Below are positions 1 through 64,000 of a stretch of DNA of 64,000 nt, one piece after another. Origin of the DNA: Octopus vulgaris (taxonomy: Eukaryota); assembly GCA_951406725.2 (NCBI GenBank), contig OX597838.1:17422001-17486000 (forward strand), written 5' to 3'. Every line of letters starts with the position of its first letter. Positions within the stretch are counted from its first letter, which is position 1. Both the position numbers and the translations under genes were made by a program. Below the pieces are notes generated by a model. That model made no database searches and was not told the DNA's origin. It worked only from the letters and a program-made list of their open reading frames with translations.

Positions 1-221
1 TGTTGAACGAAACACCCATGTTTCCAGAGGTGAATTATTAAAACCCCAAAGAATCCCTCTCAACACATGACTATGATGCTCCCCCACTACTTCTGCTCGT
101 CATCAGAGATGCACATATCGTCAGCCACTAAGGAACATGCTCAACTGGTTAAGGTCGAACAACTGACAAGCAAATCTGTGGTATTGAGCAGAATAATTTC
201 TGTAGCCCATCGTTTATACCA
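1..221. repeat. Partial copy of a ~560-bp interspersed repeat associated with (ATT)n tracts
   Basis: Closely similar to ~52875-53098; followed by (ATT)n. Confidence 0.8.
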
Positions 222-240
222 AATAATTATTATTATTATT

Positions 241-1115
241 GATCAAGAAATCCATCTATTGCAAACAACCAGATGTTGCTCAAGATTGATACAGCGTCAA
301 AGAAAATGGTCTGATAAGCCTCTTCTGAAGGGCTTCCAGGCTGGGGACTGAACGACTTTCAAAATTCCTTGGCATGGCAACACTGTAGGAGGCATTACCT
401 GCTCGAGACAAGCTATACAGTCATAGAAGCGCCAACAGTCAAACTTGTTCAGATGCGTCCGGTGGAACAAAACGTTATCGTTCAATGTCCATGCATTGGG
501 GAATTCTGGGTTTGTGTTTTGTGTCGAACAGTTGCTGTCTTGTTCAGGATAAATCCAGAACAATCCGTCGAGTCTTTTTTGCAAAGAAGGAACCTTTTTC
601 TCTGCTAGGTGACTGTGACAAAAGAGGTTTTTTATTGTGTTTGATTCATCAGAAAGCTTTGACGACAGACATTTTCTTACAGTGTCAAGCTCTAACCAAC
701 TACTCCGAGTAGCACTTTGAGGAGAGAAATGAGGATAAAAGAGGGAATCAATGGATTCTCTTGTGTTTATCGAGAGAAGGCTTCGAAGGACAAGGCTGGT
801 GAATCTTAACGGACCTCTCTTGGGTATGCTTTTTCTAAGTATAAAGAAACTGAGAGAGGACACCTTTGATGCCGTTCAGTCGACAGAGTGATATGGGGGA
901 AGGGACCCTTTTCGTTTGAAGTTAACCTTGTGTTACGTTGTTGAGGAATATTTTTCTCGCTGAAATTTTTGTTTATATTTTTATATGTCTTTATTGTTGT
1001 TGATTTCTTTTTTGATCGATGTAACCCCGCTTTTTGTGTGTTGTATTTCTGCCACTTATATTGCCCACAATATAAAACCCTTGAAGCCAAATAAAAGAAA
1101 TCCTTCTCCTCTCCC
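241..1115 (+). mobile_element. Degraded 3' end of an L1/Tx1-type LINE (zinc-knuckle region plus 3' UTR)
   Basis: Frameshifted + strand reading NSLAWQ..R/EALPARDKLYSH...QTC..C...IVQCPCIGEFW resembles the zf-RVT region of L1/Tx1 ORF2. T-rich UTR with AATAAA near 1090. Confidence 0.6.
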
Positions 1116-1120
1116 TTATT

Positions 1121-1161
<41 letters not shown>

Positions 1162-1171
1162 CATCATCATT

Positions 1172-1278
1172 CAGTAGTTTTATTTTTATAACGTGCTTTC
1201 ACTTCACTACCGAGAGCAGCTCTATGTGCCTTGGGTATGTGCTGTGATTTGTTGTGATGCTCTGATGGTTACTGTATT
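1172..1278 (-). mobile_element. Short retroelement 3' end embedded in (TAA)n, possibly Dong/R4 type
   Basis: Unique ~100-bp segment flanked on both sides by (ATT)n. The minus strand ends ...aaaataaaactactgaa followed by (TGA/TAA)n. Family assignment is from recalled similarity only. Confidence 0.4.
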
Positions 1279-1372
1279 ACTGTATTATTATTATCATTAT
1301 TATTATTATCATTATTATTATTATTATTATTATCATTAGCAGTGGTAGTAGTAGTAGTAGTAGTAGTAGTAG

Positions 1373-1408
<36 letters not shown>

Positions 1409-1409
<1 letters not shown>

Positions 1410-1640
1410 GGCGAGCTGGCAGAAACGTTAGCACGCCGGGCGAAATGCGTAGCGGTATTTCGTCTGTCGTTACGTTCCGAGTTCAAATTCCGCCGAGGTC
1501 GACTTTGCCTTTCATCCTCTCGGGGTCGATAAATTAAGTACCAGTTACGCACTGGGGTCGATATAATCGACTTAATCCTTTTGTCTGTCCTTGCTTGTCC
1601 CCTCTGTGTTTAGCCCCTTGTGGGTAGTAAAGAAATAAAT
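1409..1640 (+). mobile_element. SINE family B (tRNA-like head, Nin/Deu-like central domain)
   Basis: Head ggcgagctggcagaaacg..gagttcaaattcc, then gtcgactttgcctttcatcct..ggggtcgataaattaagtaccag. Many copies in the window. Confidence 0.85.
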
Positions 1641-1988
1641 TATAATTATTATTATCATTAGTAGTAGTAGTAGTAGTAGTAGTAGTAGAAATCCTCTCTA
1701 CATAATTAAATGAATGAAATATTTTCATAAAAGATGAAAAAAACAAAAAAAAAATTAACTCGTAATATCGATTGTAATATTTAATAATAATAATAATAAT
1801 AATATTTTTAAAAAATAAATAAATCTGATCGTATCAGTTACATTGGTTTTTTTTACGACAATCAAAACCGACTCAAGCCAATTCTATTAAAAAAATACCC
1901 AGCCCAGTGATAACTCACAAATAGTCCTTTGTTGTTGTTCACCGTTTCTTTTTTATTTTTACTTTTATTTTTATTTTTATTTTTACAG

Positions 1989-2113
1989 TTGCAGATCGAA
2001 AACGCTAAAGTCTCTTCACAGTCGGCCTGTTTTGATCCTGGTCTGCGCTTTAGTTGTTGTGGAATGTATTTGTGTCCTGGCCGAATTGATGGTCGATTTA
2101 CAGGCAATACGTT
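1989..2113 (+). CDS. HVCN1: Internal coding exon of a voltage-gated proton channel (Hv family): S0-S1 segment
   Basis: Polypyrimidine tract plus ttttacag acceptor (ends 1988) and gtaagt donor (2114). Phase 2 to phase 1. Translates [41 protein letters not shown], which aligns without gaps to human Hv1 S1 (LVVLDALLVLAELILDL). This frame is not in the ORF track. Confidence 0.9.
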
Positions 2114-2215
2114 GTAAGTAGATTAACGTGTCTTCTATCGTTTTGGGGTTTTTTTGTTGTTTTTTTTGTTTTTTTTAAAATCTATTACTTATGTATCTAC
2201 GATTTATTAAAACAT

Positions 2216-2573
2216 CTTTTTCTTCCTTTCTTTCCTTCTTTCCTTCCTTTCTTTCTTTCTTCCCTCCTTTCTTTCTTCCTTTCTTTCTTCCTTCCTTTCT
2301 TTCTTCCTGTCTTCTTTTCTTTTTTCCTTCCTTTCTTTCTTTCTTTCTCTTTCTTCCTTCTTTCTTCCTTCCTTTCTTCCTTTCTTTCTTTCTTCTTTTC
2401 TTTCTTTCTTTCTTCCTTTCTTCCTCCCTTCCTTTCTTCCTTTCTCCCTTCCTTCCTTTCTTTCTTCCTTTCTGTCTTTCTTCCTTCCTTCTTTCCTTCC
2501 TTCCTTTCTTTCTTCCTTCCTTCATTCATTCCTTCTTTCCTTCCTTCTTTCTTCCTTTCTTTCTTTTTTTCTT

Positions 2574-2632
<59 letters not shown>
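2216..2632. repeat. Polypyrimidine (TTCC/TTTC)n plus (CT)n tract
   Basis: Directly visible. Confidence 0.95.
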
Positions 2633-2633
<1 letters not shown>

Positions 2634-2859
2634 ATCACGTCACAAAGTGTGTGTTCTTCAAGAAAGACATGTTCAAGATTGGTAATCTATTAAAAAAAAC
2701 AGAACCTTCATAGAACAGAAACTTCATAGCTTGAATTATTAGTAAGTTCTGGAATACTGCATTATTTTTATTAAAGGATAACGTGTCCATTCCACTGCAC
2801 TTCAGAGATACAATGGAATTGGATCAGCGAATGGATTGCAGAGGTATGATGAAGAAACT

Positions 2860-3329
<470 letters not shown>

Positions 3330-3569
3330 TATGGCACTTCAGAGTACATGGTAACCTGCCCATGTCTTTGTGTCGATTACAACTTAAACATTACACTCAT
3401 TCCTAATATAGAATCATTTTTCACTTGGACAGGTTATTATAACATTGTTATTACATAATACTGAGTCAATCGTAAACTTGCTCAGATCTCCCTCACTGCT
3501 TCCATTTTTGTCGTTTTCCTTAAAGAAAACTGACATTTCAAAAGTTTGAGGGGCACCTAGAAAGTTAGA

Positions 3570-3692
3570 TGTAATCTCCAGGGATACAGGCATCAAGCAA
3601 AAGGACCTCCATAATGCCATGATGGACCGTGAAGTCTGGCGTAGCATGGTAAATTCCATTGTCTCGACCACGGTCGAACAATGATGATGATG
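3570..3692 (+). mobile_element. 5'-truncated RTE-type LINE 3' end with target-site duplication
   Basis: Same family as 56463-56729. (TGA)n tail. 11-bp TSD agaaagttaga at 3559-3569 and 3693-3703. Confidence 0.85.
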
Positions 3693-5201
3693 AGAAAGTT
3701 AGAAGGCCGTGGATACTACCCATCCTTCGTGACTAAGCCATAATGTAGTTTATTGAAGCTGTTGTCTGTCATATAAAATAATGTCAGTCTTTCGCTAAAA
3801 GCTGATTGTTTCATCTGTAAACTCAGGCTATGAAGAAATTTTTTATCATCATTTTCTAAAAGAGTTGGTTTTTCATATTTGCACCGTAACATTTCATTTA
3901 AGTTGCTTTCGGCATCTTGGCCATCTTATTATATACTTTGTGGTGGAAATATCGTTCAAAAACAAAAGCGAGTCATTGTAGGCATCAGTATGAGGGAGAA
4001 AGAGAGAGAAAGACAGAGAGACAGAGAGAGATAGGGAGAGAAAGAGGTGAGAGGATGAGAGACAGAGATGGGCATAAAGAGATTGGTTTTCTAATTTGAT
4101 TCACGCAGTCATTCTTCATCGCAGACAGCGAACCATGATAGGACATCGCACTGTTCTACTTAAGTATCATAGCCTATCCTGCTAGTAGAAATAAATTACA
4201 AGAATAAAAATAGCAGAAACACATCATAATGTCTAACTTTGAGATGGAGTATCACGTGATCATCCTGCGAGAAAACAACATCAATATCTCTCAAATAGCA
4301 TCCTATTGTGTTTAGAAAACAAAGAGCGCATTTGATAATGAACGCCTGAAAGGGAGGTAAGAGACAGAGGTTTACTCAGAGTTCGCCGACAGCAAATAAA
4401 ATATATTTTCAGTTAAATAAGCACTACGTAAATAGGAGGTGCTTATGTTTACATGGTAAATATTAGTGTAATATCTATTTTGCCTATATCAAGTAGTAAT
4501 TAGTATTTTCCATACGTAAAACTACATATATAAAAATTCTTGCATGCAAATTAAAACTTGATTTATACAAATATAGATTCAGGTGGTCTCGCAAGTAAGT
4601 TCTACATGTCTTGCATACCTAAATTATATCTGAATTAGTAACCAGTAACTGTACGCAATATCTCTGAAACTTATTATTATTAATCTCTAATCCACCTAAG
4701 GATTGTGGCTAAAAAATATACACTAACCTAATTTAAGGTCTAGCAATCTTCATTTGAAATCTAAACCTAGGGTCAATATAGGGTCAACACGGTAGCGGTT
4801 TTTATGGTTGTATCAGGTTCCCAAATGTTCCATTCACATTCCTTACACTCTAAACCTATAGTCATCTACCAAATACAATGCTAGAAAAACCTAGATATTC
4901 TTAGCACGCTTCAGACTACGTGATGGCTGAGCCTTGAATAAAGTTGTAAAGACTAATAACCAGACGAATGTAAATGAATGAAAATGTAATTGCTTGATGT
5001 CCATGTAGCAGAAACATGCGTCGGACATGTTTAAATCAAATATGGTGTATAATGTAGATGTATTAATCTCCGTAGTCCTTATAATTGTGGAGGATTCAGT
5101 TGTGCGATTGCTCGCTCCTTAAACCTTTAGTAAGGGGTAACTGGTTGAACATTTCACAAATTAGTATACCCTTGTAATTCTCAGGTTAAATAGGGGTCAC
5201 A

Positions 5202-5247
<46 letters not shown>

Positions 5248-5271
5248 GTAGGTGAGTGGGTGGGTGGGTGG

Positions 5272-5307
<36 letters not shown>

Positions 5308-6536
5308 CTGTGTGTGTGTCTGTGTGTGATACAAGGTTATATCCTTTGAATTACAGATACAATCCGTCCGACGGTCTTCTGTGCAGTTACTTTCGACCGA
5401 GGCCATAGAAAATTATATATGCCCAAGATGTTATATTGTTACTATCCTCATCTCAGAGGCTTAGCTACTGTACTTCGTTCACTGGGATGAAGTGTATGTG
5501 TGTTAAAGATCAATCATACGCACTTTCTTTTTTTAATGAAAATAACGATGTATCGCAGCATATGTTAAAAAATGACCGAGTTGTGCTGTAGCAGAATGAT
5601 ATAATATATTTTGTCTTCGTGGTTGCTCCATAGTTAAGCTACTTCAAAGCGTTTGTTGTGTGTATTATTCTTCCAACAATTGAAATAATTTCAATAATAG
5701 TTCTTGACTTGTTAATTCAGTATACTGTATCAAGGTATTTTTCCACCAAATATATATCTATATCCCATTGAGTAGACGAAGAAAAGCAACATTTTAACTA
5801 TTAACAAATTGATCTTTAACTCTATAGGGGACATAATGAACAACATTTTAAAAGGGTTATATTACTTGTAAGCAGATCTTTGCCAGCAGGACGAAAAACA
5901 AAAATCAATTACTAATGTGGTACCCCACTAATGACCGATAAAAAGTAATTGGTGACGAGATATTATAAGCAAAGATTACTCTAACCTTAATAGCTTCGGC
6001 AATTCTCGGTTCTATCAAATGGTTTATTGTCTCACTAAACGAGAAACAGCTTGTCATTAACTTTATTTGCAAAAAAAGATCCTCGTTTATGGAACAGTTT
6101 TGTCTATGTGAGAACTATTTGCTCAACACCGTTTAGAGACGTTAAAAGCGAGATTTATGTTCTTGAAATTAAGACATGACTTCGCTTACCTTGCGCAAGA
6201 ACTATTGATTCCTGGAGAATATCTATAGCAAATCATTCTAAGAGTTTACTCAGCTGAAGGGAAAGAATTTATTAATTCCATTAGTTTCGATGGTAATGAG
6301 TAATAAATATGATAATGGATTTAGGAATACTCTTCAACATCACAATTCAACAATGAGAGGATATAGCAAACCCTGTTTGATGTTGCGTGGTTCATTTATG
6401 TAGCATTCGTTTGTTAGAGTTGGAACTTTGGTTAGTTATTCAAGATAAAAATTCTTCCAATCATTTATAGCATAAAACATGACCAGATTTCAGAAATTTA
6501 TGTATACATCAATTTACGTATGTGCATATACATATC

Positions 6537-6586
<50 letters not shown>

Positions 6587-6616
6587 ATATATATATACAT
6601 ACATATATGTATGATG

Positions 6617-6790
6617 GATCGCTAGCCACTAAACATTTTTTATATTTTCTCTCCATGTTTCTTTCTGTGTTCCTTTCTGTCGAAGAGCGTAGGTTCGAAA
6701 CGTAAAAGACTTTCGCATTTCCCGAGCGTTAAACTAAAACATCTGTTTGTTGTTTACACATCCGTCTTCGTCTTTTGTAAATTATCACTA
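6617..6790 (+). mobile_element. Penelope-type short repeat with variant hammerhead motif
   Basis: CTTT-CTGTCGA-A-GAGC-gtag-GTTC-GAA-ACGT-A-AAAG at 6673-6708. Truncated second copy at 54629-54740. Confidence 0.6.
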
Positions 6791-6851
6791 TACACACACA
6801 CACACACACACAGACACACACACGGATGGCTGAAACAAGTAAAAGAGTAAA

Positions 6852-6916
<65 letters not shown>

Positions 6917-6919
<3 letters not shown>

Positions 6920-7281
6920 TGAAGTGTAAAGACCCCGACACCTTCGGTCATCGATGACCATGGGATTGCACCTACAAAGTTCTCCTACGAGGCACAAGTC
7001 TGGGCAAGGTTGTCTTTGTGGAAGGCCAGCAATTTTTGTGGAAGTCCATGCATACCAATCTCCCATCTTCATGCCACCGATGTTATCCAAGGGAAAGGCA
7101 AGGACCAATACAGCTTGGCACTAGTGACGTCGCAGCTCATTTCTACAGCTGAGTGAACGGGAGCAACGTGAAATGAAGTGTCTTGCTTAAGAACACAATA
7201 CAGAGCCTGGTCGGGAGTTGAATTCACTACATCATGATTGTAAGCCCGACGCTCTAACTACTGAGCAATGCACGTTCACCC
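6917..7281 (-). mobile_element. tRNA-derived SINE with CORE-like segment (family D)
   Basis: Minus strand: tgctcagtagttagagcg..aattcaactccc, then gtgttcttaagcaagacacttcatttcacgttgctcc, shared with 28790-29015. Confidence 0.65.
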
Positions 7282-7288
7282 TATATAT

Positions 7289-7437
7289 AGGGTTGTGTGG
7301 CAAAAAGCTTGCTTCCCAATAACATGGTTCCGAGTTCAGTCCCACTGCATGGCACCTTGGGCAAGTGTCTTCTACTATAGCCTCGGGCCGACCACGGCCT
7401 TGTGAGTGTATTTGGTAGACGGAAACTGAAAGAAGCT

Positions 7438-7503
<66 letters not shown>

Positions 7504-7708
7504 CTGTGTTTGTCCCCCCAGCATCGCTTGACGACCGATGCTTGGTTGTTTAGGACCCTGTAACTTAGTGGTTCGGCAAAAGAGACCGATAGAATAAGTA
7601 CTAGGCTTTCATGGAATAAGTCCTGGTGTCGATTAGCTCGACTAAAGGCGTTGCTCCAGCATGGCAGCAGTCAAATGACTGAAACAAGTAAAAGAGAAAA
7701 GAAAAGAG
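7289..7708 (+). mobile_element. SINE family A
   Basis: Same consensus as 2860-3329. Confidence 0.85.
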
Positions 7709-7952
7709 ATATACATACATAGTAATCCCTTTCTAATGGAACTCTCCTATCTGCAAACCGAAAGCGAGTAGTGCTCGACTACTTTCCACGAGTTCGTCCT
7801 ATTGTCATGGAATATCTACGTATACTCCATGCACGAGGATAGTGAACAGCTTATAGTTTGCTGACGGAAAACAGGTACAGGATATGTAGGCCTGTATGTA
7901 TGTATGTATGTATGTATGTATGTATGTATGTATGTATGTATGTATGTGTGTA

Positions 7953-8340
7953 GAGGCGCAATGGCCCAGTGGTTAGGGCAGCGGACTCGCGGTCATAGGA
8001 TCACGGTTTCGATTCCCAGACCGGGCGTTGTGAGTGTTTATTGAGCGAAAACACCTAAAAGCTCCACGAGGCTCCGGCAGGGGATGGTGGTGATTCCTGC
8101 TGTACTCTTTCACCACAACTTTCTCTCACTCTTACTTCCTGTTTCTGTTGTACCTGTATTTCAAGGAGCCGGCCTTGTCACTCACTGTGTCACGCTGAAT
8201 ATCCCCGAGAACTACGTTAAGGGTGCACGTGTCTGTGGAGTGCTCAGCCACATACACGTTAATTTCACGAGCAGGCTGTTCCGTTGATTCGGATCAACCG
8301 GAACCCTCATCGTCGTAACCGACGGAGTGCTTCCATCCAT
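7953..8340 (+). mobile_element. SINE family C (tRNA-derived head), tail type 1
   Basis: A box tggcccagtgg, B box ggtttcgattccc. Near-identical to 47388-47762 (-) and 17824-18081. Confidence 0.85.
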
Positions 8341-8463
8341 GTATGTATGCATGTATGTATGTTACTATATTTTATATCTTATATGTAAAGAATAATATGT
8401 TATATGTATGTATATTATTGTAATTATCAGTTTAGTAAATAAATAAATAAGTTAACATAATTT

Positions 8464-8907
8464 GGACATTTTCGGTTTGAACGGCAGTTTTTTCTAACGG
8501 TGTCATATGAAATTGTCCCCCATAATTATGACCCTAGTATCGATCTATTGCATTTCAATCTGCTTTAGGGTTAGGGTTAGTTAGGGCTGGTTAGGGTGGG
8601 TTAGGGGTGGGGGTAGGGTATCTTTTTTTCTTCAGAAATGTAAATAAACCCAATCTGTTTCTTAAACGAGGGACGTATTCATACAGTACAGAATGTTTTT
8701 TTTTACCTCAATAGACGTCATTGATTGGTTGAACTTGCAGAAATTGAAGAAAAAAACCAACAAATATCTTACAAACCATAGAATTTTCTCAATAAAGCCA
8801 AGAGAAAATAATGTTTTATAAACACATTCTACCAGTATACGAAGTTTAAATGTGTTTAGTTACGTGGAAATTATTTTTAAAAACTGCCGGTCAAAGCGAA
8901 AAGATCC
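8464..8907. mobile_element. Merlin-like non-autonomous DNA transposon with internal TTAGGG-like repeats
   Basis: ~30-bp TIRs starting GG (consensus ggatcttttcggtttgaccggcagtttt). 8-bp TSD cataattt. Second copy at 55680-56117. Confidence 0.8.
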
Positions 8908-9480
8908 CATAATTTTATGTCTAAAAGTTGATGAAACACATATTTGTTCTCCTCCATTTTCTTATTTGCTATATATGTATATATATATGTATATATATAT
9001 ATATATATATGCACACACACACACACACAAACATTATGTATATATGTGTGTGTATGTATGTATGTATGTATGTATAATGAGAGTGAGATAGACGAGCAAA
9101 CAGACAAACAGACAGACAGATAGATAGAAAGATATTAATGTTTGTTTTTATGTTTACTTATAATTAAAAAAAAATCAATTTTGCATCATTAACCTGATGG
9201 GTTACCCCGTGCTTTTGTAGAGTATAAATCCATTATTCTTATATAAGAATGTTGTTGACAGCGACTTCGAAGTGTCGGCCATTCTTGTACAGGAATAATA
9301 AGTAGATAGATAGATAGATAAATTGATTGATTGATTGATTGATAGAGAATGCTGTCACTCACAAAAATTAGTATAAACTAAATGTAAAGTGATGTTTTAA
9401 ATAAATTTTTAAAAATACAACATTCCCCCATCTCTCTCTCTCCCCCTCACTCAATTCCTCCTCCCCCCTCTCTCTCTCAC

Positions 9481-9511
<31 letters not shown>

Positions 9512-10004
9512 TCTTCGTAGTACAATACTACCCTTCAAGGATTCCTTAAAAATTTCTAAGCCTATCTGTCAATGATCACAAAAGTCCATTGTGTTTTCCT
9601 GGCACCCCAATCTATCGATCAGTGCTCATTGTTAACATATATAAATTGTGTTATATCTACATTTAACACGATCTTCAAGTCAATAAACCTTTTCAACAAA
9701 TATATACACGAGATTTCCGACATTTAATTTGAGAAAGGGGCAGAACACAAAAGCGCAACCGGATATATGTGCATACGTACGCATTTGTGTATGTATATAT
9801 GAATGTATATATTTAAATTTGTATGTATCTACACGTGTGTATGCAGTATATATATATATCTGTGTGTATGTATGTGTGCGTATACAATTTTCTGGTATAT
9901 TTTACACGCATATATATATTAGATATATCTATATGTTGCAATATCTTTGTTTTTCTCTCAGCCTATTTATAGCCATCAATTTATCTCCTACACACACTGT
10001 TCCT

Positions 10005-10035
<31 letters not shown>

Positions 10036-10395
10036 CTTCTTCACCCCGCTCTGTATTTCTCTGTTCTCTTTCTCTCTTTCTCACGGTATATGTGTGTATA
10101 GATGTGTACACACACACACACATATATATATATTCAAGCGCCTATATATATGTCTGTGTACACGCGCGTTGATGTGCCGTTGTATAGATTCACGCATATA
10201 TACACATGTAAGTGCATGTGTGTGTATATATATATATACGCGTATATGTGAGTGTGTGTATATATTGTATGTATGTATATATATATATATATATATATGT
10301 GTGTTTGTGTACACGCGCGTTTATGTGCCTTTGTATAGATACACGCATATATATACATGTGAGTATATGTACGTGTATATATATATATATATGTG

Positions 10396-10489
<94 letters not shown>

Positions 10490-10972
10490 TATGCGCATGT
10501 GTGAGTGTGTGTGTGTATATATATATATATGTATGTATGTATGTATACAGTCACACGCGCACATCTATTTATACACCCATCGATCCACCAGCAAACCTTC
10601 TTCGATCGAACTATTCCTATTTTTATCTGCTCATTTGCCTCCCTAACTACCCGTCCACCCACCCACCTACTTAATTACCTACCCTAACAGCCTACCCTCC
10701 CAGCTATCCACCTACCTCGCTCCACCCCCCACGTCTTCTTCCTTATCTATCTCTGGCTAATTATAATATAAACGTTTGATAATCTAAATTGACAACATCC
10801 ATTATAAACCATTCAAGCCGTCTTTCTGCTGCTGCTGCTGCTACCGCTGCTGCTGCTGCTACCGCTGCTGCTGCTGCGTTCTTCCATATCGGGACGAGAT
10901 TAAAGAACAACAGAAAAAAACAATACAAAAAGAGCCATCCCAATTACACCAGCATATCCTCATGATGTAAGT

Positions 10973-11568
<596 letters not shown>

Positions 11569-12073
11569 GCGGTGTTTGTCCCCAACATCGCTTGACAACC
11601 GATGCTGGTGTGTTTACCTTCCCCCGTTCGGTTAAAGAGATCGATAGAAGTAAGTACTAGGCTTACAAAGAAATAAATCTCAGGGGATCGATTTGCTCGA
11701 CCTAAAGGCGTTGCTCCAGCATGGCTGCAATCAAATAATTGACAAGAAACAAGTAAAAGAGGAAAACAATTGTCATTCCAATTATCCCACGACCTTATTT
11801 TGGGGGGGAAACCCATGCCCTTATTTATTGAACTGTATCTCAAAACGCCGGGTATCATTTGTCCAGATCCACTTCTGGTCACGTCGATTCACACGTTTAT
11901 GCAAATTTCATTTCATTGAGTTTTAGGTCAGTTTTATTTGTTTCTGTTAGGATCCAGTCCGGTGTTCAAGGGAGAGATTCCACAATAATCCAACTATAAA
12001 ATAGACGGATGCATATTATGCTCGCGCTTAATTTGTGCTTCTCTGGTTGCTAACATTTGCAGCAGAGCATATG

Positions 12074-12164
12074 TCTGTCTGTCTATCTATCTATCTATCG
12101 ATCGATCGATCTATCTGTCTGTCTGTCTATCTATCCATCCATCTATCTATCTGTCTATCCATCC

Positions 12165-12195
<31 letters not shown>

Positions 12196-12240
12196 CATCC
12201 ATCCATCCATCTATCTGTCTGTCTATCTATCCATTCATCC

Positions 12241-12291
<51 letters not shown>

Positions 12292-12387
12292 CATCCATCC
12301 ATCCATCATCCATCTATCTATCTATCTGTCTATCTATCCATCCATCCATCTATCTATCTATCTGTCTATCTATCCATCCATCCATCC

Positions 12388-12474
<87 letters not shown>

Positions 12475-12485
12475 CGTCCATCCAA

Positions 12486-12558
<73 letters not shown>

Positions 12559-12665
12559 CATCCATCCATCCATCCATCCATCCGTCTGTCTATCTGTCTG
12601 TCTGTCTATCTCTCTATTTATCTATCTATTTATCTATCGATCCATCTGTCTAACTATCTATCTAT
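12074..12665. repeat. (TCTA/TCCA/TCTG)n tetranucleotide microsatellite
   Basis: Directly visible. Similar tracts at 13325-13530, 35352-35770 and 41348-41620. Confidence 0.95.
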
Positions 12666-13151
12666 TATCTGAATGAGCTTGGGTGCACACTATATATGGA
12701 TTTGCAAACGAATGCATATATATATATATATATATATGTGTGTGCATTTATGTGTGACTGCGAGTGTACATAGAAGCAGTGTGTGTCCATTTGTGTAGAA
12801 AAACAAAAAGCGATATATTGAGGGAGAAGACAACGGAGAAATAGAGAATTTATGCGTCTGTAATAGAAAAGAGTAATACAGAGAGAATAACAGAATAACA
12901 GAATAACAGAATAAGAGAGAACGAGAGAAGACATAAACCTACAGACTACGTATACAAACCATTCTAGTGTATCTACACGCAAAATTGAAATTACTGTAGA
13001 TTTCTACATAAAAACCTACTTCTGCTACAGAACCGTTTACACCAATTCTCTCGCATCCAAGAATACATACAGAAACCAAAATTACTTTACATCTCTCTTA
13101 CTCTCTTTATTTTTCTTCCTCCCCTCTCACTCTCCCTGTTTCTCTCTCTCT

Positions 13152-13201
<50 letters not shown>

Positions 13202-13337
13202 CTCTCTTTCTGTCTCTCTCGGTCTGCGTATATGTGTGTGTATGCACGGATGTATGTATTTATGTATACTACACATATATTTATGTATGTGTATGAATAT
13301 ATGTATACTGATATACATATCTATAGAGATAGGTAGG

Positions 13338-13506
<169 letters not shown>

Positions 13507-13671
13507 GTAGATAGACAGATAGATAGATACAGCATAAATATGAAAAAATTGATTTTAATTTAAAAGTAAATACGAGAAAGCCCTCCTGTGGCTATAATAA
13601 AAAATGTAAACACCTTATTACAGCCACAGTGAAGCTTTCTAATATATATACTGATACATATAAAATATACA

Positions 13672-13714
<43 letters not shown>

Positions 13715-14025
13715 AGAAATATATATATATATATAAACACACACACACACACACGTGTATATGAATGTGTGTGTGTCTGTGTGTGCGTGCGTGTAGGTAA
13801 GCCTCACCAGTAATGTGATCTGTACAGAAAGCTAAGCTAATGTAGCAAACAGCTTCACATTCTAAATGAACATTGATTATTACGTCACCAACACCCAATC
13901 TATGGTGCTCGCTCCATCATTATTTATCCACCTTCTCACTGCACACGTGACATCACATGTCGCTTATGAAACCGGTAATAAATGTAAATGTAAATACATA
14001 CATACATATACATGTGTGTGTGTGC

Positions 14026-14073
<48 letters not shown>

Positions 14074-14372
14074 ATATACTCACGTACACCTACGCGCATC
14101 TGTACTTGCAGTTATATTCACAATGGCACGGTTTTAAGAACGACACGTCGATTCAAAAGTGATGTCGCGTACGCAGCCAGCCCCCTCCCCATACACACAC
14201 ACACACACACACACTCACAGGATCGCACACACATTCACGCGTGTGCGCGCACACGCACTTACACGTACGTACATGCATACATACATACATAGATACACAC
14301 ATACACACACACGATCAGATACATTTACACATGCACAGAGAGACAGTGAGACAAGGAGAGAGAAAGAGAGCG

Positions 14373-14473
<101 letters not shown>

Positions 14474-14944
14474 CAGACAAAACTGCTCGACGTTTGCAAC
14501 AAATTTTAGGCCGAATACTGTCTGAGATATAGCGAGGGAGTAAAGATGAGATTCCAACACACACAGACACACACACACATATATATACATATATATATAT
14601 TGTGTGTGTAGTGTTTGTGTATATATGTACTCTTGTTCGTATATGTAACCACATAAAATCATGACGTATAACTCGCAATACGCACATAATTATGCATTCT
14701 TATACGCACATGCACTCCTAAACGTACATATACAGCCATAGCCATAGACACATACCCTTTTGTTTTCTTATATATATTCCTGATCTATTCACAGGCGCAC
14801 ATAATCGTTCACTCACTGCTCGCTATTCAAATCCTTAGGACTTGCACAAATTCAAAGTTTACGCTCAGAGATGCACACGGGTAGAGACAAACAGCCTTAC
14901 CAGGCTCACAGCCTTACCAGGCACACAGCCTTACCAGGCACACA

Positions 14945-15327
14945 CTCTTTACTCTTTTACTCTTTTATTTGTTTCAGTCATTTGACTGCGGCCATGCTGG
15001 AGCACCGCCTTTTAGTCGAGCAAATCGACCCCGGGACTTATTCTTTGTAAGCCCAGTACTTATTCTATCGGTCTCTTTTGCCGAACCGCTAAGTGACGGG
15101 CACGTAAACACACCAGCATCGGTTGTCAAGCAATGCTAGGGGGACAAACACACACACATACACACACACATATATATATACATATATATGACAGGCTTCT
15201 TTCAGTTTCCGTCTGCCAAATCCACTCACAAGGCATTGGTCGGCTCGGGGCTATAGCAGAAGACACTTGCCCAAGATGCCACACAGTGGGACTGAACCCG
15301 GAACCATGTGGTTGGTTAGCAAGCTAC
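14945..15327 (-). mobile_element. SINE family A
   Basis: Consensus match; head slightly truncated. Confidence 0.85.
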
Positions 15328-15611
15328 GTAGGTAATCACGGACTATCACACATGTGTTGACAGCTTTCATAAGTCAAATACATGCATATCACAGTGATAT
15401 GTTTATATGGTGTGGTTGAGTTGTAGGGGGCTGTGGGGTAAGATGTTTGCTTCGCAACCACATGGTTTGAGGTTCGGTCCCACATGCAGCAACTTGGGTA
15501 AGTCTCTTCTACAATAGCTTGAGGCTGACAGAAGCCTCGTAGGCGGACTTGGTAGACGGAAACTGAAAGAAGCCCATTGATACCTATATATATATATATA
15601 GGTATATATAT

Positions 15612-15902
15612 CACATGATCACGTGACCGACCAGACTATCAGATGTTGCTACACATCGCTGGTCACAATGTGCTTCGCATTGTTTTAGCCTTCGAATGAC
15701 GCCACCCCGCTGGCTAAGCGAGCAGGCCAACAGAAGAAAGAGTGAGAGAAAGTTGGGGCGAAAGAGTACAGCAGGGATCGCCCCTCCCCCGGCAGGAGCA
15801 TCGGGGAGCTTTAGGTGTTTTCGTTCAATAAACACTCACAACGCCCGGTCTGGGAATCGAAACCGCGAGTCCGCTGCCCTAACTACTGGGCCATTGCGCC
15901 TC

Positions 15903-15903
<1 letters not shown>
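15612..15903 (-). mobile_element. SINE family C, tail type 2
   Basis: Same head and body as 7953-8340 up to ctttctctcactct, then an unrelated tail ending ggtcggtcacgtgatcatgtgata. Confidence 0.75.
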
Positions 15904-15941
<38 letters not shown>

Positions 15942-16289
15942 TCATTTATTTGTTTTAGTCATTTGACTGCGGCCATGCTGGAGCAACGCCCTTCTTCGAA
16001 CAAATCGAACCCAGGACTTATTCCTTGTAAGCCTGGCACTTATTCTATCGGTCTCTTTTGCCGATCCGCTAAGTTACGGGGACGTAAACACACCCAACAT
16101 CGGTTGTCAAGCGATGGTGGGAGACAAACACAGACACACAAAACTTTCTGTACACCCCTCGTATATATGTGCACACACAAATTCAGATATGTACATATAT
16201 ATTTCTGTATGTGCATATTTATGTGTATAACATGCATGACATACAAAAAAAAAACGCATGTCTATATCAGTGTATATATGCTTGTGTAT

Positions 16290-16330
<41 letters not shown>

Positions 16331-16459
16331 TGTTTGTGTTTGTGTGTGTGTGTAAAGTTAATAAAAGAATGAAGCTATTGGTATTACATCTATTGTCCGG
16401 CAAGGATCGCCCCAATAGATGTGTTGGATAAATCATTTTGGATGTAGAACTCAATATAT

Positions 16460-16865
16460 TCTTTTACTATTTTACTTGTTTCAGTCATTTGACTGCGGCC
16501 ATGCTGGAGCACCGCCTTTAATCGAGCAACTCGACCCCCGGGGCTTATTCCTTGTAAGCCCAGTACTTATTCTATCGGTCTCTTTTGCCGAACCGCTAAG
16601 TTACGGGGACATAAACACATCAGCATCGGCTGTCAAGCGATGTTGGGGGGGACAAACACAGACATACAAACTCACACACACACACACATTATACATATAT
16701 ACGACGGGCTTCTTTCAGTTTCCGTCTACCAAATCCACTCACAAGGCTTTGGTCGGCCCGAGGCTATAGTTGAAGACACTTGTCCAAGGTGCCACGCAAT
16801 GGGACTGAACCTGGAACCATGTGGTTGGTAAGCAAGCTATTTACCACACAGCCACTCCTGCGCCT
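16460..16865 (-). mobile_element. SINE family A
   Basis: Full-length consensus match. Confidence 0.9.
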
Positions 16866-18469
16866 CAATGATAATATAATTTCATGTGATATTGGTTTCA
16901 AATTTGCCACAAGGGCAACAATTTTGGGGACGGGGTTAAATCGATTTCATCGATTCCAGAGTTTAACTGGTACTTATTTTATTGAAATGATGAAAAGCAA
17001 AATCGACCAAGGCGGAATTTGAACTCAGGACGTTAAGTCGGAAGAAATACCTTTAAGCATTTTTCAGGCGCGGTAACAATTCTGCTAGCTCGCTACTTTA
17101 ATTTCCATGTGATATTAAATGTAAGCCAATTCTGTCATCTCATCATCACACTGAAAACGATGCAACATGCTTGCACTAAGATTAATGCCTTTATAAATAC
17201 AACAATGGGAGCGGCTCAAAGTGTTGTTGCGAGAAATTAATCATTTTGACATACTTGTAGAAAAGTGCAGAGTAAATTGATCAAAAAGAACTGACAATCT
17301 TGTATACTACTTGACAAACCGAAAGTAATGCCAGGTTTAGTAAGGCGAAATGAAGGATATATAATGTAAGATGGCTGTCTGAGCACAGAGGATGGTATTT
17401 GAATTAGCACAATGACATCACACAGGATCATTAGTTAAACGGGATGGGTATGTCAAGAGTAACATCAAAGGAATTCAGATGATGAGGGAAAAAAATGAGT
17501 AAGAAAACATGAAAGAGAAAGGTAGATAGAACAAATACAAGAAGCGGATCGTGAAAAATAGGAAGAGAGACTAAAATAGGAAGAGATGAAGACGTGTAAT
17601 TAAAGAAACTGATTAATTTCTCATTAAACAGAATAAAACAGCAAATGAAATCCTAATCAAAATATCGTAATGCAGTATTAATATAGAACAGGATTATATC
17701 AAAAATAGTAAGTATTAAGAACAGAAAAAAATTAAATATTAATATTTTTAAAGGAACCAGTAAATGATAATAAATCTTTGAGCGAGTTATAAACAGTAGC
17801 TGCAACACATCGTGAACAGCCTACACGAGGCTCCGGCAGGGGATGGTGGTGATCCCTGCTGTACTCTTTCACCACAACTTTCTCTTACTCTTACTTCCTG
17901 TTTCTGTTGTACCTGTATTTCAAAGGACCGGCCTTGTCACTCTCTGTGTCACGCTGAATATCCCCGAGAACTACGTTAAGGGTACACGTGTCTGTGGAGT
18001 GCTCAGCTACTTACACGTTAATTTCACGAGCAGGCTGTTCCGTTGATTCGGATCAACCGGAACCCTCATCTAAAGTGCTTCTATGTATGTATGTATGTAT
18101 GTATGTATGTATGTGTGTGCATTTTAGAAGTGGAAAAGCCAATAGAAATGTATATGAATATGTATACCCATACATGTGCATGCGTTTAGACTGTATCTAT
18201 ATCTGCAAATAAACTCAGATATTTTATGACATAGCAACTAATGTACAGAGAAGCCGTTTTACTGGTTTTGTTCAGTTTGCAGTACTATTTATCAGACACG
18301 GTAGAATATCCGACAAATCATCTACCTCATTTTATTATGAACTTTTGTGATATGAGATCAAATTCCACTAGAGTCCACTTTGTTTTTCCTTCATCCTAAG
18401 AAATGAATTAAACGGTCATACAATCTCGGTGGATGAAACTGGCTCTTAAAGTGATGAATTGGTGGAATT

Positions 18470-18773
18470 CTTTTGTTCCTTCTCGAGCCATGCCTGGCTC
18501 ATAAGGGCCAGTTTCCCGGTTTCCTTGGCGTATAGGTTCCCCACCTGGACGGGACGTCGGTCCGTCGCAGGTGAGCTGCTAGATGTAGGAAGAAAGAGTG
18601 AGAGAAAGTTGTGGCAAAAGAGTCAGCAGAAGTTCGCCATTACCTTCTGCCGGAGCCGCGTGGAGCTAAGGTGTTTCGCTCATAAACACACACATCGCCC
18701 GGTCTGAGATTTGAACCCACAATCCCTCGACCGCGAGTCCGCTGCTCTAACCACTAGGCCATGTGCTTCCACA
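18470..18773 (-). mobile_element. SINE family C variant with V-domain-like tail (type 3)
   Basis: tRNA-like head, then cctgcgacggaccgacgtcccgtccagg...gaaaccgggaaactggccc, resembling the V-SINE central domain. Confidence 0.7.
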
Positions 18774-19277
18774 GACTGGTGGAGTGTCGTGTAGAAAGTC
18801 ATACATTATTTATTCAGGGGCTATATTCTCTGAGTTGAAGGTCAACGTTGCCTTTCACCTTTACAGAGTTGACAAATAAGGTACCCTTCAAATAATGAGG
18901 ATCTGTTTCTATTGAATCGGGTGCATTATTTTTTGTGAGGGTCCCATTCAAGATGGTCCCACTGAATGTACCCCTTTCAGACAGCGAACTCTTATTGTAA
19001 CCATATCGATATTCTACTGAAGAATTTAAACTGATACACGTCAGACCGAAATGTGGAACTGCACAGAACAAAAATAAAGAAGAAAAGGAAACGTTTATTC
19101 TTTGATTCCTCGTTGCTATGTGTTACGAATATCACTGTGAAATTAAGACACACGGAAGGCTTTTCAATAGCTTGTAATGAGATTCAAATTCACCTGATTC
19201 ATTGTTACCTGACAATTCATCGGGATTCACGTCTATGCATACATACATATGTACACACACACACAGATGTATGTCAT

Positions 19278-19690
19278 TCTCTTTTACTCTTTTACTTGTT
19301 TCAGTCATTTGACTGTGGCCATGCTGGAGCACCGGCTTTAGTCGAGCAAATCGATCCCAGGACTTAATCTTTGTAAGCCTAGTACTTATTCTATCGGTGT
19401 CTTTTTGCCGAACCGCTAAGTTACGGCGACGTAAACACACCAGCATCGGTTGTCAAGCGATGTTGTGGGGGGGACAAACACAGACACGCAAACATATTCA
19501 CACACATACATATATATATACATATATATGATGGGCTTCTTTCAGTTTCCATCTACCAAATCCTCTCACAAGGCTTTGGTCGAGCCGAGGCTTTAGTAGA
19601 AGACACTTGCCCAAGGTGCCACGCAGTGGGACTGAACCCGGAACCATGTGGTTGGTAAATAAGCTACTTACCATACAGCCACTCCTGCGT
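19278..19690 (-). mobile_element. SINE family A
   Basis: Full-length consensus match. Confidence 0.9.
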
Positions 19691-21389
19691 CCTTATTCAG
19701 TTTATTTCAAGATTTCTTGCCAATAAAGAAAGAACCGGTTTCTAACCTGTATGTGTGTATGCATGCATGCATGTAACTGAAGGTATACGTGTATGTATGG
19801 ACACATACATAGACACACGTAGTAACAACGCACACTGTGTTAATACGTTAGGAATTTAGTGAAAAAAAAAACCAGCTACCAATATGCAAATGAGTTTTGT
19901 CTAGACACCGCATACTAATTTACACTTTAATAAGTAGCTTTAAGTTACAATTATTTTAATGTCTAGAGAAGTGGGGTGGAGGTAAGCGGATCTTGATGAT
20001 ATAAGTAAAAATGAAACTGGCTGATGTCCATTCTAAGCAGCCGAAATGGCTCTTGTTGTGGTTAATTTCACAGCTAGACACACCGACATGTCGCTGAATA
20101 TTTATTTATAGGTAGTCTAGTAATCATCTGTATCAGCATTGTCAGGTCGCTTTTGGATTTACTTGTGTTGTACAACTGAAAATATGTGTGCATTCTCTAC
20201 CGACTTCCTTATAATTTGTCGAATAAAAAGAAATGTTCTACTCTTATGTATTTTATTATTCTTACACGTAAGAGATACCGTCTTTCTCAACCAAGCATTA
20301 TTCTTGTCTGGTTATATGTGTATTTCTGATAATCATAAACGACGTGTATAAAATTAAATTAAACAACAATTAACTTCATTACGTGACTAATTAAAGGGGA
20401 CACAGATTATGTTTCTGCTTGTGCAATTAGTCTCAGTTAATCTGTTTGGTTTACATTTTATAAGGTGAAGATGTTTTCATGCTAAGGAGGAAGGTGGTCA
20501 CAGTTGCAACTCAATTTAAAACTATTCTGTCAAACAATTTTCTGTATCGGTGATTCATTGGGAAGTGTTTCTTATGGTGAAGTAATCTTTAGAAATATTA
20601 TACTGAAGGTTTCAGAGAAAATGTAGTTGAAAAATATAATATCTCATCAACAAATGAATTATTTATGTTATAATAGCGACCGAAGAAAAGTAAACGTTTT
20701 ATGACAAATTTATTTCATAAATAGAAATAATTTAACAAAAGTTTTTTTTTTTCTTTCAAAACAGACTGAAGTAAAATCCTTTAATCAAATGGATGTTAAA
20801 ACTATTGACATGTATTTCTTGATTATGGGGCTACTATTTCTAACTGTTGACGAAGGGGAATTAAATGTTACAGGCAAAAATGTTATATCGAAGCAAATCA
20901 TGGAAGAGCTTAAAATGCGAAACTTGGAATCAAATACTGAAGATATTTAGTGTGAGTAGTGTGATTGTAAGTATAGTGGGTGTAATTTGTTTGGTGAAGT
21001 AGCGCTATTTCGGATGGCAGCAGTAATTGACGGATGGTTGAGAACATAGTCATGTAGGTCATATTTCTTGCATGTTGGATGACCACTGCGAGAAGTGGCA
21101 GAGTTGTGGTATGAGGGAGAGAGTTACCAAACATGTAGAGTTTAGTGTGCAGAGAGTATATCTCGTTGGATTACCAATTGTTTAATGTAATCACCATGAA
21201 AATGTAACCGAAAAGCTGAATACTATTTAAAACAGATTTGAAACACAAGTTTAGATATTGATGGAAAGAAAAATTAATGACGTAAGCGACAGGAAGAAAT
21301 AATAGATTCGTAATTTTCAGATGGTAAAACGGGAATGACTGTAACAACAAAAAATGCAAAAGAAAAAAAGGGGCATAGGAGGTCCGATG

Positions 21390-21730
21390 CATTCCCTGCG
21401 TGCACGCAAGGATAAAATAAAATTTGATTTAATAAATATATTCTCAGACGAATTCATATTTTAACAAAATTACTTCAAGAGTTATTTCCCCTGCTTATTT
21501 CTTTTATGTATATGTAACAAAGAAAAAACATTTTGATTCACCCGTCCACTATTTTTGAAGACAATCAAACTAAAATTTAATGAGTTCGAACCACTGATCC
21601 AATGAGTATTTCTGCCAAATTTGGTGAGAATCCGTTCAGCCGTTTTCCGGTAATTTTGAAAACACACAGACAAACAGACAAACACGAGTGATTAGAATAT
21701 TCTGCTTTCGCTTACGTGCGCAGAGTAAAA
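21390..21730 (+). mobile_element. Helentron-associated (HINE/DINE-like) non-autonomous element, degraded
   Basis: caaatttggtgagaatccgttcagccgtt followed by (CAGA/CAAA)n and a terminal hairpin tctgc..gcaga then taaaa. Confidence 0.5.
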
Positions 21731-22803
21731 GGAAAAGGAAAAACAGCCCTGATAGAAAAAAAAGGAATGAAGGAACGAAATATTGTTTTCGATATAGAAA
21801 TACAATTGTAATTTTCAGCCAATTAAATGGGAAATTAATTTGAGTTTCGAATTAAGGAATTGGTGAGAGTGACAGTCGCTTTCTGACTACGCACTGTGAC
21901 AAAAGCCCAGAATACCTGAGGGAACAGAAGTTTACTTTATGTAGTGATATACATACATAGCATATGTCAGTAGAATTTTCATCTCCCAAAATCAATTCAC
22001 ACGGTATTGGTAAACCTCAGGCTATGGCACAAAACTTATTGAAACTTATGTACCACGGGATCGAACACAGAACAACACAATTAGTTCTGTATTCGATGTT
22101 TGCACCCAATGAAACAGTAAAAACAATAACTAACTGTTAAATATATAAGCTGGGCAGATACCAAGTTAATGAAAAGTACCATTAATGTTTACTGGTTCGT
22201 TACTCGTCTCTTTGCTGACGGTGAGATGGTAAAATTTTTAATTAATTTTTCTTTTTGGTTAATTTAAAATGCTATATTTAATATAAAGGTATACATTCTG
22301 TTTAAATACAAAAGCTCTTTGAAACAATTAGAAAGTTCTTAGCTTTCTATTTTCATTTCCAGAAAAACAAATTTTATATTAGGTGCCATATAATTGGATA
22401 GATTATTGAAATTTACGTTGTCAATTCCGCAAAGGTTTAATATATTGTATTTACATATTTTTGACTGAAAACATGTATGTTAAAGATAATTCATATTCTG
22501 CAAATTCAATATATACATTCTACAATATTTACATTTATTTAGTTGACTTCTCTATATGCATCATTCTTAGTCAGATTTCTATTTTAATCATTATATGTGT
22601 CTTTCTGGCTGATTTGAAAGAAATTTGGATGCTATTTCTAATATGATATTTGTCCATATAAAACCTTTCACATGAGTAACTATGTGTATGTATGTGTTAG
22701 TAATATTCGGAACTGACGATGTTAAGGGGAAATTTTTATAATAATTGTAAAAATATCATTATTTCTAATTCTCTATAAAGGAAACTACGGCAGCAGTACT
22801 GGG

Positions 22804-23154
22804 TATTAATAGTTATCGCCAAGCTAACATGGCAGTCCAGAAAAATAGGACGAATGCTGCCGTTTATTAGCTCCAAGGGGGCCATCGCCTCTAGCAAGCT
22901 ATATGACACACAAACCTGTGTCCATTATAACCTTCGAACAGGGGAGGTCAGCAGCTTCCCCTTGCTGGTCTGGCATCCACAGACTAGTTTCGAGATGTTT
23001 ACCTCTTATCAATGTGGAGTAACCGAATCCAGCAGGCGTCCCTGCTGACCGACTGTTTGAAGGATTATTTACCTAAATTCAGTGGAGCTAATCAACGGCA
23101 GCATTCGTCCTATTTTTCTGGACTGCCATGTTAGCTTGGCGATAACTATTAATA
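22804..23154. mobile_element. MITE with 72-bp terminal inverted repeats
   Basis: 22804-22875 is the reverse complement of 23083-23154 with one mismatch. Confidence 0.85.
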
Positions 23155-24835
23155 TTTATATTAATTGTCCTGATATTAATGTGACGCTTCAGTAAAATAT
23201 CTTTGCCAAAACTTCTTATGCACAAAAAGTGCTAAATTATTAAAGTCTCGTTGAATTATATTTTATTCATGATACGGAATGTTTTCGTAATTTTTGTTTC
23301 TCAAATTTCATATTTGTATATCTACAAATATTTAAGTAAAGATAAATATCTTATTTACTTTACAAACGATAGAATTGACTTTTGAATTTACAGACGGTTC
23401 TTGTAAAACAGCTTACCTATCCACCTCAAAAGTAAGTGGTTTCAAGAGACACCAGAAACTGTGTTCAATAAATCAAACTACATTTACAATTTGAGTAACT
23501 TTTTTCTTACTGGTTGAAAGCTGTAGTAAATTTGTTGTTATTTTTATTATCGTTCTCTTCCTTCTTCCTATCTCCCTAACTTCATCTTTTGCCTTTCATC
23601 ACATAATCTATTTTTGTATATGAGAATGAAATATTCATGGGCATGTTTTTTCTTTTTGTTTTTTTTCGGTAGCGTGCAAACAAAAAATAAACTTTGACCA
23701 AAAACAAACATAAACCTCATTTTTCCTTACGCTGCGCACATGAATTCAATAAATAAATTGAATAAACTCACTATTTTTATTTCGTTTCTCCAAATAAATT
23801 ACTTGAAAATCATTCTGATCTGAAGATAGCATGTGACGGACGGAGAGACGAACGGACGGACAGAGAATCGTATATTTTATGCAACATATTTATGCTTCTT
23901 TCAAATCGCATTTTATTTCATTCTTCTTATATTACAACTGGAAGACAATGTTAAACTATTATTGGATGTATCTAATTCAATTCTTACTGTTTGTAAAACT
24001 GTGATTTTAAACGATAACAGTGAAGCAGAGGCGTTTTCATAAATACTCACTGTGGGACCCTGTCTCTCACTATAAATATCTCTGCATTTCTTTCTCTATC
24101 GTCAAAATATCTCTCTGGAATGGCACACTCTCAAAGGGCACAACTATGGAATACTTCATATTTGCATAAGTGGGAGTTATGTAAATATGAACTGTATCAT
24201 ATATTTACATCCGCTTGGGAGTATCATTTATTTAAAACTCTCATTAAGTCATTAATAAAACTCATTAAAATAGAAATCGATTAGACATTTTCTCTCTGAG
24301 ATTGTATAATTATCTTCTTGAAGATTCGATAGCGTGTAAAGGATATGTAATATAGAACTTAATTGTAAGCAGCGACTACATTTACATTTGAAAGAAACCA
24401 ATTGCAAACAGTTTTAATTGTAAGACAGTTCCTTAAGAGAGAGAAAGGGAGAAGAAGAAGAAGCAGAAATCTTGTGATAATATAATTCTACTCAAGCAAG
24501 CAATTCTATAGAAGTGAATAATGTTGTTGTTTTCTTTCCTCTTTCACATTTGTTTACATTTAATGTCTAAGAGTTCTGGAAATTGCCGCCAACCTCATTC
24601 AGAGCTTATCGAGAAATAGTAAACGTCTTGCCATTTCTCTGGTCGTTTCTTTGCTTTTGAGAAACAGATCAATATTTAAACAAGATCCAAGAATTTTGAT
24701 AGTAAACAAGGAATTTATTGTGTCAATCCTTGATAAAGTGCTTAATTCTATTTATCTAATTTAAATCTTCTTGTTAATCTTTTCGTACATTTTTTTTCTA
24801 TTTCTATTTCTGTTTCTTTTTTTTCTTTTTTCCAG

Positions 24836-26130
24836 TTCGATTTGAGAATGAAGAAGCTGAACTTGCAAAGTTTGTAGACTTCCTTAAAACCTCATATCCA
24901 GACGAGTTCAAATCTTTTAAAGGTAAAAGTTTTGAATCAGTATTTTCAAAGCTCAGAGAAAGTATGGCTCTGCATAAAGTATTTCCAAATCCAGAGGATT
25001 CCACAAAAGTGTCAACAACAACTGGGAACTGCACATGTGACACGACCGCCACCACGCAGCGTCACACGGAACGGCGCCATTTACATAACTCAAATGATCA
25101 CGTGACGCTTATCAGTGCCTTTAAGAATGATGGGACTGCAAACAACCTAGCAGTTTCAAGAACTACAACGCCCTCTACGGGCAAAAAGCAAAACCTCACA
25201 CATCAAAAATACAAAGTTAATAACAACAATAACAAAAACACAAATAAACACAGTAAAACAAACACTAACAGTAAAGACATTAGCAATAGTAGTAGTAGTA
25301 GTAGTCATATTTATACAAGTAGTAACAGTCATAAAAACAGTAGTAGTAGTCATAATAATATTAATAACGATAGTAGCGAAAGCAATAGTAGTATTAGTCT
25401 TATTAGTAATGATATCAGTGATATTGTTACTACGATTAGTAGTACTAGTAATAGTAGTAGTGGTAGTACGACTGATAGTAACAGTGGTATTTCTATTAAC
25501 AGTAGCAATACTACTATTATTATTGAAAATAGTAGCAGTAGTAGTACTAATAGTAGTATTACTAGTGTTAATAGTAGTGATATTAGTAGTAGTGATAGTG
25601 ATGATAATAATAATTATGATGATGATAATTTTAATTATAATATTAATAATAACATTATTAGCATAACAAAGCCTTCTATGATTACTAGGGAAGCAATGAA
25701 AAGTCCACGGGACATTACAATGAAAGAAGCACAAAGACAGAAAACAGTGGAACGCAAATACAGCGACACCAGATACTATGCGAAAGGAGCAGACAACAGA
25801 ACAGTAACTAAGGATTTACCCCAAAACACTAGGATCAAACCGGGTTCACCGCACATCAGTGGATACGATGATTCTAAGAAAGCGCGATTACAAACAGAAG
25901 AAAATAAACTGCATTCTGGGAATGTGTCGGAACCTCCTTTGTTTGTGTTACATATAAACAACATCAAGGAAAGTTTTTATCTGTTCGGCCATTACGTTGG
26001 CAAGGAGAATGACAGTCGGGATTACAGGAAAGAAGCTCAGTACTACGAAGATGAGTATGAACGGGTACACCACATCTCCCAGGGAATACATATAGGGAGC
26101 ATTGTCATACTCTTTATTATGGTGCTTGAG
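24836..26130 (+). CDS. HVCN1: Large internal coding exon of the same Hv channel: giant S1-S2 loop plus S2 helix
   Basis: Long T-tract plus ttccag acceptor (ends 24835) and GAG|gtaaga donor (26131). Phase 1 start joins the upstream exon in frame (T+TT=Phe). 431 open codons, overlapping ORF 24964-26196. Ends HISQGIHIGSIVILFIMVLE, matching Hv1 S2 (HYMSITILVFFMME). Confidence 0.9.
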
Positions 26131-26287
26131 GTAAGAGATATATGTTCTGTTCTATCTATTTTATTTTTCATATTAATCAGTATTAATCCCATGTAATCTG
26201 GATTTAAGTTCTCAGCTGTGTAATAATTTGTATATCGTAAAGGATAATGCCATCCAGAAAATAATAAAAGCAATCAAGAAAACAAAC

Positions 26288-26430
26288 TAATTAATTTTAC
26301 GCTGCAACCAAGAAGTAGAAGTCAACGCTATGAAGAAGTATGGTCATTCGTCTAGAAACAAGAAGAGAAAAGGAGAAAGGAGCTGAAAATGCGAAACCTG
26401 CTGGAGAAGTTTACAGCGTAAAATTAATTA
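26288..26430. mobile_element. Small MITE-like element with 17-bp perfect TIRs
   Basis: taattaattttacgctg ... cagcgtaaaattaatta. Confidence 0.6.
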
Positions 26431-26986
26431 TTACATTGTGTGTATTTAATTCTTTATGCTACTTGTGTCTGATTTCTAAATATGTTTGGTAGTTCTGTTA
26501 TTACAAACATCACTGATTAGCAAGCAGTAAGTAACAAATGCGACTGGGTAAAGAGGTAAAAAAAAAAAACTTTGGTAAGTGAAATCGACGAGTAATTTTG
26601 ATCCCTGCTATCATTTCATTTCATTTACGACTGTCACTATTGTTATTATTATTGTTATGACCATTGCACTACGGAAATGCAAGAGGAAATTCACAATATC
26701 TTATTTGATCGTTTTTTTTTTTTTTACTAAACAGTACAAGCCCTGTTGGCTACCTGTATAACGGATCATTATCCGTAGTCTCGCGAGTAGGTCCGAGAAA
26801 CAGATCGATGTGTAATTTCGAAAGACAGGGATTTTGCAGGCTCTCATTTCCTCTTCCCATTAAGATATTAGGATTGCTTGCATTATCATTTGTTTCAGAT
26901 GTGGGTTTTGTGGTGTATATATATATATGTTTGTGTGTGAATCTATCTATCTATATGTCTGTTTGTCCATGTCTCTGTCTGTCTCC

Positions 26987-27025
<39 letters not shown>

Positions 27026-27029
27026 GTGA

Positions 27030-27232
27030 TCTCTTAAGCACCACCAGCTCAAATATTGTCTCCTCTGTCTTCCCTCCTTGGGATCTTTCCTTCTCCTTGT
27101 TTCCGACGAAGAGCTCCGCTCGAAACGTTAAACCCTCCTTCCCTTCTTTCCTGAGCGTCAATAATACTTTAATTGTTCCACGTCCTGCGTTGCTGTGTTT
27201 TTTTTCTTTTTTTCTGTGTTTTCTTGTTGGAT

Positions 27233-27238
<6 letters not shown>
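27030..27238 (+). mobile_element. Penelope-type short repeat with hammerhead motif
   Basis: GTTT-CCGACGA-A-GAGC-tcc-GCTC-GAA-ACGT-T-AAAC at 27099-27133. T-rich tail; flanked by (TA)n. Confidence 0.6.
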
Positions 27239-27282
<44 letters not shown>

Positions 27283-28789
27283 AACACGCATAAATGTTTT
27301 TTTAGTTTCAGCCAAGGCAATGCGTCATACAAACTATATTATTCTAATATATGTATATATAAGCATACATACATACATACATACATATGTTTATATATTT
27401 ATGCATACATACATATATATATATACTGAGTGGGAGTCTGTCACTCAGTTTCTTTCGTCAGTTCTCATTTCTCTTCATTTGTGTTGTTGCACTTTTAAAA
27501 CTACTGAGCACACACATACCATATCTCCGAAATATCTGCTACTTCCTGTCTCGCGGGAGAAAACAGTTAAAATAATTGATACAAATTGACAAGGACATTC
27601 CAGTTGATAGAATGCTAAGTTAACGATTTACAATTAGATGGTATTTTTCCTCAAATAGACGTAAATAACTATCATAGTTCATTTGCTCTTCCATCATAAT
27701 TCTAAGTCGTTTTATAACGACACGAATCCTCGAATTATTCAGAATTATATCTGATTGTGCATATAGGAATACGTGCTAAAAAAGTAAAAAGGGATGGATG
27801 CTAAATAATCTACCAAAAGTATTTCGTGTTGTTTACTAGAAACTAACTTCCATTACATCTCATTTGCTCTTCCTGTATACCTTTTGGGTTTTGGTACACT
27901 ATTAAGGAATTTATTTCCATTCTATTCCATCTTTCAAGAATATGTCTTAATGGTTGAGAAAAATTTAAATAATTCGGTTTTGGAGAAAAGAAAAAAGACA
28001 GCTTTGTATTAGAAAAATATGAGAATGAAAAATGAGATTTTGTTTTTAAATGTTTGTCAGAAGAGGAAGGGTATGACCCAATCTAGGGCCTCTTGTGTCT
28101 GGTGGGAGATAGGAAAGAAATTATCCACAGACCGGCTACAAAGTTTGAATGGTTACAATACATAGAAAAGAATCTTCTAGAGGCACTATAGGGACACTTT
28201 AACTCTCTAGATCAGGAGGGGTCTTACTGAGGAGTTTCCACCAAATCTTATAAAGCTTCACCAATTCGTGGCCACGACAGAAGATCCCCCTTGAAAATAT
28301 ATCTCTGTCAATATACAGTTCAATTTATCCTGTTTATAATCAGTACAGCTTTTAGCTTTTGTATCGGTTTGTGTTCATATCTTTTTTTGTGTGGTTTGAG
28401 ATTAGTAAAAAGTTGGTCATAAGTTAATATATTTATACATCGATACACACAGACACACTCAACCATTATAATGTTAATGACCGTTTATATAGAGTAGCCT
28501 TTTGCAAGCGGTGTCCGTAGACAGACCTCCATAGGGATCCGTAGACATCCATAGGTATAGGCTGTTTGGCAACTGCCCACTTACTGAATGAATGGCTGAT
28601 ATATCACGTGTAGGTGCCGGCTGTGTAGGTCCCAGAACTCGGCTGGTGCTTATTGCGTATCGATCCTCGGAAAGAAAAAAAGTTTATTTCGAATATATTT
28701 GAACTCGGAACGCAAAGCGTCGTAACTAAATATTGTTATCTTATCCGGTTAATAAATACGATCACAATTTTTAAAAAAATTTTAATAAA

Positions 28790-29015
28790 TGTTCCTTCTC
28801 AAGCCATGCTAGGCTTATAGGGCCCGGTTTCCCGGTTTCAGTGGCTTAGAAATTCCCCACCTGAACGGGACGCCGGTCCATCGCAGGATTACTCATTTTT
28901 GCCGGATGAGTGGACTGGAGCAACATGAAAATGAAGTGTTTTGCTCAAGAACACAACGCATCGCCCGGTCCAGGAATCGAAACCACAACCTTACGATCAT
29001 GAGTTCAACACCCTC
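28790..29015 (-). mobile_element. SINE with CORE-like plus V-like segments (D body, type-3 tail)
   Basis: Minus strand: gtgttcttgagcaaaacacttc.. then cctgcgatggaccggcgtcccgttcagg..gaaaccgggaaacc. Confidence 0.65.
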
Positions 29016-29159
29016 CACACGATCACAATTGATCAGACAAAAATATCTGGAGCTATCTGCCCCAACGTTTCATGTTAGTATGATTGTCATTTTTCTTTCT
29101 CTCGTTATTAGATGAGAGATTGCTTTTAAGTTAACATTCATTTTTATTCATTTCTAAAC

Positions 29160-29395
29160 CTATTTCTTTACTACCCACAAGGGGCTAAACATAGAGGGGA
29201 CAAACAAGGACAGATATAGGCATTAAGTCGATTACATCGACCCCAGTGCGTAACTGGTACTTAATTTATCGACCCCGAAAGGATGAAAGGCAAAGTCGAC
29301 CTCGGCGAAATTTGAACTCGGAATGTAGCGACAGACGAAATACCGCTAAGCATTTTTGTCCAGCAGGCTAACGATTCTGCCAGCTCGCCGCCTTA
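29160..29395 (-). mobile_element. SINE family B
   Basis: Reverse complement of the 1409-1640 consensus. Confidence 0.85.
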
Positions 29396-29495
29396 TTTTT
29401 ATTCATTTCTAAACCGTTTAGTTAACCTTGCAGGAACCTTTGGTTATCTCCACCTTTCAAACCCACCCAGCTTCAACCTTACCGCTTTCTAATTC

Positions 29496-29881
29496 CTTTA
29501 CTTATTTCAGTCACCTGACTGCGGCCATGCTGGTACACTGCCTTTAGTCGAACAAATCGACCCCAGGACTTATTCTTTGTAAGCCTAATGCTTGTTCTAT
29601 CGGTATCTTTTGCCGAACTGCTAAGTTACTAGGACGTAAATACACCAACATCGGTTGTCAAACGATGGCGGTGGGGACAAACACAGACACAAACATATAC
29701 ATATATATATGTGTGTACGACGGGCTTCTTTCAGTTTCCGGCTACCAAATCCACTCACAAGGCTTTGACAGGCCCGAGGCTATAGTAGAAGGCACTTACC
29801 TTAAGTACCACGCGGTGGGACTGAACCTGGAGGCAGGTAGTTGGGAAGCAATCTTTTTACCACAAAGTCACGCCTGCGCCT
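29496..29881 (-). mobile_element. SINE family A (diverged)
   Basis: Consensus match. Confidence 0.8.
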
Positions 29882-31290
29882 ATGGTTACTAAACTTCCAC
29901 CTCCTCAACTCGCTATTAAACATTTTATCCAGTCTTACTTTCTAGTGCTCAAACATGGTTGAGTTATTTACTGGTGTATAAAGGAATATTTGCCGATATT
30001 TTACAGAAAAAAGTGTATTTTGGTATTCATTTCTAAAATTTTCACCCATATATTGGTTTTGTTCGATCTAATTAGTCACTAGGAGAGCAAATCTTCCATC
30101 CACGACTGGTGGAACTAGAACATGGTTCATGTGAATTTTTTTGTAGAAAAAAATACCAGATTGGAGAGAGTTGTTTTCAGCGACCTGTAGACCTGCAGAA
30201 AATAAATATTGGATGAAGCATTTAATACGGATGCATAAGAGGTTGCATATTAAAGAGGTGACGAGGGAAAGAGAATGAATGTGTCGAATTGATGTCGGTG
30301 CAATAGGTGTGAATAGAACTAGTTCAGAGACAACGGTAAGAAAGAGAGGGTGAGAAAGAGAGGGGATATAAAACCAGTATGAAAGAGATAGATAAGTGGA
30401 ATAGATAATGAATGAGAGAAAGAGAGAGAGAGTGAGTGAGTGAGCGTAAGAGTGGGGAAAGAAAAAAGCTTGGTATGTAGACTGCAGTTCAATGTAAAAG
30501 TAACATTGTCTGACACACGTAAACTGTATTTTACAAAGTTGCTGTAAATCTGCTTGGGCTGTGTTACAGTAGAGTAGCGGTACATATTTAAGCTGTACTT
30601 TACTGTTATAGTACTTTATAGTGACAGTACTACAATGTAACAACCTTATCTGAAATCTATAAGCTGTACTTCAATGTAACAGCAGCAGTACAAGCTGATG
30701 TATGTGATAGACGTACAAGCAAGACAAATTTAGCCATTTCTCTGTAGATTGAAAAAAATGAAAACTTTAATCGATTTTCGGAACTTGTTGCATTCTCATC
30801 AGAGGCGTTTACATCACACGACCAATCCCAGGGAAATAAGGAACCAATCTGAACTGGAGCTTTTAATTTGTATTGCATAAATTCTAAGTAACCAGTCTGT
30901 GTATATACTATATGCTACATTTCAACGCAACAGTTGTACCGTTTGACCAAATTAAGCTTGCTTCCATGTCAGCTGTACTTTAATGGCATATGCAAAATGT
31001 ACTTTGATGTGACAGCAGTACTAACATGTGTAAGTACTTCGATGTTGCATCTGTACTTCAATGTTGTATCCGTGCTATCTGATACTTATGTACATTTCAA
31101 TGCAAGGACAATACTCTCTGTCATATATGTAAGCTGTAGTCTAATTGTCCCATTAGTGACTGACCTATTTTAGGCAGTTGGCTCTTTGTTTGTAACAGCA
31201 GTACTTTCTGACAAAATGTAAGTTGTACATTATTGTAGATCTTATATTTTATCTTTAATAGATATTTTATCTTTAATATTTTATCTTTAA

Positions 31291-31702
31291 CTAGCAGTAT
31301 CGCCCGGCGTTGCTCGGGCTTGTAAGGGAAATAACTATATAAGCATTTTTAGAGAGTTATAGCCAAAAAATAGAAAAAGAATGCATTAAAAATGGAAAAA
31401 GAATGATGGTAAATTTTTTTTAAATCGTTAACTCATCGTAGACATTTTTAGAGAGTTACTTCCCTTATATAATAGCGAAAAAAATGCATTAAAATGGAAA
31501 AAAATGATGGTAAATTTTTTTTTAAATCGTAGACTCATCGTAGACTCATCGTAGACGCGCGCCAATACCCAGAAGGGCTCGATATGAATCACGACTATAA
31601 GATACCCGGTTTTGGCTAAACTGCACCGCAAAATGTGGGAGTAGTTAGGAATCTAAATCGTAGGAGACAGACACCACACAACTTGACTTTTATATATAAA
31701 GA
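31291..31702 (-). mobile_element. Non-autonomous Helitron
   Basis: Minus strand starts TCtttatatataaaag and ends with hairpin cccgagcaacgccggg then cgatactgCTAG. Inserted between A and T. Internal tandem duplication. Confidence 0.8.
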
Positions 31703-32193
31703 TATTTTATCTTTAATAGAATGTCATCTATGTAATCAAGCCAGAATTATTTGTGAAAGCAGTTTTAGCACCATCATACGTGCGATTCACCAAGCTTAAC
31801 CAGAGTCGACTTGGGGTTAAGCATTGATAACAACGATAATAACAGCAAAGGCGACAACAGCGATGAAGGGTGTCATTTGTAGTGCCTTTAGGTATATTGT
31901 TGCGTAGTGTTAATACGGTACAGTATTCTTTGTAGCGGTCGGCCAATGAGGGTAATGATCTTGTCTGACATTCTGCCTGAGAGTCAAAACAAATTAAGAA
32001 GAAAAATGTAACTGATGCATTTTTCATAAATATAGATTGTATATTTTTCTATTTATTAACAATGGCAATTTGTTCTTGGCATTTAATCTGCAGTGGAGAG
32101 AGAGTGGGGGAGAAGTGAGGGAGGGAAGGAGAGAGGCAGACGGAAAGAGAGAAATATTGAAGTTCTTTTAGAGTCACGCTACCGTTTGTCCTC

Positions 32194-32434
32194 TACTTGT
32201 TTCAGTCATTTGACTGTGGCCATGCTGCGGCACCGCCTTGAAGGGTTTTAGTCGAACAAATCGACTCTAGTACTTTATCGATATGTTTTGCTGAACCGCT
32301 AAGTTACGGAGGTGTAAACGCACCAACACCAGTTGTCAAGCGATAGTAGGGGACAAACACACACACACACACATATACACATACACACATACATATGTAT
32401 ATATAAGACACACAGACATATATATATATACATA

Positions 32435-32483
<49 letters not shown>

Positions 32484-32601
32484 GTATATATATATGTATA
32501 TGTATATATATATATGTATATGTATATATATATATATGTGCATATATACATATATATGTGCATATATACATATATATGTGCATATATACATATATATGTG
32601 C

Positions 32602-32644
<43 letters not shown>

Positions 32645-32818
32645 TATACACGACAGGTTTTTTTTCAGTTTCCGTTTACCAAATCTATTTACAAGGCTTT
32701 GGTCGGCCCCTGAGGCTATAGTAGAAAGAGATTTTTCCAAGATGCCACGCAGTGGGACTGAACCCTCAGTCATGTGGTTGGGAAGCAACCTCCTTATCAC
32801 ACTTCTGCGCCTGCGCCT
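32194..32818 (-). mobile_element. SINE family A with expanded internal microsatellite
   Basis: Consensus arms around ~290 bp of TA/CA repeats. Confidence 0.8.
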
Positions 32819-33257
32819 CTGATGGCCTTTGACAATATCATGACCATCTTCCTTTACTACTTTTCTAACATATGCAATAATAACACTTAATATTAAAAGG
32901 AGAGATTTCTTAGTTGTACATTTGGGATTGGCATATTTCCTCGATAAGTCGCGTTCATTATAATTACCTTCTTTACAACAATTTACCGATGGAGTGGCCA
33001 TGTGATCATTTGACCTGTTAGAAATAGCAGCTAAATTTCGTTCAAATCATGCCCAACCGTCTAAAACAATATAAAATCACGTTATATAACGTTAATGTGG
33101 TTCTACTTAAAAGAATGATTATAAGAAATATTTATTCTCAAGTGTTCCAACCGTAACCATCCTGTCTTTTTTTTTATATATATTAGAGACGACATAGTCT
33201 AATTTGTTCGTTCGTTTTTCTATGGTGATAACGTTTACTTGTGCATGATCTCTCTTT

Positions 33258-33458
33258 CTCTTTTACTCTTTTACTTGTTTCAGTCATTTGACTGCTGCCA
33301 TGCTGGAGCACCGCCTTTAGTCGAGCAAATCGACCCCGGGACTTATTCTTTGTAAGCCCAGTACTTATTCTATCGGTCTCTTTTGCCGAACCGCTAAGTT
33401 ACGGGGACGTAAACACACCAGCATCGGTTGTCAAGCAATGCTAGGGGGACAAACACAA

Positions 33459-33509
<51 letters not shown>

Positions 33510-33682
33510 CATATATATACATATATACGACAGGCTTCTTTCAGTTTCCGTCTACCAAATCCACTCACAAGGCATTGGTCGGCCCGGGGCTATAGCAGAA
33601 GACTCTTACCCAAGATGCCACGCAGTGGGGACTGAACCTGGAACCATGTGGTTGGATAGCAAGCTACTTATCACATAGCCAC
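33258..33682 (-). mobile_element. SINE family A
   Basis: Consensus match. Confidence 0.9.
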
Positions 33683-34588
33683 TATTGATTTTCCCACAAG
33701 TCCAGCGACCGCTTAAGTGTTCTGGCCGTATTGGAAATATTTCCTTGTGTTTGTTGTTTATAGGTTTGAAGGGTGTCTGTTTATTATCCTCTCTACAGGG
33801 GTGGCCACAGAAAATACAAGAATCGAGTTCCTTGGACATATCCAAACCTTTAGCTCTTTTGGTGTGAGTCCTCTGGGTTTTCTTTTAGTGATACACGTGA
33901 CTGTATGCCATGTGATTCAGGACTCGTGCAACCATATGTCCTATGAGTCGGGCAGCTATAAAAGTCCTGAAATATCTCTCCAACGTCTGAAAATTTCTGT
34001 TGATGTCACTCAAGTTATGTGGTGTATAACAGAAATTACGGAGTACAACTTTATTTAATTAACACCACACTTGAATCGAAATGAGAAACACAATGCTGAA
34101 CGTCTCTTAAACTCAACAATACAAAAACAAGAAAAAGTAACTCAAAAGATAAAAATGCAATAAAAAATCTATACATATTTATATATATATATTTTATATA
34201 TTTGCTGCAAAATATGTTGATCTCAAATCTCAAATTACCATAATTACAGCTCCATACGAGTTTTGTTAATGTTCAATGTTCTGTTTTTTTTTTTTTTTTG
34301 TTTGCTGTGAGCGATATGTGTAAGAGGAAGCTGTACGTTCTCCATACTTTACGTTGAGTTCTTTGAAGTGTAGAGTTAGTTGTCTTCAGTGCGTTTGGCT
34401 TTAGGGGGGGAAACCAATTTCCGTATAAACTCTTAGGATCAGGTTTCATATTGCTGCGCCAATTTTCGTTTAATCTCATATTTATACGCACACATCTATA
34501 TCTGTGTGTGTGTATACTTGTATGTGTGTGAATGAGTATATTATACATAATATGTATGTATACATATATATAGAGAGAGAGAGATAGG

Positions 34589-34655
<67 letters not shown>

Positions 34656-35355
34656 TTAGAAAAGTAATATGCACAAATGACAAAAACACACACAAGACAA
34701 GGTTAAACAACAAATAAACGTAAATTACCCCTCATCAGCTGTCTCGCTAAGAATACGCAGTTTCGACACACTTTGGCAACAGCTGCCAGTCATTTCCTCA
34801 CTGCACAGCGTTTCTCGTCACAAGCGATGGCTGTAGGCGAAAATAAGACGATAATTGTCTGAAAGTTGCTTGCGTAAGATTCTTCATAACCGGATCTTTA
34901 GGTAAGAACAACAACAGAAAAACAACAACAAAAAATCATGAATAAGAACACCAAGTCATGGAACAGAGTTGTTATGGATTGAATCATCAATTTTAAGCAA
35001 ATTACGCTTTGACCTTTTACTTGCTTCAGTCATTGGACTGCAGCAATGCTGAGGCACCACCTTGAAGGCTTTAAGTTGAACAAATCAAGCTCAGTAATTA
35101 TTTGATCGATCGTTCTTTTACCGAACCGCGAAGTTATGGAGAGGTAAACAAAACAATACAGGTTGTGTGGAAGTGGTAGGGGACAGATACAAACGCAAGG
35201 AGCCGTACCCCACCATCAAGGCAGTGCTCCAGCATGGCCTCGGTCTATTGACTGAAACAAGCACATGATAAAAGGTAAAAGATGTGTGCGTGCGTCTGTG
35301 AGTGCGTGTGTGTGTATGTGTGTGCTTGCATGTGCATATGTACAGACTAACTGAC

Positions 35356-35450
<95 letters not shown>

Positions 35451-35518
35451 TAGATAGATACATAGACATACAGGTAGATAGATAAACAGACAGACAGATA
35501 GGTAGATAGACAGGTAGG

Positions 35519-35596
<78 letters not shown>

Positions 35597-35678
35597 CATA
35601 GACAGACAGACAGATAGATAGATACATAGATATACAGGTAGATAGATAAACAGACAGACAGATAGGTAGATAAAAAGG

Positions 35679-35762
<84 letters not shown>

Positions 35763-35848
35763 CAGACAAACAGACGACGGTTCCACACAGTTTCCATGAA
35801 CCAAATTCACACACAATATATTAGTCTGTCCGAAGCTAAGGTGCCGTG

Positions 35849-36314
35849 CTGCATGCATTAAATACATATTTTACTTGTTTTGCACTTGTAATCGTAGACG
35901 TAGAATAGCTTAATATATCACCAGGAAATCTTAAATAATCATCTTTATCTCCAGGAGGAGAAACATACCAAATTTCTTCTTCTAAACCTGGTTTTACATA
36001 ACAAGAAAAGTCAGAATTAGGCTAGAAATGATTATTTTATAAATCTTGCATGGAAGCTTTGACTTTTCATGTCGCTTTCCCCTGCATGCATTAAATACAT
36101 ATTTTACTTGTTTTGCACTTGTAATCGTAGACGTAGAATAGCTTAATATATCACCAGGAAATCTTAAATAATCATCTTTACCCCCAGGAGGAGAAATATA
36201 CCAAATTTCTTCTTCTAAACCTGCTTTTACATAACAAGAAAAGTCAGAATTAGGCTAGAAATGATTATTTTATAAATCTTGCATGGAAGCTTTGACTTTT
36301 CATGTCGCTTTCCC
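35849..36314. repeat. Tandem duplication of a 233-bp unit (two copies, ~4 substitutions)
   Basis: 35849-36081 is repeated at 36082-36314. Confidence 0.95.
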
Positions 36315-36639
36315 CGATGAAGATCTTATGAATACAGTAAGAAAATTAGATCGCTCACGCAGACTGACAGAAACAGTAGGAAATAGAGACAAGCATAAAA
36401 TCAAATATGTCGGCAAGAGTATTACGAAAGAATTAGATTTATAATTATTTAATCACTATAATATAATTATTTTGAATAAATATAAAGTCTGATATATAAA
36501 TTAGTTGTAATTATAAACAAATAAAGTGGGAATTGAATCAATCAGAAAAGGCTAAATAAGATGATAACTAAGATAGCTGAAAATAAAAGAATTATCTGAA
36601 AACTAGACACATATACGCGCAAGTACTATGTAACAGACC

Positions 36640-37222
<583 letters not shown>

Positions 37223-37624
37223 CTCATGCACACATATATACACGTACACATACAGACGCATGCAGACTCATTACACTGAACGTACAGATGCATATACGGA
37301 GGCATACACACATGCTCATAGATACATAAACACACTCATCACGCCACACATACTTACACACACGCTCACACGCTCATACAGACACTCACACCGAAACGCA
37401 CTCGCACACATAAAAGTAATATATGCCAATTTAAGAACCAAAGTGATTGTGGAAATGAATGAGAATATAATGAGATCAAATAGGTGCGTTAATCATGGTT
37501 CTATGATTAAGGAGTTCAATTCACAAGCGTGTAGTCTCGAGTTCAGTGCCATTACACGCCCTCTGCAATGACTTCATGTTAATCAATAACTTGGTAGTGA
37601 AATTTTATAAAAAAGTATTTGTAT

Positions 37625-38041
37625 AGGCGCAGGAGTGGCTGTGTGGTAAGTAGCTTGTTTACCAACCACATGGTTCCGGGTTCAGTCCCACTGCGTGGCA
37701 CCTTGGGCAAGTGTCTTCTACTATAGCCTCGGGCCGACCAAAGCCTTGTGAGTGGATTTGGTAGACGGAAACTGAAAGAAGCCTGTCGTATATAGGTATA
37801 TATATGTGTGTGTGTGTGTGCGTGTATGTTTGTGTGTCTGTGTTTGTCCCCCCAGCATTGCTTGACAACCGATGCTGGTGTGTTTACGTCCCCGTCACTT
37901 AGCGGTTCGGCAAAAAGAGACCGATAGAATAAGTACTGGGTTTACAAAAAGAATAAGTCCCAGGGTCGAGTTGCTCGACTAAAGGCGGTGCTCCAGCATG
38001 GCCGCAGTCAAATGACTGAAACAAGTAAAAGAGTAAAGAGT
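37625..38041 (+). mobile_element. SINE family A
   Basis: Full-length consensus match. Confidence 0.9.
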
Positions 38042-38367
38042 ATGGAAGTTCATTGTCTGAGCTTGTGTATATGTCTATGTGTATGTGTATGTGTGTGTGT
38101 TTGAACGTATGTATGTGCGTATATCGCTGCTTTCTTCCAAGGGATCTACTGCTCTTAGCTTAGTTTTTTCCTTGCGGCTGGCCAGATTGGGAGCAATCTC
38201 GAGTATAACCAGCCGAAATTGCAAAGATAACGTGGAACTCGACTGAGGAAAGAAAACTCCGAATAACCCGTCCTTGTTTTCTTTGTATCGTCTGTCTGGA
38301 TGTTTTGTTGTCCCTTTTTTGCATCACCTAAATGTCTGGCTGCTTTGCGTTCTTGTCCTATTTTTTG

Positions 38368-38408
<41 letters not shown>

Positions 38409-38413
38409 CATAC

Positions 38414-38473
<60 letters not shown>

Positions 38474-38565
38474 GGTTGATGCAACCGACTTGCTCCTCCC
38501 TTAAAATTGGTGGCCCTGTGTCAAAATTTGAAACCAAAATCATGACAGTAATATCATTCGTTATA

Positions 38566-38782
38566 GGGCGGCGAGCTGGCAGAAACGTTAGCACACCGGG
38601 CGAAATGCTTTGCAGTATTTCGTCTGCCGCTACGTTCTGAGTTCAAATTCCGCCGAGGTCGACTTTGCCTTTCATCCTTTCGGGGGTTGATAAATTAAGT
38701 ACCATTTGCTTACTTGAGTCGAACTAATCGACTAGTCCACCTCCCCCAAAATTTCAGGCCTTGTGCCTAGAGTAGAAAAGAA
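38566..38782 (+). mobile_element. SINE family B variant (tail ..ccccaaaatttcaggccttgtgcctagagtagaaaag)
   Basis: B head and Nin-like domain with an alternative tail, also seen at ~39520-39570 and ~60390-60430 on the minus strand. Confidence 0.8.
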
Positions 38783-39519
38783 TATATATATCAATTCCTA
38801 AAGACTGGGGGGGGGGGGGATACATTTTTATGGTATGGAATCTATGAACTTTTAGAAACATCAAGGAACTGGGTGTGATAAATAGCAAGAGAAGAGGGAG
38901 AAAAATGAAGACAACTTAAAGAAAGAATTATTGAGAAACACCAATTTTGAACAGTTTTTGCCTAAACTGATGAAAATTGATTCACAGAAGATATCTTTGA
39001 AGATAACGGAAATACTAAATCAACGGCATGGACTTCCTTATACAAACAGCTTAGTAAAGAAAGAAACTTAAGCTTCTGGTGATGTTTAACCTAGGATTAG
39101 ACTTAATCCAAAGACCTATGACCAAAGGCGGTCCGTCAGACCTATGATCAATGGTGTTCCAATCGTGGCCATCCTGTATTTTATTCAGACATTGTATATC
39201 TAATTTTCCAATCTAAGATTACATCATCCAATGCGAGCTTCGTTGTTACTGCTGTTTAATTTCAGATCTGAGTTGGAGAACAAATATGTCTGTATATGTT
39301 ATAAACCCAATATGGAAAATATTGGCTGAACGGATGGTGTTATTGATAGATGCCTTCTGGCAGAAGACTATGTATTGAGCAGTGAATTCGTATTGGTTAT
39401 GCGCAGAAATAATTGTATAAATGGCGGTGTGAGAAGAAGAGTGTATATGAAGGAGAGAGAGAAACTGAGAGGGCACTGAGAATGTAGAAATTAGTAGCGG
39501 TTCAGGCGATACTAACATA

Positions 39520-39955
39520 ATCCTTTCTACTAATAAGAACAAGGCCTGACATTTGGGGGGAGGGGACTAGTCAATTACATCGACCCTAATGTTTCACTGG
39601 TACTTAATATATCAATCCTGAAGAGATGAAAGACAAGGTCGTCCTCGGCGGAATTTGAACTCAGAACGTAGCGACGGGCTGAATACTGCTAAGCATTTCG
39701 CTCGGCGTGCTAACGTTTCTTATTTCTTTATTTCCCACAAGGGGCTAAACATAGAGAGGACAAACAAGGACAGACAAAGCGATTAAGTCGATTACATCGA
39801 CCCCAGTGCGTAACTGGTAATTAATTTATCGACCCCGAAAGGATGAAAGGCAAAGTCGACCTCGGCGAAAATTTGAACTCAGAACGGAGCGGCAGACGAA
39901 ATACTGCTAAGCATTTCGTCCGGCGTGCTAACGATTCTGCCAGCTCGCCGCCTTG
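39520..39955 (-). mobile_element. Two head-to-tail SINE family B units
   Basis: Consensus match repeated twice. Confidence 0.8.
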
Positions 39956-40097
39956 CGATATTAATATAATGGAGTGTATATGTGAGTGCGTGTGATATCT
40001 GAGTGGCACCTTGGGCAAGTATCTTCTTCTATAGCATCAGACCAATCAAAGCCTTGTGAGTGGATTTGGTAGACGGAGATAGAAAGAAGCTCGTCGC

Positions 40098-40146
<49 letters not shown>

Positions 40147-40150
40147 TAAT

Positions 40151-40349
40151 CTTTTATTTTTTTACTTGTTTCAGTCATTAGACTACGGCTATTAGACCGC
40201 CTTTAGTCGAGCAAATTGACCCCAGGGCTTATTCTATCGGTGTGTTTTGCCGAACTGCTAAGTTACGGGGACGTAAACACACCAGCATCGGTTGTCAAGC
40301 GATGTTGGGGGAGAAACACAGACACATACATACACACACACACACACAT

Positions 40350-40396
<47 letters not shown>

Positions 40397-40546
40397 TACG
40401 ACGGGCTTCTTTCAGTTTCCGCCTACCAAATCCACTCACAAGGCTTTGGTCGGCCCGAGGCTATAGTAGAAGACACTTGCCCAAGGGGCTACGCAGTGGG
40501 ACTGAACCCGGAACCATGTGGTTGGTAAGCAACCTACTTACCACAC
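40151..40546 (-). mobile_element. SINE family A
   Basis: Consensus match with small deletions. Confidence 0.85.
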
Positions 40547-40797
40547 TATGGACCCTTTTGACTCCTATTTTACTAGGGTAGACCCTCGAAGCTAATCAGT
40601 CTTTAAAAAAACATCTTGTTAAATTTTTATGATTAAATACTATTAGAAATTGTATAAGAAAAAAAGTTGCTAAAATGTTTTGTGTGCTGCAGAATTATAA
40701 CCAATTTATTGCAGTTAGATTTGAACAAAATCTTGAATGGACACTCAAGGGCCATATGGACCCCTGTTGAGAGCCACTGATGTACATCATAGAATAT

Positions 40798-41030
40798 GTA
40801 TTTCTTTACTACCCACAAGGGGCTAAACACAGAGAGGACAATCAAGGACAGACAAAGGGATTAAGTCGATTACATCGACCCCAGTGCGTAACTGGTACTT
40901 AATTTATCGACCCCGAAAGGATGAAAGGCAAAGTCGACCTCGGCGGAATTTGAACTCAGAATGTAACGGCAGACGAAATACGGCCACGCATTTCGCCCGG
41001 CGTGCTGACGTTTCTGCCAGCTCGCCGCCT
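40798..41030 (-). mobile_element. SINE family B
   Basis: Full-length consensus match. Confidence 0.85.
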
Positions 41031-41346
41031 TAGCATCATTGAATATGGTTTACCTGTACATATTTACTCATAACTGTACTGTATTGGTAACCTTGAAATC
41101 CACTGCATCAATCTCATACCGTAATCTAAATGACTTTACGTTAGTAAATATTTTTTTTTTTCATTATTCATAAGACAATATATATTTTTTTTAACTTTGA
41201 TAACTGAAAAATTAGGGAAGCGATGCGGATTGAACAACATCTCGGTTAGTAGGGGTCTTGTGATTTCTTCACGGATTTTTTTTAATATTTACATAACGAG
41301 ACTAAATATATATTTAAGATATGTTGTATATAGTCGACATTCACAC

Positions 41347-41409
<63 letters not shown>

Positions 41410-41925
41410 CTACCTACCTATCTATCTACCTACCTACCTATCTATTTATCTATCTACCTATCTATTTATCTACCTACCTACCTATCTATCTATCTACCTA
41501 CCTACCTATCTATCTATCTACCTACCTATCTATCTACCTATCTATCTATTTATCTACCTACCTATCTATTTATCTACCTACCTATCTATTTATCTATCTA
41601 TCTATCTATCCATCGATCGATCGATCTAGCTTTCTTCTCAACCTCTCTCAATCTTTCTCTCTCTCTTTATGTGTGTGTGTGTGTGTGTGTGAGACAAACA
41701 GTGCTGCAATATTTCATCTACCGTTGTTGGCGTTTATGTTAAGCCTTAAACATTCTGTTTAAGTATTGCTTACCTGTAATTGATGGTTTACAAATTGGTT
41801 ACATGTATATGTATATATATATATTTGTGTGTGTGTGTATGTATGAGTGGATGGATGGAAGGATAGATATAATATATATATATATACACACACACATAAA
41901 ATGCTCTCACATATTTTACAATACT

Positions 41926-42149
41926 TACGTGTGGTTACTGAAAAGTTCCTGGCTTTAAGGGTATCGCAAAAGGCCTGGCTGGAGGTGCAACGCTCCGTGT
42001 TTATTTTTACAGGACTTAGAAAAACTGAAGGACCACCGCAATACGTTTTTGAATCTGAGAAGGGGAATATACTTAATAAAATCATAATTTACTGATCCGA
42101 AGGGATTTTCTTTTACCCTGAGTCAGGAATTTTTCACCTCACCCTCGTA
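41926..42149. mobile_element. Tc1/mariner-type MITE
   Basis: Imperfect TIRs tacg(t/a)g.g....tgaaaa(g/a)ttcctg(g/a)ct with TA ends. Confidence 0.6.
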
Positions 42150-42433
42150 CATATTACAAAAATATCTATGTTTAGAAACATTTTACACACTTTTACACTT
42201 CTACATGTTTAAAAATTCTTTACACATATTTACATTATACGAATAGTTACTATGCTACTAAATTGCTTACAAAGGAATGTTTACAAATTATTTACACATA
42301 TTTGCATTAAAAATGTATGTATGTCTGCTAATTGCGTATATGTATTTGCATTATTTACAAACGTGGGTAATTTTACAAATTAATTTCATTTGTATATTTA
42401 ATTTTTGAGTTGTACGCAAATATTTACAATTTA

Positions 42434-43000
42434 TTGGGTGGTCCGGAAAGTTCGTGCCAATTTTTAAAGGAAAGAAAAAGATCAATAAATACTTGCCGTT
42501 GCATTTTTAATCAACCATATATGAACCATTTTGTTGCGCAATGCGTTTCCATCTTTCCATTAACTTGAAAATGCCCTCTTCCCAGAATTGACGTGGTTTC
42601 ATGGCAAACAATTCATCAAGGTATCTTTTTACGTCATCCAACGAATTGAAATTTTTACCATTAAGACTATTCTGCAGAGACCTGAATAAGTGGAAATCCG
42701 AAGGGGCAATATCTGGTGAATATGGAGGGTGGGGTAACACATCCCAGCCGAGATGCAGCAATTTTTGTCTGGTTCCCAAAGCATCAAGTGCCGAAAATGA
42801 ACTTTCTTATTTTCCATTTTTAAAGGGTTACAGAATTAACACAGATTATAGGAACATAAACCTTCTTCCACGAAAAGATAGCTTAAACTGTGCTCTAAAT
42901 GGAGGTGTCGTCAAATCCTCTTTTATAGACTCAACCATGTTCTAAAATAAGTCGAAATGTAAGCTATTGTAAATCGGCACGAACTTTCCGGACAACCCAA
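42434..43000 (-). mobile_element. Internally deleted mariner element
   Basis: TA-flanked TIRs ttgggttgtccggaaagttcgtgcc. N-terminus MENKKVHFRHLMLWE fused to the C-terminal LGWDVLPHPPYSPDIAPSDFHLFRSLQN (mariner YSPDLAP motif). Confidence 0.92.
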
Positions 43001-43418
43001 TACAATATAAATATTTTGGAACAATTTGTAAATCTATGTATATTTACAAATTGATTACAGGTACATTTATTATTTACAAATAATGTATATTTGCATCTTG
43101 TTTACACACGTTTATATGGCTTACAGATGTATGTACGTTTAGAAATTGTTTATACATATTTACATTATTTACAAATGAATTTACGTTTCCAAATTGTGTA
43201 CAACTGGTATTATGATTATGAATAAATTCCAAATATTTATGCCATTCACAAATATATGTGCATTTAGATGTAGTATATTGTTTATAAGTTGTTTACAAAT
43301 TATTGCATATTTACAAAACGTTAAAAATGGACGTACGTTTAAAAATAATTTACAACTATGTGCATTGTTCAGAGAGGCTTGTATGTTTACAAATTGTTTA
43401 CAAATGTAAGCACTCTCT

Positions 43419-43829
43419 CTCTTTTACTCTTTTACTTGTTTCAGTCATTTGACTGCGGCCATGCTGGAGCACCGCCTTTAATCGAGCAACTCGACCCCGG
43501 GACTTATTCTTTTGTAAGCCCAGTACTTATTCTATCGGTCTCTTTTGCCGAACCGCTAAGTGACGGGGACATAAACACACCAGCATCGGTTGTCAAGCAA
43601 TGCTAGGGGGACAAACACAGACACACAAACACACACACATACATATATATATATATACATATATACGACAGGCTTCTTTCAGTTTCCGTCTACCAAATCT
43701 ACTCACAAGGCATTGGTCGGCCCGGGGCTATAGCAGAAGACACTTGCCCAAAGTGCCACGCAGTGGGACTGAACCCGGAACCATGTGGTTGGTAAACAAG
43801 CTACTTACCACACAGCCACTCCTGCGCCT
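43419..43829 (-). mobile_element. SINE family A
   Basis: Full-length consensus match. Confidence 0.9.
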
Positions 43830-44113
43830 ATATACATTTTAATGTATACATTTTAATGAAAGTTTAAGCGATCAGTATCCATACAGAAAGGGCAATGAGT
43901 CAGTTGATTTGAACGCATAAATCAAACTAAACACCTTACACTATTTTTATTTTCGGATGCCTTAAGGTCGAAATCTGCTGCAGTTAACAATTCTTAGTTC
44001 TAATTAATTGATGTAATTTTTAATTATTTTTAATGAAGTGAAGGATCATTTGTATTAAAGATGATTCTATGTAAAATAAAAAGAATGTTAAAATCATTTA
44101 CAATAAAAAAATA

Positions 44114-44350
44114 TTGGTTTGAGGCATAATTATTGCGGCTTTTATTCAACAAAACCAATTACAATATTTAACAAAAATATCTTTAAATGATGGTCTGACC
44201 GTCTGCCAAGAAAATGGGAAGCAGTAATTGAAGTAGATGGTGAATATGCTCCGGAATAATCATTTAAAGATGTTTTTGTTACATGTTGTTATTGTTTTTG
44301 TTGAATAAAATTTGTTGAAAAAAAGCTGCAATAATTATGCACCAACCCAA
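44114..44350 (+). mobile_element. Mariner-derived MITE (second family)
   Basis: TA-flanked TIRs ttgg(t/g)ttg..gcataattattgc.gctttt. Retains the transposase end RLPRKWEAVIEVDGEYAPE*. Confidence 0.8.
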
Positions 44351-44379
44351 TATTATAAATATAATAGTTTTCTGAATAA

Positions 44380-44660
44380 CTTTCGCTCGCACAAGACTCG
44401 CGCACACCACTTGTAGACACGATCGCCGATTCACAAGCACACGTAGACGGACTTGTAGATTTCTTTTTTAAAAACAAGTCTAGAGTTGTTTTCTTAGAAG
44501 AAGCTTTTTTTTCGGTCTCTATAAATTTCTCGGTAACACGCTGAAGCATTTGTTATGATAGTAGAAACTTTTGCACTTTGTTTAAAATTAGGATCTTGTA
44601 CTTGAAAAATAAAACTTGTAAACTCGGGTTCTTGTAAAGCGGGTCCTACTAAACTGTGTA
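44380..44660 (-). mobile_element. Tigger/pogo transposase C-terminal remnant
   Basis: Minus strand QSAKVSTIITNASACYREIYRDRKK, frameshift, then KKTTLDLFLKK, typical of Tigger C-termini. Confidence 0.55.
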
Positions 44661-44974
44661 CTTTTCCCTTGGTTTACCACAAAATAAGCAACACCAGCAT
44701 CAGAAAATGTTTATAAACAATGATTATTCAGTCAAATTTCCAACTCACGATCTTTTGTGTGATTCTCATGTGTTAAACTGTATTCTAATGAACCAATGAA
44801 GAAACACAAAAATCAAAATTAATTTTGGTAGATTTAGAACATAGAACTTAGAATTCTATGTTAATGGGACTTAAGAGAAAGATGGTCAGTCTCTAACAGG
44901 TAACCTCTACCAGCCATCAAACCTCAGGAGTCATTTCTAAAGTTTGATGTATTTCACTGCTTACATTCAACTTC

Positions 44975-45300
44975 TTTTTCTTAAGCCTCCACTTCCTGTG
45001 GAGCATTGACCATCGACGAATTTTCTCTAGTTCTCATCTCTGGTTTGTCCATCATGTCATATGTTTCTTTGGGGCGAGGTATTACTCTCCCAGGTTTTGA
45101 ACTGCCATCAATAAGTCTGTAATTTTATTTTTCTTCTTAGTGGAGGTGTTGGCCCTTTGCAAATTCATTTTTACCTGACCTCAATCCTTTGACCTGTCCT
45201 GCATGGGATGTCCTACCAGGAGCTTGCACTTCGCTGGCATAAGTCATTGAGGAGGTCATTGAGGCATACAAGCCACCACTCTGCAACAAGGATTCGACCC
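44975..45300 (-). mobile_element. Bipartite non-autonomous RTE (5' UTR joined to 3' end)
   Basis: Minus strand ccttgttgcagagtggtggcttg..ctggtaggacatcccatgcaggacaggtcaaagg (RTE/Expander-like 5' UTR), followed by WQ..RPKET and (W)RKFVDGQCSTG remnants. Confidence 0.55.
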
Positions 45301-46582
45301 TGCGGTGACATTGCTTATATTTGAGTAATGCCAATATAAAAGCTTACATTTAATCTGAACATCCATAACTTCAACTTCCGGTCTGGGAAAAACTGTAAAT
45401 ATTATGCATTCTATCTCTTTGAGTAACATAGGAAGAAAAACGCAGTTAAATCGATCTGTTGAACGTCGTGTGACTTAGTTTCGGATGTGACAGTGTTTGA
45501 TGTAGTAGGGTAGCTGGGTGAGAGGGGGGAGTGGCGGTTCGTTCCAGGTGATACTTTTAGTGGTGCAGCATATTGGGGTCAACTGCATAAACCGTTATTA
45601 AGCTTGTTTGTGGCCTGGGGTGGGCGGCAAAATCAAGGGCTGCCCCAGGTTGCACACACTCCGGCTACACCACTGGCTAGATATATGTCAGTGAAGTCTT
45701 CCTCAAATCGAAAATGTCTGAATAAAAGATTGGATGGTCATGGTTGGAACAGCTTTTAACAGAACTAAAATGCGGATAAACAGCAACGGCAATAACAATA
45801 ACAGCAATTTAAGCAATGTTGGTAGAGGTATTGGAAATATGAATAATACGACTTTACAACTATTAAACCTGGTGTCTTAGTGTTTGACTATAGTAAAACA
45901 TTAATATATGGAAAACGATAGAAAAAGAATAACGAAATTTATTTTGACACATTTGCGAATCTTACAATCTTTCAATGATAATTCTCCTCCTATGATGTAG
46001 CATTGATCGATATTGATCGATTAATAGTATCGATTTCAGCAATCCTTTCGTACATTCCATCGTCGATATTTCAGCTTTATCTCATCTACTAATATTGATT
46101 ATTGCTAGTCGTACAACTAAATATTCGCTATACTTCACATCATACAAACCTCTCTCCTTACTTCTTTACTCTGTTGTCTTCCGTTGCTCTGCAGTATTCA
46201 ATCTCAGACTCTTCTACGCTCTGAGTTCAAAATCCAACTGTGCTTCATGCACATTTAATTCCTAATGTTTAAAAACAAACGAACCAATCATAGGCCGAAG
46301 AATCATTATATTTTGCATACCTTGTTTTTTTTTTAAGAGGTTTATTACATCATGCCCTTCAAAGTTTTAGAACATGGTTGAGTCCACTTAAAATAGTACC
46401 TGCAATTTCTGCTGCCTTTCACTGTGACCGTTGAATCTAACGCCATTATCCACTCTCCCTTAAAGCAGAAGCAACATTCATATTTACTAGTTCTTCTTCA
46501 GCTGTAGATCACTTGCTTGAAGAAGCATGATAATCATAAGTGCCAATTGCTCATATCGACTTCAGTGCCTCACCAGTATCTA

Positions 46583-47150
46583 TTGGGTTGTCCGGAAAGT
46601 TCGTGCCGATTAATAGTAGCTTACATTTCGACTTATTTTAGAACATGGTTGAGTGCATAAAATAGGATTTGACGACACCTCCATTCAGAGCACAGTTTAA
46701 GCTATCTTTTCGTGGAAGAATGTTTATATTCCTATAACCTGTGTTAATTTTGTAACCCTTTAAAAATGGAAAATAAGAAAGTTCATTTTCGGCGCTTGAA
46801 TCTTTGGGAACCAGACAAAAATTGCTGCAGCTCGGCTGGGATGTGTTACCCCACCCTTCATATTCACCAGATATTGCTCCTTTGGAATATCCACTTATTC
46901 AGGTCTCTGCAGAATAGTCTTAATGGTAAAAATTTCAATTCCTTGGATGACGTAAAAAGATACCTTGATGAATTCTTTGCCATGAAACCACGTCAATTCT
47001 GGGAAGGGGGTATTTTCAAGTTAATGGAAAGATGGAGACGCATTGTGCAACAAAATGGTTCATATTTGGTTGATTAAAAATGTAATGGCAAGTATTTATT
47101 GACCTTTTTCTTTCCTTTAAAAATCGGCATGAACTTTCCGGGCAACCCAA
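46583..47150 (+). mobile_element. Internally deleted mariner element, same family as 42434-43000
   Basis: Same TIRs, TA ends and deletion junction ctttggg|aaccagac. Confidence 0.92.
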
Positions 47151-47387
47151 TAATTTTTGCAACCCAACATAGATAAAAAGCGAACTTGACCATTTTGACT
47201 TAGACACAACAAAACATTTTCTCCAATCTTTTTTTTTCCAGTACTCCTATAATTCTACCAATCGACCACCTTAAATTTTATTAATATTATTATTTTCTTA
47301 TACTCCCTATTTAAAGGATTATACTCGTTGTCTAAAAAAAAATTGTGAATTGAAGTACAATGCTGAAAATAATTGCGATTTGTTTTC

Positions 47388-47762
47388 TGTGGATGGAAGA
47401 ACTCCGTCGGTTACGACGATGAGGGTTCCGGTTGATCCGAATCAACGGAACAGCCTGCTCGTGAAATTAACGTGTAAGTGGCTGAGCACTCCACAGACAC
47501 GTGTACCCTTAACGTGTACCCTTCTGGATATTCAGCGTGACACAGAGAGTGACAAGGCCGGCCCTTTGAAATACAGGTACAACAGAAACAGGAAGTAAGA
47601 GTGAGAGAAAGTTGTGGTGAAAGAGTACAGCAGGGATCACCACCACCCCTTGCCGGAGCCTTGTGGAGCTTTAGGTGCTTTCGCCCAATAAACACTCACA
47701 ACGCCCGGTCTGGGAATCGAAACCGCGAGTCCGCTGCCCTAACCACTGGGCCATTGCGCCTC
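47388..47762 (-). mobile_element. SINE family C, tail type 1
   Basis: Reverse complement of 7953-8340. Confidence 0.85.
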
Positions 47763-48357
47763 TACATTGTTTTCTGTAGTTTCATTGTGGTTGATCACTC
47801 CAATGCTAAATAGCTCTCTACTGAGGACATTATTTCGTTATTTTATACCTTGCAGGAAATTTGTTCTATTGTAAAGTGTTTTTTGGTGGGATATCTTGTT
47901 TTCAATATCGATTTCATACTACAGATGGGTTTTGTTATATTCCTAAATAAACACATTCAGTGTGTTCTGCGACGGGTGGGAAATGTTAACTTGTGTAGTG
48001 TGAAGGTCAAGCCATGGGGCAGGTTAGGTCCTGTCTTTGATTGTCTTTTGTGAACGGTGTGCTACTGCATTGCCTACCTCTTCTTTTAGATTAGGGGGTG
48101 AGCTACAATACTGGTTGGGTCCAATGAAATGTAAGTCATTATAATGACACGATCCTGTGCAGAATATTTAGTATAAAGGTTGAGGTTTAGTACTAACGAG
48201 GTCCTGTGTAGAACTTATTTTGGGGCGCGTGAATTAATACAAAGATAGACTTCCTAGAAAGTGATTAGTGAATGATGGAGTAATGTTTCAGCAGTGACTC
48301 AGCTTTATAAAACTTCGCAAAGATGACACGCAAATTCGTGAAGCGTTCCATAATTCT

Positions 48358-48534
48358 AGGTGCAGGAGTGGCTGTGTGGTAAGTAGCTTGCTTACCAGCC
48401 ATACGGTTCCGGGTTCAGTCCCACTGCGTGGCACCTTGGGCATGTGTCTTCTACTATAGCCTCGGGCCGACCAAAGCATTGTGAGTGGATTTGGTAGACT
48501 GAAACTGAAAGAAGCCTGTCGTATTTATATATGT

Positions 48535-48566
<32 letters not shown>

Positions 48567-48795
48567 ATGCTTGTGTGTCTGTTTGTCCCCCCCACAAACA
48601 TCGCTTGACAACCGATGCTGGTGTGTTTGCGTCCCCGTCACGTAGCAGTTCGGCAAGAGAGATCGATAGAATGAGTACTAGGCTTACAAAGAATAAGTCC
48701 TGGGGTTGATTTGCTCGACTAAAGGCGGTGCTCCAGCATGGCCGCAGTCAAATGACTGAAACAAGTAAAAGAATAAAAGAAAAGAAAAGAAAGAA
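48358..48795 (+). mobile_element. SINE family A
   Basis: Full-length consensus match. Confidence 0.9.
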
Positions 48796-49672
48796 TACGC
48801 AACTGAAACAGCATTAGATTTATATCACCACCTGTGTATTATACTAAATGTATACTCACCTGCTTAGACGAAATCCGCACCTCGATATATTGCAAATTTC
48901 CGAAATGACATCAAATGTTTTATTCACTGTTTTCTATAGATCGAGGCACGGATTTCGGAGAACATATTATGCCAAATATTTGATTGGAATTTGGCTATGC
49001 ATGGATTTACATGGACTGCTAAGCATTGGTTAACCGTTATGCTATCACATTTGAAATATCAATTTTTCAATGCTTACATATATACATAGATACATACATA
49101 CACATATATACATACATACGTACATACGTACATATATACATACATACATGCATGCATGCATGCATACATACATAGATGCATACATACATACATGCACACA
49201 TACATACATGCATGCATACATACACACATGCATACATACATACACGCACACATACATACATACATATATGCACACATACATATATGCATACATACACACA
49301 TACTTGCATACACACATGCATACATACATACACACATGCATACATACACACATGCATACATACATGCATACATACATACATACATACGAGAGCAAATGAA
49401 ATTGATGCTGGTTCCCCAAATCCAATCTATTCGTGGCTCAGTTAAGATTCGTAAGACATTCCAAGAATTCTCCAATCTAAGATTCTTTATGTGCATCGAT
49501 GCACACACCTGCACGCATGCGTCGATAGTTCAACCAACACACCAACTCAATCACATATTTACTAATACCGGGAACTCTTTTAATTCAAACCGTCTCTTTG
49601 TTACCGTCCTGTTTGGACTCTCTCTCTCAAGAACTAATATAAAGCTCATAGAAAATCCATACATATATATTA

Positions 49673-49741
<69 letters not shown>

Positions 49742-50001
49742 AATAAATACTTTTCCTTCACCGAAGGCGAACGCAAAATTGGCTAACGTGAATCGATTTG
49801 ATCGGATGCTGTCCAGCGCTAACCGAGCATCCTGACACTACCTTGTAACACCTCTCGTTAGCGAGTCGGCCCATGCTGGCCAAATCATTATCCAACTTCC
49901 CTTGGCTTCCAGATTACCATCTTCCTCTTGCTCTATAATCACCAACAGGCCCTTTCAGCTGTGACCAACCGATTATCCCAACCCTTTTCTCGTGTTCCTA
50001 T

Positions 50002-50624
50002 GACTATTGCTCTCAGCTATGGTCACCATCCAGTGTCAAGTTAATCACAGAACTTGAGGCGATCCAACGAAGCTACACGAAGAAGATAGCCTCTGCGCAG
50101 CATATAAGCTACTGGGAAAGACTCAAGAGATTAAGACTCTATTCCTTATAGCGTAGGCGAGAAAGATATGCCATAATATACATCTGGAAGATCCTAGAAG
50201 GACTTGTCCCAAACTTTGGCATCGAGAGTTACACAAATACTAGAACTGGGCGGCACTGCATAGTGCCAAGGACTCCAAAGTTGCCATCAAGATGTAGGAC
50301 AAGATACTGTGATAGCCTGGGCTTCCGAGGCCCACAGCTCTTCAATATCCTCCCGAAGAACCTGAGAGACCTGCATGGGGTGGATGCAGATGTCTTTAAA
50401 ATAAAACTGGATCTCTTCCTGTCAGGTGTCCCAGATGAACCAACTTCACGGCAGGAGGTGCAGATGAGGGCAGCTGCATCAAACTCTCTCATGCACCAAA
50501 TGGCAATTGCTAAAAAGCATTCGTGAAGTAAAATCATGTAGCAACACCAAATGGCGGTGCCTCAGCATGGTCACAGCTCGTGAGCTGAAACTAGATAAAA
50601 TAAAATAAATAAATAAATAAATAA
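50002..50624 (+). mobile_element. 5'-truncated CR1-group LINE (ORF2 C-terminus, 3' UTR, (TAAA)n tail)
   Basis: DYCSQLWSP..ELEAIQRSYTKKI..SYWERLKRLRLYSL*RRRERYAIIYIWKIL..GPQLFNILP..FKIKLDLFL with one premature stop. ORF ends at 50526. Confidence 0.9.
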
Positions 50625-50835
50625 GCATTCACATTGCTAACCCGGCAAGGGATCCTCAACGGACAACTTTGATTGGAAATAGCCATGCCGACCTTCTCTT
50701 CCCTCTACAAACCCGCAAAACGTTCAGGTCCCTGCTTCTCGTTCGTTTATATACTTGATAATATCTCTTTTCCTTGCGGGACAATAAGCTTGATCAGGAT
50801 TTATCCTCTTTCCCTTCTCACGCAACAAAACTACA

Positions 50836-51007
50836 CGCAGGAGTGACTGCGTGGTAAGTAGCTTGTTTACCAACCACATGGTTCCGGGTTCAGTCCCACT
50901 GCATGGCACTTTGGGCAAGTGTCTTCTGCTATAGCCCCGGGCCGACCAAAGCCTTGTGAGTGGATTTGGTAGACGGAAACTGAAAGAAGCCCGTCGTATA
51001 TATATAA

Positions 51008-51052
<45 letters not shown>

Positions 51053-51292
51053 TGTGCGTGTATGCTTGTGTGTCTGTGTTTGTCCCACTAGCATTGCTTG
51101 ACAAACTGATGCTGGTGTGTTTATGTCCCCGTCACTTAGCGGTTCGGCAAAATATACCGATAGAATAAGTACTGGGCTTACAAAGAATAAGTCCCGGGGT
51201 CGAGTTACTCGATTAAAGGCGGTGCTCCAGCATGGTCACAGTCAAATGACTGAAACAAGTAAAAGAAAGAAAGAAAGAAAGAAAGAAAGAAA
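50836..51292 (+). mobile_element. SINE family A
   Basis: Full-length consensus match. Confidence 0.9.
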
Positions 51293-51422
51293 AGCCTCGG
51301 AATGTTTTGGACAATATGGAGTTCAACAACCTTTCTCTCAATCTACCTTCTTAGCACATGACAAGGAGTTTTAGGTACAAACGCATACATACATATTATT
51401 TGTATGGGTACACACACATACG

Positions 51423-51700
51423 TGGAGGCGCAATGGCTCAGTAGTTAAGGCAGCGGACTCGCGGTTTCAATTCCCAGACATGTGTTTATTGAGCGAAAAC
51501 ACCTAAAAGCTCCGGCAGGGGATGGTGATGACCCCTGTTGTACTCTTTCGCCACAACTTTCTCTCACTCTCTCTTTTCCTGTTTCTTGCGTAACGCTGCG
51601 ATGGACTGGTGTCCCATCCAGCGGGGAGGGGGGACACATACGCCACAGAAACCGGGAAACGGGGCCCATGAGCCTGGCTAGGCTTGAAAACGGCGAATAA
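51423..51700 (+). mobile_element. SINE family C with V-domain-like tail
   Basis: C head, then gctgcgatggactggtgtcccatccagcgggg..cagaaaccgggaaac. Confidence 0.7.
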
Positions 51701-51766
51701 AAATACACATACGCGAGCGCATATGAATACATGTAAAGAGAATACAAAGAAGTGAGATAGTGTAAC

Positions 51767-51839
<73 letters not shown>

Positions 51840-52419
51840 GAATGGTGTAAACTTTCATTTTTAAATATTAAACATTAAGTCTTTTACAATACTTATATGG
51901 TGAAAGTTATAAATCCGAAATAAAAGATTGAATGTCAATAAATCCAGACGGATTCAACAGAAATTTGGCTTCTTTCCAAATAGAACATTTCAAACTTCAT
52001 CAAGTCTTTGAAAGATTAGCCAGTATTTTCTAAGCTTAAGTCCTAACCTAGATCCTGATTTGATATTTCGATTGTAAACGTTGCTAACGTTGGCACAAAA
52101 TGCAGAGCATGATGGATGTTGCGAATAAAAATATCTAGCGTTTCGTTACTTGACGTTTCATGTACAAATTTACCTTGGACCTATAAATTACTACATACCT
52201 ACACCCTCGCGCACACAATTCATACACACGCACGTGCACACGTTAGTAATGAACTAGTGAGCAACCAACACCGCATTGGTGGATCGATAGTGTATTTTAA
52301 TACGAACTCAATTGTTTCATGAAATTATTTAGCCTTAGTTTGAATAATACTGGTATTCATCGAATTTGTCTCACTGAGTGATACCAAATGGCCCAAGTGT
52401 CAGTATTATATAGTATATG

Positions 52420-52575
52420 TATGTACATTGTTTACACTATTTACATTAGACTCATATTTGTCCTCATCTTGTTTGTTGCTAACACAACGTTTCGGCTGAT
52501 ATACCCTCCAAGCCTTCATCAGATGTCTTGGGGCAAATTTCGAACCTGGGTTCTCATTCCTAAGGTATATTTCGA
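52420..52575 (-). mobile_element. Penelope-type repeat with canonical minimal hammerhead ribozyme motif
   Basis: Minus strand 52527-52481: GACAT-CTGATGA-A-GGCT-13 nt-AGCC-GAA-ACGT-T-GTGTT. Confidence 0.7.
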
Positions 52576-52624
52576 TGTTGTTGTTGTTGCTATTATTATT
52601 ATTATTATTTTTATTATTATTATT

Positions 52625-53180
52625 GAGTGAGAGAGCAGTGCATGCCATCAAAATGACACTGGGGTAAAATATACGAAGCCCAGTATATCCATCATGACTA
52701 CCCGTCTGATAAGGGTACACCAGGCACATGCATCACAACCATATGTGCGCGACATGGTGATCTCATAACAAAATAAACAGCGCATGACCATGCAGGTGGG
52801 GCCCAGTTAGAATTTTCTTCAGGTTGAGTAGCCCATCCCGCTCAAAAGGTCCCTGAATAAGGGTTGTTTAAGGATGTTGAAAGAACCACCCATCATGTTT
52901 CCAGAGGTGAATTATTCAAACCCCAAAGAATCCCTCTCAACACATGGCTATGATGCTCCCCCACTACTTCTGCTCTTGATCAGAGATGCACATATCGTCA
53001 GCCACTAAGGGACATGCTCAACTGGTCAAGGTCAAACAACTGGCAAGCAAATCTGGGGTATTGAGCAGAATATTTGCTGTAGCCCATCTTTTATACCAAG
53101 ACAAAACAATGTACATGATAACACTTCCAATCAGTTAAGATCAGCAGCCATGAGAGCCACTGCCTGGGATTGCATCAGGG

Positions 53181-53185
<5 letters not shown>
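52625..53185. repeat. ~560-bp interspersed repeat flanked on both sides by (ATT)n
   Basis: Partial second copy at 1-221. No ORF or TIR recognised. Confidence 0.75.
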
Positions 53186-53218
<33 letters not shown>

Positions 53219-53316
53219 GATATTGCTATTGTTCACGTCACTGCAGAAGGTAATGGCGAAATTCTGCTGACTCTTTCGCCATAACTTTCTTTCGCTCTTT
53301 TCTCCTGCATCTACCA

Positions 53317-53592
53317 CAGTGGTTCCCAAAGTAGGCGGTATTTCCCCCTCCTCTGGGGCAGTGGAAGGTTCCAAGGGGGCATTGAAGAAACGTGGGGCGA
53401 TAATGGGATAGCTATTCATGTAAAAACAACAAGATAATAGGTTCATTAGGTTAAGTTTCATTTGTTAAATACAGGTGCTTTGAATTTGTTTGAGAAGGAG
53501 GCCTATACTTGTGATGGTTAGTTGGGGGTGGGGTGCTAGGAATATGGCCTGGGTGTCAAGGGGGAGCAGCCTGAAAAGTTTGGGAAGCACTG
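53317..53592. mobile_element. hAT (Charlie-like) MITE inserted in a SINE C/V copy (53239-53650)
   Basis: TIRs cagtggttcccaaa / tttgggaagcactg. 8-bp TSD atcta(c/g)ca. The host sequence is uninterrupted in the 18470-18773 copy. Confidence 0.8.
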
Positions 53593-53743
53593 ATCTAGCA
53601 GCTCACCTGCGACGGACCGGCGTCTTGTCCAGGTGGCTCGGGAAGGAACAAACATACATGCATACATACATACATAGAAACATGCATACATACATACATA
53701 CATACATACATACATACATACATACATACATACATACACTACA

Positions 53744-53774
<31 letters not shown>

Positions 53775-54055
53775 GTATACTGTGTGTGTATTTGTGTGTG
53801 TGTGTGTGTTAATCCGATTTTTTTGTTGAAACAGTCGCTGCTGTATCTTAGAAAGTACAATTTGCTAATAAGAAACACACGCGCTGGTTTTATTTCCCTT
53901 CTTCTTATAATAAGCAGTCAGCTATTCAACCAATTGACCGATTTACTAAGCGATTGCTTTGCTTGATTGATGGCACTGATATGGTAGTGAATGGTGAGGA
54001 AAAGTGCTGACAAACCAGTTGACTGAGTGACTGATCAAAACTTAAATCATGCAGC

Positions 54056-54252
54056 TGATTGATGAATTGATTAATCAGTTAGCTATTGATTGATGAATTG
54101 ATTAATCAGTTAGCTATTGAGTGATGAATTGATTAATTTGTTAGTTATTCAACTAACAGTTAGTTATTGATTGATGAATTGATTAATCAGTTAGCTATTG
54201 ATTGATGAATTGATTAATCAGTTAGATTAATTTGTTAGTTATTCAACTAACA
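54056..54252. repeat. 31-bp minisatellite (gattgatgaattgattaatcagttagctatt)n
   Basis: Several tandem, partly degenerate units. Confidence 0.85.
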
Positions 54253-54578
54253 TTAATTATAAAAGGGAAAATAGAACCAGTTTGCACGTTTCTTATTAGA
54301 AAAATTACTTTAAGATTTAACAGCACATAAGCGTATGTGTGTTTGTGTGTGTGCGTGTGAGTGTGTGTGTGTGTGTGGTTTACAAGGAATGAAGTTAACC
54401 TGTATATATGTGTATATGCTTGCAAGAAGTGTGTGAATATGTATATATAAGTATTTATGTACATCGAGAAAAAGGGAGGCAGTCAGAATTTTTGGATAAT
54501 TCTTTATTATTAGCGCTTTCGTTCATTTATAGTATGTATGTATGTATGTATCTATCTATCTATATATCTATCTACCTT

Positions 54579-54630
<52 letters not shown>

Positions 54631-55524
54631 GGCTCGAAGCGTAAAAGACTTTCTCACTTCCCGAGCGTTAAACTAATACATCTGCTTGTTGTTTACACAC
54701 CCGTCTTCATCTTTTGCTTCTTTTGTAAATTCTCAGTATATATGTTTGTGTGTGTGTGTGTGGCTTGCATCACTGTTGATAAAACTATCACAATGATGAG
54801 CAGGCAAACAACTCCCCCCTCCTTGAACGGAGCGCCTGTTTGCCGCGGGATACACATGCACATACACGCGCGTACATACACACACAGACACATACACACA
54901 CACAAGCACACATACACACACACACATGCACACGCGCACACCTACATGCACACGTACACATACACACATACAGAGGCACACAGACACAAACGCACACGCA
55001 CATACACGCACACACACACACACACAAGCACACACACACGCACACACACACGCACACACAAACGCACACGCGCATACACATGCTCATACACGCGCGTACA
55101 TACACACACATACACACACACGCACACACACACAAGCACACACACATACATACACGTCACGCACACACACACACATGCACACGCGCACACCTACATGCAC
55201 ACGTACACATACACACATACAGAGGCACACAGACACAAACGCACACGCACATACACGCACGTACATACACACACACACACACACACACACAAGCACACAC
55301 ACACACGCACACACAAACGCACACGCGCATACACATGCACATACACGCGCGTACATACACACACAGACACACACGTACACACACGCACACACACACACAA
55401 GCACACACACATACACACACGCACGCACACACACACACGCAACACGCACACACACACACATGCACACGTACACATACACACATACAGAGGCACACAGACA
55501 CAAACGCACACGCACATACACGCA

Positions 55525-55585
<61 letters not shown>

Positions 55586-55679
55586 ATTATATTGACGATC
55601 GACAAATCCAATTCTGTTTGACTTCATCTTGCAACATATTAAAAGTCAGATTTACACACTTAGCTTCCCATATTTCACG

Positions 55680-56117
55680 GGATCTTTTCGGTTTCACCGG
55701 CAGTTTTTTTTCATAATTTCCACGTAACTAAACACTTTTAAACTTCGTATACTGGTAGAATGTGTTTATAAAATATCTTTTTCTCTTGGCTTTATTGAGA
55801 AAATTCTATAGTTTGTAAGATATTTGTTGTTGTTTTTTCTTCAATTTCTGCAATTTCAACCAATCACTGACGTCCATTGAGGTAAAAAAAAAACATTGTG
55901 TGCCGTATGAATATGTCCCTCGTTAAAGAAACAGATTGGGTTTATTTACATTTCTGAAGAAAAAAGATACCCTTTCCCCCACCCCTAACCCTAACCCTAA
56001 CTAAACCTAGCCCTAAAACAGATTGAAATGCAATAGATCGATACTAGGGTCACAATTATGGGTGACAATTTCATATGACACCGCTAGAAAGAACTGCCGT
56101 TCAAACCGAAAAGATCC
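55680..56117. mobile_element. Merlin-like MITE, second copy in opposite orientation
   Basis: GGATC..GATCC TIRs; perfect 8-bp TSD atttcacg; internal ccctaa repeats. Confidence 0.85.
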
Positions 56118-56344
56118 ATTTCACGACTATCGATCCCAGTCCAGTCAAGCTTCCAATGACACACTCAGGGGACACCACACTGCTATAAACCCGATCATAG
56201 TCCAACTCCCCGTCATAAAGCGACAACAAAACCGATAGAAAATAATGCATGTCGGTGCTCCAGCATGGCCGCAGTCCTACGACTGAAACACTTGGAAGAA
56301 TTCAAAGAATAATAGAATTGACCCCTCAGCTTAAGGTTGTTTCA

Positions 56345-57024
56345 TCTCTCTCTATATATATAAAGCTGAAGTTGTCTGTGTATGGCAGGTTTGGTATCCT
56401 TCAACTAACACTATCTCCTCCGAGACCCTGTGGCGCAAGTTGACCAAAATTGAGAGTATGATCATCATCATCATTGTTCGACCGTGGTCGAGACAATGGA
56501 ATTTACCATGCTACGCCAGACTTCACGGTCCATCATGGCATTACGGAGGTCCTGTTGCTGGATGCCTGTATCCCTGGAGATTACATCAGGGTAGGAGAGT
56601 GTGCGCCCTCTGGTATTGCGAGTAGACGGCTTCCAGAGGAGAAGAGTAGAAATTACTTCTTTTTCAGCTCTACAACAATGTCCAGCAAACTGGACTCTCC
56701 TGCCTTTCACAAGAGATGACACAGGTGGTAGTATGATAGAAGAAGGCTTGCTCTTCCTTCCGTAGAAGAAAGAATTCAAATCGGACCATGCTAACGCCAA
56801 AAATTATTTACATCAAAAAGGTGCTTTTTTTTTCTATGAAAAGCCCTAATTTTTTACGATTTTTTGACTGTCGCCATTTTTCGTGTATTTCAACCAGAAA
56901 AATGTTCACTTAAAGAGAATAACAAGCTACATAATGCAAAATTTTTACTTTTCAAAATTTCCAATTCTTTTCAAAAATTCCAAGGGTCGAAACAAACCCG
57001 AGAAATGCCGGGCGATGCTGCTAG
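56345..57024 (+). mobile_element. Non-autonomous Helitron interrupted by an RTE fragment
   Basis: a|TCtctctctatatatataaag start; cccgagaaatgccgggcgatgctgCTAG|t end. Termini similar to 31291-31702. Confidence 0.8.
56463..56729 (-). mobile_element. RTE-type LINE 3' fragment
   Basis: RRVQFAGHCCR..LLLWKP..RGRTLSYPDVISRDTG..AMMDREVWR..EQ*, (TGA)n tail, 8-bp TSD agtatgat. Confidence 0.88.
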
Positions 57025-57294
57025 TTTACTTATAGGGCTGTGTTTCAATTCTACCTCATCCTTTTACTTATTTGTATTACTTGACGTTATGCACTTACTT
57101 GTGCTCTCGTTGGATTCCGTTGATTTCCGTTTCAATTATATTGTTATCATGTGACAAATGATGCGATCTATTTATTTGGAGCTTAATGTACTTGGCTTAA
57201 ACTGTATGAAACTCAGCTGAGATGTTAGAGTTGAAAAATTCAACTGGATCGAAAAAAAACATGGATTTTAAGGTACTTTCAATAAGTACATTAT

Positions 57295-57473
57295 AGGCGT
57301 AGGAGTGGTTGTGTGGTAAGTAGCTTGCTTACCAACCACGTGGTTCCGGATTCAGTCCCACTGCGTGGCACCTTGGGCAAGTGTCTTCTACTGCAGCCTC
57401 GGGCCGACCAAATCCTTGTGAGTGGATTTGGTAGATGGAAACTGAAAGAAGCCCGTCGTGTATATGCATATAT

Positions 57474-57535
<62 letters not shown>

Positions 57536-57748
57536 TCGTGTGTCTGTGTTTGTCACCCCCGCTTGACAACCGATGCTGGTGTGTTCACGTCCCCGTCACT
57601 TAGCGGTTCGGCCAAAGAGACCGATAGAATAAGTACTAGGCTTCCAAAGAATAAGTCCTGGTGTCGATTTGCTCGACTAAAGGCATTGCTCCAGCATGGT
57701 CATAGTCAAAACGACTGAAACAAGTAAAAGAGTAAAGAGTAAAGAGTA
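57295..57748 (+). mobile_element. SINE family A
   Basis: Full-length consensus match. Confidence 0.9.
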
Positions 57749-57989
57749 AGTACAATGTTTGTGTGGATTGAGGATTCTGCATTCTTCACGATTCACCTTC
57801 TTAAACTAATTTGGACCAGTTTGTAACTGATAAGGATTATCACTTATATAATCCAGATTATACCGAAAGTTTTCAAAGCTGATTGCTCATATACATCAAC
57901 AATTCCGTGCGGACATTATTCGACGTGAAGGGAACTTAGTTGAAAATACCACTGAAAGTTTTGCCAACTGTTGTGTATGTATGCGTGCA

Positions 57990-58027
<38 letters not shown>

Positions 58028-58255
58028 ACCACCACCACCACACCATACACACACTCATACCGCACACACACATTCATATATATATATATATACTCGTATA
58101 TACACCGTTCATGTATCTGGTTTGTAAGGTTCTTTATGTGAATTTGCGTGTCGAAACAAGTTTTGTTGCGTCTAGATGGTGTTAATAATATTAGCATAAT
58201 GACTCCCCGTAGACACAATAATATATGTGTGTGTATGTGTGTGTGAACACACACT

Positions 58256-58314
<59 letters not shown>

Positions 58315-58396
58315 GTACGTATGTATGTGTGTGTGTGTATATATATATACATATATAATTATATGGTATTATATAACCATTACGGCCGGTCTTACG

Positions 58397-58639
58397 AATC
58401 AGTTTCACACTGGATATTAAAACGGATGTTAGATAATTGCATGGTTACGTAATCCCACATGCTGTTATCTAACATCTGGTTGAATACTCAGTGTAAAACC
58501 GATTAGCTTGTCAGTGATTTTGGTTCAGTTTTAATTTATTAGTGTTGTTTATAAAATCTTTGTATATCAAATCTAATATACAAAGATTTGATAAGCAAGA
58601 CGAATAAATTAAAACTGAACCAAAATCAGTGACAAGCTA
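58397..58639. repeat. Two abutting long inverted repeats (hairpins)
   Basis: 58397-58443 pairs with 58458-58504; 58504-58567 pairs with 58576-58639. Confidence 0.85.
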
Positions 58640-59010
58640 TGACCCAAACAGATTTTTTTCCTGATGTCTTAGAAACTTCTAAGCTGAAGTGACAACAGCA
58701 TGGACTTTGCCTGTCTTCTTACCCTCTTAGAGGATTTAAGTAAAATTATACAAATATGTCCAACTGTTAAAAAAAATTATATTTATTTATGCAGCTGAGG
58801 ATAGCCCTGCATTCAAATTGATGTAATGATTGCATTGTTCAATTAAATGGAACCGCTTGAAACGGTCGTACTGCATCAGCTCTGGATATCTGTTGCTTAT
58901 TATGATATATATACTTATATATAAACATACATACACAGTTACATACATGTATAAGAATACACACATAGGTGTGCACTTACACACGTATATATACACACAA
59001 GCACGTTATA

Positions 59011-59051
<41 letters not shown>

Positions 59052-59284
59052 TTGTGTGTGTGTATCTTTGTGTGTGTATGAATGTGTGTTCCAAAACTTG
59101 TAACATCTTTGGATTCCTTGTATTAAATATTCTACGTTAAGAGATATTCAGTCCATGCAATTGTGAATGGCCTCCTTAATCCTTGTATTAAACTCAATCT
59201 CTCTCTCTTTCTCCCTCTCGCTTTCCCTATGTTTCTCTCTCTCCCTCTCTCTCTCTTTCTCCGTCATGTGCACGCGGCCACGCA

Positions 59285-59323
<39 letters not shown>

Positions 59324-59467
59324 ACAGAAGCTTCTTTTAGTTTCCGTCCACCGAATCCACTCACAAGACTTAGGTCGGCCGGATATATAGCAGAAGCTGT
59401 AGGAGTGAACCTTGAACCATGCGGTTGGGCAGAAAACTTCTAATCCCACAGCCATGCCTGTACGTAC

Positions 59468-59498
<31 letters not shown>

Positions 59499-59566
59499 TG
59501 TATGTATGTATGCATGCATGCATGCGTGTATGTATGTATGTATGTATGTACGTATGTATGTATGTT

Positions 59567-59635
<69 letters not shown>

Positions 59636-59939
59636 GTGAGGAGAGAAAGAAAGAGAGAGAAGGTGTTAGAAAAGTTATCTTAACGCAAGTATTCAGGAAA
59701 CCTCTTAAGACATTTTTTGATGAATATGTTACAGCCCAGAAGAACAACCCTCCCGGTAACGAATGCTCAAATTTAAGAATTTTGACACTGGTCGCCTGTT
59801 AAAGAACTTTCTGGGACATTTATGGCATTTAACATAATATTTATTCTCCTCCAGAATGAAATGCGCGCAATTAATATTATAAATTCCCTCTCTGTTCTGA
59901 ATGCAATGCTGTGATCGTCATTTTAATTTTGTTACTAGC

Positions 59940-60345
59940 CGCAGGCATGGCTGTCTGGTAAGAAATTTGCTTCCCAACCACATAGTTCCGGGTTCTGCCC
60001 CACTGCGTGGCAGCTCGGGAAAGTGTCTTCTACTATAGCCTTGCGCCGACCAAAGACTTGTGAGTGGATTTGATAGACGGAAACTGTAAGAAGCTCGTCG
60101 CATATGTGTGTGTATGTGAGTGTGTGTGCGTTTGTGTCTGTGCTTACTTCCCACTACCGCTTGACAACCGGTGTTGGTGTGTTTACGTCCGCGTAACATG
60201 GTTCGGCTAGAACCGATAGAGTAAGTACCAGGCTTTAAAGAAAATAAGCACTAGGGTCGTTTCGTTCGATTAAACTTCTCCAAGGTGGTGCCCCAGCATG
60301 GCCGCAGTCTAATGGTTGAAATAAGTAAAAGATTAAAAGATTAAA
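59940..60345 (+). mobile_element. SINE family A (older, diverged)
   Basis: Consensus match with many substitutions. Confidence 0.75.
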
Positions 60346-60389
60346 ACAGAATTCATCAAAAGTTTTTATTACTTCAGTAATTCTATTAT

Positions 60390-60830
60390 ACTCTAGGCAC
60401 AAGGACCGAAATTTTGGGGGTGCGGGCCAGTCGATTAGATCGACCCCAGTGCGTAACTGGTACTTAATTTATCGACCCCGAAAGGATGAAAGGCAAAGTC
60501 GACCTCGGCGGAATTTGAACTCAGAACGTAGCGGCAGACGACATACCACTAAGCATTTCGCCCGGCGTGTTCACGTTTCTGCCAAGCTCGCCGCCTTTTT
60601 CTGGCAGACGAAATACCTATTTCTTTACTACCCACAAGGGGCTAAACACAGAGAGGACAAATAAGGACAGACAAACGGATTAAGTCGATTAGATCGACCC
60701 CAGTGCGTAACTGGTACTTAATTTATCGATCCCGAAAGGATGAAAGGCAAAGTCGACCTCGGCGGAATTTGAACTCAGAACGTAGCGGCAGACGAAACAC
60801 CACTAAGCACTTCGCCAGCTCGCCACCTAA
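60390..60830 (-). mobile_element. Cluster of SINE family B units
   Basis: Two near-complete units plus a restart fragment at 60603-60617. Confidence 0.8.
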
Positions 60831-61193
60831 AGTGTTTTATATATCAAACAACTCATGCCTCTAGCAGTTGTTACTGCCTTGAAGCTATGACACTTTAGCC
60901 ATCCGGAGTTATCTCCCTTGCTCTATTTTGATAATCATCGATTTTAATAGTTTATTGATTTCTAAATACGAGAGAGGAGCCCGACGGGGAGAACGGGGAA
61001 TGGTTTTAATTGCATCAGCCCGGAAATAATTAATACTTTATTTTGTCAATCCTAGAACGATGAACGGCGAAGGTCTAATGGCAGAATTTTAAACTTAAAA
61101 CGAAGATTCGATGCATTTATTTCGATCCATAATCTCTCAGGTACAGTCATTTACTAATCAGGGCAGATCAAACAGACAGACAGACAGACAGAC

Positions 61194-61295
<102 letters not shown>

Positions 61296-61790
61296 CTTGT
61301 GTGTGTGTGTGAGAGAGAGAGAGATAGACAGAGGAAAAGACAGACAGATAGAAGAAGAAGAAGAAGAAGAAGAAGAAAGAGAAGAAAGAGTAAGAGAGCG
61401 AGTGAGAGTACATTGTGCATATTAACTTCACCTATTTACCTTTCATTTGTAGCAGTCATTAAAGTGCGGCCATGTTGCAGCACCGCCTTGAAGAATTTTA
61501 CTCAAACAAATCGACCTCTAGACTTAGCCTTTTTTCAAAGTTTGGTGCTTGTTCTGTCGGTCATTTTCATTGAACCGCTAAGTTAACGGGACGTAAAAAC
61601 ACCATCACAAGTTGTCAAACGGTGCGATGGATTGTCAAACGCATGTGTGATAAGAAGCTTGCGTCCCAACCACATGGTTCCGGGTTCAGTCCCCCTGCGT
61701 GACACCTTGGGAAAGTGTCTACCACAGCCTCGGACTTGAGAGTGCATTTGATAGACGGAAACTGAGAGAAGCACATCGCATGTATATATA

Positions 61791-62190
61791 CAGGAGTGGC
61801 TGTGTGGTAAGTAGCTTGCTTACCAACCACATGGTTCCGGGTTCAGTCCCACTGCGTGGCACCTTGGGCAAGTGTCTTCTAATATAGCCTCGGGCCGACC
61901 AAAGCCTTGTTGAGTGGATTTGGTAGACGGAAACTGAAAGAAGCCCGTCGTATATATGTATATATATGTATGTGCGTCTATGTTTATGTGACTGTGTTTG
62001 TCCCCCTAGCATTGCTTGACAACCGATGCTGGTGTGTTTATGTCCCCGTCACTTATTAGCGGTTCGGCAAAAGAGACCGATAGAATAAGTACTGGGCTTA
62101 CAAAAGAATAAGTCCCGGGGTCGAGTTGCTCGATTAAAGGCGGTGCACCAGCATGGCCGCAGTCAAAATGACTGAAACAAGTAAAAAAAA
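61791..62190 (+). mobile_element. SINE family A
   Basis: Consensus match. Confidence 0.9.
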
Positions 62191-62737
62191 AAATATATAT
62201 ATATATAATTTTGTGTGTTTGTGTGTATGTGTGGGTTTTTTTTTGGTGCTTGTCCTCCACCATCGTTCGACAACCGGTGCACTTCTCCATGTCAGGTGCA
62301 TTACTGATTTTCCGTCCGTCACCACTCAGGGAACCATTCAGTCCCGTTGCATGGTTTGAAGCAAGAAACCTGACAGAGGAAAGTTGTAAGTCACTGTGCG
62401 CTTCCAACCGGTTAGGTCCGCACTTGTCATCACTCTTCCGTCGCCATAGGACTTCTGGTAGGTAGAATGACGAATGAGTCCACCCTAAAGAGACATCTGT
62501 ACATCACTGGATTATAGTGATAACTACTTGTACAACACGAGTACCAATCTCTGAGTTCCCATGATCAGTATCTAATGACAGGCCGAAGCGAGATAACCAG
62601 TTAGAACACGAAAACGGATGTTTTACATCAGGAGTCCTAATGTGCAGTCTGTCGTCAATCGAGAATATTTTTGAATCCCGCGCTCACATAGAATGTCATC
62701 ACATATGACATTCTAGCTCAGATAGAATGTCATCACA

Positions 62738-63020
62738 GGCGGCGAGCTGGCAGAAACGTTAGCACGCCGGGCAAAATGCTTAGCAGTATTTCGTCTGCTG
62801 CTACGTTCAGAGTTCAAATTCCGCCGGGGTCGACTTTGCCTTTCATCCTTTCGGGGTCGATAAATTAAGTACCAGTTACGCACTGGGGTCGATGTAATCG
62901 ACTTAATACCTATGTCTGTCCTTGTTTGTCCCCTCTGTCTTTAGCCCCTTGTGGGTTATAAAGAAATAGGTATTTCGTCTGCGGTTACGTTCTGAGTTCA
63001 AATTCCGCCGAGGTCGACTA
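62738..63020 (+). mobile_element. SINE family B with partial head-to-tail second unit
   Basis: Full unit, then a restart at gtatttcgtctg (62970). Confidence 0.85.
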
Positions 63021-63128
63021 TATAAAGCGTACATGATATACAAAGACGATATTCATCCAGATGGTATATACACACAGCATAAATCCATTTTTATTATATA
63101 TAGACTATTCGACTTCACACTGAACCCC

Positions 63129-63159
<31 letters not shown>

Positions 63160-63496
63160 CACACACAGATTCGTATATATCATGCAAACACATGCAATTA
63201 CATTCAATGTGAATGTTTCTGTGTGTACATATAAATGTGTGTGTACGTGTGCGTGTGTGAACTTTTCACCCCCTCACTGTTACTCCCTCCTCTCACTTAG
63301 CGGTCATTCAAATAGCTCTTTTGTCTTAATAACGGTCAATTACACAGCAATTTCCCTTTGTTTAACGGTCATTTTTCATAGCATTTTCCCGATGGTCGGA
63401 TAACTGAAGAGATGGCGGCGTGGATTTCCACCTCGGCATCCGAAACTCGGAGTTTTATTATGGCTACCGAACAATTGTCACCTATTACATTGACAG

Positions 63497-63574
<78 letters not shown>

Positions 63575-63621
63575 ACGTGTGTGTGTGTATTTGTGTGCGC
63601 GCACACACGCATACATACATA

Positions 63622-63918
63622 CTATAGCATCAGGTCAACCACAGCCTTGTGAGTGGATTTGGTAGACGGAAACTGAAAGAAGCCTGTTCTATATATGTAT
63701 ATGTATGTGTGTGTGTGTGTGTATGCGTTTGTGTGTCTGTGTTTGTCCCCCCACCATCGCTTGACAACCGATGCTGACGTGTTTGGGTCCCCGTAACTTA
63801 GCGGCTCGGCAAAAGAGACCGATAGAATAAGTCCTGGGGGTCGATTTTGATTCGATTAAAGGCGGTGCTCCAGCATGACCGCTGTCAAATGACTGAAACA
63901 AGTAAAAGAATAAAAAAG
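63622..63918 (+). mobile_element. SINE family A (5'-truncated)
   Basis: Consensus match. Confidence 0.8.
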
Positions 63919-63992
63919 AAAGAATGCTTTTATAACTCATGCATAATACATTTGCTTCTCCTTGTAACTGACCGTATATCTTCATTGTACAG

Positions 63993-64000
63993 GTTTTCCT
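63993..64000 (+). CDS. Probable start of the next Hv exon (end of S2), truncated by the window edge
   Basis: Branch-like actgac, pyrimidine-rich run and gtacag acceptor ending 63992. Phase-0 reading GTT TTC CT = V-F-L fits Hv1 E153-I-I-F-K. Only 8 nt are visible. Confidence 0.5.

What the first reader, a model, noticed from the sequence alone, without database searches (positions are those of the whole stretch)
1989..2113. Hv proton-channel paralog with glutamate instead of aspartate at the selectivity filter
Seen: the exon encodes [17 protein letters not shown], colinear with human Hv1 LVVLD112-ALLVLAE119LILD123L. The codon at 2062-2064 is GAA (Glu). Established: the S1 Asp is the near-invariant proton selectivity filter. 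Engineered D112E stays proton-selective, neutral residues allow anion permeation, and TMEM266 has Val there. Molluscs carry several Hv paralogs. Inference: this is a natural Glu-filter Hv, probably still proton-selective but with altered gating. Speculative: in a lineage with heavy A-to-I recoding, GAA to GGA (Gly) editing would neutralise the filter.
Basis: partly seen in the sequence, partly recalled or inferred. Interest (0 to 1): 0.8.

Follow-up and report, generated by a model that had tools for sequence, protein, structure and literature searches.

The report
Molluscan Hv3-type proton channel, glutamate filter
This is a real, spliced octopus gene for one of the long, unconventional mollusc proton channels (Hv3 type); its glutamate in place of the usual aspartate is shared with snails and clams and is known from insects, so the channel likely still passes only protons and is predicted to be weakly voltage-gated.

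Summary
Observation confirmed: exon 1989-2113 encodes an Hv S1 helix with Glu (GAA, 2062-2064) at the Asp112 position, and contigs from 4 of 4 runs laid join 2113 to 24836. The rest of the gene lies beyond the window (S3-S4 about 87 kb past its end) and is open in frame. S4 reads LPWRVVR, not RxWRxxR, so this is an Hv3-type molluscan paralog, not an Hv1. The Glu is not cephalopod-specific: 11 of 11 clade proteins with an S1 (octopods, gastropods, bivalves) have it, although the closest outside row (a scallop) has Asp. Natural Glu filters are published (stick insect EtHv1, proton-selective; Limulus; Balamuthia), and the Aplysia orthologue is printed, Glu unremarked, in a 2023 review supplement. 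Editing at 2063 is unsupported: contigs show A, and the 5' G is the least favoured ADAR neighbour; low-level editing was not testable. Best reading: a proton-selective, weakly voltage-dependent, leaky channel like AcHv3. It also has Met at the Phe150 gasket position. No recording of this clade was found. A new member of a known kind, of modest interest.

The parts
1989..2113 (+). Coding exon with S1 helix (phase 2 / phase 1)
   Evidence: AG/GT ends and open frame; covered 1998-2113 by spliced contigs in 4 of 4 runs; matches P0002-P0005
2062..2064 (+). GAA, Glu at the position of human Hv1 Asp112 (selectivity filter)
   Evidence: no other letter in contigs
2114..24835 (+). 22.7-kb GT-AG intron
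   Evidence: skipped in contigs of 4 of 4 runs; same junction in P0002 and P0003
24836..26130 (+). 1295-nt exon: most of the 414-aa S1-S2 loop and the first part of S2
   Evidence: 472-aa stop-to-stop frame
24838..25038 (+). Conserved start of the loop: helical extension of S1 (RFENEE...) and a CxC motif at 25030-25038
   Evidence: conserved in gastropod and protobranch orthologues; helical in the model of orthologue P0005
25200..25660 (+). Ser/Asn/Thr-rich low-complexity middle of the loop (approximate bounds); the whole loop has 15 NxS/T sequons
25939..25995 (+). Conserved loop motif LFVLHINNIKESFYLFGHY (two short strands in the orthologue model, low confidence)
26068..26130 (+). First part of S2; Met (26119-26121) at the Phe150 gasket position, Glu (26128-26130) at Glu153
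   Evidence: alignment of orthologue P0005 to hHv1 5oqk
26131..64000 (+). Start of a 121-kb intron that runs past the window end. The exons beyond it, in G000:C25 coordinates: 17568999-17569052 (end of S2, S2-S3 linker), 17573377-17573515 (S3-S4, LPWRVVR), 17577212-17577327, 17577955-17578027, 17579936-17580579 (post-S4 helix and acidic tail); an upstream exon lies at 17345532-17345609
   Evidence: no S2-S4 match in the window; exons located; these junctions were not tested with reads

Best explanation
The exon is the S1 part of an intact, spliced octopus gene for an Hv3-type four-helix channel whose filter is Glu, and the protein likely conducts protons selectively with weak voltage dependence and a predicted resting leak, like Aplysia AcHv3. 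Shown: gene structure, Glu, LPWRVVR S4, retained E119/E153/D174/D185/W207/R208/R211 equivalents, Met for Phe150, membership of a Glu clade spanning cephalopods, gastropods and bivalves. Inferred: the Glu carboxylate pairs with the remaining S4 Arg as Asp does and so excludes other ions. Also inferred: loss of the first Arg, the helix-breaking Pro and the non-aromatic gasket residue reduce gating charge and seal the closed state poorly. Glu would at most shift activation more negative. Speculative: a role as a standing proton conductance, possibly in internal membranes as proposed for AcHv3.
For: Eight exons join into an 841-aa frame with no stop, all GT-AG. First junction seen in 4 of 4 runs. 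Orthologue P0005 hits hHv1 at E 1.8e-8 and Ci-VSP at 5.8e-3 and folds as a four-helix voltage-sensor bundle (Z 13.6, rmsd 3.3, 132 aligned). The gene sits among xPWRxxR proteins; grouping it with canonical Hv1/Hv2 rows is rejected (p-AU 6.5e-4). AcHv3, with the same S4 type, is proton-selective, leaky and about 60 mV per e-fold (PMC10911540 passages). EtHv1 with natural Glu is proton-selective, and D112E keeps selectivity and shifts activation negative (PMC8804609 passages). Minimal filter rule: Asp or Glu plus a counter-charge (PMC10377628). Phe150 position: Phe in 0 of 71 Pro-type rows, in 32 of 32 Arg-type rows.
Against: No recording of any member of this clade was found. Identity to AcHv3 is only 42% over 118 core columns, and AcHv3 lies in a separate, fully supported subclade, so its behaviour may not transfer. 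The Glu rule was established in channels with three S4 arginines. Glu-clade support is moderate (SH-aLRT/UFBoot 82/77; UFBoot/SH-aLRT 83/70; 0.34 in FastTree), and its sister row (scallop P0022) has Asp. Structure searches did not single out Hv1: Foldseek gave nothing at E<=0.001, with Ci-VSP first and hHv1 at rank 18. Junctions after 26130 were not tested with reads, and both public octopod models (P0002, P0003) stop within S2.
Confidence: 0.62

Rival explanations
1. It is a non-conducting voltage or pH sensor (TMEM266-like in function): the Hv scaffold is kept, but the protein signals through its large loop and C-terminus rather than passing protons.
For: It carries three departures at once (Glu, lost R1 with Pro, lost Phe150), a conserved extracellular module and a long tail. 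PMC10377628 section 2.2 notes that some mollusc duplicates may no longer be proton channels.
Against: It retains the acidic filter, D185, W207, R208 and R211 equivalents. AcHv3 has a similar architecture and conducts. The Atlas first hit for orthologue P0006 is a putative Hv1 cluster (0.92); TMEM266 ranks 5th (0.85).
Confidence: 0.15
2. It is a proton channel with fairly normal, steep voltage gating, and Glu shifts activation negative to give inward current as in EtHv1.
For: EtHv1 and hHv1 D112E activate more negatively. The cause of weak gating in AcHv3 is itself unproven.
Against: Only two S4 arginines are present; the one tested channel with this S4 has very weak gating.
Confidence: 0.15
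3. In octopods the gene is broken or expressed only as a two-helix S1-S2 protein; the downstream exons are a separate unit.
For: P0002 ends at IMVLE and P0003 six residues later; the next intron would be 121 kb; that junction is untested.
Against: Downstream exons lie on the same strand in order, in matching phase, without stops, and the S3-S4 exon is 92% identical to orthologues; another intron of this gene is 78 kb. Truncated annotation is the simpler reading.
Confidence: 0.05
4. A-to-I editing at 2063 (Glu to Gly) switches the filter off in coleoids.
For: Coleoids recode heavily (search listing); GAA is editable to GGA in principle.
Against: Contigs of 4 of 4 runs show A. The 5' neighbour is G, the least favoured for human ADARs (PMC11276115; not checked for cephalopod ADARs). 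The Asp codons GAT/GAC are equally editable to Gly, so Glu adds nothing, and the Glu is shared with non-cephalopod molluscs. Minority editing is invisible in contigs.
Confidence: 0.03

Closest known systems
Aplysia californica LOC101852977 (XM_013090418), one of seven putative Aplysia Hv channels printed in the supplement of PMC10377628
   Same: Read by eye: S1 [20 protein letters not shown] with Glu, the RFENEE loop start, the INN..DSFF hairpin motif and S4 LLPWRVVR; apparent orthologue (not placed in my trees).
   Different: Longer loop; the main-text passages seen do not remark on its Glu, and it was not among the channels recorded.
AcHv3 (Aplysia LOC101855857, P0049), founder of the unconventional Hv3 type
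   Same: xPWRxxR S4, very long S1-S2 loop, long C-terminus, non-Phe gasket residue.
   Different: Asp filter, Leu rather than Met at Phe150, 42% core identity, separate subclade; the octopus has its own AcHv3-clade gene on C7.
[quoted passage not shown]
   Same: Natural Glu at the filter; EtHv1 is shown to be proton-selective.
   Different: EtHv1 is a 236-aa channel with canonical RxWRxxR, short loops and Phe gasket; an independent origin of Glu is inferred (not in my trees).
Human Hv1 (HVCN1)
   Same: S1-S4 fold, E119, E153, D174, D185, W207, R208, R211 equivalents.
   Different: D112 to E, F150 to M, R205 to L, L206 to P; 414-aa loop.
TMEM266 and Ci-VSP/TPTE
   Same: Stand-alone voltage-sensor fold; Ci-VSP is the top structural match.
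   Different: Ci-VSP lacks the S4 Trp and carries a phosphatase; no phosphatase family was found in orthologues. TMEM266 has no acidic filter residue (recalled).

Membership tests
Hv channels (criteria a-d of PMC10911540) | Four transmembrane helices S1-S4 | tested here: met
   Gene model; helices at pLDDT about 83-94 in orthologue model, voltage-sensor match
Hv channels (criteria a-d of PMC10911540) | Asp or Glu at the S1 filter | tested here: met
   Glu
Hv channels (criteria a-d of PMC10911540) | Trp in S4 and at least two flanking Arg | tested here: met
   LPWRVVR
Hv channels (function) | Proton-selective current | not testable with these tools
   needs electrophysiology
Conventional Hv1/Hv2 | RxWRxxR in S4 | tested here: not met
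   first Arg is Leu, followed by Pro
Conventional Hv1/Hv2 | Small protein with short loops; Phe150 gasket | tested here: not met
   414-aa loop, Met at 150; grouping with three canonical rows rejected, p-AU 6.5e-4
Unconventional Hv3 type (PMC10377628 section 2.1.4) | xPWRxxR S4 | tested here: met
Unconventional Hv3 type (PMC10377628 section 2.1.4) | Very large S1-S2 loop and large intracellular domains | tested here: met
   414-aa loop; over 260 aa after S4; N-terminus is short
Unconventional Hv3 type (PMC10377628 section 2.1.4) | Groups with AcHv3 and other Pro-type proteins | tested here: met
   Pro-type group 0.964, 91/85, only 63/48; Glu clade plus scallop is sister to the AcHv3 subclade 98/100, 86/84 with P0182 added
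Unconventional Hv3 type (PMC10377628 section 2.1.4) | Weak voltage dependence and proton leak | not testable with these tools
   recorded only for AcHv3
VSP/TPTE | C-terminal phosphatase domain and no S4 Trp | tested here: not met
   Trp present; no phosphatase family in the relatives scanned, among them P0005, P0006, P0008, P0010; the octopus gene's last exon was not located
TMEM266 | Neutral residue at the filter position (recalled) | tested here: not met
   Glu, and D185 equivalent present
TMEM266 | Phylogenetic grouping with TMEM266 | not tested
   no bona fide TMEM266 or VSP sequence was in my trees

The most novel reading that the evidence does not exclude
An ancient mollusc-wide proton channel subfamily that has largely given up voltage gating (Glu filter, two-Arg proline S4, no gasket Phe) and is instead opened or shut by its conserved extracellular module (S1 helical extension, CxC, beta hairpin) sensing a metal, redox state or ligand, which would be the first ligand-controlled Hv.
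Probability: 0.08. Interest if true: 0.75.

Novelty: new member of a known kind. Interest (0 to 1): 0.3.

Why it matters
The Glu itself is not new. What is useful is a natural combination apparently not yet recorded: Glu filter on a two-arginine, proline-kinked S4 with no gasket Phe, kept across three mollusc classes. It tests whether the Asp/Glu-Arg selectivity rule holds when the voltage sensor is degenerate. The alignment also offers a concrete candidate for the unexplained AcHv3 leak: no Pro-type row examined has Phe150 (0 of 71), while all Arg-type rows do (32 of 32). The work also supplies a near-complete octopus gene model where the two public octopod models found stop in S2.

Tried and rejected
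Pfam on the two window exons: no family at E<=10. Six-frame motif scan and tblastn for S3-S4 inside the window: nothing; the exon lies outside. Foldseek on the orthologue model: no match at E<=0.001; VIA ranks Ci-VSP first (Z 13.6), barely above designed four-helix bundles (12.8, 12.6), and lists no Hv1 among 50 rows, so the fold does not separate Hv from VSP. The loop was not folded on its own, so nothing is claimed about its fold. Run search: no holder is on record as RNA. Editing lists: terms HVCN1/TM266/TMEM266/hydrogen channel/CO027 gave 0 hits in the one supplementary file held for PMC8382921 (64,827 characters); a paper on cephalopod recoding sought by id was not held; HVCN1+octopus+RNA editing gave 0 papers. 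None of this excludes editing. The held supplement of PMC10911540 is only 3,837 characters and gave 0 hits; its figures S2, S11, S12 were not seen and may bear on this clade. A single origin for all molluscan Glu rows was rejected (p-AU 6e-10). A full IQ-TREE on 116 rows timed out and was replaced by FastTree and smaller ML trees (44 rows; 26 rows). Earlier scan findings: none. Rejected: chance match, pseudogene, VSP, cephalopod-specific Glu.

Full report
Observation. The exon is as described. It runs 1989-2113 between TTACAG and GTAAGT, reads ...[25 protein letters not shown], and 2062-2064 is GAA. Its only PDB hits at E<=10 are two Hv1 entries, aligned without gaps over this stretch so that Glu falls on Asp112. 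The donor leaves one base that the 24836 exon completes. Contigs from 4 of 4 runs laid (4 studies, out of 20 listed holders) cover 1998-2113 with no difference and continue into the first 30 bases of the 24836 exon. Two public proteins, an unnamed MetaClust record (P0002) and an Argonauta hians model (P0003), show the same junction and the same Glu. The host is an octopod: paralogous exons in this genome match named Octopus proteins letter for letter in 12-mers.

The gene. No S3-S4 lies in the window. A genome search with the S2-S4 part of the Solemya orthologue found it on the same contig and strand. From fetched stretches I located a 54-nt exon at C25:17568999 (best of 1295 candidates, score 61 against 21), the S3-S4 exon at 17573377, three further exons to 17580579 and one upstream exon 78 kb before 1989. 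All eight have GT-AG ends and join into 841 codons without a stop. A likely first coding exon lies near C25:17255085, so the gene spans at least 325 kb; the final exon was not found. Only the 2113/24836 junction is backed by transcript contigs. P0002 ends at IMVLE and P0003 six residues later, at the 121-kb intron, which I read as truncated annotation.

What kind of Hv. S4 is LPWRVVR. The first arginine of RxWRxxR is missing and a proline precedes the Trp, the signature of the unconventional Hv3 type, which also has a very large S1-S2 loop (PMC10377628 section 2.1.4, read whole); here the loop is 414 aa. The acidic positions E119, E153, D174 and D185 are kept (numbering, alignment; R205, L206, W207 and R211 numbering recalled). 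The Phe150 gasket position holds Met. Among 157 proteins examined, 116 had both S1 and S2-S4 and were kept. Of these, 71 are Pro-type (62 Asp, 9 Glu; none with Phe150), 32 have the first Arg (all Asp, all Phe) and 13 are other (all Asp). The orthologue P0005 matches hHv1 at E 1.8e-8 and Ci-VSP at 5.8e-3. Its model is a four-helix voltage-sensor bundle with S1 and S4 extended, but structure searches do not tell Hv from VSP. The genome holds at least five Hv-like genes: canonical S4 on C16 and C3, Pro-type with Asp on C7 and on the minus strand of C25, and this one.

How widespread is the Glu. All 11 database proteins of this clade that include S1 have Glu: P0002, Argonauta, Batillaria, Haliotis, two Elysia, Physella, Solemya, Mya, Dreissena and Mactra. 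The window gene is 83% and 82% identical to the Solemya and Haliotis proteins over about 120 core columns, against 42% to AcHv3. The Glu rows form a clade with moderate support (82/77; 83/70 with the filter column removed; 0.34 in FastTree). A long-branched scallop protein with Asp is its sister (98/97; 90/78), so either the Glu arose after that split or the scallop reverted. A second Solemya paralog (P0074) has Glu inside the AcHv3 subclade, and one clade for all Glu rows is rejected (p-AU 6e-10). A divergent Mytilus protein (P0182), whose cluster representative my S1 profile missed, also has Glu and attaches loosely beside the Glu clade (84/54). A split of these classes in the Cambrian is recalled, not computed. 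No TMEM266, VSP, insect or Limulus Glu sequence was in the trees.

What is in print. EtHv1 is a natural Glu-filter Hv1, proton-selective, activating negative to the reversal potential (PMC8804609, abstract and passages). PMC10377628 adds large Limulus channels and a Balamuthia paralog (passages). Its supplement (parts 1-2 of 8 and a search) prints Aplysia LOC101852977, which by eye is the orthologue, with Glu and LLPWRVVR; the passages I saw do not comment on it. It lists four Octopus bimaculoides accessions without sequences, and I could not tell whether this gene is one. AcHv3 is proton-selective with a leak and about 60 mV per e-fold, and the authors leave the cause open between S4 and a gasket breach (PMC10911540 passages; 'Phe150' has 0 hits in its main text). 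Searches found no paper on a Glu-filter Hv3. The review announces a manuscript on this family, subscription papers are not searched, and supplements I could not see may cover it.

Mechanism. Shown: intact gene, Glu, two-arginine proline S4, Met gasket, conserved clade. Inferred from EtHv1 and D112E: the Glu-Arg pair still selects protons. Inferred from AcHv3: gating is shallow and the closed state leaks. I put this at 0.62. Rivals are a non-conducting sensor (0.15), a steeply gated, negatively shifted channel (0.15), an octopod truncation (0.05) and an editing switch (0.03). On editing: majority contigs show A; the 5' neighbour of A2063 is G, the least favoured for human ADARs (PMC11276115 passages; PMC4384741 passages only say squid sites have neighbour preferences); and Asp codons are just as editable to Gly. 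Minority editing was not testable.

Verdict. Real and correctly spotted, but less surprising than scored. It is a member of a known molluscan channel type, carrying a substitution already known elsewhere and visible in a printed orthologue. The untested Glu plus degenerate-sensor combination and the Phe150 pattern give it modest interest, 0.3.

Noticed in passing
alignment; window 26119-26121: No Pro-type (Hv3) row has the gasket Phe150 (0 of 71: 52 Leu, 15 Met, 2 Ile, 1 Val, 1 gap), while 32 of 32 rows with the first S4 Arg do. A candidate cause of the AcHv3 leak.
   Followed up: partly
G000:C25:17056511-17079695 (L003, L005), minus strand: A second Hv3-type gene (Asp filter, LPWRVIR, Gln at E119) lies head-to-head on the same contig, its S1 exon about 344 kb from this one; it is not the sister of the Glu clade in the ML trees.
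   Followed up: partly
L002/L008 (C7), L006 (C16), L009 (C3): Three more Hv genes (AcHv3-clade, Hv1-like, Hv2-like), giving at least five in this genome against four listed for Octopus bimaculoides in PMC10377628.
   Followed up: partly
P0020, P0021 (nemerteans), P0026 (annelid Owenia): These carry LPWRVIR, although PMC10377628 says the S4 proline is missing in Annelida and Nemertea; the proline may be older than proposed.
   Followed up: partly
P0074 (Solemya), P0182/P0057 (Mytilus): Further Hv3-type proteins with Glu at the filter; all Glu rows together do not form one clade by the AU test.
   Followed up: partly
P0055, P0060, P0091: Hv3-type proteins (names not looked up) with S4 LPWGVIR, that is with only one S4 arginine left.
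   Followed up: no
window 24838-25038 and 25939-25995: Conserved ends of the extracellular loop (helical extension, CxC, INN.KESF hairpin) around a variable low-complexity middle; CxC and hairpin motif were not found in the heterodont bivalve rows P0009, P0010, P0018. Several orthologue loops carry R-x-R/K-R furin-like sites; none was found in the part of the octopus loop scanned.
   Followed up: partly
window 1989-1994: A second possible acceptor (TTGCAG ending at 1994) would drop two codons in frame; the stretch was masked in the read test.
   Followed up: no
window 50152-50526 (+): Frame reading like the C-terminal end of a LINE-type reverse transcriptase, by recalled resemblance; likely an intronic relic.
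   Followed up: no
window about 3300, 37700, 40300, 50900, 62300: Several copies of one interspersed repeat, SINE-like, on both strands in the introns, seen as a recurring translation.
   Followed up: no
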